Part shown: piece after piece, positions 1 to 63,952 of the stretch
How the letters are laid out: every line of letters starts with the position of its first letter
Position numbering within the stretch: the stretch's first letter is position 1
DNA from: Burkholderiales bacterium
GTDB taxonomy: Bacteria; Patescibacteriota; Minisyncoccia; Phycocordibacterales; UBA9973
NCBI GenBank assembly: GCA_023701005.1
Contig: JAMPXW010000004.1
Coordinates: forward strand, 1-63,952
Length of the DNA stretch: 63,952 bases
Direction: 5' to 3'
Program-made: the position numbers and the translations under genes
The notes under the pieces: model-generated
Told to the model about the DNA's origin: nothing
Seen by the model: the letters and a program-made list of their open reading frames with translations, nothing else
Databases searched by the model: none

Positions 1-252
1 ATTGGCAACAGAGTGATGACATCTCCAGATGGAATCACATGGACACCTCGCACAAGTGCTGTTGATAATAGCTGGTCTTCTGTAACTTATGGCAATGGAC
101 TCTTTGTAGCAGTTGCTAATTCAGGAACAAACAATAGAGTGATGACATCTCCAGATGGAATCACATGGACACCTCGCACAACCCCAGTAGATAACAGTTG
201 GATTGGTGTAACTTATGGCAATGGACTCTTTGTAGCAGTTTCTGCTACAGGG
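1..252. repeat. 126-bp (42-codon) tandem repeat inside the giant gene, at least 2 units, probably continuing upstream of the window
   Basis: nt 10-54 are identical to 136-180 (45/45). nt 82-114 are identical to 208-240 (33/33). Confidence 0.9.
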
Positions 253-3200
253 ACAAATGATAGAGTGATGACTTTTTCTAGTAATGGTATTTATTACACA
301 TATTCTTATACTGTAAACGCAGCTAATGGAAGTACATACATAGATGGTACAGCGACTGTATCATTATCAACAACTGTGGATGCAGTAGGAAATTCATCAA
401 GTACTCCAACGAATAATACATTTACAATAGACACGGCAGGGCCAACTGTTGCACTTACCTATAGTGCAAATCCAGCACCAACAGGTGCAATGACAATCAC
501 TGCAACATACAGCGAAGCTCCAACGACTACTCCAAACATTTCTATTAATCAACCTGGAACAACAGATATTTCTAATGTTGCAATGAGTGGCAGTGGTACT
601 GTGTACACATATTCTTACACTGTGAATACAGCTAACGGAAGCACATATATAGATGGTACAGCGACTGTGAGTTTGTCGGCAACGACAGATGCAGTAGGTT
701 ATTCTTCTTCAGCACCTACCAATAATACTTTTGCGATAGACACTGTCGGACCAACAGCAACTGTGACTTATTCCATTGATCGTACAGTTAAAGGTGGAGA
801 ATCATTGGTAATCACAGCTACTTTTAATAAAGTTGTGGCAGATGCACCAGTTATGAAAATTGGAATTTCAGGAGCAAATACTGTTTCTGCTACAAATATG
901 ACGAAAGTAGATACTACACATTATACTTACACTCATACAGTCGGAGCAGGAGATGGTGTAGCTACTGTAGCTTTAAGTGTGGGTACAGATTTAGCAGGGA
1001 ATGTCGTCACTTCTTCTCCTACAAGTGGAGCGACTTTTTCTGTAGATAATATTTTGCCTTCTTCGACGATTGATGCTATTTGTTCTACTTTAGGCAATGG
1101 TTGTACGGGTGCAGGTGCATTAGCAGACCCCCAAGAATCATACAGTGTGCAGTCTATAAAAGGTACAGCTTCTGATAATGAAGGTGGTTCAGGATTAAGT
1201 TCAGTAAAAATTTCTATTAAAGACACAACGACGAATCTTTGGTATAGTGGCTCATCTTTTGCTGATGGAACTGAAACATATTTGACAGCCACAGGTACAA
1301 CTGCTTGGAGTTTTAATTCTTCTGCAATGGCATTGACAATTGATCATGTTTATCTGATACATGTTAAATCAATAGATCTTGCGACAAACGAAGAGAGTCC
1401 TGTGCAAGCTCTTAGTTTTAAATTTGTAAATTCTCCACCTACAGTTTCGAATGTAACGGCTTCTCAAGATTCTAGTGGAGTAGTAAATATTTCTTTTGAT
1501 GTATCTGATATAGAATCTTCTCAAACTACAAATTATTTATTTTATGGAATTGGAGCAACATTAAATGGAGCAATAAATAGTTCAGTAAATTCTCTTACGG
1601 TTTCAGATGCTACATATTTATCTAGTTCTGGAAGCATAATTATTGATGATGAAATAATTACTTATACAAGCAAGACTGGTAATGTTCTGAATGGATTAAC
1701 AAGAGGAGCATTAAGTACTACAGCATCTTCTCACAACAATGCTTCTAGCGTCTATGCAAAAGCCACGACTGTCACAGGCACAGGAGTAGGTCTCGTAAAT
1801 GTCGGCACTGGTAAAACGATGGTTTGGACAGCTGGAACAGATATAGATGGTTATGAAAATTTAAGTGAAGTTATAAAAGTAGTTGTCAATGATGGATCTA
1901 CTGGTTCAATGATAGGTTCACTCGTTTCTGCTACGTTTGCTTTTGATACATTGAAGCCGACGGCAGTAGTGACCTTTGACGCAGGGATAGCTGGAGTCAC
2001 AAATAGTGCAACGATAACAATACCAATGCCGGTAGATCAATCTACTGTTGAATATAAAATCAGTGATGATGCTGTGTCTCAGACGAATCCTACAAATAGT
2101 GGTTGGGTCACAATGACGCAAAGTACTACTATACCTTGGACTTTTGATTCTGATGTAGAAGCAAAAACAATTAAATATCAATATCGTGATGCTTATGGAA
2201 ATATAAGTAATGAAGTTTCTATTTCGACCCTCGCTCCAGTAGCAGCTAATTCATTTTTGGTTCAAGATTCTTCGAATATAAATATTTCTACATATGATAT
2301 GTATATTGGTTGGGGAGAGATAGTAGATTTGACAGGATTTTCCGCTTATAAAATAGAATATGCAACTTCTGATGATAATGTGACCTATGGAAGCTATACT
2401 GCGGTTACTGCAGATGGTATGTCTAACCCTACTACAAATTATTATGTTCACAGATTGTTAAATCCAAATAAATATTATAAATATCGTCTTGGTGTCGTCG
2501 GAACAAATGGAAATGTATCTGTGCGAGCAGGTGCACCTATCGTGGCTAAACCAGACGGAGTTCAAAATTACGGAGAAGGAGGAAGTGGGAGTGAGGCAGT
2601 AGTAATAACTGCATCTAAAGTAGAAAATGTAGTTCCTGTTCAAGGAGTAGATAAAAATGTGACGATTACATATCTGTTAACAGATTCATCTTCTGCTTCA
2701 AAAACAAATCCAAGTTACGAAGCTTATTTGTTTTATAATATTGGTGTCACTCTACCTTCAAGTCCGCTTAGTGGAGACAACTTAACTGTCTCGGATGCAT
2801 CTAAATTAAAATCTTCTGGATTTATTCAAATAAATAATGAAATTATTAAATATACAAGCAAGACTGGTAATGTCTTGAGTGGTTTGACTAGAAGTACTTG
2901 GCCTACAAATGGTACGACACGTACTACTAGAACCAACACTACATTTTTCTCAGGAACTCCTGTCTGGATAATGGCTTCTAGCGCTACTCCTGTACAAATA
3001 ACAAATACGAGCATAGTTACTGGGCAAAATGGTTCTATCGCCTGGGATACAAATAGTGAGACTACTTTGTCAGGCTCTGTCTATACCAATGTAGGCATAA
3101 GAGTTTTAGTGCATGACAATCAAACTACAGAATCTTTGTCTACTCAGTCTGATTTTTCTGAAATTGGAATATTAAATACTTTAGATTTGAATTCACCAAC

Positions 3201-6162
3201 TATTTCTTTTAGTACGGCTAGTGCTTCTGGGGTAGAAACGACGAGTCCTGTCACTGCAACTTTAAATTTGTCTCGAGCTTATCCATTAGATGTTTCAATA
3301 AATTATGCTGTCACGGGTACAGCTACTTCGGGTGATGACTATACTTTAGCGAGTGGCACAGAGACGATAACGGCGGGACAGACCACAAAAAGTATAAGTA
3401 TCCCTATTATTAATGATGCCGTTTCAGAATTTGATGAGACTATTATAGTCACAATTTCTAGCCCGACAAATGCGAGGTTGGGAGCTAATACAGTGTTTAC
3501 TTATACTATAGAAGATAATTTATTACCTACTTTGGCATTTAATGCTTTGACTAGTCAAAGTAATGAAGATGTAAATACTGTAAACATCCCAGTTTCTATA
3601 TCAGCTGCATATTCTGATAATGTGACATTCTCTTATGTAGTGACTGGTGGAACAGCAGATGGAGATAGTGTAGATTATCTGCTCGCAAATGGTACGGGCA
3701 CCATAACAGCTGGCAATACTTCTACTGATATTAGTCTGACTATATTTGATGATAGTATTTCTGAATCAACTGAAACGATAATCGTTACGATTTCTAATCC
3801 AACAAATGCTGTATTGGGTTCAAATCAAAATCATGTTTATTCAATATTAGATAATGAAATAGAAGTGACGTCAGTAACAGGAGGAAACATAAAATCTACA
3901 AGTGCTCGTATAACGTGGACAACAGATGATTTTACAAATAGTTTGCTTGAATATGGAATCATAGCTCCGGGGACTGAAGGTGCTTATAATCTTTCAAAAA
4001 CTAATTCAGAAAAAGTTTTGAATCATAGTATTTATATAGATAATCTTACACCCTCTACTACTTATTATTTTAAGACAACATCTGTGAATTTAGATAATGA
4101 AGATACTATAGTAGAATCTTCATTTACTACGACAGCAGGTCCTGTGACAACAGGAGTTTCTTCTAGTGCTGTCACAGACACGACTGCCACTATAACATGG
4201 ACGACGGATATTCCTGCTAGCTCTTATGTAAATTATTCTAAAGATTCTTCTTTAGCAAGTCCTACGAGATTTGGTACAGCAGAGTTAACGACAGATCATT
4301 CTGTCGCATTGACAGGGTTAGATGCTGGTTCAAATTATTATTACTATGTTGATGGAACTGATACAGATGGTAATAATGGAGAAAATGCAAATGCAGGGAG
4401 TTATTATACTTTTACGACAGCTGCTGATCAGACTGCTCCAGTAATTTCTGCAATATCTTCTCCTATTGTCACACCCACTGAAGTTGCTATTGTTTGGACT
4501 ACAAATGAATTAGCCAATGGGAAGGTAATGTATGGAACGACTTCAGGTAGCTATACAAATGAAACTGAATTAATATCTACTCCACTTATAAACCATTTAG
4601 TTACAATAAGTGGTCTTACTAAAGTCACTAAATATTATTATGTAGTTGTGTCTGCTGATTCGAATAGTAATACTACAACATCAGCAGAACAGAATTTTAC
4701 TACAGGAGATGTAGAGACGGTGACAGTAGTGAGCGGTGGTGGCGGAGGTGGAGTGATGGGTGTAGCTCGAGAATTGTATGATATATTGTTGGCTGAAAAT
4801 GCCACTTATAAATCAAAATTAAAAGATTATGATGATAAAATTCCTGTAATTTCAAATATACAGATAAATGATATTACTGCATTTGGAGCCCTTGTTTCAT
4901 TTGAGACGAGTGAAGATACTATCGTATTTATTGATTATGGAAAAGATGAAAGTTATGGATTAATAGCAGCAGACAAAGGATGGTCTAAGATACACACTGT
5001 GAAAATTTATGGATTAAGTTTGGGTACAGAATATAATTTTAAAATTAGTGCCATAGACAGATCAAACGATACTGGATATTCTGATAATCAAAAGTTTACT
5101 ACTAAGTTTTTAACTGAAGATTTGGCCGAATTGAAAAAAATAGAAAATGTAGAACAATTTCAAGATGAAATAGAGTCCACTATTGAGTCGATTCTTCCTT
5201 CTTTGGTTCCTCCTTTTATAGATAAACCAGTTGTTTCTGATATTACAGAAAATAGTGCGACGATTACTTTCCGTACAAACATAAAAGCATATCCTATTGT
5301 TAGTTATGCTGCTGAAAATAAATATGATGCGACAAAGTTGAATCCTTATGACGGAGAAATGTCAGATACTTCAGAGAAAAAAGTTCTGCACACTTTGTCT
5401 TTAGTAAGCCTGGCTCCAAATACTAAATATCATGTTATGGTAAAAGCTTATTCTTTACCACAAGTCGTCGGCAAATCAGAAGATTTTGTCTTTACTACAG
5501 AAGCTTCAAAGATTCAAGGTTCTATATTAGATATCAAAAAAGATTCCTTTACTGTAGTTTGGCAAACCGATGAAGCCACTTCTTCTATTATTGAATATAA
5601 AAATTTAAGTACAGGGAAAATAGCTCGCATGGTAGATGATGTTAAGAATATTTCTCATTCAGTATTGGTAGAAAATTTATCCCCAGGAACTTTGTATCAA
5701 GTAAATATTTCAGGAATAAATGATAAAGGAAATATAGTAGAAGGAAGTGCTCCTTTGAACGTTAAAACTTCAACAGACAACACTCCTCCCGTTATAACAA
5801 ACTTGAAAGTAGATAGTTCTTTGGTTGCAGGCAGAACAGATAAAGTGCAAGTCATTGTATCTTGGCAGACAGATGAAGCTTCTACTTCGACTGTATACTA
5901 TGAAGAGGGTTCTGGATCTTTGAAAGGTTCATTAGCAAACAAACAACAGGATGAAGAACTTACAAAGAATCATGTGGTTATTATGACTTCTTTAAAACCA
6001 GGTACTGTTTATAGATTTACAGTAGAATCGAAAGATGATGCTAATAATATAGTAAAACCTCCAATCCGTACGATAATTACTCCTAAGAAGGCTGAATCTA
6101 TTGTAGATGTTATATTTAAAAACTTTAATGAAACATTTAATTTCATAAATAATGTTCGATAA
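1..6162 (+). CDS. Giant secreted/surface repeat protein, 5' end cut by the window edge (propeller-like 42-aa repeats, Ig-like modules, two Calx-beta-like domains, long FN3-like array)
   Basis: The frame is open from nt 1 (track ORF 13..6162, 2049 aa). It has tandem MTSPDGITWTPRT...YGNGLFVAV units. Two Calx-beta-like segments are present (VTGTATSGDDYT.., VTGGTADGDSVDY.., each ending DETIIVTIS / TETIIVTIS). Many ..ITWTTD.. FN3-like units follow. Confidence 0.85.
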   Translation: MGNRVMTSPDGITWTPRTSAVDNSWSSVTYGNGLFVAVANSGTNNRVMTSPDGITWTPRTTPVDNSWIGVTYGNGLFVAVSATGTNDRVMTFSSNGIYYTYSYTVNAANGSTYIDGTATVSLSTTVDAVGNSSSTPTNNTFTIDTAGPTVALTYSANPAPTGAMTITATYSEAPTTTPNISINQPGTTDISNVAMSGSGTVYTYSYTVNTANGSTYIDGTATVSLSATTDAVGYSSSAPTNNTFAIDTVGPTATVTYSIDRTVKGGESLVITATFNKVVADAPVMKIGISGANTVSATNMTKVDTTHYTYTHTVGAGDGVATVALSVGTDLAGNVVTSSPTSGATFSVDNILPSSTIDAICSTLGNGCTGAGALADPQESYSVQSIKGTASDNEGGSGLSSVKISIKDTTTNLWYSGSSFADGTETYLTATGTTAWSFNSSAMALTIDHVYLIHVKSIDLATNEESPVQALSFKFVNSPPTVSNVTASQDSSGVVNISFDVSDIESSQTTNYLFYGIGATLNGAINSSVNSLTVSDATYLSSSGSIIIDDEIITYTSKTGNVLNGLTRGALSTTASSHNNASSVYAKATTVTGTGVGLVNVGTGKTMVWTAGTDIDGYENLSEVIKVVVNDGSTGSMIGSLVSATFAFDTLKPTAVVTFDAGIAGVTNSATITIPMPVDQSTVEYKISDDAVSQTNPTNSGWVTMTQSTTIPWTFDSDVEAKTIKYQYRDAYGNISNEVSISTLAPVAANSFLVQDSSNINISTYDMYIGWGEIVDLTGFSAYKIEYATSDDNVTYGSYTAVTADGMSNPTTNYYVHRLLNPNKYYKYRLGVVGTNGNVSVRAGAPIVAKPDGVQNYGEGGSGSEAVVITASKVENVVPVQGVDKNVTITYLLTDSSSASKTNPSYEAYLFYNIGVTLPSSPLSGDNLTVSDASKLKSSGFIQINNEIIKYTSKTGNVLSGLTRSTWPTNGTTRTTRTNTTFFSGTPVWIMASSATPVQITNTSIVTGQNGSIAWDTNSETTLSGSVYTNVGIRVLVHDNQTTESLSTQSDFSEIGILNTLDLNSPTISFSTASASGVETTSPVTATLNLSRAYPLDVSINYAVTGTATSGDDYTLASGTETITAGQTTKSISIPIINDAVSEFDETIIVTISSPTNARLGANTVFTYTIEDNLLPTLAFNALTSQSNEDVNTVNIPVSISAAYSDNVTFSYVVTGGTADGDSVDYLLANGTGTITAGNTSTDISLTIFDDSISESTETIIVTISNPTNAVLGSNQNHVYSILDNEIEVTSVTGGNIKSTSARITWTTDDFTNSLLEYGIIAPGTEGAYNLSKTNSEKVLNHSIYIDNLTPSTTYYFKTTSVNLDNEDTIVESSFTTTAGPVTTGVSSSAVTDTTATITWTTDIPASSYVNYSKDSSLASPTRFGTAELTTDHSVALTGLDAGSNYYYYVDGTDTDGNNGENANAGSYYTFTTAADQTAPVISAISSPIVTPTEVAIVWTTNELANGKVMYGTTSGSYTNETELISTPLINHLVTISGLTKVTKYYYVVVSADSNSNTTTSAEQNFTTGDVETVTVVSGGGGGGVMGVARELYDILLAENATYKSKLKDYDDKIPVISNIQINDITAFGALVSFETSEDTIVFIDYGKDESYGLIAADKGWSKIHTVKIYGLSLGTEYNFKISAIDRSNDTGYSDNQKFTTKFLTEDLAELKKIENVEQFQDEIESTIESILPSLVPPFIDKPVVSDITENSATITFRTNIKAYPIVSYAAENKYDATKLNPYDGEMSDTSEKKVLHTLSLVSLAPNTKYHVMVKAYSLPQVVGKSEDFVFTTEASKIQGSILDIKKDSFTVVWQTDEATSSIIEYKNLSTGKIARMVDDVKNISHSVLVENLSPGTLYQVNISGINDKGNIVEGSAPLNVKTSTDNTPPVITNLKVDSSLVAGRTDKVQVIVSWQTDEASTSTVYYEEGSGSLKGSLANKQQDEELTKNHVVIMTSLKPGTVYRFTVESKDDANNIVKPPIRTIITPKKAESIVDVIFKNFNETFNFINNVR

Positions 6163-6170
6163 AATAATTT

Positions 6171-6626
6171 ATGGATCTTAGAATTAAAAAAGAAAAAATA
6201 AAAATAATATTGATTGATGATGATGAGATAATGAGAGCTCTTTTTCGTAATGTTTTTTGGATACATGGCGACAAGGATGTTTACGATGTAAAAATATTTG
6301 TTTCACTCGAAGATGCTAAAAAACAAATTGATAAAGAGAGCTTTATTCCAGATATTATTTTTCTAGATATTATGATTCCTTTATTACAAAGTGGAGATTG
6401 CATGGAAGAGGAGATTAAAAGATCAAAATGTTTTATTGAAAAATTAAAGTCTGAATATAAATACAAAAATACAAAAATAATAGTTTATTCAGATCAAAAA
6501 GAAAAATCAATAAAAGAAGAAGTGTCTAAATTAGGAGCTGATGGATATATAATAAAAGGAAATTTAATGCCAAAAGAAATAGTTAATTTTGTAAACAAAA
6601 TCTATGAGTCAAATAATAAAAACTGA
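6171..6626 (+). CDS. Stand-alone response-regulator receiver (CheY-like) protein
   Basis: ILIDDDE acidic pocket, FLDIMIP phospho-acceptor region, YIIKG lysine region. No output domain. The 3' end overlaps the next gene by 23 nt. Confidence 0.7.
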   Translation: MDLRIKKEKIKIILIDDDEIMRALFRNVFWIHGDKDVYDVKIFVSLEDAKKQIDKESFIPDIIFLDIMIPLLQSGDCMEEEIKRSKCFIEKLKSEYKYKNTKIIVYSDQKEKSIKEEVSKLGADGYIIKGNLMPKEIVNFVNKIYESNNKN

Positions 6627-7953
6627 AAATCTTAATCTGTGGTATGACAAAGGGAAAGCAACAGAAGTTCATGCCCTCAAAAACATAAATATAGGAATAG
6701 AAAAAGGGGATTACGTTTCTTTTTTTGGTCCTTCTGGTTGTGGTAAAACCACGATACTTTATGCTGTCTCTGGTATAGACAGATTTCAGGAGGGTAAAGT
6801 TTTGATAAATGATGTCGATATTTCGGGTCTTACAAATCAAGAGTTGGCAGTATTTAGACAGACGGGAATAGGTATAGTTTTTCAACAATTTAACTTAGTA
6901 CCTTCTTTGAATGTTTTAAAAAATATATCTTTGCCGATGTTATTTGTTGGTATTTCTTCAGAAAAAGCAGAAATAGAAGCACGTAAATTGATTGAAAGAT
7001 TGGATCTTACAAAATATGCCAATAGATATCCTCACGAGCTTTCAGGAGGGCAACAACAAAGAGTCGGTATCGCTCGTGCTTTAGCCAATGATCCACCTAT
7101 CATAATTGCTGATGAACCATTAGGAAATCTAGATTCTGCTAATGCTAAGATGGTGTTAAATTTCTTAAAAGAATTAAATGAAAAAGATGGTAGAACCATA
7201 ATCATGGTTACCCACGAAGCTTGGAGTTTGCGTGATGTTAAGACTATTTTCCACATGAAAGATGGTGTTGTGTTGGACGTAGAAAAGACAAATGCCGGTT
7301 CAGTTGGTAATTCTATTTCTAAACATTTGAATGAACAACTTTCTTCTATGTCATCAGAAAATAATAAAAATGTTTCTGATGAAGAAAAGATTTCTGCTCG
7401 TATTTTAGCCAACTTTTTATTGCGTGGTTATTCGATGGATGAGATTAGACGTTTTGAATCTTTTGTTAACGAAAGATTTGAAAATAAAATTGATAAGAAA
7501 GAATTTCGTAGACTAATAAATAAACCTTTCAAAGAAGGTGGTGTCGGTTTATGGAAGAAAAAAGCAGAAAGAGTGACTATTTATTTGGAATCAATTCTGG
7601 ATGAAAAGAAAAATGTTGAACATATCTATAAAACTTTGGAAAAGAATCCAGAATTATCTATTATGGATGAAATCCATGCTATTAGAAATTGGTTATTGGA
7701 TGGTTATACAGGGCAGATAACACCCAATCAAGCTATGGCCCTAGATCAGGTTATTTCAGATAGAGTTAGAGATTTTATACCAAGTAGTAAAGTAGTTGAA
7801 TTATTAGATTTATCTAAAAATAAAGATGGCGTCGGTTTATCTTTCCGTGCAGCTCAAGTCATGTCTGAAAAATTAGAATTGATATTGAATGATAGTGAAG
7901 TAAATTATAATTCTTCTCATGTGGATAACGAAAATTTTGAAAAAAAGTTATAA
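6604..7953 (+). CDS. ABC transporter ATP-binding protein (FtsE/LolD/MacB type) with a ~220-aa C-terminal extension
   Basis: Walker A GPSGCGKTT, signature LSGGQQQRV, Walker B IIIADEP, H-loop VTHE. The extension from about aa 230 has no ABC motifs. Confidence 0.9.
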   Translation: MSQIIKTENLNLWYDKGKATEVHALKNINIGIEKGDYVSFFGPSGCGKTTILYAVSGIDRFQEGKVLINDVDISGLTNQELAVFRQTGIGIVFQQFNLVPSLNVLKNISLPMLFVGISSEKAEIEARKLIERLDLTKYANRYPHELSGGQQQRVGIARALANDPPIIIADEPLGNLDSANAKMVLNFLKELNEKDGRTIIMVTHEAWSLRDVKTIFHMKDGVVLDVEKTNAGSVGNSISKHLNEQLSSMSSENNKNVSDEEKISARILANFLLRGYSMDEIRRFESFVNERFENKIDKKEFRRLINKPFKEGGVGLWKKKAERVTIYLESILDEKKNVEHIYKTLEKNPELSIMDEIHAIRNWLLDGYTGQITPNQAMALDQVISDRVRDFIPSSKVVELLDLSKNKDGVGLSFRAAQVMSEKLELILNDSEVNYNSSHVDNENFEKKL

Positions 7954-7962
7954 TAAATTATT

Positions 7963-9174
7963 ATGCCTGATAAAAAATTAAAATTAACAGAATTACTTTC
8001 ATTATCAATTAGAACTTTTCGTACAAAACCCCAGAGAGCTTTTTTGACAGTGCTGGGTATGTCTATAGGTATAGCGACAGTTCTTCTTTTGGTCTCTCTT
8101 GGCTATGGCCTTCAATATATTTTGATAGGTAAATTGATGACGACAGAAGATTCTTTGATTACAATGGAGATATCTTATCCTTCTGAAAGTAATATTTTGA
8201 TTAAAAAACCATTATTGGAAAATATAAAAACATATGAAGACGTCGCAGAAGTTAGCCCTATCGCTGAATTCCCGGGAGAAGTGAATGAAGATGGTGGTTC
8301 TGGTCTTTTGGTAGATACAAATATAGTTGAACCATCCTATTTTAGATTATCAGGACTTTTACCAAATATTGGGATATCTCCTTCAGATAAAGATAAAGGC
8401 TTGGTTATATCTAGTCAAACATTGATTCCGTTAAATTTAAGTGCGACAGAAGAAACTTTGAATAAAGCTTTAAATTTTAAAGTTTTTTATCAAGATGATA
8501 AAAATAACACTTTTGAAGAGACGAATTCCATTGAACCAATAAAAATAAGAGGAATTATTAGTGACGAATCAATGCCTCCTACAACGATTATTTTTGCAAA
8601 TTCTCTTTCACAAGAGCCGCCGTTTTTTAGAAAAGTTCTTGTTAAAGCGAAAAATGTAGAAGTTTTAGAAGTATTACGTGATAGATTTTTAGGAGAGGGA
8701 TTTTTAGTATCAGCTCGTATAGATCTTGTGACTCAGGCGAGGAAGATTACAAATATAATAACTATTATATTGGGTGTTTTTGGTATTACTGCACTCATTG
8801 TGTCTTCAGTGGGAATGTTTAATACGATGCTTGTCGGATTCTTGGAACGTATTTATGAAGTTGGAATTTTAAAATCATTAGGAGCTACTGATTATGATGT
8901 TCGTAATTTATTTTTAGTTGAAGCATCTTTAATGGGATTCATGGGAGGTTTGGGTGGAGTTTTGATCGGCATAGGAGGAGGAAAGTTATTGAATCTTATT
9001 GTTAGTATCATATCTACTAAATTTGGAGGTGACCCGATAGATTTATTTTTAACACCATGGTGGTTTGTTTTTGTGATATTATCTTTTTCTATGGTTATCG
9101 GATTTTTGTCTGGTTGGTGGCCTGCTCACAGGGCAGCTGGTCTTTCTCCTAAAGAAGCTTTCACTAAGAGATAA
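7963..9174 (+). CDS. FtsX/MacB-like ABC transporter permease
   Basis: N-terminal TM helix, large extracytoplasmic segment, and a C-terminal FtsX-type 3-TM bundle (..ERIYEVGILKSLGAT..). Confidence 0.85.
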   Translation: MPDKKLKLTELLSLSIRTFRTKPQRAFLTVLGMSIGIATVLLLVSLGYGLQYILIGKLMTTEDSLITMEISYPSESNILIKKPLLENIKTYEDVAEVSPIAEFPGEVNEDGGSGLLVDTNIVEPSYFRLSGLLPNIGISPSDKDKGLVISSQTLIPLNLSATEETLNKALNFKVFYQDDKNNTFEETNSIEPIKIRGIISDESMPPTTIIFANSLSQEPPFFRKVLVKAKNVEVLEVLRDRFLGEGFLVSARIDLVTQARKITNIITIILGVFGITALIVSSVGMFNTMLVGFLERIYEVGILKSLGATDYDVRNLFLVEASLMGFMGGLGGVLIGIGGGKLLNLIVSIISTKFGGDPIDLFLTPWWFVFVILSFSMVIGFLSGWWPAHRAAGLSPKEAFTKR

Positions 9175-9208
9175 TGGCAATTTTCTAAAATTCTGTTATA
9201 TTTAAAGG

Positions 9209-11074
9209 ATGGATTTAAAATACATTAGAAATTTTTCTATCATAGCTCACATAGACCACGGCAAGAGTACTTTGGCAGATAGAATGTTAGAAATAACTCA
9301 TACCATAGAAGCACGTAAAATGCGTGCGCAATTTCTTGATTCAATGGAACTTGAGAGAGAAAGAGGCATAACCATAAAAATGCAACCTGTTCGCATGGAA
9401 TTCTCCCCGAATTCCCCGAAGCCTGGCTTAGGGGAGTTTCCCCTAAGCCAGGCTTCGGGAAAGGAAGAAACATATGTTCTAAATCTTATAGATACTCCAG
9501 GACATATTGATTTTTCTTATGAAGTTTCTCGTGCTTTGAAAGCAGTTGAAGGTTCTATCTTGCTTGTAGATGCCACACAAGGAGTGCAAGCTCAAACACT
9601 CACTACATTAGAAATGGCAAAAGAAAGTGGGCTCGTTATTATACCTGTTTTATCAAAAGTCGATTCACCGCTTGCCAGAGTGGAAGAAATAAAAATGGAA
9701 GTGGCTGTATTGCTCGACATAGATCCAGATTCTATTTTAGAAGTTTCTGGCAAGACGGGTTATGGTGTAGAAAATTTATTGGAAGAAATAATAAAACAAG
9801 TTCCACCTCCTTTGTTTTTTGAAGAAGTTAAAGATAGCGCTCAAGCATTAGTTTTTGATTTCAAATATGATAGTCATAGGGGAGTTATCGTCTATGTCAG
9901 ACTTTTTGATGGGTCTATAAAAAAGGGTGACAATCTTATTTTTTCTGTATCAGGTGAGAAATTTATAGCATTGGAGGTTGGTATATTTTCTCCAGAAGAA
10001 AATCCTAAACCATCCATTAATACTGGAGAGATAGGTTATATTGTCACAGGCATAAAAAAACCAGGTATAGCTTCTGTTGGAGATACAATTACTTTTAATA
10101 AAAAACCTTTACCTGCTTTGCCAGGATACATGAATCCAAAGCCAGTAGTTTGGGCTTCTGTCTACCCAGAAGATGCTGATGATTTTCCTAATTTAAAACT
10201 CGCATTAGGGCGTTTAAAGCTTTCTGATTCGGCTTTTTCTTATGAAGAAGAATCTTCAGGGACTCTTGGTAAAGGTTTTCGTTGTGGATTTTTAGGTATG
10301 CTCCATTTAGAAATAATTACAGAAAGATTAAAAAGAGAGTTTAATTTGCATTTAGTGGTGACGATGCCTTCGATCACATATAAAGTGATTTTAAGAAATA
10401 ATAAAGAACAAATCATTTATTCTCCACATTTTTTTCCGGATGATAGTCAGATTATTAAAATTTATGAACCGTGGGTTTCTATAAATATCATTACTCCTCA
10501 GATATATACTAGCGTGCTTATGCCATTTCTTTTCGATCATGAGGCAGAAGTTCATACTACAGATAATTTTGGAGACAATAGATCGGTAATACATTTAGAT
10601 ATGCCATTACGAGAACTAATGCGTAATTTCTTTGATGATTTAAAAAGTATTACTTCTGGTTATGCTTCTATATCTTATGAAATAGGAGAATATAGAGAGG
10701 CAGATGTTGTAAGATTAGATATATTAGTCGCAGATGAACCAATGATGGCTTTTTGTAGGGTTGTTTCAAGAAGGAAAGTAGAAGAAGAGGCCCGAGCTCA
10801 GGTAGATAGATTAAAAAAGGTTATATCACGTCAACAATTTGCTTTTAAAATACAAGGTAAGGCCTTGGGTAGGATAATAGCTTCTGAGAGTGTATCTGCT
10901 TTCCGTAAAGATGTTTTGATGCATGGCAGTAAAGTAGTCGGAGGGGGAGATGTAAGTAGAAAAAAGAAACTTCTTGAAAAACAAAAGAGAGGTAAAGCCA
11001 GAATGAAAGAAAATGCAAAAGTAAACATCACACAAGATGTGTTTTTGAAAATGATGAGGACAGGAGATAATTAA
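9209..11074 (+). CDS. lepA: Translation elongation factor 4 (LepA)
   Basis: IRNFSIIAHIDHGKSTLADR, DTPGHIDF and the characteristic LepA C-terminal domain. It contains an in-frame palindromic insert (next feature). Confidence 0.95.
   Translation: MDLKYIRNFSIIAHIDHGKSTLADRMLEITHTIEARKMRAQFLDSMELERERGITIKMQPVRMEFSPNSPKPGLGEFPLSQASGKEETYVLNLIDTPGHIDFSYEVSRALKAVEGSILLVDATQGVQAQTLTTLEMAKESGLVIIPVLSKVDSPLARVEEIKMEVAVLLDIDPDSILEVSGKTGYGVENLLEEIIKQVPPPLFFEEVKDSAQALVFDFKYDSHRGVIVYVRLFDGSIKKGDNLIFSVSGEKFIALEVGIFSPEENPKPSINTGEIGYIVTGIKKPGIASVGDTITFNKKPLPALPGYMNPKPVVWASVYPEDADDFPNLKLALGRLKLSDSAFSYEEESSGTLGKGFRCGFLGMLHLEIITERLKREFNLHLVVTMPSITYKVILRNNKEQIIYSPHFFPDDSQIIKIYEPWVSINIITPQIYTSVLMPFLFDHEAEVHTTDNFGDNRSVIHLDMPLRELMRNFFDDLKSITSGYASISYEIGEYREADVVRLDILVADEPMMAFCRVVSRRKVEEEARAQVDRLKKVISRQQFAFKIQGKALGRIIASESVSAFRKDVLMHGSKVVGGGDVSRKKKLLEKQKRGKARMKENAKVNITQDVFLKMMRTGDN
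9415..9459. repeat. Perfect 20-bp-arm GC-rich palindrome inserted in frame in lepA
   Basis: CCCGAAGCCTGGCTTAGGGG-aGTTT-CCCCTAAGCCAGGCTTCGGG. It is related to the gatB copy at 55704-55750. Confidence 0.9.
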
Positions 11075-11207
11075 TTATTTTACTTGGAATATAGGAGAAT
11101 AAAGCAAAACCATACTCACGATGATTAGTCCACACAATATAGCCCAAGCTATTTGAATCTTTTTTTGGTGTTTTTTATTGAAAAACATGTAATAATAATA
11201 ACATATT

Positions 11208-11585
11208 ATGAAGAGTTTTCAAAAGAACAAAAGGTTTAATAGATTATTCCAATCAAAAGTATTTTTGTTATTTTTGGGTATAGTTTTGTTAGTATCTTTT
11301 TATAGTATTTTTGGTTTTATGAATAAAATGAGAGAAACAGTAAAGAATAAAAATATTGTGCGAGACAAAATTGAGGAATTAGAAAAAACCAAAGAAAAAT
11401 TAAATTTAGATATAAAAAAGCTTGACACAAAAGATGGCACAGAAGAAAGCATAAGACAAAAATTTGGTTTAGCGAAAGAAGGAGAGGAAATGATAATGAT
11501 AGTAGAGGACAAAAATGTGGGTGAAGATCAAAAAGAACTTGATTCTAAAGGTTTTTTTTCTGTTATCAAAAGTTGGTTTAAATAA
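11208..11585 (+). CDS. Septum formation initiator-like protein (FtsB/DivIC family)
   Basis: Single N-terminal TM, coiled coil, and a ..IRQKFGLAKEGEEMI.. motif typical of FtsB/DivIC. Confidence 0.6.
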   Translation: MKSFQKNKRFNRLFQSKVFLLFLGIVLLVSFYSIFGFMNKMRETVKNKNIVRDKIEELEKTKEKLNLDIKKLDTKDGTEESIRQKFGLAKEGEEMIMIVEDKNVGEDQKELDSKGFFSVIKSWFK

Positions 11586-11606
11586 GCTATATGCTATAAT
11601 TAAGAG

Positions 11607-12560
11607 ATGAAAATAGCATTTTTTTATAAGTCAGAAGAAGTAAAGAAAATATTAGAAAATCGTTTATTAGAGCATGAAATAGTTTTTTTTGAGGAAAAAT
11701 TAACGATAGAGAATGTCAATAAAGTAAAAGATTTTGAAGCAATATCTATATTCGTAGATTCAGAAATAAACAAAAATATTATTGATAATTTGCCCAATTT
11801 AAAATTTATTGCTACTCGCTCTACTGGTTTTGATCATATTGATTGTGAATATGCTTCTAGAAAAGGTATAAAAGTTTCTAATGTTCCTGTTTATGGTTCT
11901 AGCACTGTTGCAGAATTTACTTTTGCTTTGCTTTTAAATCTTTCTAGAAAAATTAATGAAGCAAATAAGCAGTTGAAAGAAGGAGGTAATTTTGAAATAG
12001 ATCCAAATTTAGAGGGTTTTGATTTAGACGGTAAGATTTTGGGTGTCATCGGTACAGGGAAAATAGGTAAAAATGTCATACGCATAGCGAAAGCTTTCAA
12101 TATGAAAGTTTTGGCATACGATGTATGTCATGATGATGTATTTGCAAAGGAAAATGATTTTTTATATAAAACCTTTGAAGAAGTTATTACTAATTCAGAT
12201 GTTATTACTCTGCATGCTCCTTGTACAAAAGACAATCATCATTTAATCAACAAGGAAAGTATTTTGAAAATGAAGAGAGGTGTTTATATAATCAATACAG
12301 CGAGAGGTGAGCTTATTGATTTGGAGGCATTACTTTTTGGTATTGATGAAGGTATCGTAGGGGGTGTCGGGTTGGATGTCATTGAAGGAGAACGTAATTT
12401 TAAAAAAGGAGATAAATTATCTTTATTTAATAAAAAAAATGTAGTAATAACTCCACATGTTGCTTTTTATTCAAGAGAAGCTGTTGAGAGAATAGCAAAT
12501 ACAACGATTGAAAACATAAAGGCCTTTATCTCGGGGAATCCTACTAATTTAGTAAAATAA
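11607..12560 (+). CDS. D-isomer-specific 2-hydroxyacid dehydrogenase (glycerate/lactate dehydrogenase-like)
   Basis: NAD fold GVIGTGKIGKNV. Catalytic-triad context NTARGELID, GLDVIEGE, TPHVAF. Confidence 0.85.
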   Translation: MKIAFFYKSEEVKKILENRLLEHEIVFFEEKLTIENVNKVKDFEAISIFVDSEINKNIIDNLPNLKFIATRSTGFDHIDCEYASRKGIKVSNVPVYGSSTVAEFTFALLLNLSRKINEANKQLKEGGNFEIDPNLEGFDLDGKILGVIGTGKIGKNVIRIAKAFNMKVLAYDVCHDDVFAKENDFLYKTFEEVITNSDVITLHAPCTKDNHHLINKESILKMKRGVYIINTARGELIDLEALLFGIDEGIVGGVGLDVIEGERNFKKGDKLSLFNKKNVVITPHVAFYSREAVERIANTTIENIKAFISGNPTNLVK

Positions 12561-12561
12561 C

Positions 12562-13839
12562 ATGGAGAAACATTGGATTAAAAATTTTGATAAATTAGCA
12601 ATTACCGAAAATCGCAAAATGGCTTTAGAGATTATAGAAGCAGGGCTTGATGCGATAAATACAGAAAAAGTTATTGAATCTTCTATCTCAATGATGGGGA
12701 ATACTTTAGTTATAAAAGGTAAAAGTTTTAATTTGTCTAAATATAAAAATATAAAGATAGTAGGATTTGGTAAATCTTCTTGTGATGCTGCTTTGGCCTT
12801 AGAAAATATTTTAGGAGATAAAATAAAAGAAGGAGCTGTTGTCGGACTTCATAAGATTGATTGCAAATATATTGAAACGTTTGAAGGGACTCATCCTAGA
12901 CCTTCAGAAAAGAATATTGAAGCGGGACAAAGGATATATGATATAGCAAATGATGCAGGTGAAGATGATCTTATTATTGCGATAATATCTGGTGGTGGAT
13001 CAGCATTACTTTGTTATCCAGAAACTGAGTATAAAGAAGGAGCTAAGCTTTATGAGTCTTTTTTGAAAACGGGTAAGACTATTTCAGAGATGAATACAGT
13101 AAGAAAACATCTTTCTTTATTGAAAGGAGGAGGTTTGGCTAAAGTGGCTTATCCTGCGACTGTTGTTGGGCTTATATTTTCAGATGTTCCTGGAGATTTG
13201 TTCTCAGATGTAGCTTCTGGTCCCACCTACAAAGACAATACGACCTTAGCTGATGCCAAACAAATAATAATCAATAATAAATTGGGTGAATTTATTTTGA
13301 ATGAGACACCCAAGGATGATAAGTATTTTGAAAAAGTTTACAATTTTGTATTAGTTTCAAATAAAACAGCAGCAAAGAAAATGGCAGAAAAAGCTGAGGA
13401 ATTTAATTTTGATGTGAATGTTGTTTCTACTGATTTATATTATGAAATAAATAAATCACTTGAAAAGATATTTTTATGTAAAAAAGAGAATTCTGTTATT
13501 TTAGCAGCAGGTGAATCTCGTGTTGTTGTAGAAAAAAGTGGAGGGAAAGGTGGTAGGAATCTGCATACAGCTCTTTTAGCTGTGAAAAATAAGATTGCAG
13601 ATAGTGAACATTCTGTTTTTATTTCTTTTGCTTCTGATGGCATGGACAATAGTGACGCAGCAGGTGCTGTGGTAGATAAATATACCTTAGAAAAAATAAA
13701 GAATTTAGGTATAGATATAAATGATCACTTGGAACGTTTTGATTCGTATCCAGTATTTGAAAAAACAGGAGATATTATTATTACTGGCCCCACAGGAGCT
13801 AATGTGTCTGATCTTATGATACTTTTAACTAAAAAATAA
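12562..13839 (+). CDS. Glycerate kinase, MOFRL family (DUF4147 + MOFRL)
   Basis: GFGKSS.., IISGGGSALL, GGKGGRN and ITGPTGANVSD resemble TM1585-type glycerate 2-kinases. Confidence 0.75.
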   Translation: MEKHWIKNFDKLAITENRKMALEIIEAGLDAINTEKVIESSISMMGNTLVIKGKSFNLSKYKNIKIVGFGKSSCDAALALENILGDKIKEGAVVGLHKIDCKYIETFEGTHPRPSEKNIEAGQRIYDIANDAGEDDLIIAIISGGGSALLCYPETEYKEGAKLYESFLKTGKTISEMNTVRKHLSLLKGGGLAKVAYPATVVGLIFSDVPGDLFSDVASGPTYKDNTTLADAKQIIINNKLGEFILNETPKDDKYFEKVYNFVLVSNKTAAKKMAEKAEEFNFDVNVVSTDLYYEINKSLEKIFLCKKENSVILAAGESRVVVEKSGGKGGRNLHTALLAVKNKIADSEHSVFISFASDGMDNSDAAGAVVDKYTLEKIKNLGIDINDHLERFDSYPVFEKTGDIIITGPTGANVSDLMILLTKK

Positions 13840-13850
13840 TTTAAATAATT

Positions 13851-15068
13851 ATGGATAATAAAATTACAAAAATATTGGCAGAAGAAATAAAAGATTCGAG
13901 GAATAATCCTACGATTAAAGTCACAGTTTTTGTTGGAGATAAATTTGGGAGCTTTTCTGTGCCTTCTGGTGCTTCGACGGGTGTCCATGAAGCACATGAA
14001 TTAAGAGATACCGACGGGAAGGGAGTTAAAGAAGTTATACAAAAAATAAATGATATTATTTCTCCTGCTCTCGTTGGCCAAAATGTCTTAAATCAAGAGG
14101 TTATAGATATGATTATGATTAAATTGGATGGCTCTCAAAATAAAGACAACTTAGGAGGCAATGCATTGATTGGTGTCAGTATAGCTTGTGCGAAAGCTGC
14201 AGCTGTCGTTTCTAGTCTTGAGACTTTTGAATATTTAAGGACGCTTAAAAAGATAAAACCTTCTCAGGAAGTTCCTTTTTTATATATGAATTTGATAAAT
14301 GGAGGCAAGCACGCAAAGAACGATTTAGCTTTTCAAGAATATCATCTTATTCCAAATGTAGATAACGTAGAAAAAGCAGTAGAGATCGGTATTTTAATTC
14401 AAGATTCTTTAAAGAAAATTATTGAGAAAGATCTGGGGGAAGAATCTTTAATTTTAGGCGATGAAGGTGGTTTTGCTCCAAAGATAAGTGATATAAGAAA
14501 ACCATTAGAATATTTAGCACAAGCAATAAAAGAAAATAATTTAGAAAAGAAAGTTCGGTTGGCTTTAGACGTCGCTTCAACTTCTTTTTATGATGGTAAT
14601 TTATATAAAGTTGATGGTAGAGATATTACAAAAGAAGAATTGATGAAAATTTATGATTCTCTGATAGTTGAATTTAATTTAGTTTCGATTGAAGATCCTT
14701 TTTACGAAGAAGATTTTGCAAGTTTTAGAGAACTTAGAGAACACAATAGTAATCTATTAGCGGTGGGAGATGATTTGACGGTGACCAATAGAAGTTTGGT
14801 AGAAAAAGCGATAGAAGAAAAGAGTATTAATGCAATGATTATAAAACCAAACCAAATAGGAACTTTAACAGAGACATTAGATACCATGAAGTTTGCAAGA
14901 GATAATGACATCAAGCTGATTGTGAGCCATAGGAGTGGAGAGACGGATGATAATTTTATTGCAGATTTAGCCTATGCTTTTGGGTGTTTTGGATTAAAAT
15001 CAGGTGCCCCATTAAAACCTGAAAGAAAGATAAAGTATGATAGATTGATAAAAATAAGTATAAAATAA
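13851..15068 (+). CDS. eno: Enolase
   Basis: DSRNNPTIKV..SVPSGASTGVHEAHELRD, IKPNQIGT and SHRSGETDD motifs. Confidence 0.95.
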   Translation: MDNKITKILAEEIKDSRNNPTIKVTVFVGDKFGSFSVPSGASTGVHEAHELRDTDGKGVKEVIQKINDIISPALVGQNVLNQEVIDMIMIKLDGSQNKDNLGGNALIGVSIACAKAAAVVSSLETFEYLRTLKKIKPSQEVPFLYMNLINGGKHAKNDLAFQEYHLIPNVDNVEKAVEIGILIQDSLKKIIEKDLGEESLILGDEGGFAPKISDIRKPLEYLAQAIKENNLEKKVRLALDVASTSFYDGNLYKVDGRDITKEELMKIYDSLIVEFNLVSIEDPFYEEDFASFRELREHNSNLLAVGDDLTVTNRSLVEKAIEEKSINAMIIKPNQIGTLTETLDTMKFARDNDIKLIVSHRSGETDDNFIADLAYAFGCFGLKSGAPLKPERKIKYDRLIKISIK

Positions 15069-15136
15069 ATGGAGTGATATTGTGTTATAATATAAAGATA
15101 TTTTAAAAATTATTATTAATAAATAAGTAAAATCAT

Positions 15137-17566
15137 ATGGTAGAAGTAAAAAAAGAAAGTTTTGTAAAGTGGTATAGTGAAGTTGGTATTGTAGATGTTC
15201 CGTCTGTAGGAGGTAAAAATGCTGCATTAGGAGAAATGTATTCTAATTTGGTGCCACTCGGAGTAAATATTCCAGATGGTTTTGCTTTGACAGCAGACGC
15301 ATATCGTCATTTTTTTAAAGAAACAGGTTTAGATGAAAATATAAAGAAAATATTGGCAGATCTAAATACAAAAGATATAAAGAATCTTCAAGTACGTGGT
15401 AAGAAAGTTCGTGAAGCTATTTTAAAAGAAAATTTACCACAAGACCTTAAAGATGCTGTGACAGAAGCTTATAAAGAGTTAGGTGAAAAGTATGGCAAAA
15501 ATACAGATGTAGCTGTGCGTTCTTCTGCGACAGCTGAAGATTTGCCAGGAGCTTCATTTGCTGGTCAACAGGAGACTTATTTAAATATAAGAGGGATAGA
15601 AAATGTTTTGATAGCTACAAAGAGATGTATTGCATCTTTGTTTACAGACAGAGCGATATCTTACAGAGCAGACAAAGGATTTTCTCATTTTGATGCTGCT
15701 CTTTCTGTTGGTATTCAAAGGATGGTGCGTTCAGATATTTCTTCTTCTGGTGTTGCATTCACGATAGATACAGAGACAGGTTTTGATAAAGTAATCATCA
15801 TAAATGGTATATATGGACTTGGAGAATTTATTGTTCAGGGTAAAGTTATTCCTGATGAATTTATTGTTTTTAAACCTACTTTAGAAATGGGTAATAAGAA
15901 TCCAATAATCACAAAAAATATTGGTAAGAAAAATATTAAACTTGTTTATGCTAAAGATGGCACCAAGGAAGATAAAGTTTCTTTAAGTGATCAACAAAAA
16001 TTCTCTATTACAAATGAAGAAGCAGTTAAATTGGCAAAATGGTGTTTGCAAATAGAAAAATATTTTTCCAAGAAGCACAACCGTTATCAACCGATGGATA
16101 TAGAATGGGCGAAAGATGGGAATACAGGTGAATTGTTCATAGTTCAGGCACGCCCAGAGACTGTCATTTCTTCACAAGACAAAAATGTTTTGAAAGAATA
16201 CAAATTAGAAAAGACAAGTAAAGTATTGGTAGAAGGTATCGCTGTTGGTTCTAAGATAGGAAGCGGTAAGGTTCGTATTTTAAATAGTGCAAAAAATATT
16301 TCTTCATTCAAAAAAGGAGAAGTGTTGGTGACACAGATCACAGACCCAGATTGGGAGCCTATAATGAAGATAGCGAGTGCTATCGTCACAGACAAAGGTG
16401 GGCGTACTTCTCATGCGGCCATTGTTTCTAGAGAGCTTGGCATTCCTTGCATTGTGGGATCAAACAATGCTACTAAAGTGCTTAAAAATGGCCAGGATGT
16501 GACCGTAGATGCTTCAGGAGGCCAAGTGGGTAATGTTTATGCTGGGATTCTTCCATTTAAGGTCTTAGAACATAAATTAGATTCATTACCAAAAGTAGAT
16601 ACAAAAATAATGGTAAATATTGGTTCTCCAGATGAAGCTTTTAAAAATCATAATTTGCCAACAGAAGGGGTTGGCTTGGGAAGATTGGAATTTATTATTG
16701 CTTCTCATATTAGACTTCATCCGAATGTATTGATTGATTATGATAAATTAAAGAAAGGCAAGAAAACTCCTGCTTTGAATAAAGTCTTAAAAGAAGTAGA
16801 AGCTTTGACTCCTCTTTATAAAGATAAGAAAGATTATTATGTAGAGAAGCTTGCATTGGGCATAGCCAAGATCGGTGCTACTTTTTACCCAAATAAAGTT
16901 ATTATTCGTTTTTCTGATTTTAAAACAAATGAATATCGTACTCTTTTAGGAGGAGATATGTATGAACCACATGAAGAAAATCCGATGATAGGTTGGAGAG
17001 GTGCTTCTCGTTATTATGATCCTAAATTCAAAGAAGCTTTTGGTCTTGAATGCAAGGCCATGAAAAGAGTTCGAGAAGAAATGGGTTTTGAAAATGTTAT
17101 CCCTATGATTCCTTTCTGTAGAACACCAGAAGAAGGACAAAAGGTTATAGAAGTAATGAAAGAAAATGGTTTAGATAGAGCAAAAGATAAAAGTTTGAAA
17201 GTATATGTCATGTGTGAAATTCCTTCCAATATTCTTCTTGCTGATGAATATTTAGAAATTTTTGATGGTATGTCTATCGGTTCAAATGATTTGACTCAGC
17301 TTACGTTGGGCCTCGATCGTGATTCAGGCATCGTCACCCATATTGCGAATGAAAACAATCCTTCAGTCAAAAAATTGGTAGCTGAAATTATTCACAAATG
17401 TAAAGAAAAAGGAAAGTATATAGGTATTTGTGGCCAAGCACCTTCTGATTATCCAGAGTTTGCTAAATTCCTTGTAAATGAAGGCATAGAGAGTATGTCT
17501 TTAAATCCAGACACAGTTATAAAGATAAGAATGGCTCTAGGTGAAAAAGATAATAAAAAGGTTTAA
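15137..17566 (+). CDS. ppsA: Phosphoenolpyruvate synthase
   Basis: VGGKNAALGEM N-terminus, phosphohistidine swivel GGRTSHAAIVSRELGIPCIVG, C-terminal PEP-utilising TIM barrel. Confidence 0.92.
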   Translation: MVEVKKESFVKWYSEVGIVDVPSVGGKNAALGEMYSNLVPLGVNIPDGFALTADAYRHFFKETGLDENIKKILADLNTKDIKNLQVRGKKVREAILKENLPQDLKDAVTEAYKELGEKYGKNTDVAVRSSATAEDLPGASFAGQQETYLNIRGIENVLIATKRCIASLFTDRAISYRADKGFSHFDAALSVGIQRMVRSDISSSGVAFTIDTETGFDKVIIINGIYGLGEFIVQGKVIPDEFIVFKPTLEMGNKNPIITKNIGKKNIKLVYAKDGTKEDKVSLSDQQKFSITNEEAVKLAKWCLQIEKYFSKKHNRYQPMDIEWAKDGNTGELFIVQARPETVISSQDKNVLKEYKLEKTSKVLVEGIAVGSKIGSGKVRILNSAKNISSFKKGEVLVTQITDPDWEPIMKIASAIVTDKGGRTSHAAIVSRELGIPCIVGSNNATKVLKNGQDVTVDASGGQVGNVYAGILPFKVLEHKLDSLPKVDTKIMVNIGSPDEAFKNHNLPTEGVGLGRLEFIIASHIRLHPNVLIDYDKLKKGKKTPALNKVLKEVEALTPLYKDKKDYYVEKLALGIAKIGATFYPNKVIIRFSDFKTNEYRTLLGGDMYEPHEENPMIGWRGASRYYDPKFKEAFGLECKAMKRVREEMGFENVIPMIPFCRTPEEGQKVIEVMKENGLDRAKDKSLKVYVMCEIPSNILLADEYLEIFDGMSIGSNDLTQLTLGLDRDSGIVTHIANENNPSVKKLVAEIIHKCKEKGKYIGICGQAPSDYPEFAKFLVNEGIESMSLNPDTVIKIRMALGEKDNKKV

Positions 17567-17575
17567 TATTATATT

Positions 17576-17788
17576 ATGAATACACTTATAACAGTTCAAA
17601 CAATTTTTTATTCTCTGGCTTCTATCACTATGCTTGCCATGGGTGTGTTGTTCGGCATTGCTATTTATTACTTGATAGGTATTTTGAGAAATACTAGAAA
17701 TTTATCTAAAGATATAAATCAAACTTATCATAATACTAAAAGAACTGTTAAAAATATTATTAATTCATTAACAAAAAAGAAAAAATAA
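17576..17788 (+). CDS. Small membrane protein (hypothetical)
   Basis: One long hydrophobic helix. It is tightly packed between ppsA and the next gene. Confidence 0.45.
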   Translation: MNTLITVQTIFYSLASITMLAMGVLFGIAIYYLIGILRNTRNLSKDINQTYHNTKRTVKNIINSLTKKKK

Positions 17789-17789
17789 C

Positions 17790-18122
17790 ATGGTTATAAA
17801 AACAAAAAAAGGTGAAAAGAGTTCAAAGTTTTTGAGTGGAGCTTTGGTAGGAGCAGCGTTGGGTGTGGCTGCAGGTATCTTTGCAAATTCAAAGACGGGT
17901 AAAGAATTAAAAAAAGAAGTAAAATTAAAAGCGGCAGATTTTTACAAAACAATAAGTCCAAAGTTGAAAAAGATGAAAGAAGTAGGGGAGAAAGAATATA
18001 AAGTTTTTATTAACAAAGCTTTAGAAGATTACAACAAAGATGGAAAGTTTGATAAAGAAGATTTGAAACATTTAGCCAAACAGGCGAAGGATTCTTGGAA
18101 ACATCTTAAAAAGCATTTGTAA
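17790..18122 (+). CDS. YtxH-domain protein
   Basis: GALVGAALGVAAGIFANSKTGKELKKE is the YtxH signature. A terminator follows. Confidence 0.65.
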   Translation: MVIKTKKGEKSSKFLSGALVGAALGVAAGIFANSKTGKELKKEVKLKAADFYKTISPKLKKMKEVGEKEYKVFINKALEDYNKDGKFDKEDLKHLAKQAKDSWKHLKKHL

Positions 18123-18141
18123 AAATTAAATATAAAATAAA

Positions 18142-18170
18142 AAGCGGATTTTGCTAAGCAAAATCCGCTT
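18142..18170. terminator. Bidirectional intrinsic terminator
   Basis: 11-bp stem AAGCGGATTTT/AAAATCCGCTT with a 7-nt loop. A T-run follows on both strands, between convergent genes. Confidence 0.85.
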
Positions 18171-18193
18171 TTGGTTGTTTGTTGGAAAATCAA

Positions 18194-18757
18194 TTAATGA
18201 CATTCATCAAGAATAGACCGCGGATTATTAGCCGGATGAATTTCTTCTAAAACTTCAAAAGTGTTTTTTATAACTGATTCTGAAACATTATTAAAAGAAA
18301 TTTTCATGAGAATTTCAGTTATTTTTTCATTTAATGTACTTGGAGTAAAAGGTTTCATAATATAACCACTCGCTCCATTGTTAAGTGCTTTCTTTGTTTC
18401 TTCTTCCATTGCTCTTATCCCTACTATTAAAATAGGTAGATTTTTTAGCTTTTCATTACCACTATTGCGAATTAGACTTACTAATTCAGCGCCTAAAATT
18501 CCAGGCATATTCCAATCAGTGATGACAAAATTGATATCATTTGAAGAATTTAGTTTCTCCAGAGCATCTTCTCCGTCGGTCGCTTCGATGAAGTTTCCAA
18601 ATCCCAAACATTTAAGAGAAGTTGCATATATTCTGCGCATTGTCACAGAATCATCAACAAGTAGAAATTTTAAATCACCAATATTTGTTTCCTGGTTTGT
18701 TTTTAATTTTAAATCGTCAAGACCTTTGGGCTGGTCGCTTTCTTCACGATGTAACAT
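18194..18757 (-). CDS. Response-regulator receiver protein (CheY-like) with short N- and C-terminal extensions
   Basis: LLVDDS, ITDWNMPG and YIMKPF motifs. No DNA-binding output domain. Confidence 0.85.
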   Translation of the reverse strand: MLHREESDQPKGLDDLKLKTNQETNIGDLKFLLVDDSVTMRRIYATSLKCLGFGNFIEATDGEDALEKLNSSNDINFVITDWNMPGILGAELVSLIRNSGNEKLKNLPILIVGIRAMEEETKKALNNGASGYIMKPFTPSTLNEKITEILMKISFNNVSESVIKNTFEVLEEIHPANNPRSILDECH

Positions 18758-18767
18758 TGGTACCTCT

Positions 18768-19295
18768 TTAGTTATTTTTTAAATGGGTTATTTTTTCTCT
18801 GTCCCAATACTCTACTTTTTTTTGATTTATGTCAATAAAATAGAATTCCCCACACCATAGACCTTTAACAGGAAGTGATATTTGTTCTTCTGGTAAATAT
18901 TTTTTGCATAAGAATTCTAACAAATCCTTTGTCCCTATAATAGAAGAGGGGACTATTATGGTTGTTTCTTTGTCAGCTTGTTCAATGTCAACTTTCTCAA
19001 TTATTTCAAAAATGTTTAGGAATTTTTTTTGAATATTTTCTATGGGTTCATTCCACATTAGTTCTCCAAATGAGAGAGCTTTTGTGTCTTTTTTGAATAT
19101 GCTTGCTATGTTGTCTCCAGTTTCGACGGTATAATGATACGGTGCGGTCATAATAAAAGGAGAAATATCAGAATAATTTTCTAATATTTTTTTTAGCTTG
19201 TCTACTAATTGATCAGTTTTCCACTTTCCATTTAGGTTTAATTTGTAACTACCTTCATCATGGTCTCCATGACCAACAATTATTAATTTTTTCAC
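18768..19295 (-). CDS. Hypothetical protein (weak histidine-phosphatase/SixA-like N-terminal motif)
   Basis: GTG start with an AAGGA RBS. The N-terminus KLIIVGHGDHD resembles the RHG motif region but has G in place of R. It is co-directional with the receiver gene. Confidence 0.5.
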   Translation of the reverse strand: MKKLIIVGHGDHDEGSYKLNLNGKWKTDQLVDKLKKILENYSDISPFIMTAPYHYTVETGDNIASIFKKDTKALSFGELMWNEPIENIQKKFLNIFEIIEKVDIEQADKETTIIVPSSIIGTKDLLEFLCKKYLPEEQISLPVKGLWCGEFYFIDINQKKVEYWDREKITHLKNN

Positions 19296-19437
19296 GATAT
19301 TTTCCTTATTTTGTTTTCGATGTATTTTTCTTTAGATTACAACAAAATAGAAAAAAAGCAAGGGGTTTTCTCATACACCTGGTGTCCGGGGAAAGGGGTG
19401 TGTTATTATAAAAATATGATAAAGTATTAATAATATT

Positions 19438-19508
19438 GCGGGGTTAGTTTAGTGGTAAAATGAGTGCTTCCCAAGCATTAGACACGAGTTCGATTCTCGT
19501 ATCCCGCA
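19438..19508 (+). tRNA. tRNA-Gly(CCC)
   Basis: Cloverleaf: acceptor GCGGGGT/ATCCCGC, anticodon loop TTCCCAA, T arm ACGAG-TTCGATT-CTCGT. CCA is not encoded. Confidence 0.85.
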
Positions 19509-19536
19509 CAGATATTAAAAATTAGGCAAAAAGAAA

Positions 19537-19558
19537 CCGCTCAAAATTAATTGAGCGG
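19537..19558. terminator. Bidirectional intrinsic terminator
   Basis: CCGCTCAA-aattaa-TTGAGCGG with T-runs on both strands. Confidence 0.75.
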
Positions 19559-19571
19559 CGTTTTAAATTGT

Positions 19572-21266
19572 TTACTTTGTTAAGATCATTTTTTTTGATT
19601 GTGTAAATGATCCTGTGGAAATTTTATATATATACATTCCACTAGCCAATCCGGTTGCATCAAATTTTGCTTGATATAAACCAGCAGCTTTTTCTTCTTT
19701 AACCAACTCAGCAATTTCTCTACCGATTATGTCGTACACTTTTAGTGTAACGAATCCGGCTGTAGGAAGGGAATAGTTGATTGTAGTACTAGGATTAAAT
19801 GGATTCGGATAATTTTGTTCCAATTTGAAATCTGTTGGAGTTGCCGTTTCTTCTTCGACAGCAGTAGTTACCACAGGAGAGACGATTATTTGTCTTCCTT
19901 CGTTTACCATTCCAGAGAATTCAGTTGGAGTTTTGGCAGTGAAGATTGGATCTTTTAAGGAAGGATTAATATTAACAGAATAAGCATTATTACCTATTTG
20001 TTTAAACATTCCATTATGTCCAGATAATTTTGTATTATCTTTTAGGAAAAAATCACCATTGGTCACTTTCTCACTAGCAAAAGCTCCGTATTGTCCATTT
20101 GGCAATTTTTTCCAATTTACCGTTATCGGGTCTTTTGGTATTATCTTGCCAACAGCACCATTGTTATAACCAAATATGGGCCATTCATTCATGCTTGATT
20201 GATTCATAAGATATCTTAAAAATAAGATGACATCCCATGTTAATATTTTACCATCACCGGTCAAATCAGCTTTGACTAATGATGTATCATTAGATGGTGT
20301 TGTTCCCACAAGATCAAACATTGGACGAGCATCATTGATGTCTCTTTTTCCATCTTTTTTAAGATTACCATATTCTGTTCTTGCTAGTTCAATTATTTTA
20401 AATGGAGATATGTTCTTTTGCCAATGATTAGTTCCATCGAATAGGTCGATGTTAGATGAAAACATATTATTCTTTGTATTGTTTGAAACAAATATTAAGA
20501 ATGTTCCTAAATTTATTCCATTGTAAAAAGAAGTTGGTTCACCTACAGCAGCGAAATTTAATTCATTACCATTATAACTAGCAGATGGATATATCCAATT
20601 TGAATAATAAAATATTTTACCTGGCCAAAAGTCAAATGGCATCAAGTGATTTTCCATGTAAGTTATTTTTAATTGGGCGCGATCTAATATTCCATATCCG
20701 ATAATGTTAATTTGAGTTTCTGCATAAGTTTCAGCTCCGACAGGTCTTCCTGATATTTCAATTTTAGGAAGTTCTGATACTAACGCTATGAAAGGCGATG
20801 GAGTAGTATAAATACTCATGCTTTTACCCATAGAGCCTTCGGTGTAAGATATTTCATTTAATTGAATTTGAGCTGTTGAACCAGATGAATATCCGCCAGG
20901 AATACCAATTCCTGCATAAGAAAGATGTACTTCAAAATTAGATTTGGTATTAGCCGGAATATTGATGTTTAATCCACCAAAATGTACGACATTGCCGACA
21001 TCTTTTGAGGCTAATACAAGCGATCCTTGTTGCAACTTCATGCTTGTTATTGGTCCATAAACTTGAATTTCTAGATCTGTTACCGTTATGTTGGTATTGT
21101 AGCTTATATCATATACTACCTTACCTCCGTCAGATAAACCATTATTGCCGACTACAATGTTTTGTGTTTGTGTAGTTAGATCTTTGTTTAATGTGACAGT
21201 TGGTTGAGCAAAAGTGCTCAATGTGCAGATAACTAAAATTAATACAGCGGTGAATAGCTTTTTCAT
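19572..21266 (-). CDS. Secreted protein with dockerin-like Ca-binding repeat and T9SS-type (Por_Secre_tail-like) C-terminal sorting domain
   Basis: Signal peptide MKKLFTAVLILVICTLSTFAQP. DLTGDGKILTWDV repeat. C-terminus LEQNYPNPFNPSTTINYSLP..VTLKVYDIIGREI..SGMYIYKI. AGGAGA RBS. Confidence 0.8.
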   Translation of the reverse strand: MKKLFTAVLILVICTLSTFAQPTVTLNKDLTTQTQNIVVGNNGLSDGGKVVYDISYNTNITVTDLEIQVYGPITSMKLQQGSLVLASKDVGNVVHFGGLNINIPANTKSNFEVHLSYAGIGIPGGYSSGSTAQIQLNEISYTEGSMGKSMSIYTTPSPFIALVSELPKIEISGRPVGAETYAETQINIIGYGILDRAQLKITYMENHLMPFDFWPGKIFYYSNWIYPSASYNGNELNFAAVGEPTSFYNGINLGTFLIFVSNNTKNNMFSSNIDLFDGTNHWQKNISPFKIIELARTEYGNLKKDGKRDINDARPMFDLVGTTPSNDTSLVKADLTGDGKILTWDVILFLRYLMNQSSMNEWPIFGYNNGAVGKIIPKDPITVNWKKLPNGQYGAFASEKVTNGDFFLKDNTKLSGHNGMFKQIGNNAYSVNINPSLKDPIFTAKTPTEFSGMVNEGRQIIVSPVVTTAVEEETATPTDFKLEQNYPNPFNPSTTINYSLPTAGFVTLKVYDIIGREIAELVKEEKAAGLYQAKFDATGLASGMYIYKISTGSFTQSKKMILTK

Positions 21267-21470
21267 TTTTGATTCTCCTGGTTGGTTTGTGATTGTTTAT
21301 TTAGTGAGATATTCCCACTAATTTAAGGGCGAAAAGGGGATTCGTCCACAAATTAGCGAGAATATTTCAATTTTTTTCAACGTACTTTTATGCCACATAT
21401 ATTAGCATTTTTAAGACAAAATGTCAAGGTTAGGGGATTATGTCATATGATATAATAAATATATTAAAAG

Positions 21471-21514
21471 TAATCCCGACATTATTCGGGGCCACCCGGT
21501 AAAAGTCGGGATTA
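21471..21514 (+). promoter_or_regulatory. GC-rich two-tier hairpin in the 5' leader of the glutaredoxin-like gene
   Basis: Perfect 10-bp arms TAATCCCGAC/GTCGGGATTA enclose CGGG-gcca-CCCG. It ends 9 nt before the ATG, and a TATAAT lies at 21451-21456 upstream. Confidence 0.5.
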
Positions 21515-21523
21515 TAAAAACAT

Positions 21524-21760
21524 ATGAAAAATGTAACTATTTATTCAACACCAACTTGCCACTTTTGCCACCTAGCAAAAGATTTTTTTAAGGCGAATGA
21601 CATAGCTTATGCAGAATATGATGTAGCTTCAGATATAGAAAAAAGAAAAGAAATGATGGATAAAAGTGGTCAGATGGGTGTGCCTGTCATCGTTATTGGT
21701 GATGAGATGATAGTGGGTTTTGATAAGCCTGTAGTAGCTAAGGCTTTAGGACTTATCTAG
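21524..21760 (+). CDS. Glutaredoxin-like protein (YruB/NrdH-like)
   Basis: 78 aa, CHFC active site at the N-terminus of a thioredoxin fold, GVPVIVIG. Confidence 0.85.
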   Translation: MKNVTIYSTPTCHFCHLAKDFFKANDIAYAEYDVASDIEKRKEMMDKSGQMGVPVIVIGDEMIVGFDKPVVAKALGLI

Positions 21761-21773
21761 ATTTTTTGTATTG

Positions 21774-21845
21774 TGTCCTCGCCGGGAGTCGAACCTGGAT
21801 CAGCTCGTTAGGAGTGAGCCGTTCTATCCATTGAACTACGAGGAC
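21774..21845 (-). tRNA. tRNA-Arg(CCU), with two A-C mismatches
   Basis: Acceptor GTCCTCG/CGAGGAC, anticodon loop CTCCTAA, T loop TTCGACT. A-C mismatches at 31-39 and 51-63. Confidence 0.65.
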
Positions 21846-21921
21846 TTTAATTAAGAACTCTTATAATTTAACACAAAAAGTCAGTTTTGGAAAATTGGCT
21901 TTTTTGTTTAGCTATGATAAA

Positions 21922-22209
21922 ATGACTTTTATGGATCCTGAAACAAAAGAATTGTTAAAAACTAATCTTGTTTTAGCTGAAGAAAATAACAAATTACTTC
22001 ATCAAATAAGGGGGGTTCAAAAGAGGGAGACATTATGGCAGATAGCAAAGATTTCTGTGATAGTACTTATTGCCTTGGGATCTTTTTATTATATAGAGCC
22101 TTATTTAAATAAAGTGATGGATTTATATACTTCTGTAACAGGGATAGAACAAGATGTAAAAAGTGCTGTTTCTGGTGAATCTTTGAAGGATTTGTTGAAG
22201 AAATTTTAA
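21922..22209 (+). CDS. Hypothetical membrane protein
   Basis: First ATG within the track ORF 21895..22209. One TM helix (ISVIVLIALGSFYYI). Confidence 0.5.
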   Translation: MTFMDPETKELLKTNLVLAEENNKLLHQIRGVQKRETLWQIAKISVIVLIALGSFYYIEPYLNKVMDLYTSVTGIEQDVKSAVSGESLKDLLKKF

Positions 22210-22257
22210 AATTATTGCAAAAATAATAATTTTTAGTAATATATATGTATAGATAAT

Positions 22258-22330
22258 GCTGGGATAGCTCAGTCAGTAGAGCATTCGCCTGAAGAGCGAA
22301 GGGTCGGCAGTGCGATCCTGCCTCCCAGCA
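22258..22330 (+). tRNA. tRNA-Phe(GAA) with a non-canonical T loop
   Basis: Acceptor GCTGGGA/TCCCAGC, anticodon loop CTGAAGA, T arm GGCAG-TGCGATC-CTGCC. Confidence 0.8.
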
Positions 22331-22337
22331 CAAAAAA

Positions 22338-22365
22338 ACAAGCTCCGAGACATCTCGGAGCTTGT
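22338..22365. terminator. Bidirectional intrinsic terminator
   Basis: 11-bp stem ACAAGCTCCGA/TCGGAGCTTGT flanked by an A-run and a T-run. Confidence 0.85.
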
Positions 22366-22375
22366 TTTGTGTTTT

Positions 22376-22849
22376 TTAGATAGATTTTACTTTTATAGTA
22401 TTTTTCTTTTCTTTGTCTACTTTTTGTATTTTGATAGTCAAAAGTCCGTGTTTTTCTGTAGCTTCAACTTCTTCGGGTTCCACTTCTTGAGGTAATAAAA
22501 TTGTTCTAGAGAATTTACCCCAATAGAGTTCTTTTATAAAATAATTTTCTTCATCAATATTTCTATTTTCTTCTCTTTTGCCTTTTATAGTTATCATGTC
22601 ACGAGCGATAGTCAGATCTAGGTCTTCTGGTTTTACTCCGGCCACCATTGTTTGCACTATTATATCTGTAGAAGTTTGGTATACATCTACAGTCAATTCC
22701 ATTTCTTCATTTTCTTCTTCCATCCAACCATTTCCATTTTTCTTTCCATTATCTTTTCCTGAGATGTCTTTTATTTCTTCTTCGTCATCATTTACACTTC
22801 CGGTTAATCTATCAAAGAAACTTCTTTTTTTATTATTTTGCATATTCAT
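22376..22849 (-). CDS. Hsp20/alpha-crystallin small heat-shock protein
   Basis: The alpha-crystallin core ..VDVYQT..IVQTMVAGVKPEDLDLTI..FSRTILLP..GLLTIKI. Confidence 0.9.
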   Translation of the reverse strand: MNMQNNKKRSFFDRLTGSVNDDEEEIKDISGKDNGKKNGNGWMEEENEEMELTVDVYQTSTDIIVQTMVAGVKPEDLDLTIARDMITIKGKREENRNIDEENYFIKELYWGKFSRTILLPQEVEPEEVEATEKHGLLTIKIQKVDKEKKNTIKVKSI

Positions 22850-22870
22850 ATAAATTATTTGCTAATTATA

Positions 22871-23563
22871 TTAATTTGTAACGCTCATTCTTCTTAGTTT
22901 TTCAAAAAGTAGCATGACTATTGTTGTGACTACCCAAAGAAAACCCAAGACTCTAAAAAAATTATTACCACTATCTTCCATTATAAAAAAATTAAAGGTA
23001 CTATGCAAGGCAATAGCGAGGAATATACCTATAAAAAGATATATTTTTTTTATAAATTTACTCATAAAGAAAGACAAACCTAAAGCTATCCCTATTATTC
23101 CGCTAGACATAGCATGTAAAAGGGTAGAACCCAAGAATCTGAGTTGTCCTGTTAAGAGACTCACTGTCGTTTGTTCTAATGTCAATGGTTTTAATAAAAA
23201 CATAGTATTTTCTATTGCCGCGAATCCTAAAGCTGAAGTTATTAAAAATATAGGCCAGTCTATGGGTTCGTCTATTTTGTTTGTTTTATATAAAAGAATA
23301 ACAACAGCCAAATATTTAAAAATTTCTTCTACACTAGCCCAGGATATGACTTGCCATTCATGTATGCCTATGATATTTTTAATAAATTTTTGTACAGGTA
23401 TTACAAAAACAATAGATATCATACCCATGATAAATATAGTAGTTATTAATCCTTTGGGTTCTGGTTTTTGATTGTCTTCTTTTAACCAAAACCAAAGCCA
23501 AAGTAGGGCGGGAGCAAATCCACCCAGAATAGCAAGACTCAATATTTTGGGATCGCTAGTCAT
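22871..23563 (-). CDS. PrsW-family intramembrane protease
   Basis: Polytopic protein with EEIFKY, HAMSSGIIG and HSTFNF motifs. Confidence 0.7.
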   Translation of the reverse strand: MTSDPKILSLAILGGFAPALLWLWFWLKEDNQKPEPKGLITTIFIMGMISIVFVIPVQKFIKNIIGIHEWQVISWASVEEIFKYLAVVILLYKTNKIDEPIDWPIFLITSALGFAAIENTMFLLKPLTLEQTTVSLLTGQLRFLGSTLLHAMSSGIIGIALGLSFFMSKFIKKIYLFIGIFLAIALHSTFNFFIMEDSGNNFFRVLGFLWVVTTIVMLLFEKLRRMSVTN

Positions 23564-25754
23564 TGATGTTGTCTTTATCTATGCTTAAGGGCCAAGGTTC
23601 AACCATTAATAATTGTTTGTTTGAAGTAGGAACAAGTGACCATATTTCTTCTGTCACAAAAGGCATAAATGGATGCAATGCTTTCAATAAAGTAGTGAGT
23701 TGTGTATATAAAATAGTTTTAGCTGACTCTGTATTCTTGTTTTCTAATATTTTCTTTTTTGATCTTTCAATTATTATATCTGCGAAAGTGTGCCAAAAAT
23801 AATGATATAATTTTTCTGCTACGATAGAATATCTAAATTCATTCATTTCTTTCGAAACTTCTTTTATTAAATTATCCAATTCTTCTTTGCTTGTTTTGTC
23901 TTCTTCGTCTAATTCTGGAAGATTATTTATATCTAAATCTTTTGTTTGTTCTAATACAAACCTAGAAGCGTTCCATATTTTGTTTGCAAATTTACCATAG
24001 CCACGGATATCATTTTCATTTAATTTTAAGTCATTACCAGGAGTATTTCCTATGATCATGGCTAACCTTAATGCATCGTTACCATACTTCACTATTATAT
24101 CTAGTGGATCTATGGCTTTATCGCCAAGAGACTTAGACATTTTTTTACCATCAGCCGTTCTTATCATTCCATGCAAATATACAGTTTTGAAAGGAATTTC
24201 TTCCAATAAATATTGAGACATTAAAATCATACGCGCTATCCAAAAGAACAAAATATCATGTCCAGTCTCTAATATGTTGGTGGGGTGATATTTTTGTAAA
24301 TCTTTTGTTTTTTCTGGCCAACCTAATGTAGAAAATGTCCAAAGCCCAGAAGAGAACCATGTGTCTAAGGTATCTTCATCTTGTGTCCAGCCATCTTCTT
24401 TAGGAGGATTTATATCACAATAAATTTGGTCTCCTTTATACCAAACGGGGATTCTGTGTCCATACCATATTTGACGAGAGATACACCAATCTCTAAGATT
24501 GTTAATCCAATTAAAATAAACTTTTTCAAAATGACTTGGCAGGATTTTTATTTTTTCATCATTTACTGGCTCCAGCATTAGTTCTTTTAAACTTTTGCCT
24601 GCCTGTCTGGTAGGCAGGTTGTTTCTAGAGGGTATTTTTTTATTTACATCGATAAACCATTGAAGCATTATTTGTGGTTCTATCATTCCTCCTGTTCTTT
24701 CTGCTGTTGCTACTCTATTTACATAATTTTCATCAACAGAAATTAAAAGACCTTTTGATTTTAATTTGTCGACAATTTTTTCTCTTGCCTCATTTATTTT
24801 CATGCCAGCGAATTCTTGTGCAATAGGGAGGAGTTTACCGTATTTGTCTATTATTTGTTCTTTGTCTAATTTGTATTTTTCTGCTAGGGCAAAGTCTTCA
24901 TGAGAATGCCAAGGAGTTATCGTCATTACTCCGGTACCAAATTCCATGTCTATCACTTCGTCTTTTATGATTGTCGCTTCTATTGGGCCATTTATCCATT
25001 CTAGCGTTATCTTTTGGCCGTGTTGCCAATCTTTATATCTTTTATCCTCAGGATGCATTACTACGTATTTATCACCAAATTTTGTCTCTGGTCTTGCTGT
25101 GGCTATTTCAAAAGGACCATATTTGAAAGTATAAAATTTGCCCTTTTTTTCTTCGTAAATTGTTTCATCATCGGAGATAACTGTTTGGCCTTTTGGATCC
25201 CAATTTACTATTCTGTGTCCGCGATAAATCAAACCGTCGTCATACATTTTTTTAAATGCAGTTCGCACAGCTAAATTCCTTTTTTCATCTAAGGTGAAAG
25301 CTTCACGAGACCAGTCGAGAGAAGCACCCATTTTTTTGCATTGATTTACTATTGTGTCATGAGAGTCTTGTGCGAATTTTTCTACTCTTTTTAGAAATTC
25401 TTCGCGACCTAAATCATTTTTGCGAATACCTTCTTTTTCTAAAAGTTTTTCTACTTTTGATTGTGTTGCTATTGCGGCATGATCTGTTCCAGGTAGCCAT
25501 AATGTATTTTTACCTTGCATTCTAGCATGACGAATCATGATGTCTTGTATCACCAACATCAGAGCGTGTCCTGTGTGTAGATTGCCTGTGACATTGGGTG
25601 GGGGAAGCACAATAGAAAAAGGTTCTGCATCAGGTTTGGTAATACCTTTTTCTATACAAATGTCAGGATTAAAAAAACCACTTTCTTCCCAAAGTTTGTA
25701 TATTTTTTCTTCAGTTGTTTTTGGGTCATATGGCTTTAGCAGTTTCTCGTCCAT
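23556..25754 (-). CDS. valS: Valine--tRNA ligase (compact form)
   Basis: HIGH-type motif PNVTGNLHTGHAL and KMSKS motif. 732 aa. Confidence 0.93.
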   Translation of the reverse strand: MDEKLLKPYDPKTTEEKIYKLWEESGFFNPDICIEKGITKPDAEPFSIVLPPPNVTGNLHTGHALMLVIQDIMIRHARMQGKNTLWLPGTDHAAIATQSKVEKLLEKEGIRKNDLGREEFLKRVEKFAQDSHDTIVNQCKKMGASLDWSREAFTLDEKRNLAVRTAFKKMYDDGLIYRGHRIVNWDPKGQTVISDDETIYEEKKGKFYTFKYGPFEIATARPETKFGDKYVVMHPEDKRYKDWQHGQKITLEWINGPIEATIIKDEVIDMEFGTGVMTITPWHSHEDFALAEKYKLDKEQIIDKYGKLLPIAQEFAGMKINEAREKIVDKLKSKGLLISVDENYVNRVATAERTGGMIEPQIMLQWFIDVNKKIPSRNNLPTRQAGKSLKELMLEPVNDEKIKILPSHFEKVYFNWINNLRDWCISRQIWYGHRIPVWYKGDQIYCDINPPKEDGWTQDEDTLDTWFSSGLWTFSTLGWPEKTKDLQKYHPTNILETGHDILFFWIARMILMSQYLLEEIPFKTVYLHGMIRTADGKKMSKSLGDKAIDPLDIIVKYGNDALRLAMIIGNTPGNDLKLNENDIRGYGKFANKIWNASRFVLEQTKDLDINNLPELDEEDKTSKEELDNLIKEVSKEMNEFRYSIVAEKLYHYFWHTFADIIIERSKKKILENKNTESAKTILYTQLTTLLKALHPFMPFVTEEIWSLVPTSNKQLLMVEPWPLSIDKDNIND

Positions 25755-25786
25755 ATTTAAATAATATCATAATATTATTGTATTTT

Positions 25787-27016
25787 CTACTTCAAACGAA
25801 GATTGCCCTTGGCTTTGATACTAGATGTTTTTGGTGTTTTTCCATGCCTATCGGCAGGCAAGTTATTTTTTTTTATATATTGTAAATAGCCGGCGATGCC
25901 TATCATAATCGAATTGTCTCCAGTCAATTTCTTTTCTGGGAAAAGAAGGGCGACATCTTTGTTTATAGATTTTTTTATTTCCCTTTGTAAATGTTCATTA
26001 CAAGAAACTCCTCCCGCGACTATCAGTGTTTTGGGTTTATATTTTTCTATAGCTTTTTTTGTTTTATGAGTTAATGTTTCTACAACGGCATTTTCAAATT
26101 CTAAAGCTATGGCTTGTTTTACTTTTTCATTTTGTAAGATGTTTTGATTTTCTTTTTTAAGATCACGAATTAAATAGAGCACAGCGGTCTTTAATCCTGA
26201 AAAAGAAAAATCAAAATTTTTACTATAAATCATAGGACGAGGCAAAGAAAAAGAAAAATAATTTTTACGGGGTGTCTCGCAGGCTGAAGAGCCGAGAGGC
26301 AGCGCTCCGCGAGCACGCGGAGACAGCGACCCCGCAGGAATTGATTTTTCTTTTTCTTTGCCTTCATTTTCTTTCCTTTCTTCTTCTGCTAATTTTGAAA
26401 TTTGTGGACCGCCCGGGTATGTAAGTCCCATCATTCTCGCTACTTTGTCATAAGCTTCTCCAGCAGCATCATCCAATGTTTCTCCTATTATTTTATAATT
26501 CAACCAGTCTTTAGATAAGATTAATTCTGTATGTCCTCCAGATACGAGTAAGGATAAGACAGGGAAGTTTACTTTTGGTATTTTGAATGAACCTTCAGAT
26601 TTACCAAAGACAGACATTATATGTCCTTCCATGTGATTTACGGGAATGATGGGTATTTTGTATTTTTCAGATAATTCTTTAGCGAAAACAATTCCCGTCC
26701 AAAGTGAAGGCTCTAGTCCTGGTCCATAAGTGACGGCTATTAAATCTATGGGTTTCTTTTTTTTATCTAATCTACTTTTCTCTAGTGCATCTTGTAAGAG
26801 TATTGGTAAATTTTTTATGTGTTCTCTTTTAGCGAGCATGGGGAAGACACCGCCATATTGTGCATGGATATTTATTTGGGAATTTGAAGTGTTAGCTAAT
26901 ATTTTAAAAGAAGCCTGTCTCGCTCTGCCAAGGCGGGCATTTTTTATAGCTCCCTTAGCTTCAAATATGGTTATGGCTGTGTCATCACAACTTGTTTCTA
27001 TGCTAAGTATTTTCAT
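25787..27016 (-). CDS. tsaD: tRNA N6-threonylcarbamoyladenosine synthase TsaD, carrying extra in-frame segments
   Basis: ILSIETSCDDTA, GGVFP, PVNHMEGH, SGGHTE and GPGLE.. motifs. The start is taken at MKILSIE (27016). It looks longer than I would expect for TsaD. Confidence 0.9.
   Translation of the reverse strand: MKILSIETSCDDTAITIFEAKGAIKNARLGRARQASFKILANTSNSQINIHAQYGGVFPMLAKREHIKNLPILLQDALEKSRLDKKKKPIDLIAVTYGPGLEPSLWTGIVFAKELSEKYKIPIIPVNHMEGHIMSVFGKSEGSFKIPKVNFPVLSLLVSGGHTELILSKDWLNYKIIGETLDDAAGEAYDKVARMMGLTYPGGPQISKLAEEERKENEGKEKEKSIPAGSLSPRARGALPLGSSACETPRKNYFSFSLPRPMIYSKNFDFSFSGLKTAVLYLIRDLKKENQNILQNEKVKQAIALEFENAVVETLTHKTKKAIEKYKPKTLIVAGGVSCNEHLQREIKKSINKDVALLFPEKKLTGDNSIMIGIAGYLQYIKKNNLPADRHGKTPKTSSIKAKGNLRLK
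26268..26338. repeat. About 70-bp GC-rich imperfect palindromic block inside tsaD
   Basis: CGGGGTGTCTCGCAGGCTGAAGAGCCGAGAGGCAGCGCTCCGCGAGCACGCGGAGACAGCGACCCCGCAGG. Inner hairpin CTCCGCG-agca-CGCGGAG. Outer pairings CGGGGT/ACCCCG and GTCTC/GAGAC. Confidence 0.8.
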
Positions 27017-27092
27017 CCCATTAGAAGTTATTCTCAATAATTAATGTTTATATCAATATTCGCCCGTTGGTGAACTTCTAACGGGACACGTG

Positions 27093-27165
27093 TGGGCGGC
27101 ACAGGAATCGAACCTGTCGCCTTGTCTACGTCAAAGACACGCTCTACCAAATGAGCTAGCCGCCC
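27093..27165 (-). tRNA. tRNA-Val(GAC)
   Basis: Acceptor GGGCGGC/GCCGCCC, anticodon loop TTGACGT, T arm ACAGG-TTCGATT-CCTGT. Confidence 0.9.
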
Positions 27166-27176
27166 TTAAGTTTTGA

Positions 27177-27920
27177 TTATACAGCAATCTTTTCTAATAT
27201 TTCAAGTTCTTCTTTGGAATTAGCCCCCAAAGCTTCATGTGGATCTATTTTTATGGTTTCTATGATATCTTCGTTTTTTGAAGCTATTTTGAAAAGGTCA
27301 GTAAGATAATATTCATTTTGAGCATTGTTGTTTTTTATTTTTTCTAAATTTTGCCAAAGCCATTTTGCGTCGAAAGCATAACATCCAGCATTTACTTCTT
27401 TTATTTCTTTTTCTTTATCGCTAGCGTCTTTGTTTTCTCTTATCCCTATCACTTCATTATTTTTTCTTAATATTCTTCCAAAATTAGAAAATGATTTTCT
27501 CCATTCTTTGAAATCGGGTAATTCTGTCGTTGTAAAAGTTATTTTACTTTTTGAAGTTAAATGTTTCTCCATTAAATTTTTTATAGTTTTAGGAGATATT
27601 AAAGGTTGATCTCCAGACAACACTACGACATGATCTGCTTTCTCACACATATTTTTTGCTGAGAATACAGCATGCCCAGTTCCTAATTGTTCTTCTTGTA
27701 TTGCATAAAAACATGAATCTTTTAATTCAGACTTAACTAATTCTCGGCCGTGGCCTATTATTGCGATTGGCTTTTTGTGAAATGCTTTTTCGATGGAGGA
27801 TAGAATGTGTTTTATCATTGGCTTCTTTTTAAATTCTATTAAAACCTTTGGTAGATCACTTTGCATTCTTTTTCCTTTTCCAGCAGCCAAAATCAATATT
27901 TCAAAATTATCTTTTTTCAT
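27177..27920 (-). CDS. Sugar-phosphate nucleotidyltransferase, GlmU N-terminal-domain-like (no acetyltransferase domain)
   Basis: ILAAGKGKRM, LPKVL and LSGDQPLI motifs. The start is taken at MKKDNFEIL. Confidence 0.8.
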   Translation of the reverse strand: MKKDNFEILILAAGKGKRMQSDLPKVLIEFKKKPMIKHILSSIEKAFHKKPIAIIGHGRELVKSELKDSCFYAIQEEQLGTGHAVFSAKNMCEKADHVVVLSGDQPLISPKTIKNLMEKHLTSKSKITFTTTELPDFKEWRKSFSNFGRILRKNNEVIGIRENKDASDKEKEIKEVNAGCYAFDAKWLWQNLEKIKNNNAQNEYYLTDLFKIASKNEDIIETIKIDPHEALGANSKEELEILEKIAV

Positions 27921-28044
27921 GTAAGTCTGATTATATATCAAAAGGGGAGTTTTTTTTATTGACGTTGTATCTCTTATGTGGTATTCTCTTATTTGAAAAA
28001 GATCTTACAAAACTAAAATAAACAAATAAATAAAAGAGGTGGGT

Positions 28045-28275
28045 ATGAGCAACTTAACTCCTTCTCAAGCTAATATTATTACTTATTTTGCAGCTTGTGT
28101 AATAGTGATATGCTGGATTTCTTATTATCTTATTATAAAAAGAAATAAGAGATTAGGATATGTAATTCAAAATGGTACTCTCAAATTAAGTAAAGCAGCG
28201 CATGTTTTTTTAACTATTGTCTTTTCTGTGGCGGTGGTTTTCTTAATTGGATTTTTAATATTGTTTAAAAGTTAA
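28045..28275 (+). CDS. Small 2-TM membrane protein (hypothetical)
   Basis: ATG preceded by an AAGAGGTGGG RBS. Two hydrophobic helices. Confidence 0.55.
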   Translation: MSNLTPSQANIITYFAACVIVICWISYYLIIKRNKRLGYVIQNGTLKLSKAAHVFLTIVFSVAVVFLIGFLILFKS

Positions 28276-28285
28276 TGGAGGTCTT

Positions 28286-28495
28286 GTGAACTTTAATTTA
28301 TTACAGAATGCCTTGATCGTGTTGGTTTTACCTATTGCTGTTTTTTCAGTTTTATCTTGGTTTGTCTTAATTTTAGAAGATAAAGCAGGGTTGAGCTTAA
28401 GTATAAAAATGGCTAAGAGGATCGAAAGAACTTCAAAGATTTTATCTTTTTCTTTTGCAGCTGCTTTAATTTTTGTTCGTTTGTTTTTTAAGTAG
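28286..28495 (+). CDS. Small 2-TM membrane protein (hypothetical)
   Basis: GTG start 6 nt after GGAGG. Two hydrophobic helices. A terminator follows. Confidence 0.5.
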   Translation: MNFNLLQNALIVLVLPIAVFSVLSWFVLILEDKAGLSLSIKMAKRIERTSKILSFSFAAALIFVRLFFK

Positions 28496-28506
28496 AATTC
28501 GTAGAG

Positions 28507-28535
28507 AATCCTCTTTCCTTTTAGGAAAGGGGATT
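28507..28535 (+). terminator. Intrinsic terminator
   Basis: 13-bp stem AATCCTCTTTCCT/AGGAAAGGGGATT (one G-T pair) with a 3-nt loop, followed by T-rich sequence. Confidence 0.7.
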
Positions 28536-28564
28536 TAATTTTGGGTTTTTGATATAATTTAAAT

Positions 28565-29128
28565 ATGATAGAAAATTTCTTAAATAAAAAACCTGAGAAT
28601 CAAATTAAAGAAAATAATGAAGAATTAGAATTGCATATAGAAATTGCCAAAGAAGGTGATTGGGAAGATTATAGACGAATCAGACTCGAAGCTATTGAAA
28701 AAGAACCCAATGCCTATCATGCCACAGAAGAAAGTAAAAAATTAGAATCTAATTATTCAGAAGAGAAATGGAAGAAAGATTTGACAGGGGATGATACTTT
28801 TGTAGCTCTTTCAAAAAATAAAGATGTCCCTGTCGGCATGGCTCATGCTTTGGTGAGAAGTGAAACTAAAGATGATTGGGCTGTGAGAAGTGTTTATTTA
28901 AATAAGAAATTTAGAGGCAGAGGGCATGGAGAAGAAATAATGAATTTTTTGTTGAATGAAATAAAGAGGAGGGGAGGTAAAAGGGTGACACTTAATGTCA
29001 TAAATACCCAGAAAGAGGCTAAAATGCTTTATGAAAAGCTAGGGTTTGAATCCATAGAAGAATTTCCTGCTGAAGAAGAAAATGGAATTATTTTCCCCGG
29101 AGGCTTTTGGATGAAAAAAGAAATATAA
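28565..29128 (+). CDS. GNAT-family N-acetyltransferase
   Basis: The acetyl-CoA motif ..KKFRGRGHGEEIMNFLL..A..LYEKLGF. Confidence 0.85.
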   Translation: MIENFLNKKPENQIKENNEELELHIEIAKEGDWEDYRRIRLEAIEKEPNAYHATEESKKLESNYSEEKWKKDLTGDDTFVALSKNKDVPVGMAHALVRSETKDDWAVRSVYLNKKFRGRGHGEEIMNFLLNEIKRRGGKRVTLNVINTQKEAKMLYEKLGFESIEEFPAEEENGIIFPGGFWMKKEI

Positions 29129-29176
29129 AAAGAAAACCCCTTGCGAAACGGGGCTTCCGTTTAACAAGAGGCTAAT

Positions 29177-29668
29177 TTAATCAAATGCCATTACAGTTTT
29201 TTGGAAATTATTTATTCTTTCTTTCCATAAAGAAAAGAATTTTTTTATTTTTGATTCTTTTACTTGTTCCTTTTCGTGAGAATCACTGGGGGGAATACTA
29301 CCAGCTAGTATACTTAATTTTAATTCCTCAATATCTGCGATTCCTTCCCAAGAGGAGGTTTCCATTTTAAACAAGTATTTATCATCTTCATAAGAAAACC
29401 ATGATAATACAGCAATTGCTTTTTTGAACTTATATACTCCGAGTTCTCGTTTTGTATTTTTTAATACTGGATAGAAATATTCGGTAGCTTTAACAAAGAA
29501 ATTTTTAAGTTCTTCGTTATTTTTAATAAGATCAAAATCAATAGGCACCCTTACGTATGGTAGAGGCTCATTACCTACTGTGATTATTTCTAGTGTACCT
29601 AATTTTTGGTTACTGTTATTATTGAGGGCTTCTTCTTTTAAGTAAATGTACATATGCTTGCTATCCAT
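29177..29668 (-). CDS. Hypothetical protein
   Basis: 163-aa ORF with no recognisable motif and no clear RBS. Confidence 0.45.
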   Translation of the reverse strand: MDSKHMYIYLKEEALNNNSNQKLGTLEIITVGNEPLPYVRVPIDFDLIKNNEELKNFFVKATEYFYPVLKNTKRELGVYKFKKAIAVLSWFSYEDDKYLFKMETSSWEGIADIEELKLSILAGSIPPSDSHEKEQVKESKIKKFFSLWKERINNFQKTVMAFD

Positions 29669-29759
29669 CAGTCGATAGTAGAATTATTTCTACAATTCGC
29701 CTAGGTATAGACTCTCCGTAGAAGACTATATCATATTAAAATAGTTTTGTCAAACTTTG

Positions 29760-29831
29760 TGACCCTACAGAGAATCGAACTCTGATTACCGCCTTGAAAA
29801 GGCGATGTCCTAACCGTTAGACGATAGGGCC
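29760..29831 (-). tRNA. tRNA-Glu(UUC)
   Basis: Acceptor GGCCCTA/TAGGGTC, anticodon loop TTTTCAA, T arm CAGAG-TTCGATT-CTCTG. Confidence 0.9.
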
Positions 29832-29885
29832 AATAATTATTTACTTTTCAAAATAAAATTTAACATACCTACTTGGCCTTTTTAA

Positions 29886-29933
29886 GAAAAGGCGATGTCC
29901 GCTGTGTTCTAACTTGGTTAGACGATAGGGCCA
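29886..29933 (-). pseudogene. Degenerate copy of the 5' half of tRNA-Glu(UUC)
   Basis: GAAAAGGCGATGTCC (15/15) + 8-nt insert + CTAAC + TTG + GTTAGACGATAGGGCCA (17/17) compared with 29797-29832. There is no 3' half. Confidence 0.8.
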
Positions 29934-30134
29934 AATTGGATATCTTTATATTATATTATTTTTGAAAAAAGTGCAAAAAATGGTAAATTGAATGACATGG
30001 AGATGTGGCTATGAAATATGAACTGCTTCATATTTCATCTGATTCTGCTTTTGCAGAAATATCTAATATGCTTTAGCATAAAGATATAGGGAAGGGCCCG
30101 AGAGGGCACGAAGACACAACGACGAGTGCAACGA

Positions 30135-30221
30135 GGAGATGTGGCTGAGTGGTTGAAGGCACCGCTCTCGAAAAGCGGCATACCTGAAAAGGTATCGGAG
30201 GTTCAAATCCTCCCATCTCCG
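30135..30221 (+). tRNA. tRNA-Ser(CGA), class II with a long variable arm
   Basis: Acceptor GGAGATG/CATCTCC, anticodon loop CTCGAAA, variable arm CATACCTGAAAAGGTATC, T loop TTCAAAT. A hairpin and T-run follow at about 30231-30268. Confidence 0.9.
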
Positions 30222-30425
30222 CAAAATAAAAAACCCGTATCGTATTATTTTGTACGTCGGGTTTTTTTGAATAAATTTTGGAAAATATGTAAATTCTTTC
30301 CACTTATTGATAATAGAAGAAAGAAAAAAAGTATAAAAGAAATATAAACATATTTATAGTAATAACAAAATAGTAAGATTATTATGATTATTACTATAAC
30401 TGAAATAAGGCTTAGGATTTCTTTC

Positions 30426-30626
30426 TTAATTATTTTTTTCAAATGAACCCTCCTTTTTCTTGTTAAATTTTAAAGCTAATATCAGCATGAGAGATATCAA
30501 CAATCCAAATGATAAATATCTGTTTGCTAAAATTAGATTTTGAAACCACTTTTCTATTATACAACCAGCAATCAGGTTTTCAACAAAAATTGAAAAGATA
30601 AAAGATAAAAAAATAATTTTTTTCAT
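30426..30626 (-). CDS. Small membrane/secreted protein (hypothetical)
   Basis: ATG (MKKIIFLSF..) lies 6 nt after GGAG. Hydrophobic N-terminus and a second hydrophobic helix. Confidence 0.45.
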   Translation of the reverse strand: MKKIIFLSFIFSIFVENLIAGCIIEKWFQNLILANRYLSFGLLISLMLILALKFNKKKEGSFEKNN

Positions 30627-30710
30627 TTTGTACTCCATTCAATGTTTTTCCATATAAAAATAACATTTTTTATGATAAATGTCAAAAAAGAGGGGATTAT
30701 ATATTAAATA

Positions 30711-31655
30711 TTATTTAGTATGAATATGAACGTAAATATCTTCCAAAGCTCTTACTGCATCGCCTGCGGCTATGTTGTTTTGATGATACAAGACATCAGT
30801 ACAATCTCCAGCAGCCCAGATACCAGATACTTCTGTTTTTTGATCTAATGGATTTATTTTTATATGACCCATAGCATCCAAAGGAACTAAATCTTTAACG
30901 AAGCTAGTGTTTGGTATTTGTCCGATTTCAACGAATATTCCAGATACTTTCAATTCTTTTTCTTCATTGTTTATTTTATCTTTGTAAATCAAACCATCTA
31001 CAAATTTATCTCCTTTGATTTCAGTGACTGCCACATTCTTTATTGCAGTTATTTTAGGATTTTTAAGAACTTTTTCTACTGTTATAGAGTCAGCTCTAAA
31101 TACGTCGCTTCGGTGCAATATGGTGACAGATTTACAATAAGCAGCAAGTTGAGAAGCACTTTCAAAAGCAGAATTACCTCCACCAATGACAGCCACATCC
31201 ATATCAGCAAATAAAGGCCCATCACAAGTAGCACAATAGGTGAGTCCTTTGTGTTCTAGTTTGTCTGCATTTAATGCATCCAATTTTCTTCTTCCACTTC
31301 CTGTTGTTACCAAAATAGTTTTAGTTAAAAATTCTTTTTCATCGTTTGTCTTTACGACGAATAATTCTTCTTTTTTGGATATGGAACTAACAATGTTGCC
31401 TTCTTTTACTTCTAAAGTAGAATTTGGATTTGTTTCATTTGTAGAATTTGCTAATACATGATTTTTAAGATTATTTGCTAAATCAGCTCCAGATATAGCA
31501 GTAGTACCTATCCAATTATAGATAGTTTCAGACACGACAGATTGGCCACCCCATTCTTTTATTATGAGTAAAGTTTTAAGTCTTTTTCTGGATGCATATA
31601 CAGCAGCAGCAGCTCCTGCAGGCCCTCCACCTATTATTATTAAATCGTAATTCAT
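30711..31655 (-). CDS. trxB: Thioredoxin-disulfide reductase
   Basis: GGGPAGAAAA FAD motif, CATCDG redox centre, GGGNSAFE NADPH motif. The start is taken at MNYDLIIIG. Confidence 0.92.
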   Translation of the reverse strand: MNYDLIIIGGGPAGAAAAVYASRKRLKTLLIIKEWGGQSVVSETIYNWIGTTAISGADLANNLKNHVLANSTNETNPNSTLEVKEGNIVSSISKKEELFVVKTNDEKEFLTKTILVTTGSGRRKLDALNADKLEHKGLTYCATCDGPLFADMDVAVIGGGNSAFESASQLAAYCKSVTILHRSDVFRADSITVEKVLKNPKITAIKNVAVTEIKGDKFVDGLIYKDKINNEEKELKVSGIFVEIGQIPNTSFVKDLVPLDAMGHIKINPLDQKTEVSGIWAAGDCTDVLYHQNNIAAGDAVRALEDIYVHIHTK

Positions 31656-31716
31656 TTTATTATTATAGCATAATAGCAAAATTCCCTAAAAGATTTTAGG
31701 GAATTTTGTGTAGTTA

Positions 31717-32931
31717 TTAATTTTTCTTTCTTCTTAAGAATGCCGGTACGGCGCTCCAATCTTCAGTGTCATCATCTATTATTATTTCTTCTGCAGGCTC
31801 TGTCTTTTTTTCGATTTTTTTTAAGAATTCATTTCCATTGTTTGTATTAGAATTCAAATTTGAACTTTGGATTGTGTTGTGAATTTCTTTTACAGCTTTT
31901 GCAGCATTTTCTTCTTTTAATACTGTTTGATTTGTTGTAGGAGCACTACTAAAAAGATTCTTTACACGTGGCAATTCATTTGCGAAACTTGTAGCGATAA
32001 CTGTCACTTTCAATTCTCCTTTTTTCAATTTTTCATCTCTGATAGTACCGAAGATCACTTTGGCATCTTTGTCGATAGATTCGGTGATTATTTTTGCAGC
32101 TTCTTGTATTTCATGTATTGTGATGTCGTCTCCTCCAGATATAGCAAACAAAACACCCTTTGCTCCATTGATAGAAACTTCTAATAGGGGAGAATTGATA
32201 GCTTGTAAGGCTGCTTTTGGCGCCCTGCCGTCTCCTGAAGCGAGTCCTATTCCCATGAGGGCACTTCCAGCATCACTCATAATAGCTCTTATATCAGCAA
32301 AGTCGACATTAATGACTCCAGGTGTGGTGATGAGATCTGAAATACCTTCGACAGCTTGACGTAGCACATCATCACAAGTAGCGAATGCATCTTTGAAATT
32401 TGTTGTCTTGTCTGCTAGTTGAATTAATTTATCATTTGGAATGATGATGATAGCGTCCACTTCTTTTGCTAAATCTTCAATTCCTTTTTCTGCGATTTTC
32501 ATTCTGTGATTTCCTTCAAAGAAGAATGGTTTTGTGACGACGCCGACAGTGAGTATGCCTTGTTCTTTTGCTGCACGAGCGACAATAGGAGCAGCGCCTG
32601 TTCCTGTGCCTCCTCCCATTCCACAAGCTATGAATATCATGTCCGCACCTTTTATAGTATCTTGGATTTCTGATTTAGTTTCTTCAGCAGCTTTTTTACC
32701 AATTTCAGGATTCATCCCAGCTCCTAACCCTTTTGTTAAGTTTTTGCCGATATGTATTTTCTTTTCGGCTAGGGAATGATGAAGGTCTTGAGTATCAGTG
32801 TTCATACATATAAATGAGACACCTTTTACTTTGGAGTTAATCATGTGGTTTATGGCATTTTTGCCGGATCCACCGACTCCGATGACCATAATACGAGCAA
32901 AGCTTTCTATTTCCGGGTTTAATTTAGGCAT
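31717..32931 (-). CDS. ftsZ: Cell division protein FtsZ
   Basis: GVGGSGKNA, GMGGGTGTGAAP tubulin signature, C-terminal ..PAFLRRKK. Confidence 0.97.
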   Translation of the reverse strand: MPKLNPEIESFARIMVIGVGGSGKNAINHMINSKVKGVSFICMNTDTQDLHHSLAEKKIHIGKNLTKGLGAGMNPEIGKKAAEETKSEIQDTIKGADMIFIACGMGGGTGTGAAPIVARAAKEQGILTVGVVTKPFFFEGNHRMKIAEKGIEDLAKEVDAIIIIPNDKLIQLADKTTNFKDAFATCDDVLRQAVEGISDLITTPGVINVDFADIRAIMSDAGSALMGIGLASGDGRAPKAALQAINSPLLEVSINGAKGVLFAISGGDDITIHEIQEAAKIITESIDKDAKVIFGTIRDEKLKKGELKVTVIATSFANELPRVKNLFSSAPTTNQTVLKEENAAKAVKEIHNTIQSSNLNSNTNNGNEFLKKIEKKTEPAEEIIIDDDTEDWSAVPAFLRRKKN

Positions 32932-33039
32932 ATATTTTTAGGTTATTTATTGATAAATTTGTTAATTTTTATATATCTTATAATAGCAGAAAAAAAGGGG
33001 GACGCAACCCCCATTCTGTTCTTTAAGTTTATATTTAAT

Positions 33040-34203
33040 TTATGGCATTAGTTGTTTGATATTTGATTTTAAAATGCCTTTTATGTTTTTTAAAATGTTT
33101 TGGAAAGATCCATCAGGATATGAATCATCATTTTCGTCTGGCATAATGAGCCCCAGTACTGTAAACCATGAAGGATCACGAAGTTTTGTTTTGGTGTTAT
33201 TAAAAATTTCTGTTGAACCTATTTTTGAAGGTAGTCTTAATGCTTCTTTTGAAAAATTTTCTAATGAAGGAATATTTGCTCCGCCTCCGATGAAAACAAT
33301 CCCAGCAGGGAGTAATTCATTTCTTTTTATTTTTTTCAAATGATTTTCTATCAATTCAAAAACATCAAACAACCTAGCTTCTATTATTTCATCCAATTTT
33401 TTCTTTGAATAATCTTCTCCTATGTTCCCAAGCTTAAATCTTTCAGCATTTTCTAATGAAATTTTCATACCTAATGCGATGTCATTTGTTATGTCACTGC
33501 CACCTATAGAAAATGTGTGCATAGATACCAAGGTTCCGTTTTCAAAGACTGACAAAGACACTGTCTCAGAGCCTATATCTACCAATGCACTACCCACTAT
33601 CTTTTGTTTCTCAGAAAGGGCTATATTGCTTCCTGCCAAAGAAGATACGATGATATCTATGGGTTCTACTCCTGCCAATGTCACAACTTCTAATAAGTCT
33701 TCAAAATGTGAATTGGAGCAAGTTATGAATAATGCTTTGACTTCTAATTTTGTTCCACGCATTCCTTCAGGCCTTCCCAATATTTCTTTTCCATCTAGTT
33801 TGAAAGAGAGAGGAATAGATTTAATTATTTTTTTATTATTTAAATTTAAATTATCTTCGCAATCTTGAAGAGCTTTGTTGATATCTAGATTTGTGACTTC
33901 TCCATCTGCTTTAGATACGATGCCGACTCCGCTTACAGTGTCTCCGCGTAAAGTCACTCCGCCGATCGATACAAAAGCGCGTCTGATTTTTATACCAGAA
34001 CTTTTTTCTGCTAGAGAGATAGCATTTTTAAGCGAGCTCACAGCTTCATGAACATTTATTACATATCCATGTCGCATTCCTTTTGATTCACTTTCACCAA
34101 CACCAATAACCTTAGGATTTTTTTCTCCTTTTAGAAATTCTCCCACCACGACTCTTGTCGTCGTGGATCCTATATCTATTCCTATAGAAATATTTCTTAT
34201 CAT
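33040..34203 (-). CDS. ftsA: Cell division protein FtsA
   Basis: Actin-like fold with IDIGSTTTRVVVGE and VDIGSETVSLSVF. Located directly upstream of ftsZ. Confidence 0.92.
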   Translation of the reverse strand: MIRNISIGIDIGSTTTRVVVGEFLKGEKNPKVIGVGESESKGMRHGYVINVHEAVSSLKNAISLAEKSSGIKIRRAFVSIGGVTLRGDTVSGVGIVSKADGEVTNLDINKALQDCEDNLNLNNKKIIKSIPLSFKLDGKEILGRPEGMRGTKLEVKALFITCSNSHFEDLLEVVTLAGVEPIDIIVSSLAGSNIALSEKQKIVGSALVDIGSETVSLSVFENGTLVSMHTFSIGGSDITNDIALGMKISLENAERFKLGNIGEDYSKKKLDEIIEARLFDVFELIENHLKKIKRNELLPAGIVFIGGGANIPSLENFSKEALRLPSKIGSTEIFNNTKTKLRDPSWFTVLGLIMPDENDDSYPDGSFQNILKNIKGILKSNIKQLMP

Positions 34204-34564
34204 ATTTTTCTTCCTCTGCTTCCATTCTACTACTATGTTGCATTCCTTTCAAATGCAGCATACCGTGGATAACTAAAAATCCCAATAATTGAGAGAAATT
34301 TCTTTCAAATTTTTTTGTTTCTGTTTTTATTAATGATGGACATAAAAGTATTTCTCCGGAGTTTTTTGATAGAGGAAATGACAATATATTTGTTGCTTTG
34401 TCTTTCTGTCTATAAGCCTTATTTATTTCTCTCATCTTTTCTTTCGAAACATAAGCCATAGAAAGGGAATAATTTTCTCCCAAAATATCATTTTTAATAA
34501 CAACAAGAGGCAAACTTGGTAGTTTGCCTCTTGTTTTGTTTATTAAAGAAAATCTATCTTCCAT
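34112..34564 (-). CDS. ybeY: rRNA maturation endoribonuclease YbeY
   Basis: HGMLHLKGMQH zinc motif. The C-terminal tail overlaps the ftsA start by 92 nt. Confidence 0.85.
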   Translation of the reverse strand: MEDRFSLINKTRGKLPSLPLVVIKNDILGENYSLSMAYVSKEKMREINKAYRQKDKATNILSFPLSKNSGEILLCPSLIKTETKKFERNFSQLLGFLVIHGMLHLKGMQHSSRMEAEEEKYDKKYFYRNRYRIHDDKSRGGRISKRRKKS

Positions 34565-34573
34565 AATATAACT

Positions 34574-34801
34574 TTATTTTACTTTACCGAGTTTACGTAA
34601 TTTTTCAGTTTCTTTTCTTCTTTCTAGGTGTTTCAAAGTAGCTTTTTTGACTTTGAGTTTTGATTCTTTCCTTTTGTTATATCTTGAACCTTTAACCTTT
34701 TGAATTATGTTAGATTCTTGAATTCTACGAGAAAAACGGCGCAATATGCTTGCGTTGTTTTCATTGTTATTTTTGCTAACCTCTATTACTGTTTTTGCCA
34801 T
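34574..34801 (-). CDS. rpsU: 30S ribosomal protein S21
   Basis: Start taken at MAKTVIEV. ..ILRRFSRRIQESNIIQKVK..Y.KR.ESK.. is a basic, S21-like sequence. Confidence 0.75.
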   Translation of the reverse strand: MAKTVIEVSKNNNENNASILRRFSRRIQESNIIQKVKGSRYNKRKESKLKVKKATLKHLERRKETEKLRKLGKVK

Positions 34802-34999
34802 ATAGGATAGATTATCATAGTTTTTTAAAAAACGCAAAATCAAATAAAATAAAAACAAAAACAAATTAGCTACTTTCTTACAACTCGCATATCAACCTGG
34901 GAAAAATAAACCATTTTATAGAAGCGTATGTTGAAGAAAGTACTAATTTATTTTTGTTTTTAGCTAGACTTTTTTGTAAAAAAAAGCTAAGATTCAATT

Positions 35000-35467
35000 A
35001 TGCAACAAAGAGGAGATTATATAACAGAAGAAAAGAAAAAAGCTTTAGAAGCTGAATTAAAAGATCTAGAAGGACCAAAAAGAAAAGAAATTTTGGAGAA
35101 TTTGGAGTATGCTAAATCATTGGGTGATTTGTCTGAAAATGCTGAATATCATCAGACTCGCGAAGATCAAGGTAAGTTGGAAGAGCGTATTAAAAAAATA
35201 CAACAAATTTTGCAATCTTCAGAAGTTGTTAAAGGTGGTGGAGGAGATACGATAGAGATTGGTTCTAAGGTTGTAGTTTGTAAAGTTGGAGAGAGTACAG
35301 AAAAGACTTATCAGATAGTTGGCTCTGAAGAAGCAGACATGGCACAGGGTAAGATATCAAACAGATCTCCTTTTGGAGAAGCTCTTTTTGGTAAAAAGAA
35401 AGGAGATGAGATTTCTTTCAATGCTCCAAACGGCGTCATCAATTACAAAATAATAAATGTATTCTAA
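35000..35467 (+). CDS. greA: Transcription elongation factor GreA
   Basis: Coiled-coil with ..A.SLGDLSENAEYH..REDQ, plus a C-terminal FKBP-like domain. Confidence 0.92.
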   Translation: MQQRGDYITEEKKKALEAELKDLEGPKRKEILENLEYAKSLGDLSENAEYHQTREDQGKLEERIKKIQQILQSSEVVKGGGGDTIEIGSKVVVCKVGESTEKTYQIVGSEEADMAQGKISNRSPFGEALFGKKKGDEISFNAPNGVINYKIINVF

Positions 35468-35476
35468 ATTATACAA

Positions 35477-36967
35477 ATGTCTTCACTAGAAGAAATAAGA
35501 GATACTAAAATAAAAAAACTTCAACTTTTAAAAGAGAAAGGAGTAGACCCGTATCCAGCTAAATCAAAAAGAGAAATATTTCTAAAAGAAGCTGTAGATA
35601 ATTTTGATGATTTAGAAAAAAATGCAGATGAGAAATGGGTAGCAGGTAGGATAATGTCTGTTAGAGGGCAAGGCGCTATAGTGTTTTTGACTCTTAATGA
35701 TGGCACTGCTTTATTTCAAGCTTTATTAAAAAAAGATATTGTTGGAGAAGACAAATTATCTTTCTTTAGTGAAGTTGTAGATATTGGAGATTTTATAGAA
35801 GTAAAAGGTAAATTTTTCAAAACAAATAGAGGAGAGAAAACGATAGAAGTGAAAGATTGGAATATGCTTTCAAAAAGTTTGCGTCCTTTGCCAGAAAAAT
35901 GGCACGGCTTGCAAGATGAAGAGGAGAGATTGAGAAGAAGATATTTAGATATATTGATGGATCAAGAAGTAAAAGATCTTTTTATAAAAAAAGCAAAGTT
36001 TTGGAATACTATTCGTGAATATCTAATTTCAAAAGATTTCCTGGAAGTTGAAACTCCTGTCATAGAAAATACTACAGGCGGTGCAGAAGCTCGTCCTTTT
36101 GTTACTCATCACAATGCATTGGACATAGATGTATATTTGAGAATATCGGCAGGGGAATTGTGGCAAAAGAAACTCTTGGTGGCTAGTTATCCTAGAACAT
36201 TTGAAATAGGGCGTATTTTTAGAAATGAAGGAATGTCTAGTGAACACCTTCAAGATTATACTCAACTTGAGTATTATATGGCATATTCAAATTATGAAGA
36301 GGGTATGCAGATGACAAAAGAGCTTTATAGATTGATAGCTGAGAAAGTTTTTGGTACTACTAAATTTTCAATAAAAGGTTTTGAAATTGATTTAAATAAA
36401 GAATGGGCAATTTATGATTTTAGTAAAATTATAGAAGATAAATTTGGTTTTAATCCAGGAAATGGTATTTATCAAAAAACAGGTAAGGCGATCACAGAGA
36501 AAGAATTAGAACAAATATGCAAAGAAGCTCGTGTCGAATATGAACGCAATGAATACAGTATATCGAGTGTTGCAGATACACTTTGGAAAAGTATTAGAAA
36601 AGAATATGCAGGTCCAGGATTTCTGATAGGTGTTCCTGTGTCTATGGAACCTTTAGCAAAAAAGAATTTTAATAATCCAAGTGTTGTTGAAAGATTCCAA
36701 GTTATTTTAGCTGGTAGTGAGATGGGTAAAGGTTTTAGTGAATTGAATGATCCCTTAGACCAAAGAGAAAGATTTGAAAGACAACAAGCTTTGCGTGACA
36801 AAGGGGATGAAGAAGCACAAATGGCAGATATGGAATTTGTCGAAGCTTTAGAGTATGGAATGCCTCCAGCTTTTGGTTTTGGACTTTCAGAAAGATTGTT
36901 TAGCTTCTTAGTAGACAAGCCAGTACGCGAGACTCAACTTTTTCCTTTAATGAAACCTAGAAATTAA
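35477..36967 (+). CDS. lysS: Lysine--tRNA ligase, class II
   Basis: OB anticodon-binding N-domain. Class II motifs ..FRNEGMSSEHLQDYTQLEYY.. and ..GFGLSERL. Confidence 0.93.
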   Translation: MSSLEEIRDTKIKKLQLLKEKGVDPYPAKSKREIFLKEAVDNFDDLEKNADEKWVAGRIMSVRGQGAIVFLTLNDGTALFQALLKKDIVGEDKLSFFSEVVDIGDFIEVKGKFFKTNRGEKTIEVKDWNMLSKSLRPLPEKWHGLQDEEERLRRRYLDILMDQEVKDLFIKKAKFWNTIREYLISKDFLEVETPVIENTTGGAEARPFVTHHNALDIDVYLRISAGELWQKKLLVASYPRTFEIGRIFRNEGMSSEHLQDYTQLEYYMAYSNYEEGMQMTKELYRLIAEKVFGTTKFSIKGFEIDLNKEWAIYDFSKIIEDKFGFNPGNGIYQKTGKAITEKELEQICKEARVEYERNEYSISSVADTLWKSIRKEYAGPGFLIGVPVSMEPLAKKNFNNPSVVERFQVILAGSEMGKGFSELNDPLDQRERFERQQALRDKGDEEAQMADMEFVEALEYGMPPAFGFGLSERLFSFLVDKPVRETQLFPLMKPRN

Positions 36968-37027
36968 AAAATCTTGCCCGCCTAATTACTTTCAGCGAAC
37001 AAGATTTGTAGTTTGACCTTGACTTGA

Positions 37028-37327
37028 TTAGCTCAAGGTTATAGGAGTCATGGGTCTCCAAAAAAATACTTTATTTAGAAAAAATGGCACCTTAGTTTTA
37101 AGGCGGTGATTGTCGATTGGCAATCCACATTCATCACATAGCAGAATGTGTGAATTCTCTTCATTTTCTCCTAGTGTAGGGTATAAAACTCCGATGTAAG
37201 AAAAATTATTTTTCTTACATGTACAGGCGTGTTCTTTTAGGCCATTATCAGAAAACACGAATAATTTGATTTTCGTATTTTTGGGTGGTGGTTCTTCAAA
37301 ACTATGAGTATTACTATCGAGTGTCAT
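37028..37327 (-). CDS. Hypothetical Cys-rich small protein (possible zinc ribbon)
   Basis: CTCKK...CDECG pairs. GAGGGG RBS. TTGACT-18-TAAATT promoter-like sequence upstream. Confidence 0.55.
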   Translation of the reverse strand: MTLDSNTHSFEEPPPKNTKIKLFVFSDNGLKEHACTCKKNNFSYIGVLYPTLGENEENSHILLCDECGLPIDNHRLKTKVPFFLNKVFFWRPMTPITLS

Positions 37328-37430
37328 ATAAACCCCTCAAGTTATTTTATTTTAGTTTTCTTTGTACTAATTTATATATAATTTACCAAAATAAGGACAT
37401 TTAAGTCAAACATAATATGTGCAAAATAAA

Positions 37431-37460
37431 AACCACGTCACTCCTAAGAGTTCCGTGGTT
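37431..37460 (-). terminator. Intrinsic terminator of an orphan minus-strand transcription unit
   Basis: Stem AACCACG/CGTGGTT with an inner ACTC/GAGT. TTTTTATTTT follows on the minus strand. Confidence 0.7.
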
Positions 37461-37651
37461 AAAACTGTTCTCATTAAAACAACATCCCAGACTGAGTCCG
37501 TTAATCTGACCTTCTATCCGTTGATCTAACTTCCTATAAGTCAGAAAAGAAAACAAAAAGCAAAGAACAATTTTTATGGGTGCATGCATGCGATTCAACT
37601 ATAATTCTCCCTATTGAGGATAATATAAATTGAAAATAACCCTTATTTAGA

Positions 37652-37679
37652 ATCATAAATTATTCTTTCAATAAGTCAA
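37652..37679 (-). promoter_or_regulatory. Sigma-70-like promoter (TTGACT-16-TATGAT) of the orphan unit
   Basis: -35 at 37674-37679 and -10 at 37652-37657, read on the minus strand. Confidence 0.5.
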
Positions 37680-37715
37680 GGTTTTTAGCTTTTTGAGTTA
37701 TCCACATATATTGTT

Positions 37716-37779
37716 TTGCGTTGTGGGGGAGAGTGGTTTACAATATATATCAAGTGGGAAAAGGTGGGAAATTTGGGGG
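37716..37779 (+). promoter_or_regulatory. mraZ (dcw) promoter with phased (G)TGGG MraZ-box-like repeats
   Basis: TTGCGT-17-TACAAT at 37716-37744. GTGGG/GTGGT/GTGGG/GTGGG/TGGGG start at 37723, 37733, 37754, 37764 and 37774, about 10 bp apart. Confidence 0.6.
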
Positions 37780-37790
37780 AATATAATTTT

Positions 37791-38237
37791 ATGCTTATAG
37801 GCGAATACATACATACAATAGATGAGAAAAATAGAGTTTCTTTGCCTGTAAAATTTCGAAAGGAACTTGGCAAGAAAATTATTATTACTCCAGGGCTTGA
37901 TCAATGTCTGTTTATTTTTACGAGTGAAGAATGGAAAAAAGTTTCTAAGAGACTTTCAGATTCTGATTCCGATCTTTCATTCTTGAAGGCTGACAAGAGA
38001 AGTTTTAACAGATTTATGTTTGGACGAGCAGCAGAAGTTGAAGTAGATAGTATAGGAAGAATTTTGATTCCAGATTTTTTGAAAGAAAGAATCAAGTTAG
38101 AGGGGAAAGCTGCGATCATTGGAGTAGAAGACAGAGTTGAGATCTGGAATGACAAAACATGGATGCAATATAGAGATGTAGTAGAGAAGCAAGCTGATCA
38201 ACTAGCAGAAAAATTAAGCAAGAAAGAAGATGATTAA
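37791..38237 (+). CDS. mraZ: Transcriptional regulator MraZ
   Basis: Start taken at MLIGEYIHTIDEKNRVSLP. Two SpoVT/AbrB-like halves (DEKNRVSLP, DSIGRILIP). Confidence 0.92.
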   Translation: MLIGEYIHTIDEKNRVSLPVKFRKELGKKIIITPGLDQCLFIFTSEEWKKVSKRLSDSDSDLSFLKADKRSFNRFMFGRAAEVEVDSIGRILIPDFLKERIKLEGKAAIIGVEDRVEIWNDKTWMQYRDVVEKQADQLAEKLSKKEDD

Positions 38238-39126
38238 CAAGAATACAGAGAGTGTACATAAGACAGTTCTTTTAAAAGAAACAATAGAAGGTTTGAATTT
38301 AAACAAAGATCAATCTTTGGTCATCGATGCCACGTTTGGTGGAGGTGGTCATAGTAAAGAAATTTTAGAAGAGTACAAGAATGCAAAAATAATTGCATTT
38401 GATCAAGACAAAGGAGCTTGGGACAGAGCCAAAGATAAATTTAAAGGTTTAGAAAAAAGAATTACTTTTTTAAATCTAAATTTTAGAGAGATAAATAGTA
38501 AAGAAAAAGTTGATGGAATTATTTTTGATTTAGGTTTAAGTTCAGATCAATTAGAAAATTCCGGACGAGGATTTTCTTTCATGAAAGATGAACCGTTGCT
38601 AATGACGATGAAAGAAAATCCTCTTCCAGAAGACCTGACAGCCATGGACATAGTAAATAATTGGGGAGAAGAAAATTTGGCAGATATTATTTATGGTTAT
38701 GGCGAAGAAAGATTTTCTAGAAGAATAGCTAAAGCGATAGTCGAGTTTAGAAAGAACGAAGAGATAAATTCAACTTTTACTTTAGTAAAAATTATCGAAA
38801 ATAGTGTTCCAGGGGCTTATAAAAAAGGAAGAATACATTGTGCCACGAAGACCTTTCAAGCCCTTAGAATAGCCGTTAACGATGAATTAGGGGCATTAGA
38901 AGAAGGTTTAAACAAAGGTTTTGAAGTTTTAAAGAATGGAGGCAGAATGTCAGTGATTTCTTTTCATAGTTTGGAAGACAGGGTAGTGAAAAGATTCTTT
39001 AAAAAATTAGAAAAAGATAAAAAAGCCATATTAGTAAATAAAAAGATTATCACAGCGACAAATGAAGAAATAAAAAATAACCCAAGATCAAGAAGTGCAA
39101 AATTAAGAATTTTAGAAAAAATATAA
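38230..39126 (+). CDS. rsmH: 16S rRNA (cytosine1402-N4)-methyltransferase RsmH
   Basis: HKTVLLKE, DATFGGGGHS, FDLGLSS and SFHSLEDR motifs. Confidence 0.95.
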   Translation: MINKNTESVHKTVLLKETIEGLNLNKDQSLVIDATFGGGGHSKEILEEYKNAKIIAFDQDKGAWDRAKDKFKGLEKRITFLNLNFREINSKEKVDGIIFDLGLSSDQLENSGRGFSFMKDEPLLMTMKENPLPEDLTAMDIVNNWGEENLADIIYGYGEERFSRRIAKAIVEFRKNEEINSTFTLVKIIENSVPGAYKKGRIHCATKTFQALRIAVNDELGALEEGLNKGFEVLKNGGRMSVISFHSLEDRVVKRFFKKLEKDKKAILVNKKIITATNEEIKNNPRSRSAKLRILEKI

Positions 39127-39479
39127 TGAAACAAGCAAGTTTAAAATTAAAAAATTATGCCAGTAATGTAAATATCATAGATAATGGTAATTTACAAAGA
39201 AGAATTTTAAACATGATGCTTTTTGTATTAGGAGGTTTGGCTTTGTTTTATGTTTTTCTCTTGGGCAATATGGTTTTCAATATAGTAGAAAGAAAAGCTT
39301 TAGAAGTGCATGCACTTAATTTACAAAATGAAGTTGGCAATCTTGAATTAGAATATTTATCAAAAACAGAAAAAATAGATTTAGATTTAGCTTATTCTTT
39401 AGGATTTAAAGAAATAAAGACAAAATTTGCAACGAGAAAAGCTCTTGGAAGTATAAAAGTAGCTAAAAATGAAATATAG
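39126..39479 (+). CDS. FtsL-like cell division membrane protein
   Basis: Position between rsmH and ftsI. Single TM followed by a coiled coil. Confidence 0.55.
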   Translation: MKQASLKLKNYASNVNIIDNGNLQRRILNMMLFVLGGLALFYVFLLGNMVFNIVERKALEVHALNLQNEVGNLELEYLSKTEKIDLDLAYSLGFKEIKTKFATRKALGSIKVAKNEI

Positions 39480-41181
39480 TTCTCTTTTAAGAACCAGAAT
39501 CATATTTTTTTGTATTTCAGCTTTTGCCTTTATTTTAATAGGTAAACTTTTTTTAGTACAGGTAGTACATAGTGAATCATACAAAGAAAGAGCTGATAGG
39601 CAATACTCAACCCCTTCATCAAATATTTTTGAAAGAGGGTCTATTTATTTTTCTAGAAAAGATAATCAATTAGTCTCTGCTGCTATGCAAATAGCAGGAT
39701 TTAAAATAGCTATCAACCCTATAAAAATTATTGATAAAGAAAAAGTTTATACAGATTTATCAAATATTGTAGTTATAGATCATGATGATTTTATTTTAAA
39801 AGCAAATAAACAAAATGATCCTTATGAGGAGATAGCGACTCATCTTTCAAAAGAAGAAGCAGATAAAGTATCAGCTTTAAAAATTCCAGGAGTTTCAGTT
39901 TATAAAGAAAAATGGCGTTTTTATCCAGGTTCAAATATGGCATCTCAGTCTTTAGGTTTTGTGGCATATAAGGGTGATGATTTATCTGGCCGTTATGGGT
40001 TAGAGAGACAATATGACAATGTGCTTTCTAAAGATAAAGATAATCCCTATGTAAATTTCTTTGCAGAAGTTTTTTCTAATATCAATGATTCTTTATTTAA
40101 TAGTGAAGCAAAAGAGGGAGATGTAGTGACGACGATAGAGCCATCTGTGCAAAGTTTCTTAGAAAAAACTCTAGGAGAGCTTAGGAATAAATATCAAATC
40201 GATTCTATCGGCGGGATAATTATGAATCCTACAGATGGTTCCATCTATGCCTTGAGCACTAAGCCAGATTTTGATTTGAATAATTTTTCTAAAGTTAAAA
40301 CAACTTCTACTTTTTCAAATCCATTAGTAGAAAATGTTTTAGAGTTTGGTTCTGTGGTCAAGCCTCTCGTCGTCGCTAGTGGGCTCGATGCAGGAGTCAT
40401 CACAGCTAATACAAAATATGAAGACAAAGGTTCTGTTGTCGTAGAAGATAAAGAAATATTTAATTTCGATAAGAAAGCTCGAGGCGTAGTGACTATGCAA
40501 GAAGTGTTGAATCAATCTTTGAACACAGGGATGGTTTTTATCTATAAAAAATTAGGCAAAGAAAGAATGCGAGATTATATGCTTTCATATGGAATTAAAG
40601 AAAAGACAGGCATTGATTTACCAAATGAGACATCGGGCTTGGTATCAAATATTATTACAAGTCCTAGAGATTTAGAATATGCAAATGCCGCCTTTGGACA
40701 AGGTATAGCTTTGACACCCGTAGAGATGGTGAGAGCCTTAGCCTCACTTGCTAATAAAGGCAATCTGGTAGTTCCTCATGTTGTAGATAAAATAAAATAC
40801 AATGACGGTACAGAGAAAAAAATGATATATGAGAGTAAACGTGCTAAAATATCAGAAGCTTCTGCTGAAGAAACGACGCGAATGCTTGTGAATGTTATGG
40901 ATAAAGGTTTGGGCGGAAGCAATGGAAAGTTAGACAATTATAGCGTCGCTGTGAAGACAGGGACGGCCCAAGTGGCGAATAGTGAGGGAGGTGGGTATTA
41001 TGAAGATAGGCATACACATTCTTTCTTTGGGTATTTCCCAGCTTACGATCCTAAATTTATTGTTTTTCTTTATGCGATAAATCCAAAAGGTACACAATAT
41101 GCTGTGCAAACTTGGAAAGATCCTTTTGTGAGTATTGCGAAATTTTTAGTAAATTATTATGAAGTAGCCCCAGATAGATAA
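39469..41181 (+). CDS. ftsI: Class B penicillin-binding protein (FtsI/PBP2-type transpeptidase)
   Basis: N-terminal TM, dimerisation domain, and the SVVKP (SxxK), SLN and KTGTA motifs. Confidence 0.9.
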   Translation: MKYSSLLRTRIIFFCISAFAFILIGKLFLVQVVHSESYKERADRQYSTPSSNIFERGSIYFSRKDNQLVSAAMQIAGFKIAINPIKIIDKEKVYTDLSNIVVIDHDDFILKANKQNDPYEEIATHLSKEEADKVSALKIPGVSVYKEKWRFYPGSNMASQSLGFVAYKGDDLSGRYGLERQYDNVLSKDKDNPYVNFFAEVFSNINDSLFNSEAKEGDVVTTIEPSVQSFLEKTLGELRNKYQIDSIGGIIMNPTDGSIYALSTKPDFDLNNFSKVKTTSTFSNPLVENVLEFGSVVKPLVVASGLDAGVITANTKYEDKGSVVVEDKEIFNFDKKARGVVTMQEVLNQSLNTGMVFIYKKLGKERMRDYMLSYGIKEKTGIDLPNETSGLVSNIITSPRDLEYANAAFGQGIALTPVEMVRALASLANKGNLVVPHVVDKIKYNDGTEKKMIYESKRAKISEASAEETTRMLVNVMDKGLGGSNGKLDNYSVAVKTGTAQVANSEGGGYYEDRHTHSFFGYFPAYDPKFIVFLYAINPKGTQYAVQTWKDPFVSIAKFLVNYYEVAPDR

Positions 41182-41183
41182 AT

Positions 41184-42479
41184 ATGAAAGAAACTTTAAA
41201 AAAAATCATTACATATATTTTACGAATAGAGTCTCGTTTAGTTCTTTGGAGATATAAACCTAAAGTAGTAGCTATTACGGGTTCTGTAGGCAAAACTTCC
41301 ACTAAAGATGCTGTTTTTGCTGTTATATCTGAAATATCTTATGTTCGTAAAAGTGAAAAGAGTTACAACAGTGAGATAGGCTTACCACTTACTATTTTGG
41401 GATGTCCAAATGGTTGGAGTAATCCTTATATATGGTTTTTGAATATATTGAAAGGTTTATGGTTATTTTTATATCCTCATAAATATCCTAAATGGCTTGT
41501 GCTTGAAGTAGGCATAGGAAAAGCAGGAGATATGAAACGCACAGCATCTTGGTTGAAAAGTGATGTTGTCATCATCACTGCTATAGGAGAAACTCCATCT
41601 CATATAGAATTTTTTGATTCTCATAAACATTTAGTAGAAGAAAAAAGTCAGCTTATAAAAACTTTAAAAAAGAATGGCCTTTTGATTTTAAATAATGATG
41701 ACGATCATGTGATGAGCATGAAAACAAAAACTAAAAATATCACCGTGACTTATGGTTTCCAAGAAGGAGCAGACTTGCGAGGTTCTTCAGATAGCATTTT
41801 TTATAACGACAGGGGAGTTCCAGAAGGTTTAATATTTAGAGTAGATGGAGCGGGTAGTAGTTTGCCTGTAGTTATAGAAGGAGTTTTTGGTAGGAATCAC
41901 ATTTATGCTTCTCTCGGAGCTTTGGCTCTCGCTTCAGGTCTTAAATTAAATATGCTCGATGCTATTCATAAATTAAAAAATTATAATGTTCCTCCAGGAC
42001 GTATGCGCTTATTGAAAGGGATAAAAGATTCTTTTATTATTGATGACACTTACAATTCTTCTCCTTTTGCTTGTGAATCTGCATTGAAGACTTTAGGTGA
42101 AGTTAAATTAGTGGGGAGAAAGATTGCAGTTTTGGGAGATATGTTGGAGCTCGGTAAACATACAGAAGAAGCTCACAAAAATATTGGTAAATTTGTAAAA
42201 GAAAATGCTAATGTTCTTATTGTCGTCGGTCCTAGATCTCAAAAGATAAAAGAAGGAGCCATAGAAGCTGGCATGGATATGGAAAGTGTTTTTGATTTTT
42301 CTAGTTCACGTAATGCGGGAGAATTTCTTGATGATTTTATTAAAAAAGATGATTTGATTTTGGTTAAAGGTTCGCAGGGGATGAGAATGGAGCACACAGT
42401 GGAAGCTATTTTAGAAGATAAAAAAAATAAAAAAGAATTACTCGTTCGTCAGGATGATGAGTGGAAAAATAAAATATAA
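41184..42479 (+). CDS. murF: UDP-N-acetylmuramoyl-tripeptide--D-alanyl-D-alanine ligase
   Basis: ITGSVGKTSTKD, DDTYNSSP and LGDMLELG motifs. Confidence 0.9.
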   Translation: MKETLKKIITYILRIESRLVLWRYKPKVVAITGSVGKTSTKDAVFAVISEISYVRKSEKSYNSEIGLPLTILGCPNGWSNPYIWFLNILKGLWLFLYPHKYPKWLVLEVGIGKAGDMKRTASWLKSDVVIITAIGETPSHIEFFDSHKHLVEEKSQLIKTLKKNGLLILNNDDDHVMSMKTKTKNITVTYGFQEGADLRGSSDSIFYNDRGVPEGLIFRVDGAGSSLPVVIEGVFGRNHIYASLGALALASGLKLNMLDAIHKLKNYNVPPGRMRLLKGIKDSFIIDDTYNSSPFACESALKTLGEVKLVGRKIAVLGDMLELGKHTEEAHKNIGKFVKENANVLIVVGPRSQKIKEGAIEAGMDMESVFDFSSSRNAGEFLDDFIKKDDLILVKGSQGMRMEHTVEAILEDKKNKKELLVRQDDEWKNKI

Positions 42480-42488
42480 AAGAAAAAA

Positions 42489-42510
42489 GCAGGGGAGACA
42501 ACTCCTCTGC
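42489..42510. terminator. Bidirectional intrinsic terminator
   Basis: 9-bp stem GCAGGGGAG/CTCCTCTGC (one G-T pair) with a 4-nt loop, flanked by an A-run and TTTTCGTTTT. Confidence 0.8.
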
Positions 42511-42518
42511 TTTTCGTT

Positions 42519-42752
42519 TTAAACTTCTCTGAAAGTTTTCTCAATTTTTTCGTAATATCTTTTTGTTCTTTCATTTTTTCTTTTTTCAATAAAAAGAATT
42601 AAAAAAATGAATGGTATTCCAAGAAATAAATAGACAGCGTATTCTTGGTTTTCATTTTTCGTTACTAATTTTGTTGCAATAACGAAGATGATGATTGGCG
42701 CAATATATAAAATCAGGATACCAATTAGATTTTTAATCTTACTTTTTTTCAT
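42519..42752 (-). CDS. Small 2-TM membrane protein (hypothetical)
   Basis: Two hydrophobic helices. Weak RBS. Confidence 0.4.
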   Translation of the reverse strand: MKKSKIKNLIGILILYIAPIIIFVIATKLVTKNENQEYAVYLFLGIPFIFLILFIEKRKNERTKRYYEKIEKTFREV

Positions 42753-42857
42753 ATAAAGTACCTTTGGCTGGTTCTATATAAGCATAGCATATTTAAAGCC
42801 ACTTGTCAAGTTAAATTAAATATGCTATAAATAAAGAAGATAAACAAAGGAGATTAT

Positions 42858-43067
42858 ATGGATTTTGCTCTTGCCGTGTGCTATAGCTTTACAATTGTAG
42901 AGATTATAGCGATTTTCTATGGTTTTCTTTTAAAAGCTTTTTATTTTTTCAGAAAACATAGAAAATATGATTTTAAAAAATATTTTCTTAAAAGTTTAAA
43001 ATATTGGTTTATTGCTTGTATTTTTGTTTTGGTGATGAATCAAATTTTTAAATGGTATGGATATTAG
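42858..43067 (+). CDS. Small 2-TM membrane protein (hypothetical)
   Basis: AAGGAG RBS, two hydrophobic helices, and a hairpin with T-run at 43066-43098. Confidence 0.5.
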   Translation: MDFALAVCYSFTIVEIIAIFYGFLLKAFYFFRKHRKYDFKKYFLKSLKYWFIACIFVLVMNQIFKWYGY

Positions 43068-43098
43068 CACTTGTGAATGCAAATTTACAGGTGCTTTT

Positions 43099-44067
43099 TT
43101 AATTTAGAATTATATTAAATAAGAATCCTGTAAACATTATTCCTGCACTCACTATGCTTGCGAATATTATAATGAGTTTAGTTTTCATTACTCTTTTTAA
43201 AATCATAAATTCTGGGAAAGAAAGAGCCGTCACAGACATCATGAAAGAAAGAGTGGTGCCCATAGATACTCCTTTTTCTGTCAAAACAGAGACAAGCGGT
43301 ATGACACCTGCTGTATTCGAATATAAAGGTATACCGATAAGTACAGCGAGTGGTACGGCATACCATTTGTCACTTCCTGCATATTGAGCTAGAAAATCAG
43401 TCGGAACATAGCCATGTATAAAAGCACCGATTCCAATACCGATCAAAATATAAATCCAAACTTTTTTTAATATATCTAAAGTATAATCTTTGGCATAAAT
43501 TATTCTTTCTTTTCTTGTCATTGTTGGTAATTCAATATTTCCATTTATAGTATTTTGATATACAAATGGTTCGACTAAATTTTCTATTTTCATTTTACCG
43601 ATAATTATTCCTGAAAGAATAGAAATGATGAGCCCGCTTATTATATACAAGAGAGCTATCTTCCAGCCGAAAAGTCCCAAGAGTAGTATGAGGGCTACTT
43701 CGTTTATCATGGGTGACGCTATCAAGAAAGAAAAAGTTGTCCCTAAAGGGACTCCAGCTTGAACAAATCCTAAAAATAAAGGTATGGCAGAACAAGAACA
43801 AAAAGGTGTGATTATTCCAAAGAGGGAAGCTAAAACGTTTCCAGTATATTTATTTTTATGAGAAAGAATATTTCTAATTTTTTCTGGTGGTAAGTATGAG
43901 CGTATTATAGAAACGATGAAGATTATTACACTGAGTAAAATTAATATTTTAAAGGTGTCGTATATAAAAAAGTTAATTGCATTACCGAATGTTGATTTAG
44001 GAATAATATTTAAAATATTATAAGTAATATAATCAGCAAATAATTGTAAAGGATAAAAAATATTCAT
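43099..44067 (-). CDS. Permease of the DUF318/ArsP-like family
   Basis: Polytopic protein with the CSCSAIP motif. Immediately downstream of a thioredoxin-like partner gene. Confidence 0.75.
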   Translation of the reverse strand: MNIFYPLQLFADYITYNILNIIPKSTFGNAINFFIYDTFKILILLSVIIFIVSIIRSYLPPEKIRNILSHKNKYTGNVLASLFGIITPFCSCSAIPLFLGFVQAGVPLGTTFSFLIASPMINEVALILLLGLFGWKIALLYIISGLIISILSGIIIGKMKIENLVEPFVYQNTINGNIELPTMTRKERIIYAKDYTLDILKKVWIYILIGIGIGAFIHGYVPTDFLAQYAGSDKWYAVPLAVLIGIPLYSNTAGVIPLVSVLTEKGVSMGTTLSFMMSVTALSFPEFMILKRVMKTKLIIIFASIVSAGIMFTGFLFNIILN

Positions 44068-44307
44068 TTAAGAATTATCTTTAATTATATTTTTAATTTT
44101 TTCTATATCAGAGGTTGAGCCTATCAAAACTGGTTTGCCATTGATAGCCAACACAGGGCTCTGCATCAATCCCATAGCAACTATCTTTTGAATGTCTGTT
44201 ATATATTCTACTTTTATATTTAGATTTAATTCACTGACAGCTTTTTCTGTCAGTTCAAATAAATTTTTACAAGTTTTGCACCCCGAACCAAGCACTTGAA
44301 TATTCAT
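44068..44307 (-). CDS. Thioredoxin-family small protein (redox-active disulfide protein 2-like)
   Basis: Start taken at MNIQVLGSGCKTCK, which contains a CxxC motif. 79 aa. The upstream part of the track ORF lies in repeat A. Confidence 0.75.
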   Translation of the reverse strand: MNIQVLGSGCKTCKNLFELTEKAVSELNLNIKVEYITDIQKIVAMGLMQSPVLAINGKPVLIGSTSDIEKIKNIIKDNS

Positions 44308-44352
44308 TTTTAGAGTATAACAGATTAAAAAATAAATTATAATAGATATAGT

Positions 44353-44420
44353 GTGTGCTATGCACGCAATATTTATGTGGTCACAAATCACTAAGTATGG
44401 TTTTTCGCTATGCTCAAATT
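44353..44420. repeat. Direct repeat A (68 bp)
   Basis: 65/68 identical to 48161-48228. Confidence 0.95.
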
Positions 44421-44466
44421 TTACATAATAAAAAAGCAAGAACAACTTTTGCTGTTTTATTGATTT

Positions 44467-44495
44467 TTGACATTATTTATAGTCTGATGTAATAT
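44467..44495 (+). promoter_or_regulatory. Consensus-like promoter TTGACA-17-TAATAT for orf71
   Basis: -35 at 44467-44472, -10 at 44490-44495. An AAGAGG RBS precedes the ATG at 44527. Confidence 0.6.
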
Positions 44496-44526
44496 CCCAA
44501 TTAGATAGAAATAAAAAGAGGTACAT

Positions 44527-44742
44527 ATGATTTTAAGTGATCAACGACTTCAAGAGTTGAAAAGCATAATAGGTATGGAAGCTAACTGTTTAGTTGGTTA
44601 TATACCTACTCCAGAGGCATTAAAAGAATATTTCAACTGGATTTCAAAAAATCACAAAATTCCTCTTGAAGAAATTCAAGAGTTTGTGAGAGTTAAATAC
44701 GAAGAATCTTTTACAAAGATTCTTCGTAATCTTAGTAATTAG
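44527..44742 (+). CDS. Hypothetical 71-aa protein (orf71) between repeats A and B
   Basis: It has its own promoter, RBS and a perfect terminator. I recognise no motif. Confidence 0.6.
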   Translation: MILSDQRLQELKSIIGMEANCLVGYIPTPEALKEYFNWISKNHKIPLEEIQEFVRVKYEESFTKILRNLSN

Positions 44743-44745
44743 ATA

Positions 44746-44777
44746 AAAAAGGATTCTTTCTTTAAAGAATCCTTTTT
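44746..44777 (+). terminator. Intrinsic terminator of orf71
   Basis: Perfect 14-bp stem AAAAAGGATTCTTT/AAAGAATCCTTTTT with a 4-nt loop. Confidence 0.85.
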
Positions 44778-44797
44778 AAAATAATGTGGTTTACGAT

Positions 44798-44870
44798 AAT
44801 TATGCCTGTGGCTTCACAAAAGTAAAAAGGGCTGGAGCAGTCCAGTCCTTTTTAAGCTTTTGTGACCCTA
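44798..44870. repeat. Direct repeat B (73 bp), ending in an 8-nt copy of the tRNA-Glu 3' end
   Basis: 70/73 identical to 48276-48348. It contains a hairpin CTGGA-gcag-TCCAG plus a T-run on the minus strand. Confidence 0.95.
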
Positions 44871-44913
44871 ATTGTACGAGATTGGAACCACATTTCCAAT
44901 CAAATAAAGGTTT

Positions 44914-45960
44914 CTATGTCTCTGAGCTAGGTTTTTTGTGGTGTTTAATTGATTCTTCTTCTATAAAAAACAAATTCCTGTGCGGTCTCGAACAGGCTAC
45001 ATAGAGTTTATTTTTTGTACCAGAAACTAACTTGCTAAGTTTTTTATCTTTGAAATGTTTCATTGTAGTTTTATTAAGTACTACACAAACATCCTCAAAT
45101 TTATTTTCTCCCTTAGAATCTCCCCAATTTCTTGAGAGGCATTTATATTTACTACTTTCTCTATAAAATAATTTGACAACATTATTGTTACTAAAAATTT
45201 CCTCAATTATTTTTGGATCAGAAATAAATTCAACAGTAGACATATTGTTTTTGTGTGAGTATATTTCTATCTTAAGATTTTCAGTAATAAAATTGCAGAT
45301 TGTAGGAGTACATCTCCAGCTTTTATTTAAATGTTCCGTGTCTGGTTTTATACCAAGTTGTTCGAAGTTTTTAATATATTCTTTATAGTCATTATGTAAA
45401 TCATTATTTGTCGTACCATCTCTACTAGTATCGAAGGTGTGTTGGTAGAAATCACCAACCAGTTTTATTTCAAGCTTTGCCCTTACAAGACTTTTTAGTA
45501 AATCGAAGTCATGTCCAGCAAAATCTTGAATTTCATCAATATATAAACAGTCATAGTATTTTTCTAATCTTTCGTTTATGTCATCCAATACATTTAATTC
45601 TTGTAATAGTTTGGCAATTCTATTGTGATACAATCTTCTTCCTTCTGTTAGATAAAAAGAAAGATCACTCCTCTTTTTTTTGAGAGTATATTCGGGTGGA
45701 AAATCCCAAAATATACCTTTGACTTTTAACTTATATGATAAAAACGGTTTAAAACAAAAGCCATATAAAAATGGAAAATATGAGTATAATTGTATATTAT
45801 CTGGGAAATATCCAAATTTTTCTATAATACCATCTCTTAAGTTTTTAGTATTACTTTTAGTGTAAGTAATTAGCAAAAATCTCTTTTCTAAATTTAAATT
45901 ATCTATTATTAGGCTAGTCTTACCAGAACCAGCAACCGCTAAGATTATTTTTTTATCCAT
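44914..45960 (-). CDS. Compact UvrD-like SF1 helicase (GajB-like)
   Basis: Motif I AVAGSGKTS, motif II YIDEIQDF, motif III VGDFYQ, motif IV SWRC, motif VI LYVACSRPHRNL. 348 aa. Overlaps the upstream gene by 16 nt. Confidence 0.8.
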   Translation of the reverse strand: MDKKIILAVAGSGKTSLIIDNLNLEKRFLLITYTKSNTKNLRDGIIEKFGYFPDNIQLYSYFPFLYGFCFKPFLSYKLKVKGIFWDFPPEYTLKKKRSDLSFYLTEGRRLYHNRIAKLLQELNVLDDINERLEKYYDCLYIDEIQDFAGHDFDLLKSLVRAKLEIKLVGDFYQHTFDTSRDGTTNNDLHNDYKEYIKNFEQLGIKPDTEHLNKSWRCTPTICNFITENLKIEIYSHKNNMSTVEFISDPKIIEEIFSNNNVVKLFYRESSKYKCLSRNWGDSKGENKFEDVCVVLNKTTMKHFKDKKLSKLVSGTKNKLYVACSRPHRNLFFIEEESIKHHKKPSSET

Positions 45961-47519
45961 TGAATTGCGTCCACAATATATTGTGGGGGTTTTATTTCAG
46001 TTGATTTTTTTTCAAGCAACTCGAAAGCACAATTTGTTTTATTGGAAAGCATATAATCTTGTACTGTCAGGGTTCTTCTGCCTGCTTTAAATAATTCGTC
46101 GCAAATTTTTGAATTATTTTGGTACATTGAAATTTCAAAAGTTGGTATTTTATCATCGGTTTCAGAAAATATTCCCATATTTGAGTCTTTATAGCTCGAA
46201 TACCTATCAACACAATTTTCTTTATAGTTTCCGTCGTTGTCTGTTACCACAGCTGTTTTTATTTTTAATTCTTTTGCAATATTAAAATAATGCTTGAAGC
46301 TTGTACCTCCCACTGAAATCACATGTATGTCAGAATTTTCAAGCTTATTGGAGGTTACGTTTGTGTAAAAAGATTCCATTAACATAAACTCGGAATCACC
46401 TTCTACGAGAATCACTTTTTTGGAAAATATAAATTCAAGAACATTATTGTCAGGTGCTTTCATAAAAAATTTTGCCGTATCTTTTGGTAGTTGATCAAGT
46501 AGGATGGGAAGGGTACTATTACTATTCAGCAAAATTGATTTTCTTAGATCAAGTCTTGAGCTGATTAAATTGCTATGCGTGGTAATAAATAATTGTTTAT
46601 TTTCTGATTTGTTTATTGTATCAATTAATTTTTTCATATTGATATGACTTAGGTGATTTTCAGGTTCTTCAATTAGAATAACGTCAAGTTCTTTTTGATT
46701 TTTTTGAAGTGCAAACTCTGTTTTTATAAAACATTGTCTTCCTTTCCCTCGATTTACCAAATCGATGTCTCCTTCTTTTATTGTTAGATCAGTTTCCAAA
46801 TTTGCCCTTGAGTTGTTTCTAATAGAGAAAGAATATTCATCAGAACTTACTCTTGAATTAAGGTCACCCAATACACTATCTTTAAAATTCTCCTTGTGTT
46901 TCCTGTATTCATTTTGATGCCTATTTTTTTCTGAGTCGTTAATAATAGTATTATTATAAAGAGTTTTGATGTAAGATTTCGTTGCATATTCATTATCAAT
47001 TTCTGTGTTGTCTAAAAAAAGGTGTCTCATGTATTTTCTATAACTAGTGTAACTACTACCCTCGAAAGTTTTGAATGTTATTGAGTAAAACTCAAACGGG
47101 AAGTTGCTTTCTTTTTGTTGTAGAATATCTTTGATTTCTTTACTCAGATCATCCCTAGGTTCACATCTAAGCGCTAATCCGTGTGTTTTAACCTCATCTG
47201 AATTATTTTTGCCATCTAGATCTTTATTTGTTTGGTCATTGAAATATAATTCAATATAAAGAATTGGAAGGTCTTCATATTTTTTATTTGAAGCTAAAAA
47301 ATTTTGTATTACTTCACTATTAAACATATTGTCCAAACCACAGCTTTCTACTTTACTTCTACTTCCACTTAATACAAGATCTATAGCAGACAAAATTGTA
47401 CTTTTTCCTGCTTCGTTATCTCCAATTAATAGGTTAATTGAATCATTAAACTTAACCTCGAATTCTTTGAATCGTTTAAAATTCTTTATTTTAATTTTCT
47501 CAATTATCTTCCTAGTCAT
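45945..47519 (-). CDS. OLD-family ABC-type ATPase with C-terminal TOPRIM nuclease domain (GajA-like, class 2 OLD)
   Basis: Walker A GDNEAGKST, signature-like NRGKGRQ, Walker B ILIEEPENHLS, TOPRIM ILVEGDSE ... AVVTDNDG. Confidence 0.8.
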   Translation of the reverse strand: MTRKIIEKIKIKNFKRFKEFEVKFNDSINLLIGDNEAGKSTILSAIDLVLSGSRSKVESCGLDNMFNSEVIQNFLASNKKYEDLPILYIELYFNDQTNKDLDGKNNSDEVKTHGLALRCEPRDDLSKEIKDILQQKESNFPFEFYSITFKTFEGSSYTSYRKYMRHLFLDNTEIDNEYATKSYIKTLYNNTIINDSEKNRHQNEYRKHKENFKDSVLGDLNSRVSSDEYSFSIRNNSRANLETDLTIKEGDIDLVNRGKGRQCFIKTEFALQKNQKELDVILIEEPENHLSHINMKKLIDTINKSENKQLFITTHSNLISSRLDLRKSILLNSNSTLPILLDQLPKDTAKFFMKAPDNNVLEFIFSKKVILVEGDSEFMLMESFYTNVTSNKLENSDIHVISVGGTSFKHYFNIAKELKIKTAVVTDNDGNYKENCVDRYSSYKDSNMGIFSETDDKIPTFEISMYQNNSKICDELFKAGRRTLTVQDYMLSNKTNCAFELLEKKSTEIKPPQYIVDAIQWIKK

Positions 47520-47633
47520 AAGAATAATATAGCTCTTTTGGTTCCAAATTACTAATGGTATTGACGCTATGAAATAGTTTAATGTCTAACCTATCTTTTG
47601 AATTGACTTTTGTCAAAAAAAAGGAGAAAGAGT

Positions 47634-48137
47634 TTAAATTTTTATAATCCCTAAAAGGATTTTGACTATCTGTTTAATTTCATGATAGTACCTATTTATT
47701 TTTATATTTAAAGGATGTGTATTTTGAGTGCCAATCACTTTAATATTATAAACTCTCTCAAAAATTTTTTTAGAAAGAAGTCTGACTCGCAAAACATGAA
47801 AATCGGAAGTTACCAAAATAATTTTTTGGATTTCCAGTGTATCAATTAACTTTTTTGAAAACTTAAGGTCTTCTATTGTATTTTTACTTTCAATTATTTG
47901 TAGAATTTCTGATTCAGGTATTCTTTCTGATAATAAATATCGTTTTATATAAAAAGAATGTGGTTTGTTCGTTGTATTAAAATGAGCACCATATCCTCCG
48001 GTTGGAAGTAATTTATAGTTTTTATATTTATTAAATATCTCAATAGCTTTTTCAATTCTCTTTTTTGCGTTAGTAGTCAAATTTCCATTGTCGTCATTTC
48101 TTGATCCAAGAATTATTATTACTCCTTCAGTTTTCAT
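47634..48137 (-). CDS. DUF218 (YdcF/SanA/ElyC-like) protein
   Basis: Start taken at MKTEGVIIILGS. ..LLPTGG.. and ..ILVTSDFHVLR.. motifs. An extended -10 TGCTATAAT (48144-48152) lies 6 nt from the ATG. Confidence 0.7.
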   Translation of the reverse strand: MKTEGVIIILGSRNDDNGNLTTNAKKRIEKAIEIFNKYKNYKLLPTGGYGAHFNTTNKPHSFYIKRYLLSERIPESEILQIIESKNTIEDLKFSKKLIDTLEIQKIILVTSDFHVLRVRLLSKKIFERVYNIKVIGTQNTHPLNIKINRYYHEIKQIVKILLGIIKI

Positions 48138-48160
48138 AAGTAAATTATAGCAGGTATAAG

Positions 48161-48228
48161 GTGTGCTACGCACGCAATATTTATGTGGTCACAAATCACT
48201 AAGTATGATTTTTCGTTATGCTCAAATT
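48161..48228. repeat. Direct repeat A' (68 bp)
   Basis: 65/68 identical to 44353-44420. Confidence 0.95.
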
Positions 48229-48275
48229 CTACGTAGGTGTTTGCCGACCCCGGCTCGGCTATTTTAGTACTCAAA

Positions 48276-48348
48276 AATTATGCCTGTGCCTTCACAAAAG
48301 CAAAAAGGGCTGGAGCAGTCCAGTCCATTTTAAGCTTTTGTGACCCTA
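48276..48348. repeat. Direct repeat B' (73 bp), overlapping the 3' end of tRNA-Glu(CUC)
   Basis: 70/73 identical to 44798-44870. Confidence 0.95.
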
Positions 48349-48412
48349 CAGAGAATCGAACTCTGATTTTATCCTTGAGAAGGATACGTCCTAACCGTTA
48401 GACGATAGGGCC
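48341..48412 (-). tRNA. tRNA-Glu(CUC)
   Basis: Same acceptor, D and T arms as tRNA-Glu(UUC). Anticodon arm TATCC-TTCTCAA-GGATA. Confidence 0.9.
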
Positions 48413-48714
48413 ATTTAAAAAATATAGCATATTTTTTGATAAATAAAAAAATAGGCGCACTTTGTTGGTGCGCCTCATAGTATTAATATACATACTATGC
48501 AATAAAAGTTTTTGACATAAAACTTATTCTTTGGTTAGAAGAAAATAAAGTGCTTTGTTTTTTCTTTTTATTCTCAAGCAGATTAATTGTAATTCTGCAT
48601 TAAATTGTTGAATCGCGTCATTAAAACGTTTTTCAGTAAAAATTCTTTGACTCTTTATCATTAAATTATGCTCCATTTCTTGTGAAAGAATTTTGTTGAA
48701 ATTAGTTTTGCTAA

Positions 48715-48885
48715 TTAAATATGAGAATATTTAGGATGAGTGGTGGGACGTATTTTGTTGGAACCATCTAGGATTTTCTTAGCTTCAGCCGTTAATTCTT
48801 TTACTTCAGTAGTTTTTTGTACTACTGAACCAGAAGGTGCTGATACTACATTTTTTCTGAAGCTAGAAGGGAATGTCCTTTTCAT
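48715..48885 (-). CDS. Hypothetical 56-aa protein
   Basis: ATG (MKRTFPSS..) lies 7 nt after GGAG. A TTGACA-18-TATAAT promoter sits at 48961-48990 on the minus strand. Confidence 0.45.
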   Translation of the reverse strand: MKRTFPSSFRKNVVSAPSGSVVQKTTEVKELTAEAKKILDGSNKIRPTTHPKYSHI

Positions 48886-49004
48886 CTTGATCTCCACAAT
48901 TAAATTTTAATTTAATTAGTTAGCAGATTCAATGAACAATATATTTTTGAATCTGTCAATATTATACCTTATTTGATATATAGATGTCAAGTAGATGTGG
49001 AAAA

Positions 49005-49508
49005 CTATAAAATGTTAAGAAGAAGAATAGCAAGATACAACAACATAAATGTTATTGGGATGAATCTTTCTGTGTGTGAAAGGGGATGATATTTTTTAGG
49101 ATTTTTACCTCTGCCTAATATATGCCATTCAGTTTCAAATAAAGTGATAGGTAATTTTTGTTCTATTGTATGAATGACTTTAAATTTTGCTCTATTTAAT
49201 TGGCTATAAGAATTTATTATTCTGTACCAACAATAACCGATGCTTATGCCGACAAAGGGGACAAGCATGAAAATAATATTTGCATTAGGAATACTTTTTG
49301 TTTCTACATAACCCAATATACCGATGATGGCTGCATTTAATCCGAGAAAGAATTCGTTTGATTTTTGACGTCTTTCATTTGTGCTATTGAAGACGTGGAG
49401 ATAGATACGATATTGTTCTAGACAATAATCAACATAAGGATCTTTGCTATCCTTTATTTTGTCATTATTTCTAGTAAACAATAAATTGTCGATATCTGTA
49501 GGTGGCAT
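49005..49508 (-). CDS. Hypothetical 3-TM membrane protein (possible SLATT-like small effector; tentative)
   Basis: Cytosolic N-terminus ..EQYRIYLHVFNSTNERRQKSNEFFLGLNAA.. followed by 2 TM helices, an amphipathic linker and a C-terminal TM helix. TTGACA-17-TATACT ends 6 nt from the ATG. Confidence 0.6.
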   Translation of the reverse strand: MPPTDIDNLLFTRNNDKIKDSKDPYVDYCLEQYRIYLHVFNSTNERRQKSNEFFLGLNAAIIGILGYVETKSIPNANIIFMLVPFVGISIGYCWYRIINSYSQLNRAKFKVIHTIEQKLPITLFETEWHILGRGKNPKKYHPLSHTERFIPITFMLLYLAILLLNIL

Positions 49509-49567
49509 ATGCTAAGTATAGCATACTTAAGCATCTATGTCAAGTATAAAAAAATATTAAATATAAA

Positions 49568-49647
49568 GTTTTTAAGGGGTTTGGCGAGTGTCGACGAGCC
49601 AACTTCAGGACTTTTTTAAGCTTCAAAAAATCCGTACCGGCAAAAAT
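49568..49647. repeat. 80-bp dispersed repeat, copy 1 (inverted relative to 63823-63902)
   Basis: Exact reverse complement of 63823-63902 (80/80). Lies 18 nt downstream of the rmuC stop. Confidence 0.95.
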
Positions 49648-49665
49648 TTTGATATTTAATATTTT

Positions 49666-50709
49666 TTAATCTTCTAGTTTAGGTTTTTCTAAAGAAAGTG
49701 TAGAAAGTTCTGGCGAAGTGCCAGCGATACGAAGAACATCTTTATCTATCTTTTTCAATTCTTTATTTGAAGCATTGTAATGATTTACAACGGTACCTAA
49801 TGCATTGCCGAGCTTGTCGTGATATTCATCAAAAGATTTTAGATGTTTACCTAAATCTTCAACTTTTTTGATTATTTCTTTTGCTGATTCTTCTATTTTA
49901 AGAGCCTTCAATCCTTGTAAGACTGTTTGTAAGTATGCGAGAAAAGAAGTCGGAGATGTGATGATAACTTTGTATTTTCCTGCAGCTCTCTGAATCAGAT
50001 TTTCTCCATCTTCTAGAGCGCCGACTTTGTTTGTGAGGAGATCATAATAAATAGCTTCATGTGGAATAAACATGAATGCGAAATCAGTAGTGCCTTTGCT
50101 TGGTTGGATGTATTTTGAAGTTTCCGTGATTCTATTTTTCAAATCATTTACGAAAATTGTTTCTAATTTTTTCTTTTCGGCAGTATTTTGTTCTTCTACC
50201 ATTTTATTATAATTTTCTAAAGAGAATTTTGAATCTACGGGGATTATTTTATCTTTCACAAATACCACAGCATCAACGATGGTGCCATCAGGAAATGGAT
50301 ATTGCATTTGATAGCTTCCAGGAGGAAGGACATTTTTCAAAACTGTTTCTAAATAATATTCTCCCAAAATACCGCGTTGTTTGGGATTTTTTAAAACATC
50401 TTGAAGATTTTGTAATTGATCGGCAAAAGAGATGACTTGTTTGTTTGTCTCGTCTAGCCTCGTGAGTCTTTCTGTGACGTCACGGATTATTTCATTTGAT
50501 TGAGAAGAATGAAATTTTAAACTTTCTTGTACTTGTTTGTGTGATTCTCCAAGCTTGTTGTCTACGGTGCGAGAAAGTTCATTTAGTTGGGTGAGTATTA
50601 AATTTAAACCAGTATCATTTTCAGGTTTTTTTTCTTTTTTGTTAAATACAAAATAGGCAATAACACCTCCGATAAAGAAAGCTATGATAATGATTGTAAG
50701 GTTTTCCAT
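49666..50709 (-). CDS. rmuC: DNA recombination protein RmuC
   Basis: N-terminal TM, long coiled coil, and a C-terminal RmuC nuclease-like region (..FAFMFIPHEAIYYD..). Confidence 0.85.
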   Translation of the reverse strand: MENLTIIIIAFFIGGVIAYFVFNKKEKKPENDTGLNLILTQLNELSRTVDNKLGESHKQVQESLKFHSSQSNEIIRDVTERLTRLDETNKQVISFADQLQNLQDVLKNPKQRGILGEYYLETVLKNVLPPGSYQMQYPFPDGTIVDAVVFVKDKIIPVDSKFSLENYNKMVEEQNTAEKKKLETIFVNDLKNRITETSKYIQPSKGTTDFAFMFIPHEAIYYDLLTNKVGALEDGENLIQRAAGKYKVIITSPTSFLAYLQTVLQGLKALKIEESAKEIIKKVEDLGKHLKSFDEYHDKLGNALGTVVNHYNASNKELKKIDKDVLRIAGTSPELSTLSLEKPKLED

Positions 50710-50834
50710 CTTTATATTTTAACAAATATTATATAAGCAATTCCTATTGACTTTTGTTGTATTTTGTAATATATTATTTATCGAAAAAGTACTTCTAATA
50801 AAAATAATGTAAAACAAAAACCTTAGGAGGTTTT

Positions 50835-51224
50835 ATGAAAAAATCAACAGCTTATTCTATTTGGGGAGTTCTTATTCTTGCTTTAGCTGTTGTTGTATTA
50901 ATTAACAACAAAGAGAAAGAAAGCATAAGAATAGCTACTTACAATTTTTCTGGGGTTGTGAGTTTTGAAAAATTTGTAGATAAATTGAGCGGCAAAACAG
51001 ACATATCAGAAATGAAGATATCTCAAGAAGGCTGTTTTTATACAGTTCTTCGTTTTTCTAAAGAAACAAGATTTTTCTTTAATGGAAAAGAATTTTTGCT
51101 TAGAGATTCTTTAAAAATTAAAGAAATATATCTAAAAGAAAAAGATATTGCAATCGCTATTATATTTCCGCAAAATAGTAAATTTGGCAAACTTAAAGAA
51201 GTTGCAATAAAAGATAAAAGTTAA
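50835..51224 (+). CDS. Hypothetical membrane-anchored/secreted protein
   Basis: Strong AGGAGG RBS, an N-terminal hydrophobic helix, and a terminator downstream. Confidence 0.65.
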   Translation: MKKSTAYSIWGVLILALAVVVLINNKEKESIRIATYNFSGVVSFEKFVDKLSGKTDISEMKISQEGCFYTVLRFSKETRFFFNGKEFLLRDSLKIKEIYLKEKDIAIAIIFPQNSKFGKLKEVAIKDKS

Positions 51225-51231
51225 AATTCTA

Positions 51232-51255
51232 AGCCCGTCATATTTTTGGCGGGCT
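51232..51255. terminator. Intrinsic terminator
   Basis: AGCCCG-12 nt-CGGGCT followed by TTTTAT, between convergent genes. Confidence 0.7.
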
Positions 51256-51256
51256 T

Positions 51257-51994
51257 TTATTTATTTAAATAGTATTTTAATGTATAAATCCAGTCTTCAT
51301 CATCTGGGCTTTCTTTTTCTTTTGTTTCCAAAAACCATTCTAGATATCCACGATCTGTATTTGCGACTTCTTCTACTGTTTTGCCATTATGTTTACCAAA
51401 AGAAAATGAATACATGAGTGAAGGTCTTGCAGATATTGCAATCATTTCTTTTAATACTTCTTTATCACTTAATTCTTTTTCCCTGTCTGCCGAGGAAGTA
51501 GATTTTTTGATTTTATCAAAAAGTCTTTCATATAATTTTTCTAAAACTAAAACATCCCCCAATGCGTCGTGAGCTGTGGCTTCTATTTCTATATCTAAAA
51601 AATAACGTAAAAATTGAAGTTTGTGCTGTGGAATTTTATTTTCCTTGTCTAATGCTCTAGCTACGCGTAATGTGCAAATAATGTTTTTAGGATTTATACC
51701 TTCTTTTTTTATCATTGCCAAATCAAATTTGGCATTGTGAGCCACAACTACAGAATTTTCATCTTCAAAAAGTTCTTTTATTTTTTTGTAATTAGAACTA
51801 TCTTTGAAAGATGGTTTGTCTTCCACCATTTTGTTTGTGATGTGGTGCACGGCAGATGCTTCAGCTGGTATCTTTATTTCTGGTTTGTATAATTCGCAAA
51901 AAGTTTCGTCTTTTATTTTATAAGCGAGCTGACATAAAAAGTCTTTAGTATCTACGCCTGTTGTCTCTGTATCAAAAAATATGATGTTATTCAT
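51257..51994 (-). CDS. DEDDh 3'-5' exonuclease (DnaQ/epsilon-like) with a C-terminal helical domain
   Basis: ExoI FFDTETTG, ExoII VVAHNAKFDL, ExoIII HDALGDV. Confidence 0.88.
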   Translation of the reverse strand: MNNIIFFDTETTGVDTKDFLCQLAYKIKDETFCELYKPEIKIPAEASAVHHITNKMVEDKPSFKDSSNYKKIKELFEDENSVVVAHNAKFDLAMIKKEGINPKNIICTLRVARALDKENKIPQHKLQFLRYFLDIEIEATAHDALGDVLVLEKLYERLFDKIKKSTSSADREKELSDKEVLKEMIAISARPSLMYSFSFGKHNGKTVEEVANTDRGYLEWFLETKEKESPDDEDWIYTLKYYLNK

Positions 51995-52190
51995 ATTGGT
52001 ATTTTACCATAGTTTTGATACAATATAAAAAGAAATGTTATTTTTAAAAAGCAATCTATCTGGCAAAGCTTTGCCAGCGAACTGCTCGTCGCTCAAGAAA
52101 ATAATAAATAGAATACTATTTTTATTTTCTAAGCTTCTGCGCAAGGCTTTTTAATAACAACATTTCTTTTTAATTAAAATAAATAATTTT

Positions 52191-52640
52191 ATGTTACATG
52201 AACAAATAAAAAATAGTATAAAAGAAGCGATGTTGGCTAAAGACGCAGTTTTACTAGAGACATTACGTGCCATGGTGACGGCTTTTACAAATGAACTTAT
52301 TTCTAAAAATAGAAAGCCTACAGAATTTTTAAATGATGAAGAAGCTTTAGTTGTGATTACTCGTTTGTCTAAGCAGAGAAAAGATTCGATAGAACAATTT
52401 AAAAAGGGCAATAGAGAAGATTTGGTGGAAGTAGAAGAATCTCAATTGGCTATATTAGAAAAATATTTACCAAAGTTGATGGATAAAAGCGAGATAGAAA
52501 AGATAGCACAAATAAAGAAAGAAGAGCTTGCAATTAGTGAAGCCACAGACAAAGGTAAGCTCATGCAAGCTTTGATGAAAGAATTAAAAGGTAAGGCAGA
52601 TGGTTCTCTTGTAAAAGAAGTTGTGGATGCTTTATTTTAA
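52191..52640 (+). CDS. GatB/YqeY domain protein
   Basis: ..IKEAMLAKD...L..L.. and KG.ADG..V...V profile typical of YqeY. Confidence 0.85.
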   Translation: MLHEQIKNSIKEAMLAKDAVLLETLRAMVTAFTNELISKNRKPTEFLNDEEALVVITRLSKQRKDSIEQFKKGNREDLVEVEESQLAILEKYLPKLMDKSEIEKIAQIKKEELAISEATDKGKLMQALMKELKGKADGSLVKEVVDALF

Positions 52641-52643
52641 TTT

Positions 52644-53264
52644 ATGTACACAGTCAAATTTTTAACTACTCTTGTAGAACATCATCAAATATTAGCTTAT
52701 GCTATCATCTTTTTAGGTTTGATTTTTGAGGGGGAAGTCATCGTCATCACTACTGGAGTGCTTTGTTATTTAGGGGCGTTAGATTTTACTTTGTCACTCA
52801 TTCTCATATTTACTGGAAGTTTTGTAAAGACTTTTGCCTTATACTATATTGGTGAAGTTATGAACAGTAAATTTAGTCATAGTAAATTTTTCCAATATAT
52901 AGAAAGAAGAGTTTTTTATTTTATGCCTAGATTTAAACAAAAACCTTTCTGGTCTATATTTTTGTCAAAATTTATAATGGGGACAAATTATTTAGTTATT
53001 CTTTTTTCTGGATATAACAAAATTAGTTTAAAGACTTTTTTGAAAGCAGAAATAATATCTACCATCATTTGGGCTCCAGCATTATTGTCTTTAGGATATT
53101 TCTTTAGCCAGACAGCTATTTCTGTGAGTAAGGAGATAGGGAAGTTTTCTCTTGTGATACTCGGTTTGGTGATAGTATTTCTTCTTTTCGACAAGATTGT
53201 TTCTTCTCTGTATACTTTTTATGAATATTTGAAAAATGGAATTAATGGCAATGGGCATCATTAA
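52644..53264 (+). CDS. DedA/VTT-family membrane protein
   Basis: Polytopic protein. The N-terminal ..IIFLGLIFEGEVIVITTG.. is typical of DedA. Confidence 0.6.
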   Translation: MYTVKFLTTLVEHHQILAYAIIFLGLIFEGEVIVITTGVLCYLGALDFTLSLILIFTGSFVKTFALYYIGEVMNSKFSHSKFFQYIERRVFYFMPRFKQKPFWSIFLSKFIMGTNYLVILFSGYNKISLKTFLKAEIISTIIWAPALLSLGYFFSQTAISVSKEIGKFSLVILGLVIVFLLFDKIVSSLYTFYEYLKNGINGNGHH

Positions 53265-54183
53265 AAAATTATTAGAATTTAATATTTTAAAACCTAAAGT
53301 GAAATTAATTACTCACAATGGATCTTTCCATGCCGATGATGTTTTCGCTGCAGCTACCCTGTCTTTATTGTTAGAAAAAAAGGGGAAGAACTTCGAAATC
53401 ATTCGCACACGTGATCCTAAAATAATAGAAAAGGGTGATTACGTTTTTGATGTAGGTGGTGTGTATGATAAAGATCTAAATAGATTTGATCATCATCAAT
53501 TGAGTTTCAAAGAAATGCGAAAAGATAATATTTTTTATTCTTCTTTTGGCTTAGTTTGGAATAAATTTGGATCAGAGCTTACTCAATCAGAAAAAGCTGC
53601 AGATTTTATTGATCAAAAACTTGTTGCCTCCATAGATGCTTCTGATAATGGTTTTGATTTAGTTGAAAATAAATATGATGTGTCTCCTTACTTTATGCAA
53701 TATTTTTTCTTTGCCATGAATCCGACTTGGAATGAAAATAATCTTACCAATGATGAAATGTTTTTGAAGAGCGTAGAAATAGCCAAAGTTCTTTTAAAAA
53801 GAGAGATCATTCAAGCGAAAGATTTTATATTAGCTGAAGATAGAATAAAAAAAGATTATGAAAAAGCTGAAGACAAAAGAATTGTTATTTTAGATAAAGA
53901 TTATTCTTATGAAAATGTTTTAAATAAATATTCTGAGCCATTGTTTGTGATATATCCTAGGACAGACAAAATATCTTGGGGGGTTAGAGCTATCAGAGAA
54001 GACCCAAAGAGTTTTAAAAATAAAAAAGATTTTCCAAAAAATTGGGGAGGTTTGCGTGAGGAAGAATTACAAAAAGTGACAGGCATAGAAGATGCAATAT
54101 TTTGTCATCGAGCACTTTTCTTAGCTGTGGCAAAATCTAAAGAAGGAGCTATAAAATTAGCAAATTTAGCACTTTCAGTGTAA
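53236..54183 (+). CDS. MYG1/UPF0160-family metal-dependent hydrolase
   Basis: THNGSFHADDVFA and DVGGVYD...RFDHHQ motifs. The start is uncertain among M1, M4 and M6. Confidence 0.85.
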   Translation: MELMAMGIIKKLLEFNILKPKVKLITHNGSFHADDVFAAATLSLLLEKKGKNFEIIRTRDPKIIEKGDYVFDVGGVYDKDLNRFDHHQLSFKEMRKDNIFYSSFGLVWNKFGSELTQSEKAADFIDQKLVASIDASDNGFDLVENKYDVSPYFMQYFFFAMNPTWNENNLTNDEMFLKSVEIAKVLLKREIIQAKDFILAEDRIKKDYEKAEDKRIVILDKDYSYENVLNKYSEPLFVIYPRTDKISWGVRAIREDPKSFKNKKDFPKNWGGLREEELQKVTGIEDAIFCHRALFLAVAKSKEGAIKLANLALSV

Positions 54184-54277
54184 AATTAAGAAAATCAAAA
54201 ATTTTGGAGCCTTCGCCCTCGGAGTCATAAGGACAGGGGACCCACGACTCTTAAAATTTTTATTTTCATAATTTTAC

Positions 54278-55288
54278 ATGGCTTTTATAGATGAAATAAA
54301 AATATATGGAGAAGCAGGACGTGGTGGAAACGGCGTTGTTCGTTGGCGCCAAGAGAAATTTATACCAAAAGGAGGGCCTGCTGGTGGTGATGGAGGACGT
54401 GGTGGTGATTTTTATGCTATGGCTGTGAGAGACGTACACATACTTTCAAAATATAAAGCAAAGAAAAGTTTTATAGCCGAGAAGGGGGAAGACGGTGGTA
54501 ATAAAAGTTTGCATGGCAAAAAAGGGGGAGATTATATTTTAGAATTGCCCATCGGATCCATCATTACAAATTTAGATACAGAAGAATCTTGGCAATTGTT
54601 AGAAGAAGGACAAAAGATTTTACTCTTGAAAGGTGGGTATGGAGGCTTTGGAAATGAACATTTTAAAAGTTCCACGAATACAACTCCAAAAGAATGGCGT
54701 CCTGGTGAAGAAGGAGAAAGAGGTAATTTTCATATAGAATTAGAACTTTTTGCTGATATTGGCCTGGTGGGCCTTCCAAATGCCGGTAAATCGTCATTAT
54801 TGAACTCTGTGACCAATGCTGATGCAAAAGTAGGTGATTATGCGTTTACTACTTTAGACCCTAATCTGGGTGATTTTTACGGATACACAATAGCAGACAT
54901 TCCAGGACTCATAGAAGGTGCAAATACTGGTAAAGGTTTGGGTGTTAAATTTTTAAGACATATAAAACGCACAAAGATGATCGCTCATCTTGTGTCATTT
55001 GAAAATCTTTCAAAGGGCACGACTGGAATGATGAAAGTATATAAAGAGATTCGTAAAGAATTAGAAAAGTATGATAAGAATTTAGGTTTAGGGAATGAAG
55101 GTCTTTCACAAAAAGATGAAATAATTATTCTCACAAAAATGGATGTAGTAGAAGATGAGAAGATAATAGATAAAAAAATAGCAGATTTCAAAAAGATAAG
55201 TAAAAAAGTTTTTGCGCTTTCTTTATTTGATGATAAGTCTGTAAAGAAGCTCAAAGATGAATTGATAAAAATTCTACAAAAGAAATAA
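54278..55288 (+). CDS. obg: GTPase Obg
   Basis: Glycine-rich Obg fold (GRGGNGVV..GGPAGGDGGRGGD). G domain with GLPNAGKSSLL and DIPGLIEGA. Confidence 0.95.
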   Translation: MAFIDEIKIYGEAGRGGNGVVRWRQEKFIPKGGPAGGDGGRGGDFYAMAVRDVHILSKYKAKKSFIAEKGEDGGNKSLHGKKGGDYILELPIGSIITNLDTEESWQLLEEGQKILLLKGGYGGFGNEHFKSSTNTTPKEWRPGEEGERGNFHIELELFADIGLVGLPNAGKSSLLNSVTNADAKVGDYAFTTLDPNLGDFYGYTIADIPGLIEGANTGKGLGVKFLRHIKRTKMIAHLVSFENLSKGTTGMMKVYKEIRKELEKYDKNLGLGNEGLSQKDEIIILTKMDVVEDEKIIDKKIADFKKISKKVFALSLFDDKSVKKLKDELIKILQKK

Positions 55289-55308
55289 AAAATGATAATA
55301 TAAAAAAT

Positions 55309-56796
55309 ATGGAAAAGAAATATTATCCTACAATTGGTTTGGAGATACATGCGGAATTGAAAACAAATACAAAGATGTTTTGTAGTTGTAAAAATGATCC
55401 TGATGAAGAAAATCCTAATGTGAATATTTGCCCTGTGTGTATGGCACATCCAGGAGCATTACCTGTAATAAACAAGAAGGCTATTGAAAATGTTATAAAA
55501 GTTGGTTTAGCTATCGGAGGTAATATTGCTGATTTTACAGAATTTGATCGTAAAAATTATTTTTATCCAGACATACCAAAAGGTTATCAGATTTCTCAAT
55601 ATAAATATCCTATAGTTTCTGGAGGCAATCTGGCAGATTTTGATGTAACACGTGTGCATTTGGAAGAAGACACCGCAAATAATAAACACAGAGACGGAGC
55701 TCCCCCCGAAGCCCAGCTTAGGGGAAATTCCCCTAAGCTGGGCTTCGGGGAAGATGGATACTCTTTGATTGATTTCAATCGTGCAGGGGTTCCTCTTATG
55801 GAGCTCGTCACAGAGCCTATAACTTTTGAAAATACTGAAAGTGCAGCCAAGGCAGCATCTTTATTTGCAAAAGAACTTCAACTTATTTTGTGGTATTTGG
55901 GTGTATCTGAAGCAAATATGGAAAAAGGAGAAATGCGAGTAGAGGCAAATATTTCAGCATCAGACGATAAAAGTAAATTAGGCACAAAAGTTGAAGTTAA
56001 GAATTTGAATTCTTTCAAGAGTGTTGAAAAAGCTATTAAATTTGAATTAGATAGGATGATAGATCTTTTGGAAAATAATAAAGGAGAAGAGATAATTCAA
56101 GAGACTCGTGGATGGGATGAAAGTAAACAAAAAACATTTTCACAAAGAAAAAAGGAATCTAGTCATGATTATAGATATTTTCCAGAACCAGATTTACCAA
56201 AAATGAAATTGCATGAAGTTTTTAATTTAGAAGAAATGAAAAAGGTTTTACCAGAGTTGCCACAAGAAAAAAGATTGAGATACAAAAATGATTTTGGAAT
56301 TAAAGATGAAGATATAGAAAGTTATATAAATGACAAAGATCTCGGTGCATGGTTTGAAGAGATAGCAAAAATATTAAATGATAAAGACAAAATAAAATTA
56401 ACATCAAATTATATTACATCAGATTATTTAGGTCTTAAAAAAACTCAGCCGGATGCCAAGTGCCCGTCTGCAGAAAATTTTGCAGAACTCATGAATATGG
56501 TAGCAGGTAATAAAATATCTTCTCGTGTGGCAAAAGATATATTGGCTAAGATTGTATTGAAAGACGAATCTTCTCTTCTTATTGCAGAAAGAGAAGGATT
56601 GTTGCAGAAAAATGATGAAGGAGAAGTCAAAGTCATTGTGCAAAAGATAATAAATGAGAATCCTGATGTTGTGGCTATATATAAAGGTGGAAAAGAAAAT
56701 GCTCTAATGTCTTTAGTTGGTAAGGTTATAAAGGAAAGTAAAGGTAGTGCTAATCCACAAATAGTTATTAAAATTTTGAAAGAAGAATTACAATAA
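55309..56796 (+). CDS. gatB: Asp/Glu-tRNA amidotransferase subunit B
   Basis: IGLEIHAELKT..KMFCSC, CPVCMAHPGALP, HLEEDT and DFNRAGVPLMELV motifs. Contains an in-frame palindromic insert. Confidence 0.95.
   Translation: MEKKYYPTIGLEIHAELKTNTKMFCSCKNDPDEENPNVNICPVCMAHPGALPVINKKAIENVIKVGLAIGGNIADFTEFDRKNYFYPDIPKGYQISQYKYPIVSGGNLADFDVTRVHLEEDTANNKHRDGAPPEAQLRGNSPKLGFGEDGYSLIDFNRAGVPLMELVTEPITFENTESAAKAASLFAKELQLILWYLGVSEANMEKGEMRVEANISASDDKSKLGTKVEVKNLNSFKSVEKAIKFELDRMIDLLENNKGEEIIQETRGWDESKQKTFSQRKKESSHDYRYFPEPDLPKMKLHEVFNLEEMKKVLPELPQEKRLRYKNDFGIKDEDIESYINDKDLGAWFEEIAKILNDKDKIKLTSNYITSDYLGLKKTQPDAKCPSAENFAELMNMVAGNKISSRVAKDILAKIVLKDESSLLIAEREGLLQKNDEGEVKVIVQKIINENPDVVAIYKGGKENALMSLVGKVIKESKGSANPQIVIKILKEELQ
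55704..55750. repeat. 47-bp perfect GC-rich palindrome inserted in frame in gatB (same family as the lepA copy)
   Basis: CCCCGAAGCCCAGCTTAGGGGAA-A-TTCCCCTAAGCTGGGCTTCGGGG. Confidence 0.9.
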
Positions 56797-56800
56797 ATAA

Positions 56801-57664
56801 ATGAAATTTAATTTTGAAAATATAAAAAAAGTAGTTAAAACAGGAACTATTTTGGGTGGTGCTGCTTTGATACCATTTTCTTCAACAATTGAAAAAGGGA
56901 ATAATAATTCTGAGAAAGAATTGTCAGAATTAAATAAAGAAGAAATTAGCCATACTATAAATGTTGGAGAGTTTAAAGATTATGCTAAATTGCCTACCAT
57001 AAAAGGATTTTATGAAGCAGAAGAGAAATATCAAGGAGGCAAAGAAAATGTAATCTTATTACAAGATATTTCTAATTTAGAAAATCAATTTTCCAAATTA
57101 TCAAAAGGGAAGGCAGATATAGAACCTGGAAGTTTTGCTATCATTTCTCGTCTAGATTTAGCAGGCAAAGGAATAGAAGATGAATTTAGTGAAAAAATTA
57201 AAAGTTATAGAGGTGAAGATGTTACAAGTTTTTCGCCACTGAATAATGCATTAATCACTCGCGAGGTATCTGGTATTGTGGAAGATTCAACAATTAATAA
57301 TCAAAATAGTAATCATAATACAAAAATTTTCAGTACGGACCTTAATTCAAGAAAAGAAGTAAATAAATTTAGTGAACATATTAATATTAGTGATTATAAA
57401 TATAATAGGCCAGCTTATTATTTTGTCATAGCTCAAGAACATGACGAGAATTCTATTACGTTAAAATTAAAAACAATTTCTTCTAAGGATGAAAAAGTGA
57501 TAGACGAATTTTCTTTTAAGGAAGAATTACCAGATGGTGATCGATTTGGTCAGATTTTTGATGATTTAGTAAAAAAAGATATAGCACCGAAATTGGCTCA
57601 AAAAATTCAGGAAAAAATTCATGAATATAAATTAGATCAAAATAATGATGGAAAAGGATATTAA
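56801..57664 (+). CDS. Hypothetical secreted/membrane-anchored protein
   Basis: 287-aa ORF tightly packed after gatB, with an N-terminal hydrophobic segment and no recognised domain. Confidence 0.6.
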   Translation: MKFNFENIKKVVKTGTILGGAALIPFSSTIEKGNNNSEKELSELNKEEISHTINVGEFKDYAKLPTIKGFYEAEEKYQGGKENVILLQDISNLENQFSKLSKGKADIEPGSFAIISRLDLAGKGIEDEFSEKIKSYRGEDVTSFSPLNNALITREVSGIVEDSTINNQNSNHNTKIFSTDLNSRKEVNKFSEHINISDYKYNRPAYYFVIAQEHDENSITLKLKTISSKDEKVIDEFSFKEELPDGDRFGQIFDDLVKKDIAPKLAQKIQEKIHEYKLDQNNDGKGY

Positions 57665-57692
57665 TATTAAAAATTAATGTTAAAATAATAAT

Positions 57693-58565
57693 ATGAAAAC
57701 TTTAAGAGAATACATCAAAGAAGCTGAAGAAAAAAAGGTGGCCATAGGACATTTTAATATTTCAAATTTAGAAGCTTTGCATGGTATCTATAATGCAGCA
57801 AAGAGATTAAATGTTCCTGTTATTATCGGCTTATCAGAAGGAGAGGAGAAATTTGTAGGGAAAGAAGAAGCCGTGGCTTTAGTAAGAGCTATTCAAAAGA
57901 GGGATGACTATCCTATTTTTTTAAATGCGGATCATCATTATGGTTTTGATTCTGTTAAGGGTGCGATAGATGCAGGGTATGACGCAGCGATAATAGACAG
58001 AGTAGAATTATCCTTAGAAGAAAATATTGTGCTTACAAAGAAATGTGTTGATTATGCAAAAGAATTTTCAGAATCTAATAATAAAGATATTTTGATTGAA
58101 GCAGAGCTTGGTTTTATTGGTGTATCCTCCAAACTTCTCGATGATATTCCTGAAGGAGTGAGTGAAGACACAATGACAAAACCCGAAGATGCAAAATACT
58201 TTGTAGAGAGAACAGGGATTGATCTTTTGGCGCCTTCTGTGGGTAATATTCATGGAATGGTGAAGGGCGGCAACCCAAAGCTTGATATTGAAAGAATAAA
58301 AACAATTCGTGAAGCTTCTAATGTTCCTCTTGTATTACATGGTGGTTCAGGAATTTCCGATGAAGATTTTAAAGAAGCTATAAAAGCTGGGATTTCTATA
58401 ATTCATATAAACACAGAGATAAGAGTGGCTTATAAAGAAGCTGTAGAAAAATATTTGGATGAGAATGAAAAAGAAGTCGCCCCTTATAAAATATTACAAC
58501 CAGCCGTAGAAGCAATAGAAAAAGTTGTAGAATCTCGCTTAAAACTTTTCAATAATTTAGAATAA
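57693..58565 (+). CDS. fba: Class II fructose-bisphosphate aldolase
   Basis: HFNISN, NADHH, GNIHG and LHGGSG motifs. Confidence 0.9.
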   Translation: MKTLREYIKEAEEKKVAIGHFNISNLEALHGIYNAAKRLNVPVIIGLSEGEEKFVGKEEAVALVRAIQKRDDYPIFLNADHHYGFDSVKGAIDAGYDAAIIDRVELSLEENIVLTKKCVDYAKEFSESNNKDILIEAELGFIGVSSKLLDDIPEGVSEDTMTKPEDAKYFVERTGIDLLAPSVGNIHGMVKGGNPKLDIERIKTIREASNVPLVLHGGSGISDEDFKEAIKAGISIIHINTEIRVAYKEAVEKYLDENEKEVAPYKILQPAVEAIEKVVESRLKLFNNLE

Positions 58566-58566
58566 T

Positions 58567-59148
58567 ATGGAAAAAATGAATTTTTTAAATAACAAAAAAG
58601 AGAATATTGTATATCAAGGTAAGATTATTGAAGTGATTAATGAAATTGTTAAATTAGAAAATGGTAAAGAAATTACCTTAGAAAAAGCTCGTCGTTCTCC
58701 AGGAGTTAGATTAATAATAAAAAATAAAGAAGGGAAATTTATATTAAATAAAGAGAAAAGACATGAATTAGATGAGATAGATTATCGTCTTCCCGGTGGA
58801 AAGGTTTTTGATACTTTACAGGAATATAATAATTTCTTAAAAGAGGGGAAAGATATTTTAGAAAAAGCAAAAGAAGCTGTAAAATTAGAAGCAATTCAAG
58901 AAGCAGGCATAGAACCAGAAGAAGTAAGATATTTGTCTACTTCTCATTGTGGGGCTACTGTCGATTGGGATTTAATTTATTTTTCTACTGAGAAGTTTAA
59001 GGAAGTTGAAAAACAACCCGAAGAAGGAGAAGAAATAGAAAATATAGAAGTTTCAGAGGAAGAATTGAAAGAGCTTATTTTTTCAGGAAAAATGCAAGAA
59101 GATAGAAGTGTCGCTGTGATTTTAAAATATTTAAATAAAAAAGAATAA
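58567..59148 (+). CDS. NUDIX hydrolase
   Basis: Nudix box-like LPGGKV...AVKLEAIQEAGIE. Confidence 0.7.
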   Translation: MEKMNFLNNKKENIVYQGKIIEVINEIVKLENGKEITLEKARRSPGVRLIIKNKEGKFILNKEKRHELDEIDYRLPGGKVFDTLQEYNNFLKEGKDILEKAKEAVKLEAIQEAGIEPEEVRYLSTSHCGATVDWDLIYFSTEKFKEVEKQPEEGEEIENIEVSEEELKELIFSGKMQEDRSVAVILKYLNKKE

Positions 59149-59226
59149 TATGTCTTCGCAAATTTTTAATATAATTAAAAACTTTTTACACCTGTTTCAA
59201 ATATTTTTTGATTAGGTAATAATTCT

Positions 59227-59757
59227 ATGGAATATATAGATATATGTGACAGTGATGGTAATTTGTTGGGGAAAATAGAATCGAAAGAAGAAGTTCACAA
59301 AAATGGATATTGGCATAAAGCAGCTCATGTTTGGATTTTAAATTCCAAAAAAGAATTATTGATACAAAAAAGATCACCCTTGAAAGATAATCATCCAAAT
59401 GAATGGGATATTTCCGCGGCTGGTCATGTTTCTGCTGGAGAAGATCTTATTACCACAGCTGTAAGAGAAACTGAAGAAGAGATCGGTTTAAAATTTAAAA
59501 AAGATGATTTTATTCAGATTGGGATAGTTAAGCAGACATCTGAAAGAGAAGGATATATTAATAAAGAAATTAATCCGATTTATATAATTAAAAAAGATTT
59601 GAATTTAAATGATATAAAAAAACAGCCAGAAGAAGTCTCGGAAGTTAAATTTATCCCATATAAAGAACTTGAATATTTTATTGAGAAAGAAGATCCATCT
59701 TTTGTTAAACATCCCAAAGAATATAAAATACTCTTTGATTATTTAAATAAAAATTAA
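59227..59757 (+). CDS. NUDIX hydrolase (Idi-like subgroup)
   Basis: WHKAAHVWI.., QKRS..K...P..WD.SAAGHV, and AVRETEEEIGL Nudix box. Confidence 0.8.
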   Translation: MEYIDICDSDGNLLGKIESKEEVHKNGYWHKAAHVWILNSKKELLIQKRSPLKDNHPNEWDISAAGHVSAGEDLITTAVRETEEEIGLKFKKDDFIQIGIVKQTSEREGYINKEINPIYIIKKDLNLNDIKKQPEEVSEVKFIPYKELEYFIEKEDPSFVKHPKEYKILFDYLNKN

Positions 59758-59807
59758 ATTATTTTTCTAGAGTTGCATTTTAAAAAATTTCGGGTATACT
59801 TTGATCT

Positions 59808-60458
59808 ATGTTTATAATTAAAGCTAAAAAGAGAAACGAGGGTATAAATTTAGATACATTAAGAGCCGGAGGTGAAATCCCAGCTGTTTTTTATGGAGCT
59901 GGCAATAAAACCACATCTATTTCTGTCCCTAAAGTAGAATTTAAAAAGATTTGGAGAGAAGCAGGAGAGTCTTCTACCATTAAAGTATCAATGGATGATA
60001 ATAATGTAGATGCTTTGATCCATGAAGTACAAGTGCATCCAGTCACAGAAGAACCAATACACGTAGATTTTTTGGTTGTTGATATGAACAAGAAAATTAA
60101 AGTTAATGTTCCTCTAGAATTCGTCGGTATTTCAAACGCTGTAAAGGGCGGATTAGGAAACCTCGTCAAATCATTACATGAAGTAGAAGTAGAAGCTTTA
60201 CCAAAAGATCTTCCACATGGTTTGGAAGTTGATATTGCTAAATTAGAAACTGTTGAAGATCAAATCTTTGTTTCAGATATCAAATTACCTTCAGGTGTAG
60301 AAATGGTTACAGGCGGAGAAGAAGTAGTAGCCTCTATTGTCTTACAAAAAGAAGAAAAAGAAGAAGTTGCTCAGCCAGTAGACTTATCTGCTATTGAAGT
60401 AGAGAAGAAAGGCAAGAAAGAAGAAGAGGGTGCAGAAGGTGCAGAAGAGGCAAAATAG
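59808..60458 (+). CDS. rplY: 50S ribosomal protein L25/general stress protein Ctc
   Basis: ..LRAGGEIPAVFYG.., ..VQVHPVTEEPIHVDF.., and an acidic/lysine-rich tail. Confidence 0.9.
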   Translation: MFIIKAKKRNEGINLDTLRAGGEIPAVFYGAGNKTTSISVPKVEFKKIWREAGESSTIKVSMDDNNVDALIHEVQVHPVTEEPIHVDFLVVDMNKKIKVNVPLEFVGISNAVKGGLGNLVKSLHEVEVEALPKDLPHGLEVDIAKLETVEDQIFVSDIKLPSGVEMVTGGEEVVASIVLQKEEKEEVAQPVDLSAIEVEKKGKKEEEGAEGAEEAK

Positions 60459-60501
60459 TAAATTTATTCAATAAAATAAAGGTTATGCTATAATAGAGAC
60501 T

Positions 60502-61875
60502 ATGGTACGAAATATCGCCATAGTTTTTATTTTTATAATTTTTGTTTTTTCTATAGTTTTTCTAAAAGCACCTAAAATAGATGCTTCTTTTGACTGTCTA
60601 ACATTGAATAATGCTTCTTCTCAATCAGAGAAAGATTTTTGTAGGAATGAATTAACTCAAATAGAAGCCCAGCTTGCTGATCTTTTAAATAAACAAGCAG
60701 AACAACAAAAACAAACAGGTACTTTGAAAGGAGATATCACGTATTTAACTAGTCAGATAAATGCATTGAAAACAAAAGTGAAAGCTCGTGCTTTAAAAAT
60801 AGCAGAACTCAAAGTAGACATTAAAGAAAAAGTTTCAAAAATAGAAACTCTTTCAGAAAAGATAGAAAGAGAACATGAATCACTCGCTCAACTATTAAGA
60901 AATACAAATGATTTTGATAATAAAGATTTTATATATTTAATATTCTCAGATGAAAGTTTATCATTTTTTTATAACGATTTAGAATCTTATAGTTCTATAA
61001 AACAAGCTATTAAGGCTTCTGTCGACCAGATAAGAGGTATAAAGACAGAAACAGAAGCAGAGAAGAAAAATTTAGAAGATAAAAGAGATGCAGAGACTGA
61101 TGCAAAATCAGAATTAGAAAATGCACAAAAAAAAGTTTCTCAAACAGAAGCAGAAAAGAAAAAGTTATTGGCTATCAGTAAACAAAAAGAAAGTGATTAT
61201 CAAAAATTGGCAGCAGAAAAGAAAGCTAGAGCCAACAAGATCCGTAGTGCTTTGTTTAGTTTGGCTGGTATCTCTCAGAAGATTGAATTCGGCACAGCCC
61301 TTAAATATGCCAACGAAGCAAAAAATAATACTGGCATAGATCCTGCATTTTTGCTTGCGATACTTACCCAAGAAAGCAATCTTGGTTCTAATGTAGGTAA
61401 ATGTTATCTCACAGATATTACTGGCCCACAGGCTGGTTATGGTGTCAGTGTTTCTACTGGGAAAACTTGGTCTAATTTAATGAAACCCACTCGTGATTTG
61501 CAACCATTTTTGGATATTACTTCTAGGTTGGGGCTAGATCCTTTAAAAACTTTCGTTTCTTGTCCTATTGCTGGAGTTGCAGGATATGGAGGAGCTATGG
61601 GGCCTGCTCAGTTTATACCTTCAACTTGGAAATTATTTGAAAGTCGTCTAAAAAGTCTTTTAGGTTATGAGGCTAGTCCTTGGGAGCCTAGAGATGCTTT
61701 TATGGCTTCAGCAATGTATCTCACAGACTTAGGAGCAAAAGGCACTAGTGTGAGTGCTCAAAATAAAGCAGCTTGTCGATATTATGGTTCCGGAGGTTCT
61801 TCATGTACTTATAGTAAAAGTGTTCAAAGGTTGAAAACAACTATTCAAAATAATATAGATTTGCTTTCAAATTAA
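60502..61875 (+). CDS. Secreted coiled-coil protein with a C-terminal lytic-transglycosylase-like domain
   Basis: N-terminal TM/signal, a coiled coil of about 230 aa, then ..LLAILTQESNLG.. (catalytic Glu-Ser context) and ..AMGPAQFIPSTW.. Confidence 0.7.
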   Translation: MVRNIAIVFIFIIFVFSIVFLKAPKIDASFDCLTLNNASSQSEKDFCRNELTQIEAQLADLLNKQAEQQKQTGTLKGDITYLTSQINALKTKVKARALKIAELKVDIKEKVSKIETLSEKIEREHESLAQLLRNTNDFDNKDFIYLIFSDESLSFFYNDLESYSSIKQAIKASVDQIRGIKTETEAEKKNLEDKRDAETDAKSELENAQKKVSQTEAEKKKLLAISKQKESDYQKLAAEKKARANKIRSALFSLAGISQKIEFGTALKYANEAKNNTGIDPAFLLAILTQESNLGSNVGKCYLTDITGPQAGYGVSVSTGKTWSNLMKPTRDLQPFLDITSRLGLDPLKTFVSCPIAGVAGYGGAMGPAQFIPSTWKLFESRLKSLLGYEASPWEPRDAFMASAMYLTDLGAKGTSVSAQNKAACRYYGSGGSSCTYSKSVQRLKTTIQNNIDLLSN

Positions 61876-61898
61876 AATTGTGATATTCTGCTAAAACG

Positions 61899-62117
61899 AT
61901 GAAAAAAGATATACATCCAAAATTTGATATAAAAACTAAAGCGACATGTGCATGTGGAGCTACTTTTGATGTAGGTTCTACAATGCCTGAAATAAAAATG
62001 GAAATCTGCAGTCACTGCCATCCTTTTTATACTGGTAATGAAAAAGTTATGGACACTGCTGGACGCGTAGAACGCTTCAACAAGCGCAGAGCCGCATCCG
62101 CAAAAGCTAAAAAGTAA
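61899..62117 (+). CDS. rpmE: 50S ribosomal protein L31
   Basis: MKKDIHPKF.., C-x-C...C-x-x-C zinc form, HPFYTG. Confidence 0.93.
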   Translation: MKKDIHPKFDIKTKATCACGATFDVGSTMPEIKMEICSHCHPFYTGNEKVMDTAGRVERFNKRRAASAKAKK

Positions 62118-62121
62118 GATT

Positions 62122-62199
62122 CTCCTCTTGAGGAGTACCCTTTAGGGGGAGGTGGAAATAGTATCCACCCCGACGAAAACGTCACCCCTCAAGGAGGGG
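62122..62199 (+). promoter_or_regulatory. GC-rich multi-hairpin spacer between rpmE and prfA; the last hairpin pairs with the prfA Shine-Dalgarno
   Basis: CTCCTC-tt-GAGGAG (62122-62135), CCC-ttta-GGG, GGTGGA-7 nt-TCCACC (62151-62169), CCCCTC-aag-GAGGGG (62185-62199, contains GGAGG). Confidence 0.5.
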
Positions 62200-62207
62200 A
62201 ATTAAAT

Positions 62208-63176
62208 ATGAATTTTGATTTAGAAGAACTTAAAAAGAATCACAACACTAGCTACCTAGCTGGTATTTTAGAGCGCTTAAATCGTGAAGAAGAACAAGTG
62301 AGAGAAATGATGGGAGGTGATGACGATTTGCATGAGATGGCATCTTTGGAACTCAAATCAATACAAGAACAAAGAGAAGTTACAGAAAAACAAGTTCAAG
62401 ATATTTTGGATAAAGACAAAGAAGAAGAGGAAATGGCAAATGAAGTCGTGCTCGAAGTGAGAGCCGGTGCAGGAGGAGACGAAGCATCTCTTTTTGCTTG
62501 GGAGCTCGCACATATGTATGAATTATTTGCTACGATGAAAGGTTGGCAATGGAAAACAAATTATGAATCGAAGAATGAATTAGGAGGATATAAGGAAGCT
62601 AGTTTTGAAATAAAAGGTAGAGATATTTATAGTATGTTGAGATATGAGACAGGGGTTCATAGAGTTCAACGAGTTCCTGCGACTGAAAAGAATGGTAGAG
62701 TACACACTTCCACAGCTTCGGTAGCTGTTCTTCCTATTAGAAAGAAAGTTTTATTTGAAATAAATCCTGCAGATTTAGAAATGGAATATTCTCGCTCTGG
62801 TGGAAAAGGAGGACAAAATGTAAACAAAGTTGAAACAGCTGTGAGACTTATTCACAAACCTACAGGCATAGATGTGCGTTCGACCAATGAAAGAAGTCAG
62901 CTTGCAAATAGAGAAAAAGCGATGACGATTTTGACAGCCAAACTTCAGCAATTAAAAGAAGAGGAAGAAGCAAAGAAATATTCAGGCGAAAGAAAAGCTC
63001 AAATAGGAACAGGAGATAGATCAGAAAAGATTCGTACATACAATTACTCTCAAGATAGAGTCACAGATCATCGCATCAAAAAGTCTTGGCACAATTTGCC
63101 CAAAATAATGTTGGGTTATATAGAAGAAATAATTGAATCTATAAAATCTGGAGAAACAGGGGATGAAGAGGAATAA
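62208..63176 (+). CDS. prfA: Peptide chain release factor 1 (compact)
   Basis: PAT tripeptide (RVPATE), GGQ motif ([11 protein letters not shown]). 322 aa. Confidence 0.93.
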
Positions 63177-63364
63177 AATATAAGTGTTTATTTTGCTATT
63201 TTTTTAAATATGTGCCATACTTATTGTGTAGTTTCTCATATAGCTTTTGGGTTTTCGTTTGAGAAGTCACTGAGCGACAAGGGTATTCTACGTTTTGGCA
63301 CAGAGCCGAGACATTATAATTAGTTTTTGCTTGTTTTTTTAAAAAATGAGAGAAGTAAAATAAT

Positions 63365-63700
63365 ATGGCTACAAAGCTATATGTAGGGGGTTTACCTTAC
63401 AGTGTTCAAGAAGATGCTCTTAAAGAGCTTTTCGCACAAGCTGGTTCAGTTTCATCAGCTGTGATTATCATGGACAAAATGTCCGGTCGCTCAAAGGGTT
63501 TTGGATTCGTTGAAATGTCAACAGCTGAGGAAGCAGCAAATGCTATCTCAATGTTTAATGATCAAGAATTTGAAGGACGCAAGCTTACAGTAAATGAGGC
63601 TCGTCCAATGGAAGCTCGTCCACCAAGACAAAATGGTGGTGGATACGGCAACAGTAATGGCGGTTATGGTGGAGGCAATCGCGGACGCCGAGAATACTAA
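63365..63700 (+). CDS. RRM-type RNA-binding protein with a Gly/Arg-rich tail
   Basis: RNP2 KLYVGGL, RNP1 KGFGFVEM, C-terminal GGGYGNSNGGYGGGNRGRR. Confidence 0.92.
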   Translation: MATKLYVGGLPYSVQEDALKELFAQAGSVSSAVIIMDKMSGRSKGFGFVEMSTAEEAANAISMFNDQEFEGRKLTVNEARPMEARPPRQNGGGYGNSNGGYGGGNRGRREY

Positions 63701-63756
63701 CCTGTCTCGCATTGACGCGAGTCAAGGCGGGTTTTTAAATTTAGTTTTTCAAGAAA

Positions 63757-63780
63757 GAGCAGGTACGAAAGTACCTGCTC
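63757..63780 (+). terminator. Intrinsic terminator of the RRM gene
   Basis: Perfect 10-bp stem GAGCAGGTAC-gaaa-GTACCTGCTC followed by TTTTTCG. Confidence 0.9.
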
Positions 63781-63822
63781 TTTTTCGTTGTAATAAAAAA
63801 TAAAAGAAATATAAAAAGCAAT

Positions 63823-63902
63823 ATTTTTGCCGGTACGGATTTTTTGAAGCTTAAAAAAGTCCTGAAGTTGGCTCGTCGACACTCGCCAAACCCCTTAAAA
63901 AC
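63823..63902. repeat. 80-bp dispersed repeat, copy 2
   Basis: Exact reverse complement of 49568-49647. Confidence 0.95.
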
Positions 63903-63952
63903 ATTCTTTTTATATTTCTTTATTAAAAACTCGTTGCAGGCGTACTTTTTAA

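Follow-up and report, generated by a model that had tools for sequence, protein, structure and literature searches.

REP/REPIN-type palindromic doublets within lepA and gatB of a Paceibacteria genome and their proposed tie to a RAYT-like transposase

The window analysed here is the whole 63,952-nucleotide (64-kb) stretch of contig JAMPXW010000004.1, and two genes on its forward strand, lepA (9209–11074, encoding the 621-aa EF4) and gatB (55309–56796, 495 aa), each contain a GC-rich palindrome in frame. The lepA element occupies 9412–9462, a block of 51 nt or 17 codons, and contributes residues ~68–85 of the protein, between strands 60–65 and 89–96. A first-pass annotation had described a 20-bp perfect inverted repeat around a 5-nt centre at this site, and the sequence confirms it: within the core at 9415–9459, the perfect arms CCCGAAGCCTGGCTTAGGGG (9415–9434) and CCCCTAAGCCAGGCTTCGGG (9440–9459) face each other across the centre AGTTT. 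Pairing in fact reaches further, since a repeat search returned 24-nt arms (9412–9435 and 9439–9462, 96% complementary) with a 3-nt loop. The reported composition was also correct, with G or C at 14 of the 20 arm positions in an AT-rich gene (window GC, 29–39%), as was the reported context, in which the block is translated as ..EFSPNSPKPGLGEFPLSQASGKEETYVLNLIDTPGH.. between ERERGITIK and the DTPGH motif of the 621-aa LepA ORF. A peptide expected from the insert region (9412–9462) is MEFSPNSPKPGLGEFPLSQASGK. The near-duplicate noted just 5' of the palindrome proves to be a 9-nt tandem copy of the first 9 nt of the element, positions 9404–9421 reading TCCCCGAAT|TCCCCGAAG, with the in-frame duplicate itself at 9404–9412 on the forward strand. 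A tandem duplicate is likewise present at the 5' end of the element in gatA of L003 (related sequences are given L numbers here), and it has decayed in L006 and L001. When the 51 nt are removed from lepA, the protein reads EF-SPKEE-TY and the loop is equal in length to that of orthologues with an empty site.

The sister copy that had been placed in gatB at 55704–55750 is indeed present. It spans 55702–55752, has perfect 23-nt arms (55704–55726 and 55728–55750), and lies in the loop that leads from the HLEED..NNKH segment to YSLIDFNRAG, where it is read as PPEAQLRGNSPKLGFGE in a frame different from that of the lepA copy. Both arms of a doublet are imperfect palindromes in their own right, so that the element is a pair of REP-like units in inverted orientation. 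In lepA, the left unit (9412–9436) has the form CCCC-G-AAGC CTG GCTT-A-GGGG and folds by itself (-7.8 kcal/mol, DNA folding), and the inverted right unit (9438–9462), CCCC-T-AAGC CAG GCTT-C-GGG, is recognized from folding and from covariation of its inner hairpin. The consensus unit of the family is ~21–24 nt long (TTCCCC-G-AAGC-CCA-GCTT-A-GGGGAA), and the units of a doublet are separated by a spacer of 1–5 nt. A simple inversion of the centre was considered as the relation between the lepA and gatB copies and was rejected, as CTG/CAG versus CCA/TGG amounts to two compensated substitutions per arm; genuine flips of the centre triplet do occur between L093 and L096.

Such structures are not expected by chance in this sequence. 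The pattern gives 8 strand-matches in the window versus 0.01 expected from shuffles, and two copies, in lepA and gatB, are found in 64 kb versus 0.01 expected. Folded as DNA, the two copies have z-scores of -8.1 and -9.7; folded as RNA, they reach -46 and -50 kcal/mol. A search of the whole window with Rfam at gathering thresholds returned seven tRNAs only, with no match at either element.

In the first-pass annotation, the palindrome was read as a mini-element, selfish or structured, that enters essential genes in frame, is tolerated in loops and behaves like the Rickettsia palindromic elements (RPEs). The wider distribution of the element agrees with this description. Housekeeping genes of Paceibacteria (Nomurabacteria and relatives) harbour the family widely: in related genomes, no fewer than 12 different genes contain a copy, in frame without exception. 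Among them are lepA, gatB, gatA, murD, murE, fmt, rsmI, rsmH, the gene for a MOFRL kinase and a xerC-like gene. Within genes, copies occur both as doublets and as single 24-nt units (8 codons). The metagenome-assembled genome (MAG) JAPLXV01 contains five matches to the full pattern and at least nine copies in all in the parts sampled, and family copies are present on six contigs from Hainich groundwater. Nearly all copies lie inside long ORFs, unlike the extragenic location typical of REP/REPIN sequences. Two reading frames are in use in different genes, and the third, which contains TAG and TAA, is unused except in a variant that lacks those stops. One DNA sequence is thereby read as two unrelated peptides, SPKPSLGE.PLSWASGK or FPEAQLRG.SPKLGFGE. 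The frame used is whichever of the two stop-free frames the insertion site dictates.

Comparison of orthologues identifies both filled and empty sites. The first-pass annotation had described the linker of canonical LepA at this site as short, and 93 of 121 close LepA sequences do have a short loop without the insert. For GatB, 78 species representatives were compared, and the majority have NNKH-DRGD-FSL and no insert; solved structures of EF4 and GatB lack the inserted segment. The AlphaFold model of LepA predicts the insert as coil between two strands, with pLDDT below 50. Filled lepA sites carry the element at the identical position in assemblies that are independent of one another, one of them from ENA and the others from Lac Pavin, New Zealand groundwater and Hainich groundwater. 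Copies at orthologous sites are palindromic at the DNA level in every case, and a homologous peptide encoded by non-palindromic DNA, which had been named as evidence against a mobile palindrome, was not seen among them. The loops of lepA and gatB also carry different, unrelated palindrome sequences in different genomes.

Empty sites are found in the window as well. Its rsmH gene (38230–39126, forward strand) is empty at ~38496, where the relative L106 has a single REP unit in frame, and its gene for a MOFRL-type glycerate kinase (12562–13839, forward strand) is empty at ~13483, where the relative L006 has an in-frame doublet; no orthologues of murD, gatA, rsmI or fmt lie within the 64 kb. Across ~15 insertion sites compared, neither a target-site duplication nor a conserved target tetranucleotide was found. 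The sole feature to recur is a T preceding TCCCC and an A following GGGGA, and these two bases may be part of the element.

Among 18 doublets, 94.7% of the cells of the long hairpin are paired, and 5 pairs and 22 cells have changed on both sides, a level of covariation reached by none of 500 shuffles. The inner hairpins of the units are paired in 96.9% of cells, with CG replaced by UA at both inner pairs in four sequences. Across GatB orthologues of 62–79% identity, the gatB palindrome stays near-perfect through compensated changes. Thus, the long and the inner hairpins are both maintained via compensatory changes. A comparison of G-U with other mismatches gave no RNA-specific signal and did not separate constraint on the RNA from constraint on the DNA.

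Related genomes contain a transposase gene that is accompanied by units of this kind. The gene was first traced with an E. coli RAYT query, which served as a lead only, and its identity was confirmed by Pfam, NCBIfam and a fold search. The protein matches Pfam Y1_Tnp (PF01797) at 41.4 bits (cut-off, 23) and has the HUH (NHFH) and YIHLNP motifs; REP_Tyr_transpos is its top NCBIfam model, but the score of 44 is below the RAYT equivalog cut-off of 80. Homologues are annotated as RayT by JGI. The predicted structure (pLDDT 89.4) has as its top PDB fold match 4ER8 (chain 4ER8_A; E 2.6e-6), the E. coli RAYT bound to a REP hairpin, and Foldseek ranks 2–17 are of the IS200/IS605-type fold. At the sequence level, phmmer with the RAYT-like protein against PDB sequences gave no match, and a profile search against the same sequences gave 4ER8 alone, as a weak hit (E 0.46). 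These results show that the gene resembles those for REP-associated tyrosine transposases (RAYTs).

In L109, L192, L196 and L198, family-A single units are present on both flanks of the transposase gene, with one more inside it. L194 has the 3' unit and the intragenic unit only, and an integrase gene lies upstream where the 5' unit is missing. In all of these genomes, the repeat variants agree within the genome, and among 120 transposase homologues the insert inside the gene covaries with the C-terminal tail. Other Y1 genes of Paceibacteria are flanked by hairpins in ~60 of 80 cases, with nested doublets at ~12 of those ~60. The one Y1 gene seen in JAPLXV01 is flanked by a different hairpin (CTGCGTTAGGTCTTGCCTAACGCAG), which is not family A. 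The L109-type gene occupies the same slot in four genomes (greA-aaRS-RAYT-mraZ-rsmH), and the L001-type gene is found in varied contexts, with up to three copies in one MAG. The consensus TTCCCCGAAGCCCAGCTTAGGGGAA has neither a GTAG nor a CGTC tag at the unit ends.

The corresponding slot of the window lies between an aminoacyl-tRNA synthetase gene and mraZ, at 36968–37715. Neither RAYT homology nor a REP unit is found in it, only a 99-aa ORF without a Pfam match, and tblastn with six RAYT homologues against the 64-kb window found no RAYT-like gene (best E, 0.15). The link between repeat and RAYT is therefore drawn from related genomes and, with this slot empty, the lepA and gatB copies of the window may be orphans.

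Maintained pairing could also mean that the palindromes are not selfish mobile DNA and serve the cell, either as RNA (a translational pause, an RNase III site or mRNA stability) or as DNA (a protein binding site or cruciform). Selection of this kind fits the compensated near-perfection of the gatB palindrome and the decay of the neighbouring 9-nt duplicate next to a palindrome that does not decay, and host roles have been credited to described REPs (PMC3733652). However, most close relatives have the same genes without the element, and the genes that do host it are unrelated in function. Occupancy is patchy both ways, and rsmH and the MOFRL kinase gene are filled in relatives but empty in the window. 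No Rfam family matches, the mismatches give no sign specific to RNA, and a host role would not account for the presence of these units around a transposase gene. We consider host selection an unlikely explanation.

Alternatively, the palindromes could be generated locally if replication folded back or switched template at fragile sites that encode loops, with within-strand correction keeping the arms identical and no transposase involved. Near-identical copies in many unrelated genes of one genome are difficult to reconcile with such an origin, as are arms without similarity to the flanking gene sequence and the presence of the same units around RAYT-like genes, with which they covary. Local generation does have points in its favour: inverted duplication, acting twice, would be expected to give the nested symmetry (a b a' - loop - a b' a'), one and the same loop of lepA or of gatB holds unrelated palindromes in different genomes, and the centre triplets of L093 and L096 are flipped. 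Nevertheless, its probability appears low.

Selection of the 17 inserted residues as a protein motif would be consistent with inserts that are in frame throughout and lie in exposed loops, but the same DNA gives two unrelated peptides depending on the frame, conservation tracks base pairing and not amino-acid sequence, and the segment is predicted to be disordered, so that a functional peptide module is very improbable. An assembly or amplification artefact, a concern the first-pass annotation had raised and one by which chimeric reads can yield palindromes, may be dismissed with near certainty, since independent assemblies and studies share the same element at the same lepA site and the element is in frame, with lineage-specific compensated variants.

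The closest known counterparts are the REP/REPIN-RAYT systems, such as E. coli BIMEs and Pseudomonas REPINs (PMC3116915, bioRxiv 10.1101/119735). Common to both are short imperfect palindromic units that occur as singlets and as inverted doublets forming one long hairpin, with compensatory changes, and a cognate Y1/HUH transposase gene with copies of the unit on its flanks, which here, in its L109-type form, keeps one slot in four genomes and may be inherited vertically; the transposase described here also has the E. coli RAYT-REP complex 4ER8 as its best match by fold. In contrast to those systems, copies here lie in frame within protein-coding genes and not in extragenic DNA, the doublet, of 51 nt with a spacer of 1–5 nt, is very compact, and its units lack the GTAG or CGTC tag by which described super-families of REPs are recognized (PMC3733652). 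The protein is also longer (219–240 aa) and scores under the NCBIfam RAYT cut-off, the host belongs to Patescibacteria, and no RAYT is encoded within the window.

REP dimers within genes have been reported from Opitutus terrae (GTAG) and, as RPE-4 and RPE-6, from Rickettsia conorii (CGTC) (PMC3733652). There, as here, units and dimers lie in ORFs and add residues (~20–30 there) to unrelated known proteins, and dimer partners can be just 1–2 bp apart; inactivating intragenic insertions are presumed to have been purged (PMC3733652). The element of the window differs from these in sequence family and in phylum. Copies within genes form a minority there and nearly all of those seen here, and reuse of the same loop by different families is not described in that work (PMC3733652). 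In-frame REP dimers had thus already been described from other phyla (PMC3733652), and what is new here is the phylum and the mostly intragenic habitat. The CGTC tag of RPE-4 and RPE-6 is missing from the element here.

The resemblance to RPE-1, which Ogata et al. reportedly described in 2000 as in frame in many housekeeping genes, lies in palindromic repeats that are tolerated on protein surfaces. At ~100–150 bp, RPE-1 is longer than the 51-nt doublet; we know of no transposase partner for it and, to our knowledge, it is confined to Rickettsiales, whereas the host here is a member of Patescibacteria. By description, RPE-1 is also unrelated in sequence, and the element is probably not a relative of it. 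With IS200/IS605 elements and their gene-less derivatives (ISDra2, IS608), the system shares the transposase fold, hairpins at the gene ends and the lack of target-site duplication, and precise excision, which is known for that family, fits the clean empty sites seen here. However, the L109-type gene is syntenic across genomes and not scattered, the repeats are tiny palindromes and not fusions of a left end with a right end, and a conserved target tetranucleotide was not found. GC clusters and double-hairpin elements of fungal mitochondria also consist of nested hairpins rich in GC, within compact genomes that are rich in AT, and can lie in coding sequence, but they are organellar, unrelated in sequence and without an associated HUH transposase, and serve as an analogy only.

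The evidence supports a more precise form of the original reading, in which the element is a doublet of REP/REPIN type with ties to a Y1 transposase that resembles RAYTs, and we think it likely that the block is a repeat of the REP/REPIN-RAYT type that survives inside genes and is translated as disordered loops. By analogy with IS200/IS605 and RAYT enzymes, the RAYT-like enzyme would recognize the hairpin on single-stranded DNA, cut it and rejoin the ends, and in this way move, excise or overwrite copies without target-site duplication. Indirect signs of such mobility are the patchy occurrence of copies, the clean in-frame empty sites and the lack of a duplicated target. In gene-dense genomes, the survivors would be insertions that have a length divisible by three, are free of stops and lie in exposed loops. 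As the use of frame and the avoidance of stops suggest, transcription and translation of the insert would give a short surface loop that is disordered and has no function of its own. If they are orphans, the two copies of the window may persist because their removal must be precise.

A bolder version of the REP/REPIN-RAYT reading is possible, although we hold it to be doubtful. Almost the whole REP/REPIN population of a Paceibacteria RAYT might reside in essential genes at a few fixed loop 'addresses' (the beta2–beta3 turn of LepA, the GatB loop, one site in MurE and the site inside the RAYT gene) and be overwritten in place as the repeat co-evolves with its transposase. If so, overwriting would account for the same loop carrying different palindrome families in different lineages, the fixed addresses would imply RAYT-mediated strand exchange between resident hairpins in place of random insertion, and, in ultra-small genomes, a selfish replicator passed on vertically would have protein surface loops as its chief habitat.

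Our literature search found no published description of REP/REPIN-RAYT in the Candidate Phyla Radiation (CPR), and the present findings would extend these systems to it. Repeats of this kind appear to persist in essential genes of tiny, gene-dense genomes as loop insertions that are presumably translated. They would account for a class of unusual GC-rich insertions by which conserved proteins in MAGs of the CPR are enlarged and which could otherwise be mistaken for assembly errors or lineage-specific protein features. With its reuse of loops by different palindrome families and a copy inside the transposase gene, the family would offer a natural system in which to study how RAYTs choose and renew their sites.

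The first-pass annotation described a palindrome inserted in frame in lepA and a sister copy in gatB, and both are present as claimed. The lepA copy has perfect arms at 9415–9434 and 9440–9459 around the centre AGTTT; with one mismatch, the arms extend to 24 nt each (9412–9435 and 9439–9462) around a 3-nt loop. The gatB copy (55704–55750) has perfect 23-nt arms. The lepA arms are 70% G+C, compared with 29–39% across the window, and the block lies in frame within a 621-aa LepA ORF, where it encodes SPKPGLGEFPLSQASGK between ERERGITIK and DTPGH. Within the window, the palindrome pattern matches nowhere else (chance expectation 0.01). The two copies are much more stably folded than shuffled sequence, at z = −8.1 and −9.7 as DNA, and their free energies as RNA are −46 and −50 kcal/mol. 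Each arm forms an imperfect palindrome of its own (CCCC-G-AAGC-CCA-GCTT-A-GGGG), whose fifth-position mismatch is conserved and whose centre is 3 nt long, so the element is a doublet of REP-like units: one unit, a spacer and the inverted unit. Between the two copies, each arm shows two compensated substitutions (CTG/CAG versus CCA/TGG).

The first-pass annotation gave canonical LepA only a short linker at this position, and this was borne out when the window LepA was compared with its 120 closest proteins (78–95% identity): a short loop, EY-xLNGQ-NY, is found in 93 of the 121. Removing 51 nt (9412–9462) from the window gene leaves EF-SPKEE-TY, a loop equal in length to that of orthologues without the insert, so the insert measures exactly 17 codons. 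Mapped onto the EF4 structure, the insert point falls where Thermus EF4 (5IMQ) lacks 16 residues; Thermotoga GatB (3AL0) lacks 14 residues at the GatB insert point, and in the majority of 78 Paceibacteria gatB genes the loop has no insert (NNKH-DRGD-FSLIDFNRAG). The AlphaFold model of the window LepA places residues 66–88 as coil between strands 60–65 and 89–96, with pLDDT below 50 at residues 70–85 and a mean (63.7) that is only moderate.

The suggestion that a mini-element had colonised several genes of this lineage is supported. Among GTDB species representatives, the full palindrome pattern matched five contigs of one Ca. Nomurabacteria MAG, JAPLXV01, in lepA (same site), a murE-like gene, gatA, rsmI and fmt, all in frame. 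A one-arm pattern added gatB, a xerC-like gene, murD and a 424-aa ORF, giving at least nine copies of this repeat family (family A) in JAPLXV01 alone; it also recovered copies in seven other Patescibacteria genomes and four chance matches in GC-rich genomes. In JGI and ENA metagenomes, six Hainich groundwater contigs carry copies in murD, lepA (same site) and gatB. In GCA_023267215, the nearest genome with a long contig (LepA 88% identical), the element occupies the lepA site, and a MOFRL kinase gene holds a variant copy. Single 24-nt units (8 codons; SPKxxLGE or PExxLRG) lie in frame in rsmH, rlmI-like and recR-like genes, among others. Independent assemblies rule out an assembly artefact. 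Local fold-back could also make palindromes and would fit their nested symmetry, but it does not fit identical copies in unrelated genes and is an unlikely origin.

Both hairpin levels evolve in a structure-preserving manner. In an alignment of 18 doublets, 94.7% of cells in the long hairpin are paired, with changes on both sides at five pairs (22 cells), a result equalled by none of 500 shuffles. The inner hairpins are 96.9% paired, and in four sequences both arms have UA in place of CG at the innermost pair, a four-way covariation. Family A is a dispersed repeat under selection at the nucleic-acid level. In two Hainich lepA copies (locus L093, 19–69; L096, 4544–4594) the 3-nt arm centre stands in flipped orientation compared with the consensus of the family; CTGGG occurs in both L093 arms, whose centre has thereby lost its complementarity. 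The pattern points to an inversion of the inner loop between the inner inverted repeats.

Other palindromes occupy the same loops. At the lepA site, one genome (L009) carries a different palindrome with a 26-bp stem and the same nested layout, another (L008, LepA 95% identical to the window's) only one short hairpin, and two more (L199 and L200) two short hairpins side by side. The gatB loop holds compensated family-A variants in L012 and L073, and three further perfect palindromes with self-complementary arms in L011 and L056, L014, and L041. A survey of every hairpin with 14 or more paired bases in ~1.5 Mb yielded two classes: long, GC-richer, nested palindromes, almost all within long ORFs, and AT-rich, terminator-like hairpins between an A-run and a T-run. 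Intergenic hairpins of the form AAACAAAAAA-stem-loop-stem-TTTTTTGTTT were seen ~6–9 kb from gatB in L015, L017, L019, L023, L025, L028, L041, L043, L073 and L081, and AT-rich ones in the window at 18140–18172 and 44696–44779; these look like bidirectional terminators, a class apart from the in-frame palindromes. A second GC-rich structured repeat, ACCCCTACCYTCCTCCCCYTTACTAAGGGGGAGGTGCCAAAGGCGGAGGGGGT, unrelated to family A, occurs in two loci of JAPLXV01, L001 (~5650–5710) and L005 (~2065–2125), as an in-frame insert in domain II of LepA and in Fmt (peptide LP[LF]TKGEVPKAEGV); it is not in the window's LepA.

An E. coli RAYT sequence, used as a lead only, matched ORFs in L109, L001, L093 and L018 by tblastn. 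The proteins (219–236 aa) carry the motifs YHIYNRGN, NHFH (the HUH motif) and YIHLNP and exceed the Pfam threshold for Y1_Tnp; their top NCBIfam model is REP-associated tyrosine transposase, at a score under its cut-off, and several homologues are named RayT by JGI. A confident structural model (pLDDT 89.4) is closest among PDB entries to 4ER8, E. coli RAYT with a REP hairpin, followed by ISDra2 and IS608 TnpA. The family is common in Paceibacteria, at no fewer than 588 loci in GTDB representatives. Among the best 80 of these genes, short flanking hairpins whose stems covary between genomes were found at ~60 and a nested-doublet flank like the in-frame elements at ~12; one of the flank cores, AGGTCSGACCT, is also that of the L041 gatB palindrome. 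Downstream of the Y1 gene in L001, an ORF begins with (GCAAA)x9 (~1790–1840), which may be prone to slippage.

In L109 (6742–7482) and in L192, L196 and L198 (~3968–4713), a 5′ family-A single unit abuts a TATAAT box ~10 nt before the RAYT-like start codon, a 3′ unit overlaps or directly follows the last codons, and a third immediately follows the HUH motif in frame. In L194 the 3′ and internal units are present, the 5′ unit is missing, and an rve-type integrase gene lies directly upstream (2722–3528). Unit variants match within each of these five genomes, and across 120 homologues the internal inserted peptide covaries with the C-terminal tail. The L109-subfamily RAYT-like gene is thus linked directly to family A in relatives, and this arrangement may bear on autoregulation. 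Four of these genes share one slot (greA–aaRS–[RAYT]–mraZ–rsmH–PBP–mur ligase); a conserved slot would fit resident RAYTs rather than insertion sequences (bioRxiv 10.1101/119735). An RNA or DNA structure selected by the host would explain neither the patchy presence of the repeat nor its transposase flanks, and is improbable.

The window has the same greA (35000), aaRS (35477–36967), mraZ (37716) and rsmH (38230) synteny. Neither RAYT homology nor REP units were found in its 750-bp slot (36968–37715), where the minus strand carries a Cys-rich ORF of 99 aa (37028–37327) without a Pfam match. In rsmH and the MOFRL kinase gene of the window, the sites that are filled in relatives carry no insert. 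Loss of a RAYT may have orphaned the window's two copies; alternatively, the RAYT may lie elsewhere in the genome beyond the window. In a 2049-aa ORF of the window (13–6162), six Pur_ac_phosph_N-type repeats are combined with Calx-beta and fibronectin type III domains; its product is probably a giant surface protein. Seven tRNA genes are scattered over 19438–30221 and 48341–48412, coinciding with a strand-switching region. In L199, a class I aminoacyl-tRNA synthetase gene (1–1943; tRNA-synt_1, >1038 aa) has embedded DUF559 and MTES_1575 endonuclease-like domains.

An insert retained in the mRNA and translated is expected to avoid stops and to have a length divisible by three, as observed. The lepA, gatA and rsmI copies read SPKPSLGE.PLSWASGK, and the gatB, murE, murD and fmt copies read FPEAQLRG.SPKLGFGE from the same DNA. 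No copy uses the third frame, with its TAG and TAA, apart from the one in the MOFRL kinase gene: its first arm has no TAG and is translated in that frame. That two reading frames are in use contradicts a peptide-level function, which is very improbable.

By analogy with IS608, ISDra2 and E. coli RAYT, the RAYT-like enzyme would recognise the hairpin on single-stranded DNA, then cut and rejoin without target duplication. Clean empty sites would arise because excision is precise, as is typical of the HUH Y1 family. Selection would purge insertions that are out of frame, contain a stop or fall in a structured region, and the translated insert would persist as a passive disordered loop. Different families in the same loops, together with renewal of the RAYT-internal repeat at a fixed position, suggest, speculatively, in-place overwriting of resident hairpins.

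Family A matches REP/REPIN-RAYT systems in architecture and partner enzyme (PMC3116915) but lacks the GTAG or CGTC tag, a novelty relative to described REPs. Intragenic REP units or dimers encoding 20–30 residues, with partners 1–2 bp apart, have been reported in Opitutus terrae and as Rickettsia conorii RPE-4/6 (PMC3733652), so elements of this kind were already known. Our literature search turned up no publication that connects RAYT or REP with Patescibacteria. Also new, besides this host phylum, are the almost exclusive location inside genes, the loop hot spots and the repeat inside the transposase gene itself.

What the first reader, a model, noticed from the sequence alone, without database searches (positions are those of the whole stretch)
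44353..48348. Two pairs of ~70-bp direct repeats give the defence cassette att-like ends at the 3' end of tRNA-Glu(CUC)
Seen in sequence:
- A 44353-44420 matches A' 48161-48228 (65/68). B 44798-44870 matches B' 48276-48348 (70/73). All four are in direct orientation.
- B' includes the last 8 nt of tRNA-Glu(CUC) (TAGGGTCA in tRNA sense). B ends with the same 8 nt, and identity stops exactly there.
- B and B' carry a hairpin plus T-run on the minus strand. This acts as the terminator for the tRNA (B') and for the helicase operon (B).
- A' and B' are 47 bp apart. A and B are 377 bp apart and enclose an autonomous 71-aa gene.
- Order: tRNA, B', A', DUF218, OLD, helicase, B, orf71, A, thioredoxin-like gene.

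Inference: this topology is what a Campbell-type single crossover would produce if a circle carrying a B-A junction integrated into chromosomal B at the tRNA 3' end (period about 3.5 kb). I recognise no integrase in the window. The islet may therefore be decayed, mobilised in trans, or acquired by homology-facilitated recombination.
Basis: partly seen in the sequence, partly recalled or inferred. Interest (0 to 1): 0.65.

Follow-up and report, generated by a model that had tools for sequence, protein, structure and literature searches.

The report
Integrase-less gene cassettes stacked behind tRNA-Glu
The repeats are two copies, one broken, of a conserved folded RNA-like element that follows tRNA-Glu genes in Patescibacteria.

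Summary
A/A' match 65/68, B/B' match 70/73, both pairs are direct, each has two copies in the window, and none is expected by chance.

A and B are not two separate att repeats. B'+47 bp+A' (48161-48348, minus strand) is one about 190-nt structured element that starts at the last 9 nt of tRNA-Glu(CUC). It recurs after tRNA-Glu in other Patescibacteria and covaries strongly: 6 sequences give 95% of cells paired and 37 of 61 pairs compensatory. It matches no Rfam family. The second copy (B...A) is the same element with its middle replaced by 377 bp that carry an orphan ORF.

The true distal junction was missed. A conserved about 50-nt element ('RE', 44871-44913) follows gajB and abuts a second TAGGGTCAC. 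RE has about 27 distinct copies in 24 loci, always in the order tRNA-Glu, module, cargo, RE, and often in tandem arrays with varied cargo.

Syntenic relatives lack DUF218-Gabija. One other genome has tRNA-Glu(CUC), module and Gabija without DUF218.

No recombinase was found in the window or in any islet.

Best reading (about 0.5): cassettes are inserted at the tRNA-Glu 3' core by a recombinase acting in trans. There is no read-level evidence of excision.

The parts
48340..48412 (-). tRNA-Glu(CUC). Its last 9 nt (48340-48348, TAGGGTCAC) are core copy 1.
   Evidence: ARAGORN; Rfam tRNA at 62 bits; sequence.
48161..48348 (-). Module copy 1, intact. About 190-nt structured tRNA-trailer element made of B' (48276-48348), the 47-bp spacer (48229-48275) and A' (48161-48228). 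It has 8 helices, and helix 1 pairs the last nucleotides of the tRNA with downstream TTTTGTGA.
   Evidence: Covariance model R1 hit at 190.9 bits; alignments A2 and A3 with covariation; no Rfam match.
48144..48152 (-). Extended -10-like TGCTATAAT, 6 nt before the DUF218 ATG (48137). This is a leaderless-type arrangement, also seen after the module in L088 and L085.
   Evidence: Sequence. The promoter role is inferred.
47634..48137 (-). DUF218 (YdcF/SanA-like) gene, the first cargo gene. It is absent from the otherwise equivalent Gabija locus L101. A 62%-identical homologue sits 25 nt after tRNA-Glu(UUC) in L141.
   Evidence: Pfam PF02698, 7e-20.
45945..47519 (-). gajA (OLD-family ATPase plus TOPRIM nuclease). 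About 80 nt of upstream leader (47520-47600) is 86% identical to L101.
   Evidence: PADLOC GajA PDLC00102, 5.8e-117, full length; Pfam.
44914..45960 (-). gajB (short UvrD-like helicase). It overlaps the end of gajA by 16 nt.
   Evidence: PADLOC GajB PDLC00148, 9.8e-56, profile positions 1-355 of 369.
44871..44913 (-). RE, a conserved cassette-end element that starts right after the gajB stop codon. Minus strand: AAACCTTTATTTGATTGGAAATGTGGTTCCAATCTCGTACAAT. It contains a sigma70-like TTGGAA-17-TACAAT.
   Evidence: 87% identical to the sequence after the permease in L015; about 27 distinct copies elsewhere; promoter scan.
44862..44870 (-). Core copy 2 (TAGGGTCAC), a direct repeat of the tRNA 3' end that abuts RE.
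44798..44870 (-). Module copy 2, 5' fragment (repeat B): core, helices 1-3 and GAAGCCACAGGCATAATT.
   Evidence: covariance model hit 44718-44870 at 59.7 bits.
44421..44797 (.). 377-bp segment that replaces module columns of about 84-123, breaking helices 4-6. It holds orf71 (+, 44527-44742), a TTGACA-17-TAATAT site (44467-44495, +) and a hairpin at 44738-44785.
   Evidence: orf71 has no homologue and no Pfam or PADLOC hit.
44353..44420 (-). Module copy 2, 3' fragment (repeat A; weaker similarity over 44325-44427): helix 6 3' strand TTGTGACC, the CACATAAATA tail and helix 8.
   Evidence: covariance model hit 44353-44475 at 26.9 bits.
43099..44307 (-). Thioredoxin_3 gene (44068-44307) and ArsP-type permease (43099-44067), the older distal unit. 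The same pair is followed by RE in L015, L020/L091 and, as a degenerate copy, L038. No RE follows it here.
   Evidence: Pfam.
29759..29831 (-). tRNA-Glu(UUC) with the same 3' core (TAGGGTCACAAAG) but no module or RE downstream. It is an unoccupied comparison site in the same genome.
   Evidence: The covariance model and RE profile find nothing there.

Best explanation
The locus is a two-unit stack of small, integrase-less gene cassettes anchored at the 3' end of tRNA-Glu(CUC). It belongs to a recurrent architecture in Patescibacteria (Paceibacteria/Nomurabacteria-like genomes).

Unit structure. Each full unit reads: core TAGGGTCAC; an about 190-nt structured 'module'; a TGnTATAAT-N6-ATG start; cargo; and an about 50-nt RE.
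- Unit 1 is module (B'+47 bp+A'), DUF218, gajA, gajB, RE.
- Unit 2 is core, a broken module (B, 377 bp with orf71, A), Trx_3, permease.

Inferred mechanism. A circular or transferred cassette carries the junction RE|core|module. It recombines at the core with the tRNA-Glu 3' end, or with an existing RE|core. This pushes the resident unit outward and leaves the tRNA intact. The recombinase is not in the window or in any islet, so it must act in trans.

The module. It folds on the tRNA-sense strand and is most likely transcribed with the tRNA. Where it follows RE, it is most likely transcribed from the RE promoter. Its role is unknown; it might be a recombination cofactor or guide, or an expression or processing element.

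Shown: the repeats, the module's conserved structure, RE's recurrence, polarity and arrays, the variable cargo, the absence of recombinase genes, and the absence of the block in syntenic relatives.

Inferred: site-specific recombination at the core, the trans-acting enzyme, and transcription of the module.
For: 1. Repeats are real and non-random.

2. RE plus core recurs. The metagenome pattern scan found 18 true copies. An nhmmer profile found 36 hits in 24 loci, about 27 of them distinct. Similarity always ends right after ...GTCAC(AAA), and flanking genes differ.

3. Polarity is constant: tRNA-Glu, module, cargo, RE, all on one strand, in the window, L015, L081, L084/L094, L087, L088, L090 and L098.

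4. Tandem RE arrays with 0.6-2 kb spacing occur in L020/L091, L081, L082, L085/L097, L087, L090, L092, L095 and L098. L081 carries two complete units with the same RE|core|module junction as window 44918-44798.

5. Cargo is diverse and accessory: Gabija, an MvaI/BcnI restriction-modification pair, GNAT, a kinase, HD, Ppnp, aldose epimerase, Trx-permease and IS elements.

6. Syntenic relatives (L005, L015, L017, L067, L081, L087) have other content at this site.

7. L101 has tRNA-Glu(CUC), module and Gabija (GajA 89% and GajB 93% aa identity) without DUF218. A DUF218 homologue sits directly after tRNA-Glu(UUC) in L141.

8. RE is 93-96% identical between genomes whose adjacent RmuC/tRNA DNA is 79% identical.

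9. Module structure. With 6 sequences, 95.4% of cells are paired and 37 of 61 pairs are compensatory; 0 of 500 shuffles reach this, and slid controls give 37-45%. With 20 sequences, 92.3% are paired and 58 of 60 pairs are compensatory. A conserved G-U pair makes the fold strand-specific.

10. No recombinase family hit in 40 window ORFs or 20 islet ORFs, apart from IS200 and IS481 transposases carried as cargo.
Against: - No recombinase was identified, so the catalytic step is pure inference.
- No empty-site or circle junction appears in the only sample that holds this organism. Only assembled contigs were available. Depth is nearly flat (island 35.5 vs flanks 37.5-38.9).
- The two module copies in the window are 96% alike, far closer than to any foreign module. 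That fits a within-lineage duplication or gene conversion as well as an incoming element.
- The RE core does not always match the local tRNA. In L084 the tRNA ends TAGAGTCAC and the RE core is TAGGGTCAC.
- RE also looks like an ordinary strong promoter, and about 10 of 16 copies have a co-directional gene or tRNA downstream.
- Unit 2 in the window has no RE after the permease.
- Module relatives occur after other tRNAs without known RE partners, so the module may be a tRNA-trailer RNA unrelated to mobility.
- The A3 alignment is fitted to the model, which inflates pairing counts.
Confidence: 0.5

Rival explanations
1. Homology-facilitated exchange, with no site-specific enzyme. The tRNA-Glu gene, the module and RE are conserved 'portable homology' blocks. 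DNA taken up from related Patescibacteria is inserted or swapped by RecA-type recombination between these blocks. The A/B duplication comes from a single (Campbell-type) homologous crossover or from unequal exchange, followed by gene conversion.
For: - The window's two module copies are 96% identical while foreign modules are much more diverged.
- RE (55 nt, 85-96% identical between genomes) and the tRNA (85-100%) are long enough for short-homology recombination.
- No recombinase was found.
- RE core and tRNA core do not always match.
Against: - It does not explain why RE ends in the same 9-12 nt as the tRNA-Glu 3' end in nearly all copies.
- It does not explain why similarity stops at exactly that nucleotide in more than 20 different contexts.
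- It does not explain why the RE|core|module register is identical in the window and L081.
- First acquisitions into RE-less sites cannot be explained this way.
Confidence: 0.2
2. Decayed remnants of ordinary integrase-bearing tRNA-Glu islands, of the tycheposon or genomic-island type. Full elements integrated repeatedly, then lost their integrase and replication modules. What remains is cargo plus attR (RE, meaning P-arm plus partial tRNA) stacked behind the tRNA.
For: - Stacking, with new insertions pushing older ones outward, and scattered partial tRNAs are described for tycheposon islands (10.1101/2020.12.28.424599, read).
- Pseudo-tRNA 3' fragments occur in L081, L098, L100 and L141.
- RE shows weak colinear similarity to the tRNA-Glu T-arm region.
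Against: - No intact or fragmentary tyrosine or serine recombinase was found in any of about 24 RE loci or in the window.
- Units are uniformly small (0.6-3.5 kb) and cleanly bounded.
- RE is highly conserved rather than decaying.
- RE was not found in 2.9 million viral or satellite contigs.
Confidence: 0.12
3. No mobility. RE is a conserved promoter and the module is a tRNA-trailer non-coding RNA. Both are vertically inherited chromosomal features. The window's arrangement arose from a local tandem duplication of the tRNA-trailer region followed by ordinary gene gain and loss.
For: - RE has near-consensus -35 and -10 hexamers at 17-nt spacing and often precedes a co-directional gene or tRNA, for example tRNA-Cys in L098.
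- Module relatives follow other tRNAs.
- The Gabija position is shared by the window and L101.
Against: - RE is multi-copy per locus with unrelated cargo between copies.
- RE sits at both tRNA-Glu(CUC) and tRNA-Glu(UUC) loci and in different flanking contexts.
- 6 of 16 copies face a convergent gene.
- The closest syntenic relatives (L005, L017, L067) lack both RE and module.
- The spacer and upstream 20 nt of RE are conserved beyond what a promoter needs, and a variant without the -10 keeps the core (L038).
Confidence: 0.08

Closest known systems
tRNA-anchored genomic islands built by tycheposons (Prochlorococcus; Hackl et al., bioRxiv 10.1101/2020.12.28.424599)
   Same: Insertion occurs at the 3' end of specific tRNA genes. 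Units are flanked by a full tRNA and a partial-tRNA repeat. Successive insertions push older ones outward. Cargo is adaptive or defensive. The hosts have streamlined genomes and few classical mobile elements.
   Different: Tycheposons carry their own tyrosine or serine recombinase and often replication genes, and are several kb to more than 10 kb. Here no unit carries a recombinase. Units are 0.6-3.5 kb. The distal site is a conserved about 50-nt promoter-like element. A structured about 190-nt element sits at the proximal end.
Integron gene-cassette arrays (attI/attC, IntI)
   Same: Arrays of small, mostly single-gene, recombinase-less cassettes, each ending in a conserved about 55-60-nt site and anchored at one primary site. 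Cargo is accessory.
   Different: No intI is adjacent. RE does not fold as an attC-like hairpin. RE carries its own promoter. The anchor is a tRNA 3' end. Cassettes can lie in either orientation.
Xer-dependent pdif modules / IMEX elements
   Same: Recombinase-less modules bounded by short conserved sites and moved by a housekeeping recombinase acting in trans.
   Different: No dif-like 11-6-11 inverted arms are recognisable in RE|core. Sites here are direct, not alternating. This comparison is from my own knowledge of pdif and was not tested beyond inspection.
IS110/IS1111 bridge (seek) RNA-guided recombination
   Same: A structured about 150-250-nt non-coding RNA is encoded at the element end. 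An outward promoter at the other end would read into it across the circle junction, as with RE reading through the core into the module. There is a short shared core between donor and target. The module holds two segments complementary to the core (TTTTGTGA, TTGTGACC).
   Different: No DEDD/IS110 recombinase was found. The core-complementary segments are paired internally, and TTGTGACC is also kept in module relatives that follow other tRNAs, so it does not co-vary with the tRNA. This is a resemblance only.
Gabija anti-phage system (GajA/GajB)
   Same: The cargo matches full-length PADLOC GajA and GajB profiles of a compact subtype. The nearest full-length relatives are about 70% identical and, where named, from Bacteroidota.
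   Different: Nothing unusual in the system itself. A DUF218 gene precedes it here, but not in L101.

Membership tests
Gabija defence system | GajA: OLD-family ABC ATPase plus TOPRIM nuclease | tested here: met
   PADLOC PDLC00102, 5.8e-117, residues 5-521 on profile positions 2-531 of 532; Pfam OLD-like_TOPRIM and AAA_15.
Gabija defence system | Adjacent GajB UvrD-like helicase in the same operon | tested here: met
   PADLOC PDLC00148, 9.8e-56, profile positions 1-355 of 369; 16-nt overlap with gajA.
tRNA-targeting integrative island (integrase-mediated, tycheposon-like) | Inserted at the 3' end of a tRNA gene with a direct repeat of the tRNA 3' end at the far boundary | tested here: met
   TAGGGTCAC at 48340-48348 and 44862-44870. 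The same pattern occurs in 8 other loci.
tRNA-targeting integrative island (integrase-mediated, tycheposon-like) | Element-encoded tyrosine or serine recombinase | tested here: not met
   No recombinase Pfam hit in the cassette, in 40 window ORFs or in 20 ORFs of other islets.
tRNA-targeting integrative island (integrase-mediated, tycheposon-like) | Empty site in relatives, or excision junctions | tested here: inconclusive
   Syntenic relatives lack the block, but they are different species. No alternative junction appears in assembled contigs of the single sample. No raw reads were available.
Integron | intI integrase next to the primary site | tested here: not met
   Genes flanking the tRNA are 8xMP, RmuC and DUF218. 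No integrase is present.
Integron | attC sites that fold as imperfect hairpins (conserved structure, variable sequence) | tested here: not met
   RE copies folded as single-stranded DNA give z-scores of -1.2 to +1.0 and no common hairpin. RE is conserved in sequence, not structure.
Integron | Array of recombinase-less cassettes each ending in the recombination site | tested here: met
   Tandem RE copies spaced 0.6-2 kb with one to three genes between them, in 9 loci.
IS110-type bridge-RNA elements | DEDD (RuvC-like) recombinase encoded in the element | tested here: not met
   No PF01548 or PF02371 hit in any scanned ORF.
IS110-type bridge-RNA elements | Guide loops that co-vary with target and donor flanks | tested here: not met
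   TTGTGACC is also kept in module relatives that follow tRNA-Gly and tRNA-Val, and only a variant (TTTGACC) follows tRNA-Arg. Only the helix 1 foot tracks the last 3-4 nt of the tRNA.
Any Rfam 15 RNA family (for the module) | Covariance-model match at or near the gathering score | tested here: not met
   Only tRNA passes. In the E<=10 scan of 47900-48600 nothing plausible covers 48161-48340.
   The window copies fit. Homologous hairpins in L081, L090 and L101 lack the U-run while the stem covaries and the CTGC loop is conserved.

The most novel reading that the evidence does not exclude
Patescibacteria carry a previously undescribed cassette system. Small recombinase-less units are each built from a structured about 190-nt RNA module, cargo, and a promoter-bearing about 50-nt end site. 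They are captured in arrays at tRNA-Glu 3' ends by a trans-acting enzyme. The module RNA is made from the tRNA transcript, or from the RE promoter across the junction, and serves as the specificity or architectural component of the recombination. This would be an RNA-assisted, integron-like capture platform for defence and accessory genes in ultra-small bacteria.
Probability: 0.18. Interest if true: 0.9.

Novelty: new variant of a known kind. Interest (0 to 1): 0.72.

Why it matters
Patescibacteria (the candidate phyla radiation) have tiny genomes. How they gain and shuffle accessory and defence genes is poorly understood.

This locus points to a recurrent and sharply bounded architecture with four features:
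- tRNA-Glu as the anchor;
- a strongly covarying RNA element with no Rfam family;
- a highly conserved about 50-nt end site;
- interchangeable cargo that includes Gabija and a restriction-modification pair.

If the units are mobile, this is an integron-like or tycheposon-like gene-capture route without a linked integrase. It gives a concrete handle (RE plus module) for finding flexible genes and the responsible recombinase in thousands of uncultured genomes.

Independently of mobility, the module is a good candidate for a new structured RNA class tied to tRNA 3' ends.

Tried and rejected
- Rfam, at gathering thresholds and at E<=10: no family matches the module or RE.
- attC-like folding of RE: rejected.
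- Recombinase search by Pfam in 40 window ORFs and 20 islet ORFs: none found. The IS200 TnpA in L083 is an unrelated IS insertion about 28 nt upstream of an RE. The IS481 in L095 is cargo.
- Read-level junctions: only Logan contigs of one run hold the organism, and they show no alternative joint. The single 'joint' listed is cross-matching of the two tRNA-Glu genes.
- Strain variants by exact-protein look-up (Trx, 8xMP, permease): same sample only, or nothing on record.
- Viral contigs: RE pattern gives 0 hits. The Glu-type module pattern gives 0 hits. The loose module pattern gives 37 hits, none confirmed by the covariance model, so they are chance matches.
- orf71 homologues: none.
- RE as a decayed tRNA-Glu 3' half: the alignment is colinear and in register, but shuffling gives p = 0.01 to 0.9 depending on the tRNA. 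This is suggestive only.
- Covariation of the RE core with the local tRNA holds for the window, L015 and L088 but fails in L084/L094, so it is not used as evidence.
- gajB truncated by the insertion: rejected, because it matches a short GajB profile end to end.
- Literature: four searches found no description of this architecture.

Full report
OBSERVATION

The repeats exist as described.
- B (44798-44870) matches B' (48276-48348) at 70/73.
Weaker similarity extends to 103 nt.
- All four are direct. Core stretches of 25 and 37 nt each occur exactly twice in the window, with none expected in shuffles.
- tRNA-Glu(CUC) lies at 48340-48412 on the minus strand. B' includes its last 9 nt, TAGGGTCAC. 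B ends with the same 9 nt and identity stops there.

The minus-strand gene order is confirmed by Pfam and PADLOC: tRNA, B', 47 bp, A', DUF218, gajA, gajB, B, orf71 (opposite strand), A, Thioredoxin_3, ArsP-type permease. OLD plus helicase is a complete compact Gabija pair, with full-length matches to GajA PDLC00102 and GajB PDLC00148. The helicase is not truncated.

SOURCE ORGANISM AND RELATIVES

The sequence occurs in one groundwater metagenome run. The permease search brings in Patescibacteria relatives labelled Nomurabacteria or Paceibacteria.

Four genome loci (L005, L015, L017, L067) and metagenome contigs L081 and L087 share the flanking synteny of the window, with RmuC and an exonuclease on one side and MurF and a PBP on the other. 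In all of them tRNA-Glu(CUC) lies in this interval, but the genes behind it differ:
- L015: Trx-permease directly after the tRNA.
- L005: ArsR-like, rhodanese, Trx, permease.
- L017: an EamA-type gene and others.
- L067: a sigma factor.

None has DUF218-Gabija. So the block is an insertion relative to these relatives, which are different species.

THE MISSED ELEMENT (RE)

The 43 nt between the gajB stop codon and B (44871-44913) read, on the minus strand, AAACCTTTATTTGATTGGAAATGTGGTTCCAATCTCGTACAAT, followed by TAGGGTCAC. This is 87% identical to the sequence right after the permease stop in L015, which ends in TAGAGTCAC, L015's own tRNA-Glu 3' end. Two further copies flank Trx-permease in L020.

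A degenerate pattern scan of the metagenome collection returned 20 loci. Eighteen are clearly the same element, with extra conserved sequence on both sides that the pattern did not require. The consensus is AAACCCTTTATTTGATTGAAAATnTGGTTCCAATTCCGTATAAT|TAGGGTCAC(AAA). A profile built from them finds 36 hits in 24 loci, about 27 of them distinct.

Three properties stand out:
- Similarity always ends just after ...GTCAC(AAA), and neighbouring genes differ on both sides.
- Where enough upstream sequence exists, a tRNA-Glu (CUC or UUC) lies 0.6-3.5 kb upstream on the same strand. This holds for the window, L015, L081, L084/L094, L087, L088, L090 and L098.
- RE copies often form direct tandem arrays 0.6-2 kb apart, with one to three genes between them. 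This is seen in L020/L091, L081, L082, L085/L097, L087, L090, L092, L095 and L098.

Cargo is varied: Gabija, an MvaI/BcnI restriction enzyme with its methylase, GNAT, an AAA_18 kinase, an HD protein, Ppnp, aldose epimerase, Trx-permease, IS200 and IS481 transposases, and proteins with no Pfam family.

Other properties of RE:
- It is 93-96% identical between L081, L087 and L098, whose neighbouring RmuC/tRNA DNA is only 79% identical.
- It contains a near-consensus sigma70-type promoter (TTGATT or TTGAAA, 17 nt, TATAAT) reading toward the core.
- Only about 10 of 16 copies have a co-directional gene or tRNA downstream, and a variant without the -10 hexamer keeps the core (L038).
- It does not fold as a hairpin.
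- It is absent from IMG/VR.
- Its upstream half aligns colinearly with the variable-loop and T-arm region of tRNA-Glu, but this is only weakly significant.

WHAT A AND B ARE

Searching A, B and the 47-bp spacer against the new loci showed that all three travel together. The tRNA-sense stretch B'+47 bp+A' (48348 down to 48161) is one about 190-nt element. It is found immediately after tRNA-Glu in L088, L090, L098 and L101. In L081 and L100 it follows a second TAGGGTCAC core.

Six copies align into eight helices. Of all cells, 95.4% form standard pairs, and 37 of 61 pairs carry compensatory double changes. None of 500 column shuffles reaches any of the five measures, and sliding the partners drops pairing to 37-45%.

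A covariance model built from them (R1) recovers further copies:
- a second complete one in L081 that sits directly after an RE, giving the same RE|core|module junction as window 44918-44798;
- both fragments of the window's second copy;
- weaker relatives placed right after tRNA-Gly(UCC), tRNA-Arg(UCG), tRNA-Ser(UGA) and tRNA-Val(GAC) in other Patescibacteria.

On the 20-sequence model-fitted alignment, 92.3% of cells pair and 58 of 60 pairs show compensatory change. That alignment leans toward the structure by construction.

G-U pairs, including one conserved in most sequences, make the fold specific to the tRNA-sense strand. This argues for an RNA co-transcribed with the tRNA, or for that single DNA strand. 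Helix 1 always pairs the last 3-4 nt of the tRNA plus CAAAA with a downstream TTTTG(N)(N). Its inner stem covaries around a conserved CTGC loop. The U-run that makes it look like a terminator in the window is missing in L081, L090 and L101.

No Rfam 15 family matches. Loose pattern hits in viral contigs were chance.

Directly after the module comes TGnTATAAT-N6-ATG of the first cargo gene, seen in the window for DUF218 and Trx and in L088 and L085. This suggests leaderless transcripts. That reading is an inference.

READING THE WINDOW

Unit 1 is core (48340-48348), intact module (48161-48348), DUF218, gajA, gajB and RE (44871-44913).

Unit 2 is core (44862-44870), the module 5' part (B), a 377-bp replacement, the module 3' part (A), Trx_3 and the permease.

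The 377 bp remove alignment columns of about 84-123, so helices 4-6 cannot form in copy 2. The orf71 they carry has promoter-like and terminator-like signals but no homologue among 5.8 billion proteins. I treat it as an unverified ORF.

L101, from another metagenome, has tRNA-Glu(CUC), a diverged module, about 130 nt of leader, then gajA (89% aa identity) and gajB (93%), with no DUF218. The last about 80 nt before gajA are 86% identical to the window's DUF218-gajA spacer. A 62%-identical DUF218 gene sits 25 nt after tRNA-Glu(UUC) in L141. So both cargo components are independently linked to tRNA-Glu 3' ends elsewhere.

Other full-length GajA relatives are about 70% identical and, where named, from Bacteroidota.

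The window's own tRNA-Glu(UUC) (29759-29831) has the same core but nothing behind it.

MECHANISM

The best-supported reading is stacking of recombinase-less cassettes by recombination at the shared core. An incoming RE|core|module junction recombines with the tRNA-Glu 3' end or with a resident RE|core.

Supporting points:
- sharp, nucleotide-exact boundaries;
- fixed polarity and arrays;
- an identical junction register in two genomes;
- patchy distribution among relatives;
- conservation of RE beyond its flanks.

The enzyme is unknown. Pfam scans of 40 ORFs in the window, including every ORF of at least 170 aa except four long ones (621-2049 aa), and of 20 ORFs in other islets found no tyrosine, serine or DEDD recombinase. 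I give this reading about 0.5.

Points against it:
- There is no read-level evidence of excision. The Logan contigs show uniform depth and no alternative joint.
- The two window modules are 96% alike. This fits gene conversion, a donor within the same lineage, or homologous Campbell-type recombination (rival at 0.2).
- RE could be mainly a promoter.
- The module family also follows other tRNAs with no RE seen next to them in the loci held here.

Decay of integrase-bearing islands (0.12) and purely vertical features with a local duplication (0.08) fit the data less well.

COMPARISON WITH KNOWN SYSTEMS

The architecture works most like tRNA-anchored islands built by tycheposons, with partial-tRNA repeats and stacking of insertions (10.1101/2020.12.28.424599), and like integron cassette arrays. 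It fails defining tests of both. There is no element-encoded or adjacent integrase, and RE is not an attC-like hairpin.

A promoter at one end that reads across the junction into a structured RNA at the other end recalls IS110 bridge-RNA elements. But no such recombinase is present, and the core-complementary segment is also kept in module relatives that follow other tRNAs, so it does not co-vary with the tRNA.

Four literature searches found no description of this arrangement.

VERDICT

The locus is a member of what appears to be an undescribed variant of tRNA-anchored cassette islands. It includes a candidate new structured RNA. Mobility and mechanism remain inferred.

Noticed in passing
L021 4544-4713 and 2691-2861; L018 6414-6586; L028 7428-7534; L094 6607-6724: Weaker relatives of the module (covariance model scores of 20-59 bits) sit immediately after tRNA-Gly(UCC), tRNA-Arg(UCG), tRNA-Ser(UGA) and tRNA-Val(GAC) in other Patescibacteria. 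They share motifs of the type CGGAAG, GAGYCGGGGT and TTGTGACC. The element may be a wider family of tRNA-trailer RNAs.
   Followed up: partly
L038 9157-9414 and 10968-11006: In the Parcubacteria genome RAAC4_OD1_1, the Trx-permease pair is flanked by degenerate RE-like sites. A module variant there has ends that are inverted copies of the core (GTGACCCTA ... TAGGGTCAC).
   Followed up: no
window 29759-29831: tRNA-Glu(UUC) has the same 3' core (TAGGGTCACAAAG) as tRNA-Glu(CUC) but no module, RE or islet behind it. It is an apparently empty site in the same genome.
   Followed up: yes
window 44527-44742: orf71 has no homologue in the 5.8-billion-protein collection and no Pfam or PADLOC hit. It may not be a gene.
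   Followed up: yes
window 48135-48152 and 44305-44325; L088; L085: The first cargo genes start 6 nt after an extended -10-like TGnTATAAT (TGTTATACT for Trx). No Shine-Dalgarno sequence is present, which suggests leaderless mRNAs.
   Followed up: no
L098 4204-5169; L087 4378-5343 (RE-oriented coordinates): A conserved 321-aa protein with no Pfam family (the two loci share 85% nucleotide identity across it). It is preceded by tRNA-Cys in one genome and tRNA-Ala in the other, and is followed by an RE in L098.
   Followed up: partly
L141 about 690-720: A 5' fragment of tRNA-Glu (GGCCCTATCGTCTAACGGTT) is duplicated just upstream of the intact tRNA-Glu(UUC) that precedes the DUF218 homologue.
   Followed up: no
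window 43099-44307 and loci L001-L080: The Thioredoxin_3 plus ArsP-permease pair is 55-85% identical (permease) across MAGs labelled Patescibacteria, Peregrinibacteria, Caldisericota, Deltaproteobacteria and even Methanocellaceae. This indicates a widely exchanged two-gene module.
   Followed up: partly
L015, L005, L067 vs window and L017: The segment carrying tRNA-Glu(CUC) and Trx-permease is inverted relative to the RmuC and MurF flanks in some relatives. The interval is prone to rearrangement.
   Followed up: no
L083 366-797 and L020 2640-2712: IS200/IS605 TnpA, with typical end hairpins, is inserted about 28 nt upstream of an RE. The sequence is otherwise 100% identical to L085.
   Followed up: yes

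Follow-up and report, generated by a model that had tools for sequence, protein, structure and literature searches.

Genes and flanking elements of the cassette

In the window (the whole stretch of DNA that was analysed, 63,952 nt), we found two overlapping genes, gajA and gajB, that lie behind a co-oriented DUF218/YdcF-like gene and a tRNA-Glu(ctc) gene (Table 1). The coordinates agree with the 524-aa nuclease and 348-aa helicase ORFs and the 16-nt overlap reported in the first-pass annotation, and every motif quoted there is present in the translations (GDNEAGKST, NRGKGRQ, ILIEEPENHLS, ILVEGDSE and AVVTDNDG in the nuclease; AGSGKT, IDEIQD, GDFYQ, SWRC and YVACSRP in the helicase). In family alignments the quoted motif residues of both proteins are invariant or nearly so, and SF1 motifs I-VI could all be placed in GajB and are invariant in the family.

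Table 1. Features of the gajAB locus, with positions counted from the first letter of the window.
Feature	Position	Strand	Description
ArsP permease gene	43099..44067		Next gene set, behind the left D1 copy
Thioredoxin_3 gene	44068..44307		Next gene set, behind the left D1 copy
Repeat D1, left copy	44325..44427	(-)	Promoter region of the next gene set
Repeat D2, left copy	44798..44870	(-)	Terminator-like hairpin 44845..44832
Degenerate tRNA-Glu 3'-end copy	44858..44888	(-)	GTTCCAATCTCGTACAATTAGGGTCACAAAA; att-like scar closing the cassette
gajB	44914..45960	(-)	Compact SF1A UvrD-like ATPase, 348 aa; subdomains 1A, 1B, 2A, no 2B; Walker A K14/T15, DExQD box D142/E143
gajA/gajB overlap	45945-45960	(-)	16 nt
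gajA	45945..47519	(-)	OLD-family ABC ATPase + TOPRIM nuclease, 524 aa; Walker A K39, H-loop H315, TOPRIM E373, G404, D427, D429, also K494
gajA upstream region	47520..47597	(-)	Conserved; -10-like TATATT (47531..47526) 6 nt before the ATG
DUF218/YdcF-like gene	47634..48137	(-)	167 aa from the ATG; Pfam DUF218 8.8e-20
Repeat D1, right copy	48133..48235	(-)	DUF218 promoter region with TGCTATAAT and palindrome-like TGTGACCACA
Extended -10 of DUF218	48152..48144	(-)	TGCTATAAT
Repeat D2, right copy	48276..48348	(-)	Last 9 nt of the tRNA, terminator-like hairpin 48323..48310 and T-run
tRNA-Glu(ctc)	48340..48412	(-)	ARAGORN; anchor of the insertion hotspot

The conserved region upstream of gajA begins where DNA homology with the cassette of a Zambryskibacteria genome (locus L001, described below) begins, at 47597, and it is probably gajA's own leaderless-type promoter. 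An upstream search agreed with the earlier observation that neither gajA nor gajB is preceded by a Shine-Dalgarno motif; the added remark that this sets them apart from most core genes did not hold, since, in a crude set of genes, an SD-like core precedes no more than 5 of the 53 starts, as compared to a background of 7.9%. In this crude gene set, a -10-like hexamer lies 5-8 nt before the ATG at 23 of 53 starts (background 8.9%), and leaderless-type starts, that of gajA included, are therefore the norm in this genome. The extended -10 of the DUF218 gene was found where it had been placed, exactly 6 nt before the ATG; the mechanically called ORF begins further upstream, at GTG 48173, ahead of the -10 box.

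Two direct repeats recur at both ends of the locus. The D1 copies are 87% identical, with the left copy preceding the thioredoxin-like gene, and a diverged D1 homologue precedes gajA in L001. The D2 copies are 96% identical, and the hairpin in the left one is likely the terminator of gajAB.

Family membership and the missing 2B subdomain

The first-pass annotation had called for profile searches, and OLD/TOPRIM, SF1 helicase and DUF218 profiles all matched. In Pfam, the nuclease matched OLD-like_TOPRIM (3.6e-22) and AAA_15 (2.4e-18), and the helicase matched UvrD-helicase (9e-8) and also Viral_helicase1. When the two proteins were matched directly to the HMMs of PADLOC, both were assigned over their full length, GajA to PDLC00102 (5.8e-117; residues 5-521 on positions 2-531 of 532) and GajB to PDLC00148 (9.8e-56; residues 1-336 on positions 1-355 of 369). 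The Pfam and PADLOC matches, that of DUF218 included, are far above chance.

The characterised B. cereus proteins, BcGajA and BcGajB, share ~14-18% identity with the window proteins in Foldseek alignments and were not reached by whole-protein phmmer or by the family profile; the gajB family profile matches PcrA and Rep. The GajA TOPRIM segment alone found the GajA of B. cereus and the class 2 OLD protein of Xcc at 2e-5, and residues E373/G404/D427/D429 align with BcGajA E379/G409/D432/D434, which makes the active site complete. We also found that residues mutated in the Gabija system of E. coli ECOR49 are matched by conserved ones in the window proteins: K35, H317, E379 and K528 of GajA correspond to K39, H315, E373 and K494, and K27/T28 and D183/E184 of GajB correspond to K14/T15 and D142/E143. 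The counterpart of GajA D495 is ambiguous in the alignment and is probably E462.

Structure prediction, which had likewise been proposed, placed the GajA model nearest to GajA entries: the top 15 Foldseek matches comprise 14 B. cereus GajA chains (3e-12 to 8e-8) and TsOLD at rank 6, from a model in which residues 162-323 are poorly modelled. The GajB model (pLDDT 88.8) matches PcrA, Rep, UvrD and the GajB chain 8tk1_F. The pair is thus a Gabija / class 2 OLD module, as had been proposed from the sequence, with full-length PADLOC matches for both GajA and GajB and aligned TOPRIM residues.

The helicase had been described as unusually short and probably missing accessory subdomains, and this was borne out. 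Among the four SF1A subdomains (1A, 1B, 2A and 2B, as in BcGajB), it is 2B that is absent from between motifs IV and V of GajB; these motifs are 67 aa apart as compared to 205 aa in the long E. coli GajB, and in the model 2A is continuous from about residue 204 to 348 with no 2B insert. GajA has 95 aa after the DxD motif as compared to 144 in BcGajA, and aligns to the long E. coli GajA with a 23-aa gap after residue 462. The entire compact subfamily lacks 2B, and PADLOC classes it as Gabija all the same.

The suggestion that this architecture may be undescribed had to be dropped. PADLOC-DB v2 holds dedicated GajB models of 365 and 369 positions and GajA models of 532 and 534 positions that fit the window proteins, and pairs of ~343 aa and ~519 aa number in the thousands across many phyla, so the architecture is not new. 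The compact type is present on 1,741 PLSDB plasmids, and the compact pair has an E. coli homologue that occurs in 769 of the 5,426 complete genomes of that species (14%), almost always on plasmids; in Enterobacteriaceae, the compact pair is the prevalent plasmid-borne form of Gabija. In two scans for relatives of the pair, one of genomes and one of metagenomes (best 80 matches of each; 160 loci, 143 of them judgeable), gajB directly follows and overlaps gajA at all 80 genome loci and at all 63 metagenome loci with room to judge. The window pair belongs to a widespread short-form Gabija subtype and is unremarkable within it. A literature search found no experimental work on the compact subtype; the E. 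coli system that Wu et al. tested is of the long type.

Insertion at tRNA-Glu(ctc) and transfer between CPR lineages

To the left of gajB, the cassette is closed by a degenerate repeat of the 3' end of tRNA-Glu. A search with the tRNA 3'-end motif returned this copy at 44858-44888 and, apart from it, just the two genuine tRNA-Glu genes; the expected number of chance matches was 0.00. The pair sits in the region between murF and tRNA-Glu(ctc), which is variable in relatives, with the tRNA at its far end. The gajAB pair is present in none of the 35 relatives that share the murF locus, about 20 of which show tRNA-Glu(ctc) downstream, and the locus is variable rather than core, as the first-pass annotation had supposed.

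In a Zambryskibacteria genome (L001), which belongs to a distant CPR lineage, we found the same cassette at the same tRNA with 84% DNA identity. There, tRNA-Glu(ctc) is again directly upstream of gajA and an att-like counterpart of the tRNA 3' end follows gajB; near-identical copies of this tRNA end are present in a further locus, L097. Between the window and the Zambryskibacteria genome, GajA is 89% and GajB 86% identical, as compared to 39% for MurF, and dN/dS values of 0.05 for gajA and 0.07 for gajB indicate strong purifying selection. A tblastn search with a tyrosine integrase query gave no match, and no integrase was found among 20 mid-size ORFs of the contig, all of which are housekeeping genes; the cassette holds only DUF218, gajA and gajB. 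The comparison with L001 shows that the cassette has been exchanged horizontally between distant CPR lineages at one tRNA site.

Proposed function, competing readings and known systems

Taken together, these data indicate that the locus is very probably a compact Gabija anti-phage cassette that was acquired horizontally by a Nomurabacteria-like CPR genome at a hotspot downstream of tRNA-Glu(ctc). By analogy with characterised Gabija systems, in which GajA and GajB assemble 4:4, the window pair most likely forms a GajAB complex, shares their biochemical mechanism and defends against phage. [quoted passage not shown] GajB, a naturally 2B-less UvrD-like ATPase, would dock on GajA through its retained 1B, would be stimulated by the resulting DNA ends and would hydrolyse (d)ATP and (d)GTP; this would deplete nucleotides further and abort the infection. 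gajA and gajB are, in our best explanation, translationally coupled via their overlap, transcription probably starting at gajA's own leaderless-type promoter and presumably ending at the D2 hairpin, and the DUF218 gene is an unrelated passenger that came to lie downstream of the tRNA and ahead of gajA, with a duplicated promoter in front of it.

The first-pass annotation had left open whether DUF218 is a third component or simply cargo and had proposed a survey of its co-occurrence with the pair. A three-gene DUF218-GajA-GajB system, in which the DUF218 protein would be a component such as a sensor or regulator, is suggested by the position of the gene, which is co-oriented with gajA and 114 nt upstream of it with no terminator-like site found between them on the coding strand, and by the D1/D2 direct repeats that flank the trio on both sides. 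However, no DUF218 homologue was found near gajAB at any of the 160 loci (best 80 genome and best 80 metagenome matches; flanks up to 6-7 kb), and DUF218 is absent also from the nearest gajAB copy, that of L001. DUF218 homologues with 51-62% identity are instead stand-alone genes in unrelated contexts, the DUF218 protein has no match among the PADLOC models, our literature search found no paper that mentions DUF218 together with Gabija, and gajA retains a conserved upstream region of its own, -10-like box included. Of the two options, cargo stood and the third component did not: DUF218 is a passenger and not part of the defence pair, and we regard the three-gene system as very improbable. In two separate loci, DUF218 is the immediate neighbour of a tRNA-Glu gene, the second locus being that of its closest homologue, which adjoins tRNA-Glu(ttc) in L120. 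It is hardly credible that the OLD nuclease and UvrD-like helicase serve the CPR host in housekeeping DNA repair or recombination, or that the pair is a decaying remnant. GajB does have the UvrD/PcrA/Rep fold, and an archaeal OLD-family ATPase has been reported to have a role in the cell cycle; however, the pair is missing from the 35 relatives with the same murF locus, has been transferred between CPR lineages and has counterparts of the same type on plasmids of other phyla, and the genes are under strong purifying selection with their motifs intact, which speaks against decay.

A further reading accepts the family assignment and differs in mechanism. Because GajB lacks 2B and GajA is ~50 aa shorter after DxD than BcGajA, the way the pair is regulated, and whether GajA nicks DNA or acts as an exonuclease, could be different. 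In this reading, the compact pair would be a mechanistically distinct Gabija subtype, in which GajB, lacking the autoinhibitory 2B, works as a genuine translocase or helicase and passes DNA on to a GajA exo/endonuclease that is non-specific and insensitive to ATP (as BpOLD and XccOLD), and it would break down foreign DNA directly, competing plasmids included, rather than abort infection through nucleotide sensing. The shortened motif IV-V spacing, the continuous 2A of the model, the shortened TOPRIM tail and the concentration of the compact type on conjugative plasmids are consistent with this. In E. coli Rep, deletion of 2B switches on helicase activity of the monomer. The class 2 OLD proteins of Burkholderia and Xanthomonas are non-specific nucleases on which ATP has no effect (PMC10568477). 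However, the ATPase-sensing residues of GajA are all conserved (the Walker A lysine and the H-loop histidine, the counterpart of H317 in the tested system), and B. cereus GajB too lacks the unwinding elements of UvrD and has no helicase activity (PMC10568477). We consider a distinct mechanism unlikely and favour the nucleotide-sensing Gabija cassette.

As stated, this finding changes little, adding one more Gabija locus that standard defence-annotation tools would call anyway; large-scale surveys of CPR defence repertoires exist already (PMC12259885). It does show a streamlined CPR genome that keeps a transferred defence cassette under strong purifying selection, it makes explicit the short Gabija form as a natural 2B-less SF1A partner that is very common on clinical plasmids, and it points to tRNA-Glu as a site where small cassettes may accrete. 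We see a small chance that two linked possibilities hold, namely that the compact pair is a mechanistically distinct subtype and that the CPR pair travels as one of a family of tiny integrase-less tRNA-Glu cassettes. In Paceibacteria-type CPR, cassettes may insert serially at tRNA-Glu 3' ends, each leaving a conserved tRNA-end copy of ~30 nt; one such copy is present in the window, two in tandem in L097 and one in L001.

In comparison with known systems, the window pair matches the compact PADLOC-DB v2 subfamily end to end (GajA PDLC00102/PDLC00098; GajB PDLC00148/PDLC00140). A compact example on the E. coli plasmid pAPEC-O1-ColBM (WP_001128474.1, 521 aa, and WP_000361403.1, 345 aa) has the same lengths, the same 16-nt overlap and the same 67-aa spacing of motifs IV and V, with 44-45% protein identity to the window proteins. 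The settings differ: the window host is a CPR bacterium and the pair lies beside tRNA-Glu, whereas other compact hosts are conjugative plasmids of Enterobacteriaceae, or Bacteroidota, and the E. coli plasmid pair is next to vapBC.

Gabija of B. cereus VD045 (GajA 578 aa, GajB 494 aa; PDB 8SM3 and others) has its genes in the same order, the ABC ATPase + TOPRIM nuclease first and the SF1A UvrD-like partner second. It also shares the aligned TOPRIM E/G/DxD residues and, in GajB, Walker A and the DExQD box, and its GajA is the best structural match for window GajA. B. cereus GajA is a nicking enzyme that ATP strongly inhibits, and B. cereus GajB is an NTPase that DNA ends stimulate. Subdomain 1B, the main GajA contact in the B. 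cereus complex, is kept in window GajB. In contrast, BcGajB has 2B (residues 314-416), which window GajB lacks, and BcGajA is ~50 aa longer after the DxD motif. In the long-type E. coli Gabija (ECOR49 type; VR50 chromosome; GajA 566 aa, GajB 540 aa), for which phage defence was demonstrated by Wu et al., the catalytic and sensing residues that were mutated have conserved counterparts in the window proteins; however, identity to the window proteins is 20-23%, motifs IV and V of its GajB are separated by 138 additional residues, and it travels with an integrase at a site adjoining tRNA-Thr and P4-like satellite genes. Among class 2 OLD proteins (Schiltz et al. 2019; BpOLD, XccOLD), the window TOPRIM matches the C-terminal region of the Xcc protein at 2e-5 and that of the Bp protein at 2.6e-3. 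Class 2 OLD proteins are ~50 aa longer than class 1 owing to a helical TOPRIM insert (PMC10568477), whereas window GajA, at 524 aa, is class 1 sized. With tRNA-targeted genomic islands, the cassette shares insertion at the 3' end of a tRNA, a distal direct repeat of that end and a content that varies among relatives. It differs from them in that no integrase gene was found in the cassette or the 20 other contig ORFs, in its very small size (~3.4 kb) and in its repeat, which reaches ~200 nt beyond the tRNA (D2 and D1).

Family assignment and catalytic residues

The gene pair in the window is a real, intact Gabija cassette of a known compact subtype, found in a CPR genome at an accessory hotspot. 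The first-pass annotation had described a 524-aa ORF and a 348-aa ORF that overlap by 16 nt, and we found both ORFs, the overlap and all of the quoted motifs in the translations. In Pfam searches, the 524-aa protein (GajA) matched OLD-like_TOPRIM (3.6e-22) and AAA_15 (2.4e-18), and the 348-aa protein (GajB) gave only partial matches, to UvrD-helicase and Viral_helicase1. At the level of sequence, the PADLOC matches are decisive for the assignment to the Gabija family: GajA matched PDLC00102 (5.8e-117; residues 5-521 on positions 2-531 of 532) and GajB matched PDLC00148 (9.8e-56; residues 1-336 on positions 1-355 of 369) as well as a further short GajB model, of 365 positions (5.4e-49). Since models of 365 and 369 positions match the short helicase, the short form had already been modelled in this 2023 defence database.

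The pair is only remotely similar in sequence to the solved Bacillus cereus VD045 proteins, BcGajA and BcGajB. Neither was reached by whole-protein and profile searches of PDB sequences; the isolated GajA TOPRIM segment matched BcGajA and the class 2 OLD nuclease of Xcc (2e-5). The predicted structures are in line with a Gabija assignment. The GajB model (pLDDT 88.8) had structural matches to PcrA, Rep, UvrD and the Gabija chain 8tk1_F, which showed the highest identity among them (18%). The AlphaFold model of GajA (pLDDT 66.8, poor at residues 162-323) is of only moderate confidence, so we used it solely for ranking fold matches; 14 of its top 15 structural matches were B. cereus GajA chains, and the OLD nuclease TsOLD was at rank 6.

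The catalytic residues are present. E373, G404, D427 and D429 of window GajA align with BcGajA E379, G409, D432 and D434, which constitute the active site (Antine et al.). As the source for comparing mutated residues we used the long-type E. coli Gabija, retrieved via the published ECOR49 cloning primer. Mutated residues K35, H317, E379 and K528 of long-type GajA correspond to window K39, H315, E373 and K494, respectively, and the window counterpart of mutated D495 is ambiguous, probably E462. In GajB, mutated K27/T28 and D183/E184 correspond to window K14/T15 and D142/E143.

The tRNA-Glu hotspot and its repeats

Window MurF is 79% identical to MurF of Candidatus Nomurabacteria genomes, and the order murF, variable region, tRNA-Glu(ctc), rmuC is kept in about 20 relatives, with anything from about 50 bp to 9 kb in the variable region (loci L082-L115). 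In the window, this interval also carries a Thioredoxin_3 gene and an ArsP_1 permease gene. At the same locus, 0 of 35 relatives have gajA, gajB, DUF218, the thioredoxin-like gene or the ArsP permease. The cargo of the relatives, as judged by eye from translations, is unrelated between genomes (a two-component system, a P-type copper ATPase, an ABC transporter, an H+-PPase-like membrane protein), and because it is so heterogeneous we rejected the idea that the hotspot is a defence island.

In a Candidatus Zambryskibacteria locus (L001, same organism as L124), the cassette is present directly after that genome's own tRNA-Glu(ctc), without DUF218. The two cassettes share 84% DNA identity, whereas MurF and RmuC of the two genomes are only 39% and 65% identical, and dN/dS between the copies is 0.05 for gajA and 0.07 for gajB. 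Thus, the cassette has been exchanged between CPR lineages and is under purifying selection.

A degenerate copy of the tRNA 3' end follows gajB in both the window and L001. Within the window, besides the site after gajB, only the two true tRNA-Glu genes have this tRNA-end motif (chance expectation 0.00). The site is part of a larger duplication: direct repeats D2 (73 nt, copies 96% identical; tRNA end and terminator-like hairpin) and D1 (103 nt, copies 87% identical; promoter region) each have one copy behind the tRNA and a second one between gajB and the thioredoxin/ArsP genes. The L001 spacer from tRNA to gajA is homologous to D2 plus D1 but diverged. The left D2/D1 copy is broken by about 330 nt that are missing from the right copy; within this insert are an opposite-strand ORF of 71 aa that matched no family, a good promoter-like site (TTGACA, 17 nt, TAATAT) and an inverted repeat.

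We considered whether the tRNA-end copy is an integron-type attC site and rejected this reading because the GTTRRRY core is absent; no integrase was found by tblastn with a tyrosine integrase, or among the cassette genes and 20 mid-size ORFs of the contig. The murF-to-tRNA-Glu hotspot of a Paceibacterota contig (L097, JBAZVG010000001.1) has two tandem tRNA-Glu 3'-end-like elements, one with a single difference from the window copy over 31 positions, and these elements close small gene sets (185 aa and 229 aa; 188 aa). The tandem copies suggest that small cassettes have been added serially, with no integrase involved.

Positions of features in the window and in related loci
Feature	Position	Strand
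gajA	45945..47519	-
gajB	44914..45960	-
DUF218 gene, likely ATG	48137	-
Extended -10 of DUF218 gene, TGCTATAAT	48152..48144	-
murF-tRNA-Glu(ctc) interval	42480-48339	
Stretch aligned with L001 cassette	47597 to 44858	
Degenerate tRNA 3'-end copy	44858-44888	-
Degenerate tRNA 3'-end copy in L001	8073-8100	+
D1, two copies	44325-44427 and 48133-48235	
Interruption of left D2/D1 copy	44428-44797	
71-aa ORF in insert	44527..44742	+
Promoter-like site in insert	44467-44495	
Inverted repeat in insert	44738-44785	
tRNA-Glu(ttc)/tRNA-Ser(cga) pair	29759-30222	
Leaderless-type starts, examples	48144-48152; 47526-47531; upstream of 50709	
Region of closest DUF218 homologue (L120)	762-1363	
tRNA-end-like elements in L097	13060-13090; 13692-13722	-; -
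Region of long-type Gabija of E. coli VR50 (L205)	3587-8320	

The DUF218 gene and expression signals

The product of the third gene is a DUF218 protein (Pfam 8.8e-20); the likely start of the gene is 6 nt past an extended -10. The first-pass annotation had offered two roles for it, a third component of the system or simply cargo. DUF218 is missing from all 160 related gajAB loci (the best 80 genome and best 80 metagenome loci), no PADLOC model matched the protein, and no paper in the literature searched names DUF218 together with Gabija. A single-protein scan of genome contigs gave no match; homologues were taken from the protein database and contig look-ups. The nearest are 51-62% identical and are stand-alone genes in unrelated contexts. 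The closest (62%; L120) follows tRNA-Glu(ttc) at a distance of 25 nt, beside tRNA-Ser(cga), and like the window gene it has an extended -10 at 6 nt from the ATG. These two tRNAs are also paired in the window, where the ORF after them encodes 163 aa and is unrelated; the placements in the window and L120 thus associate DUF218 with two different tRNA-Glu genes. Its absence from the related loci and the independence of its homologues argue against a third component and bear out the cargo reading: DUF218 is a passenger behind a duplicated promoter.

Leaderless-type starts are typical of the window genome and dominate it. Among 53 crude gene starts in the whole window, a -10-like TAnnWT ends 5-8 nt before the ATG in 23 (background 8.9%) and an extended -10 (TGnTAnnWT) is present in 11 (background 1.0%). 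SD-like cores are found at 5 of the 53 starts, which is background level (7.9%). The earlier observation that gajA and gajB have no Shine-Dalgarno stands; however, the contrast it drew with other genes fails, and with Shine-Dalgarno at background genome-wide its absence from the pair is not distinctive. In gajA, TATATT lies 6 nt before the ATG and is conserved in L001, and the D2 hairpin comes after gajB. A sigma-70 promoter scan was uninformative (26 sites vs 23.3 expected). Upstream of the -10 box, both D1 copies carry the near-palindrome TGTGACCACA, with TGTGATCACA in the diverged L001 counterpart. This may be an operator that the promoters of DUF218 and of thioredoxin/ArsP have in common; no regulator gene is evident near the D1 copies.

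The compact subtype and characterised Gabija systems

The suggestion that the compact architecture might be undescribed does not hold, as dedicated PADLOC models exist and the subtype is widespread in protein, genome and plasmid searches. The protein database returned 2,834 matches for GajB and 4,844 for GajA, with near-constant lengths among the best 120 of each (about 343 aa and 519 aa). An exhaustive representative search gave 143 clusters (50% identity; E below 1e-30), whose full-length members are 333-385 aa. In a one-genome-per-species collection, 357 stretches encode a relative, and the phyla with relatives include Bacteroidota, Pseudomonadota, Campylobacterota, Nitrospirota, Verrucomicrobiota, Bacillota, Cyanobacteria and others. 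gajA is directly before and overlaps gajB in 80/80 of the best genome loci and, among the best 80 metagenome loci, in all 63 with room to judge. In locus L077, only the last 50 gajA residues are detectable upstream of gajB, and a 39-kb metagenome contig (OJDH01000214.1; L179 and L180) has a gajA copy near each end.

In PLSDB, the compact type is present on 1,741 plasmids, mainly conjugative ones from Klebsiella and Escherichia. Of 5,426 complete E. coli genomes, 769 have the E. coli version, which is plasmid-borne at 780 of its 790 places. On pAPEC-O1-ColBM (L204), vapBC is followed by genes of 521 aa and 345 aa that overlap by 16 nt like the window pair; their products share 44-45% identity with the window proteins. 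RefSeq labels the E. coli compact pair only 'ATP-dependent nuclease' and 'helicase UvrD' or 'hypothetical protein'.

We considered the E. coli Gabija of Wu et al. as a test of the compact plasmid type and rejected it, because the residue numbers in the supplement (GajA K528, GajB K27, D183) and the cloning primer identify the long chromosomal type; that work is therefore no validation of the compact subtype, and our literature search found no experiment on it. The long type is found in 18 genomes of the E. coli genome collection. In E. coli VR50, it is directly after a tyrosine integrase gene, beside tRNA-Thr, and is followed by genes encoding a phage polarity suppression protein and an ogr/Delta-like protein, an arrangement pointing to a P4-like satellite.

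By homology with characterised Gabija, GajA would sense nucleotides and cut DNA once the pool drops, GajB, held via its 1B subdomain, would be stimulated by DNA ends and hydrolyse (d)ATP/(d)GTP, and infection would abort. We measured motif spacing directly on compact and long GajB because a MAFFT alignment of the two misplaced motifs V and VI. Window GajB has 131 aa between motifs I and II, 27 aa between II and III and 67 aa between IV and V, as compared to 159, 27 and 205 aa in long E. coli GajB. In SF1A helicases, the 2B subdomain is located between motifs IV and V; in BcGajB it comprises residues 314-416. The short stretch at this position thus makes compact GajB a natural 2B-less form. In the predicted model, the 1B subdomain is kept (about residues 61-136), and in the B. 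cereus complex GajB 1B makes the main contacts with GajA. The GajA tail is also shorter, with 95 aa after the DxD motif in the window and 144 aa in BcGajA; class 2 OLD nucleases are described as having a helical insert in TOPRIM. With 2B missing and the TOPRIM tail shortened, the pair could be regulated differently.
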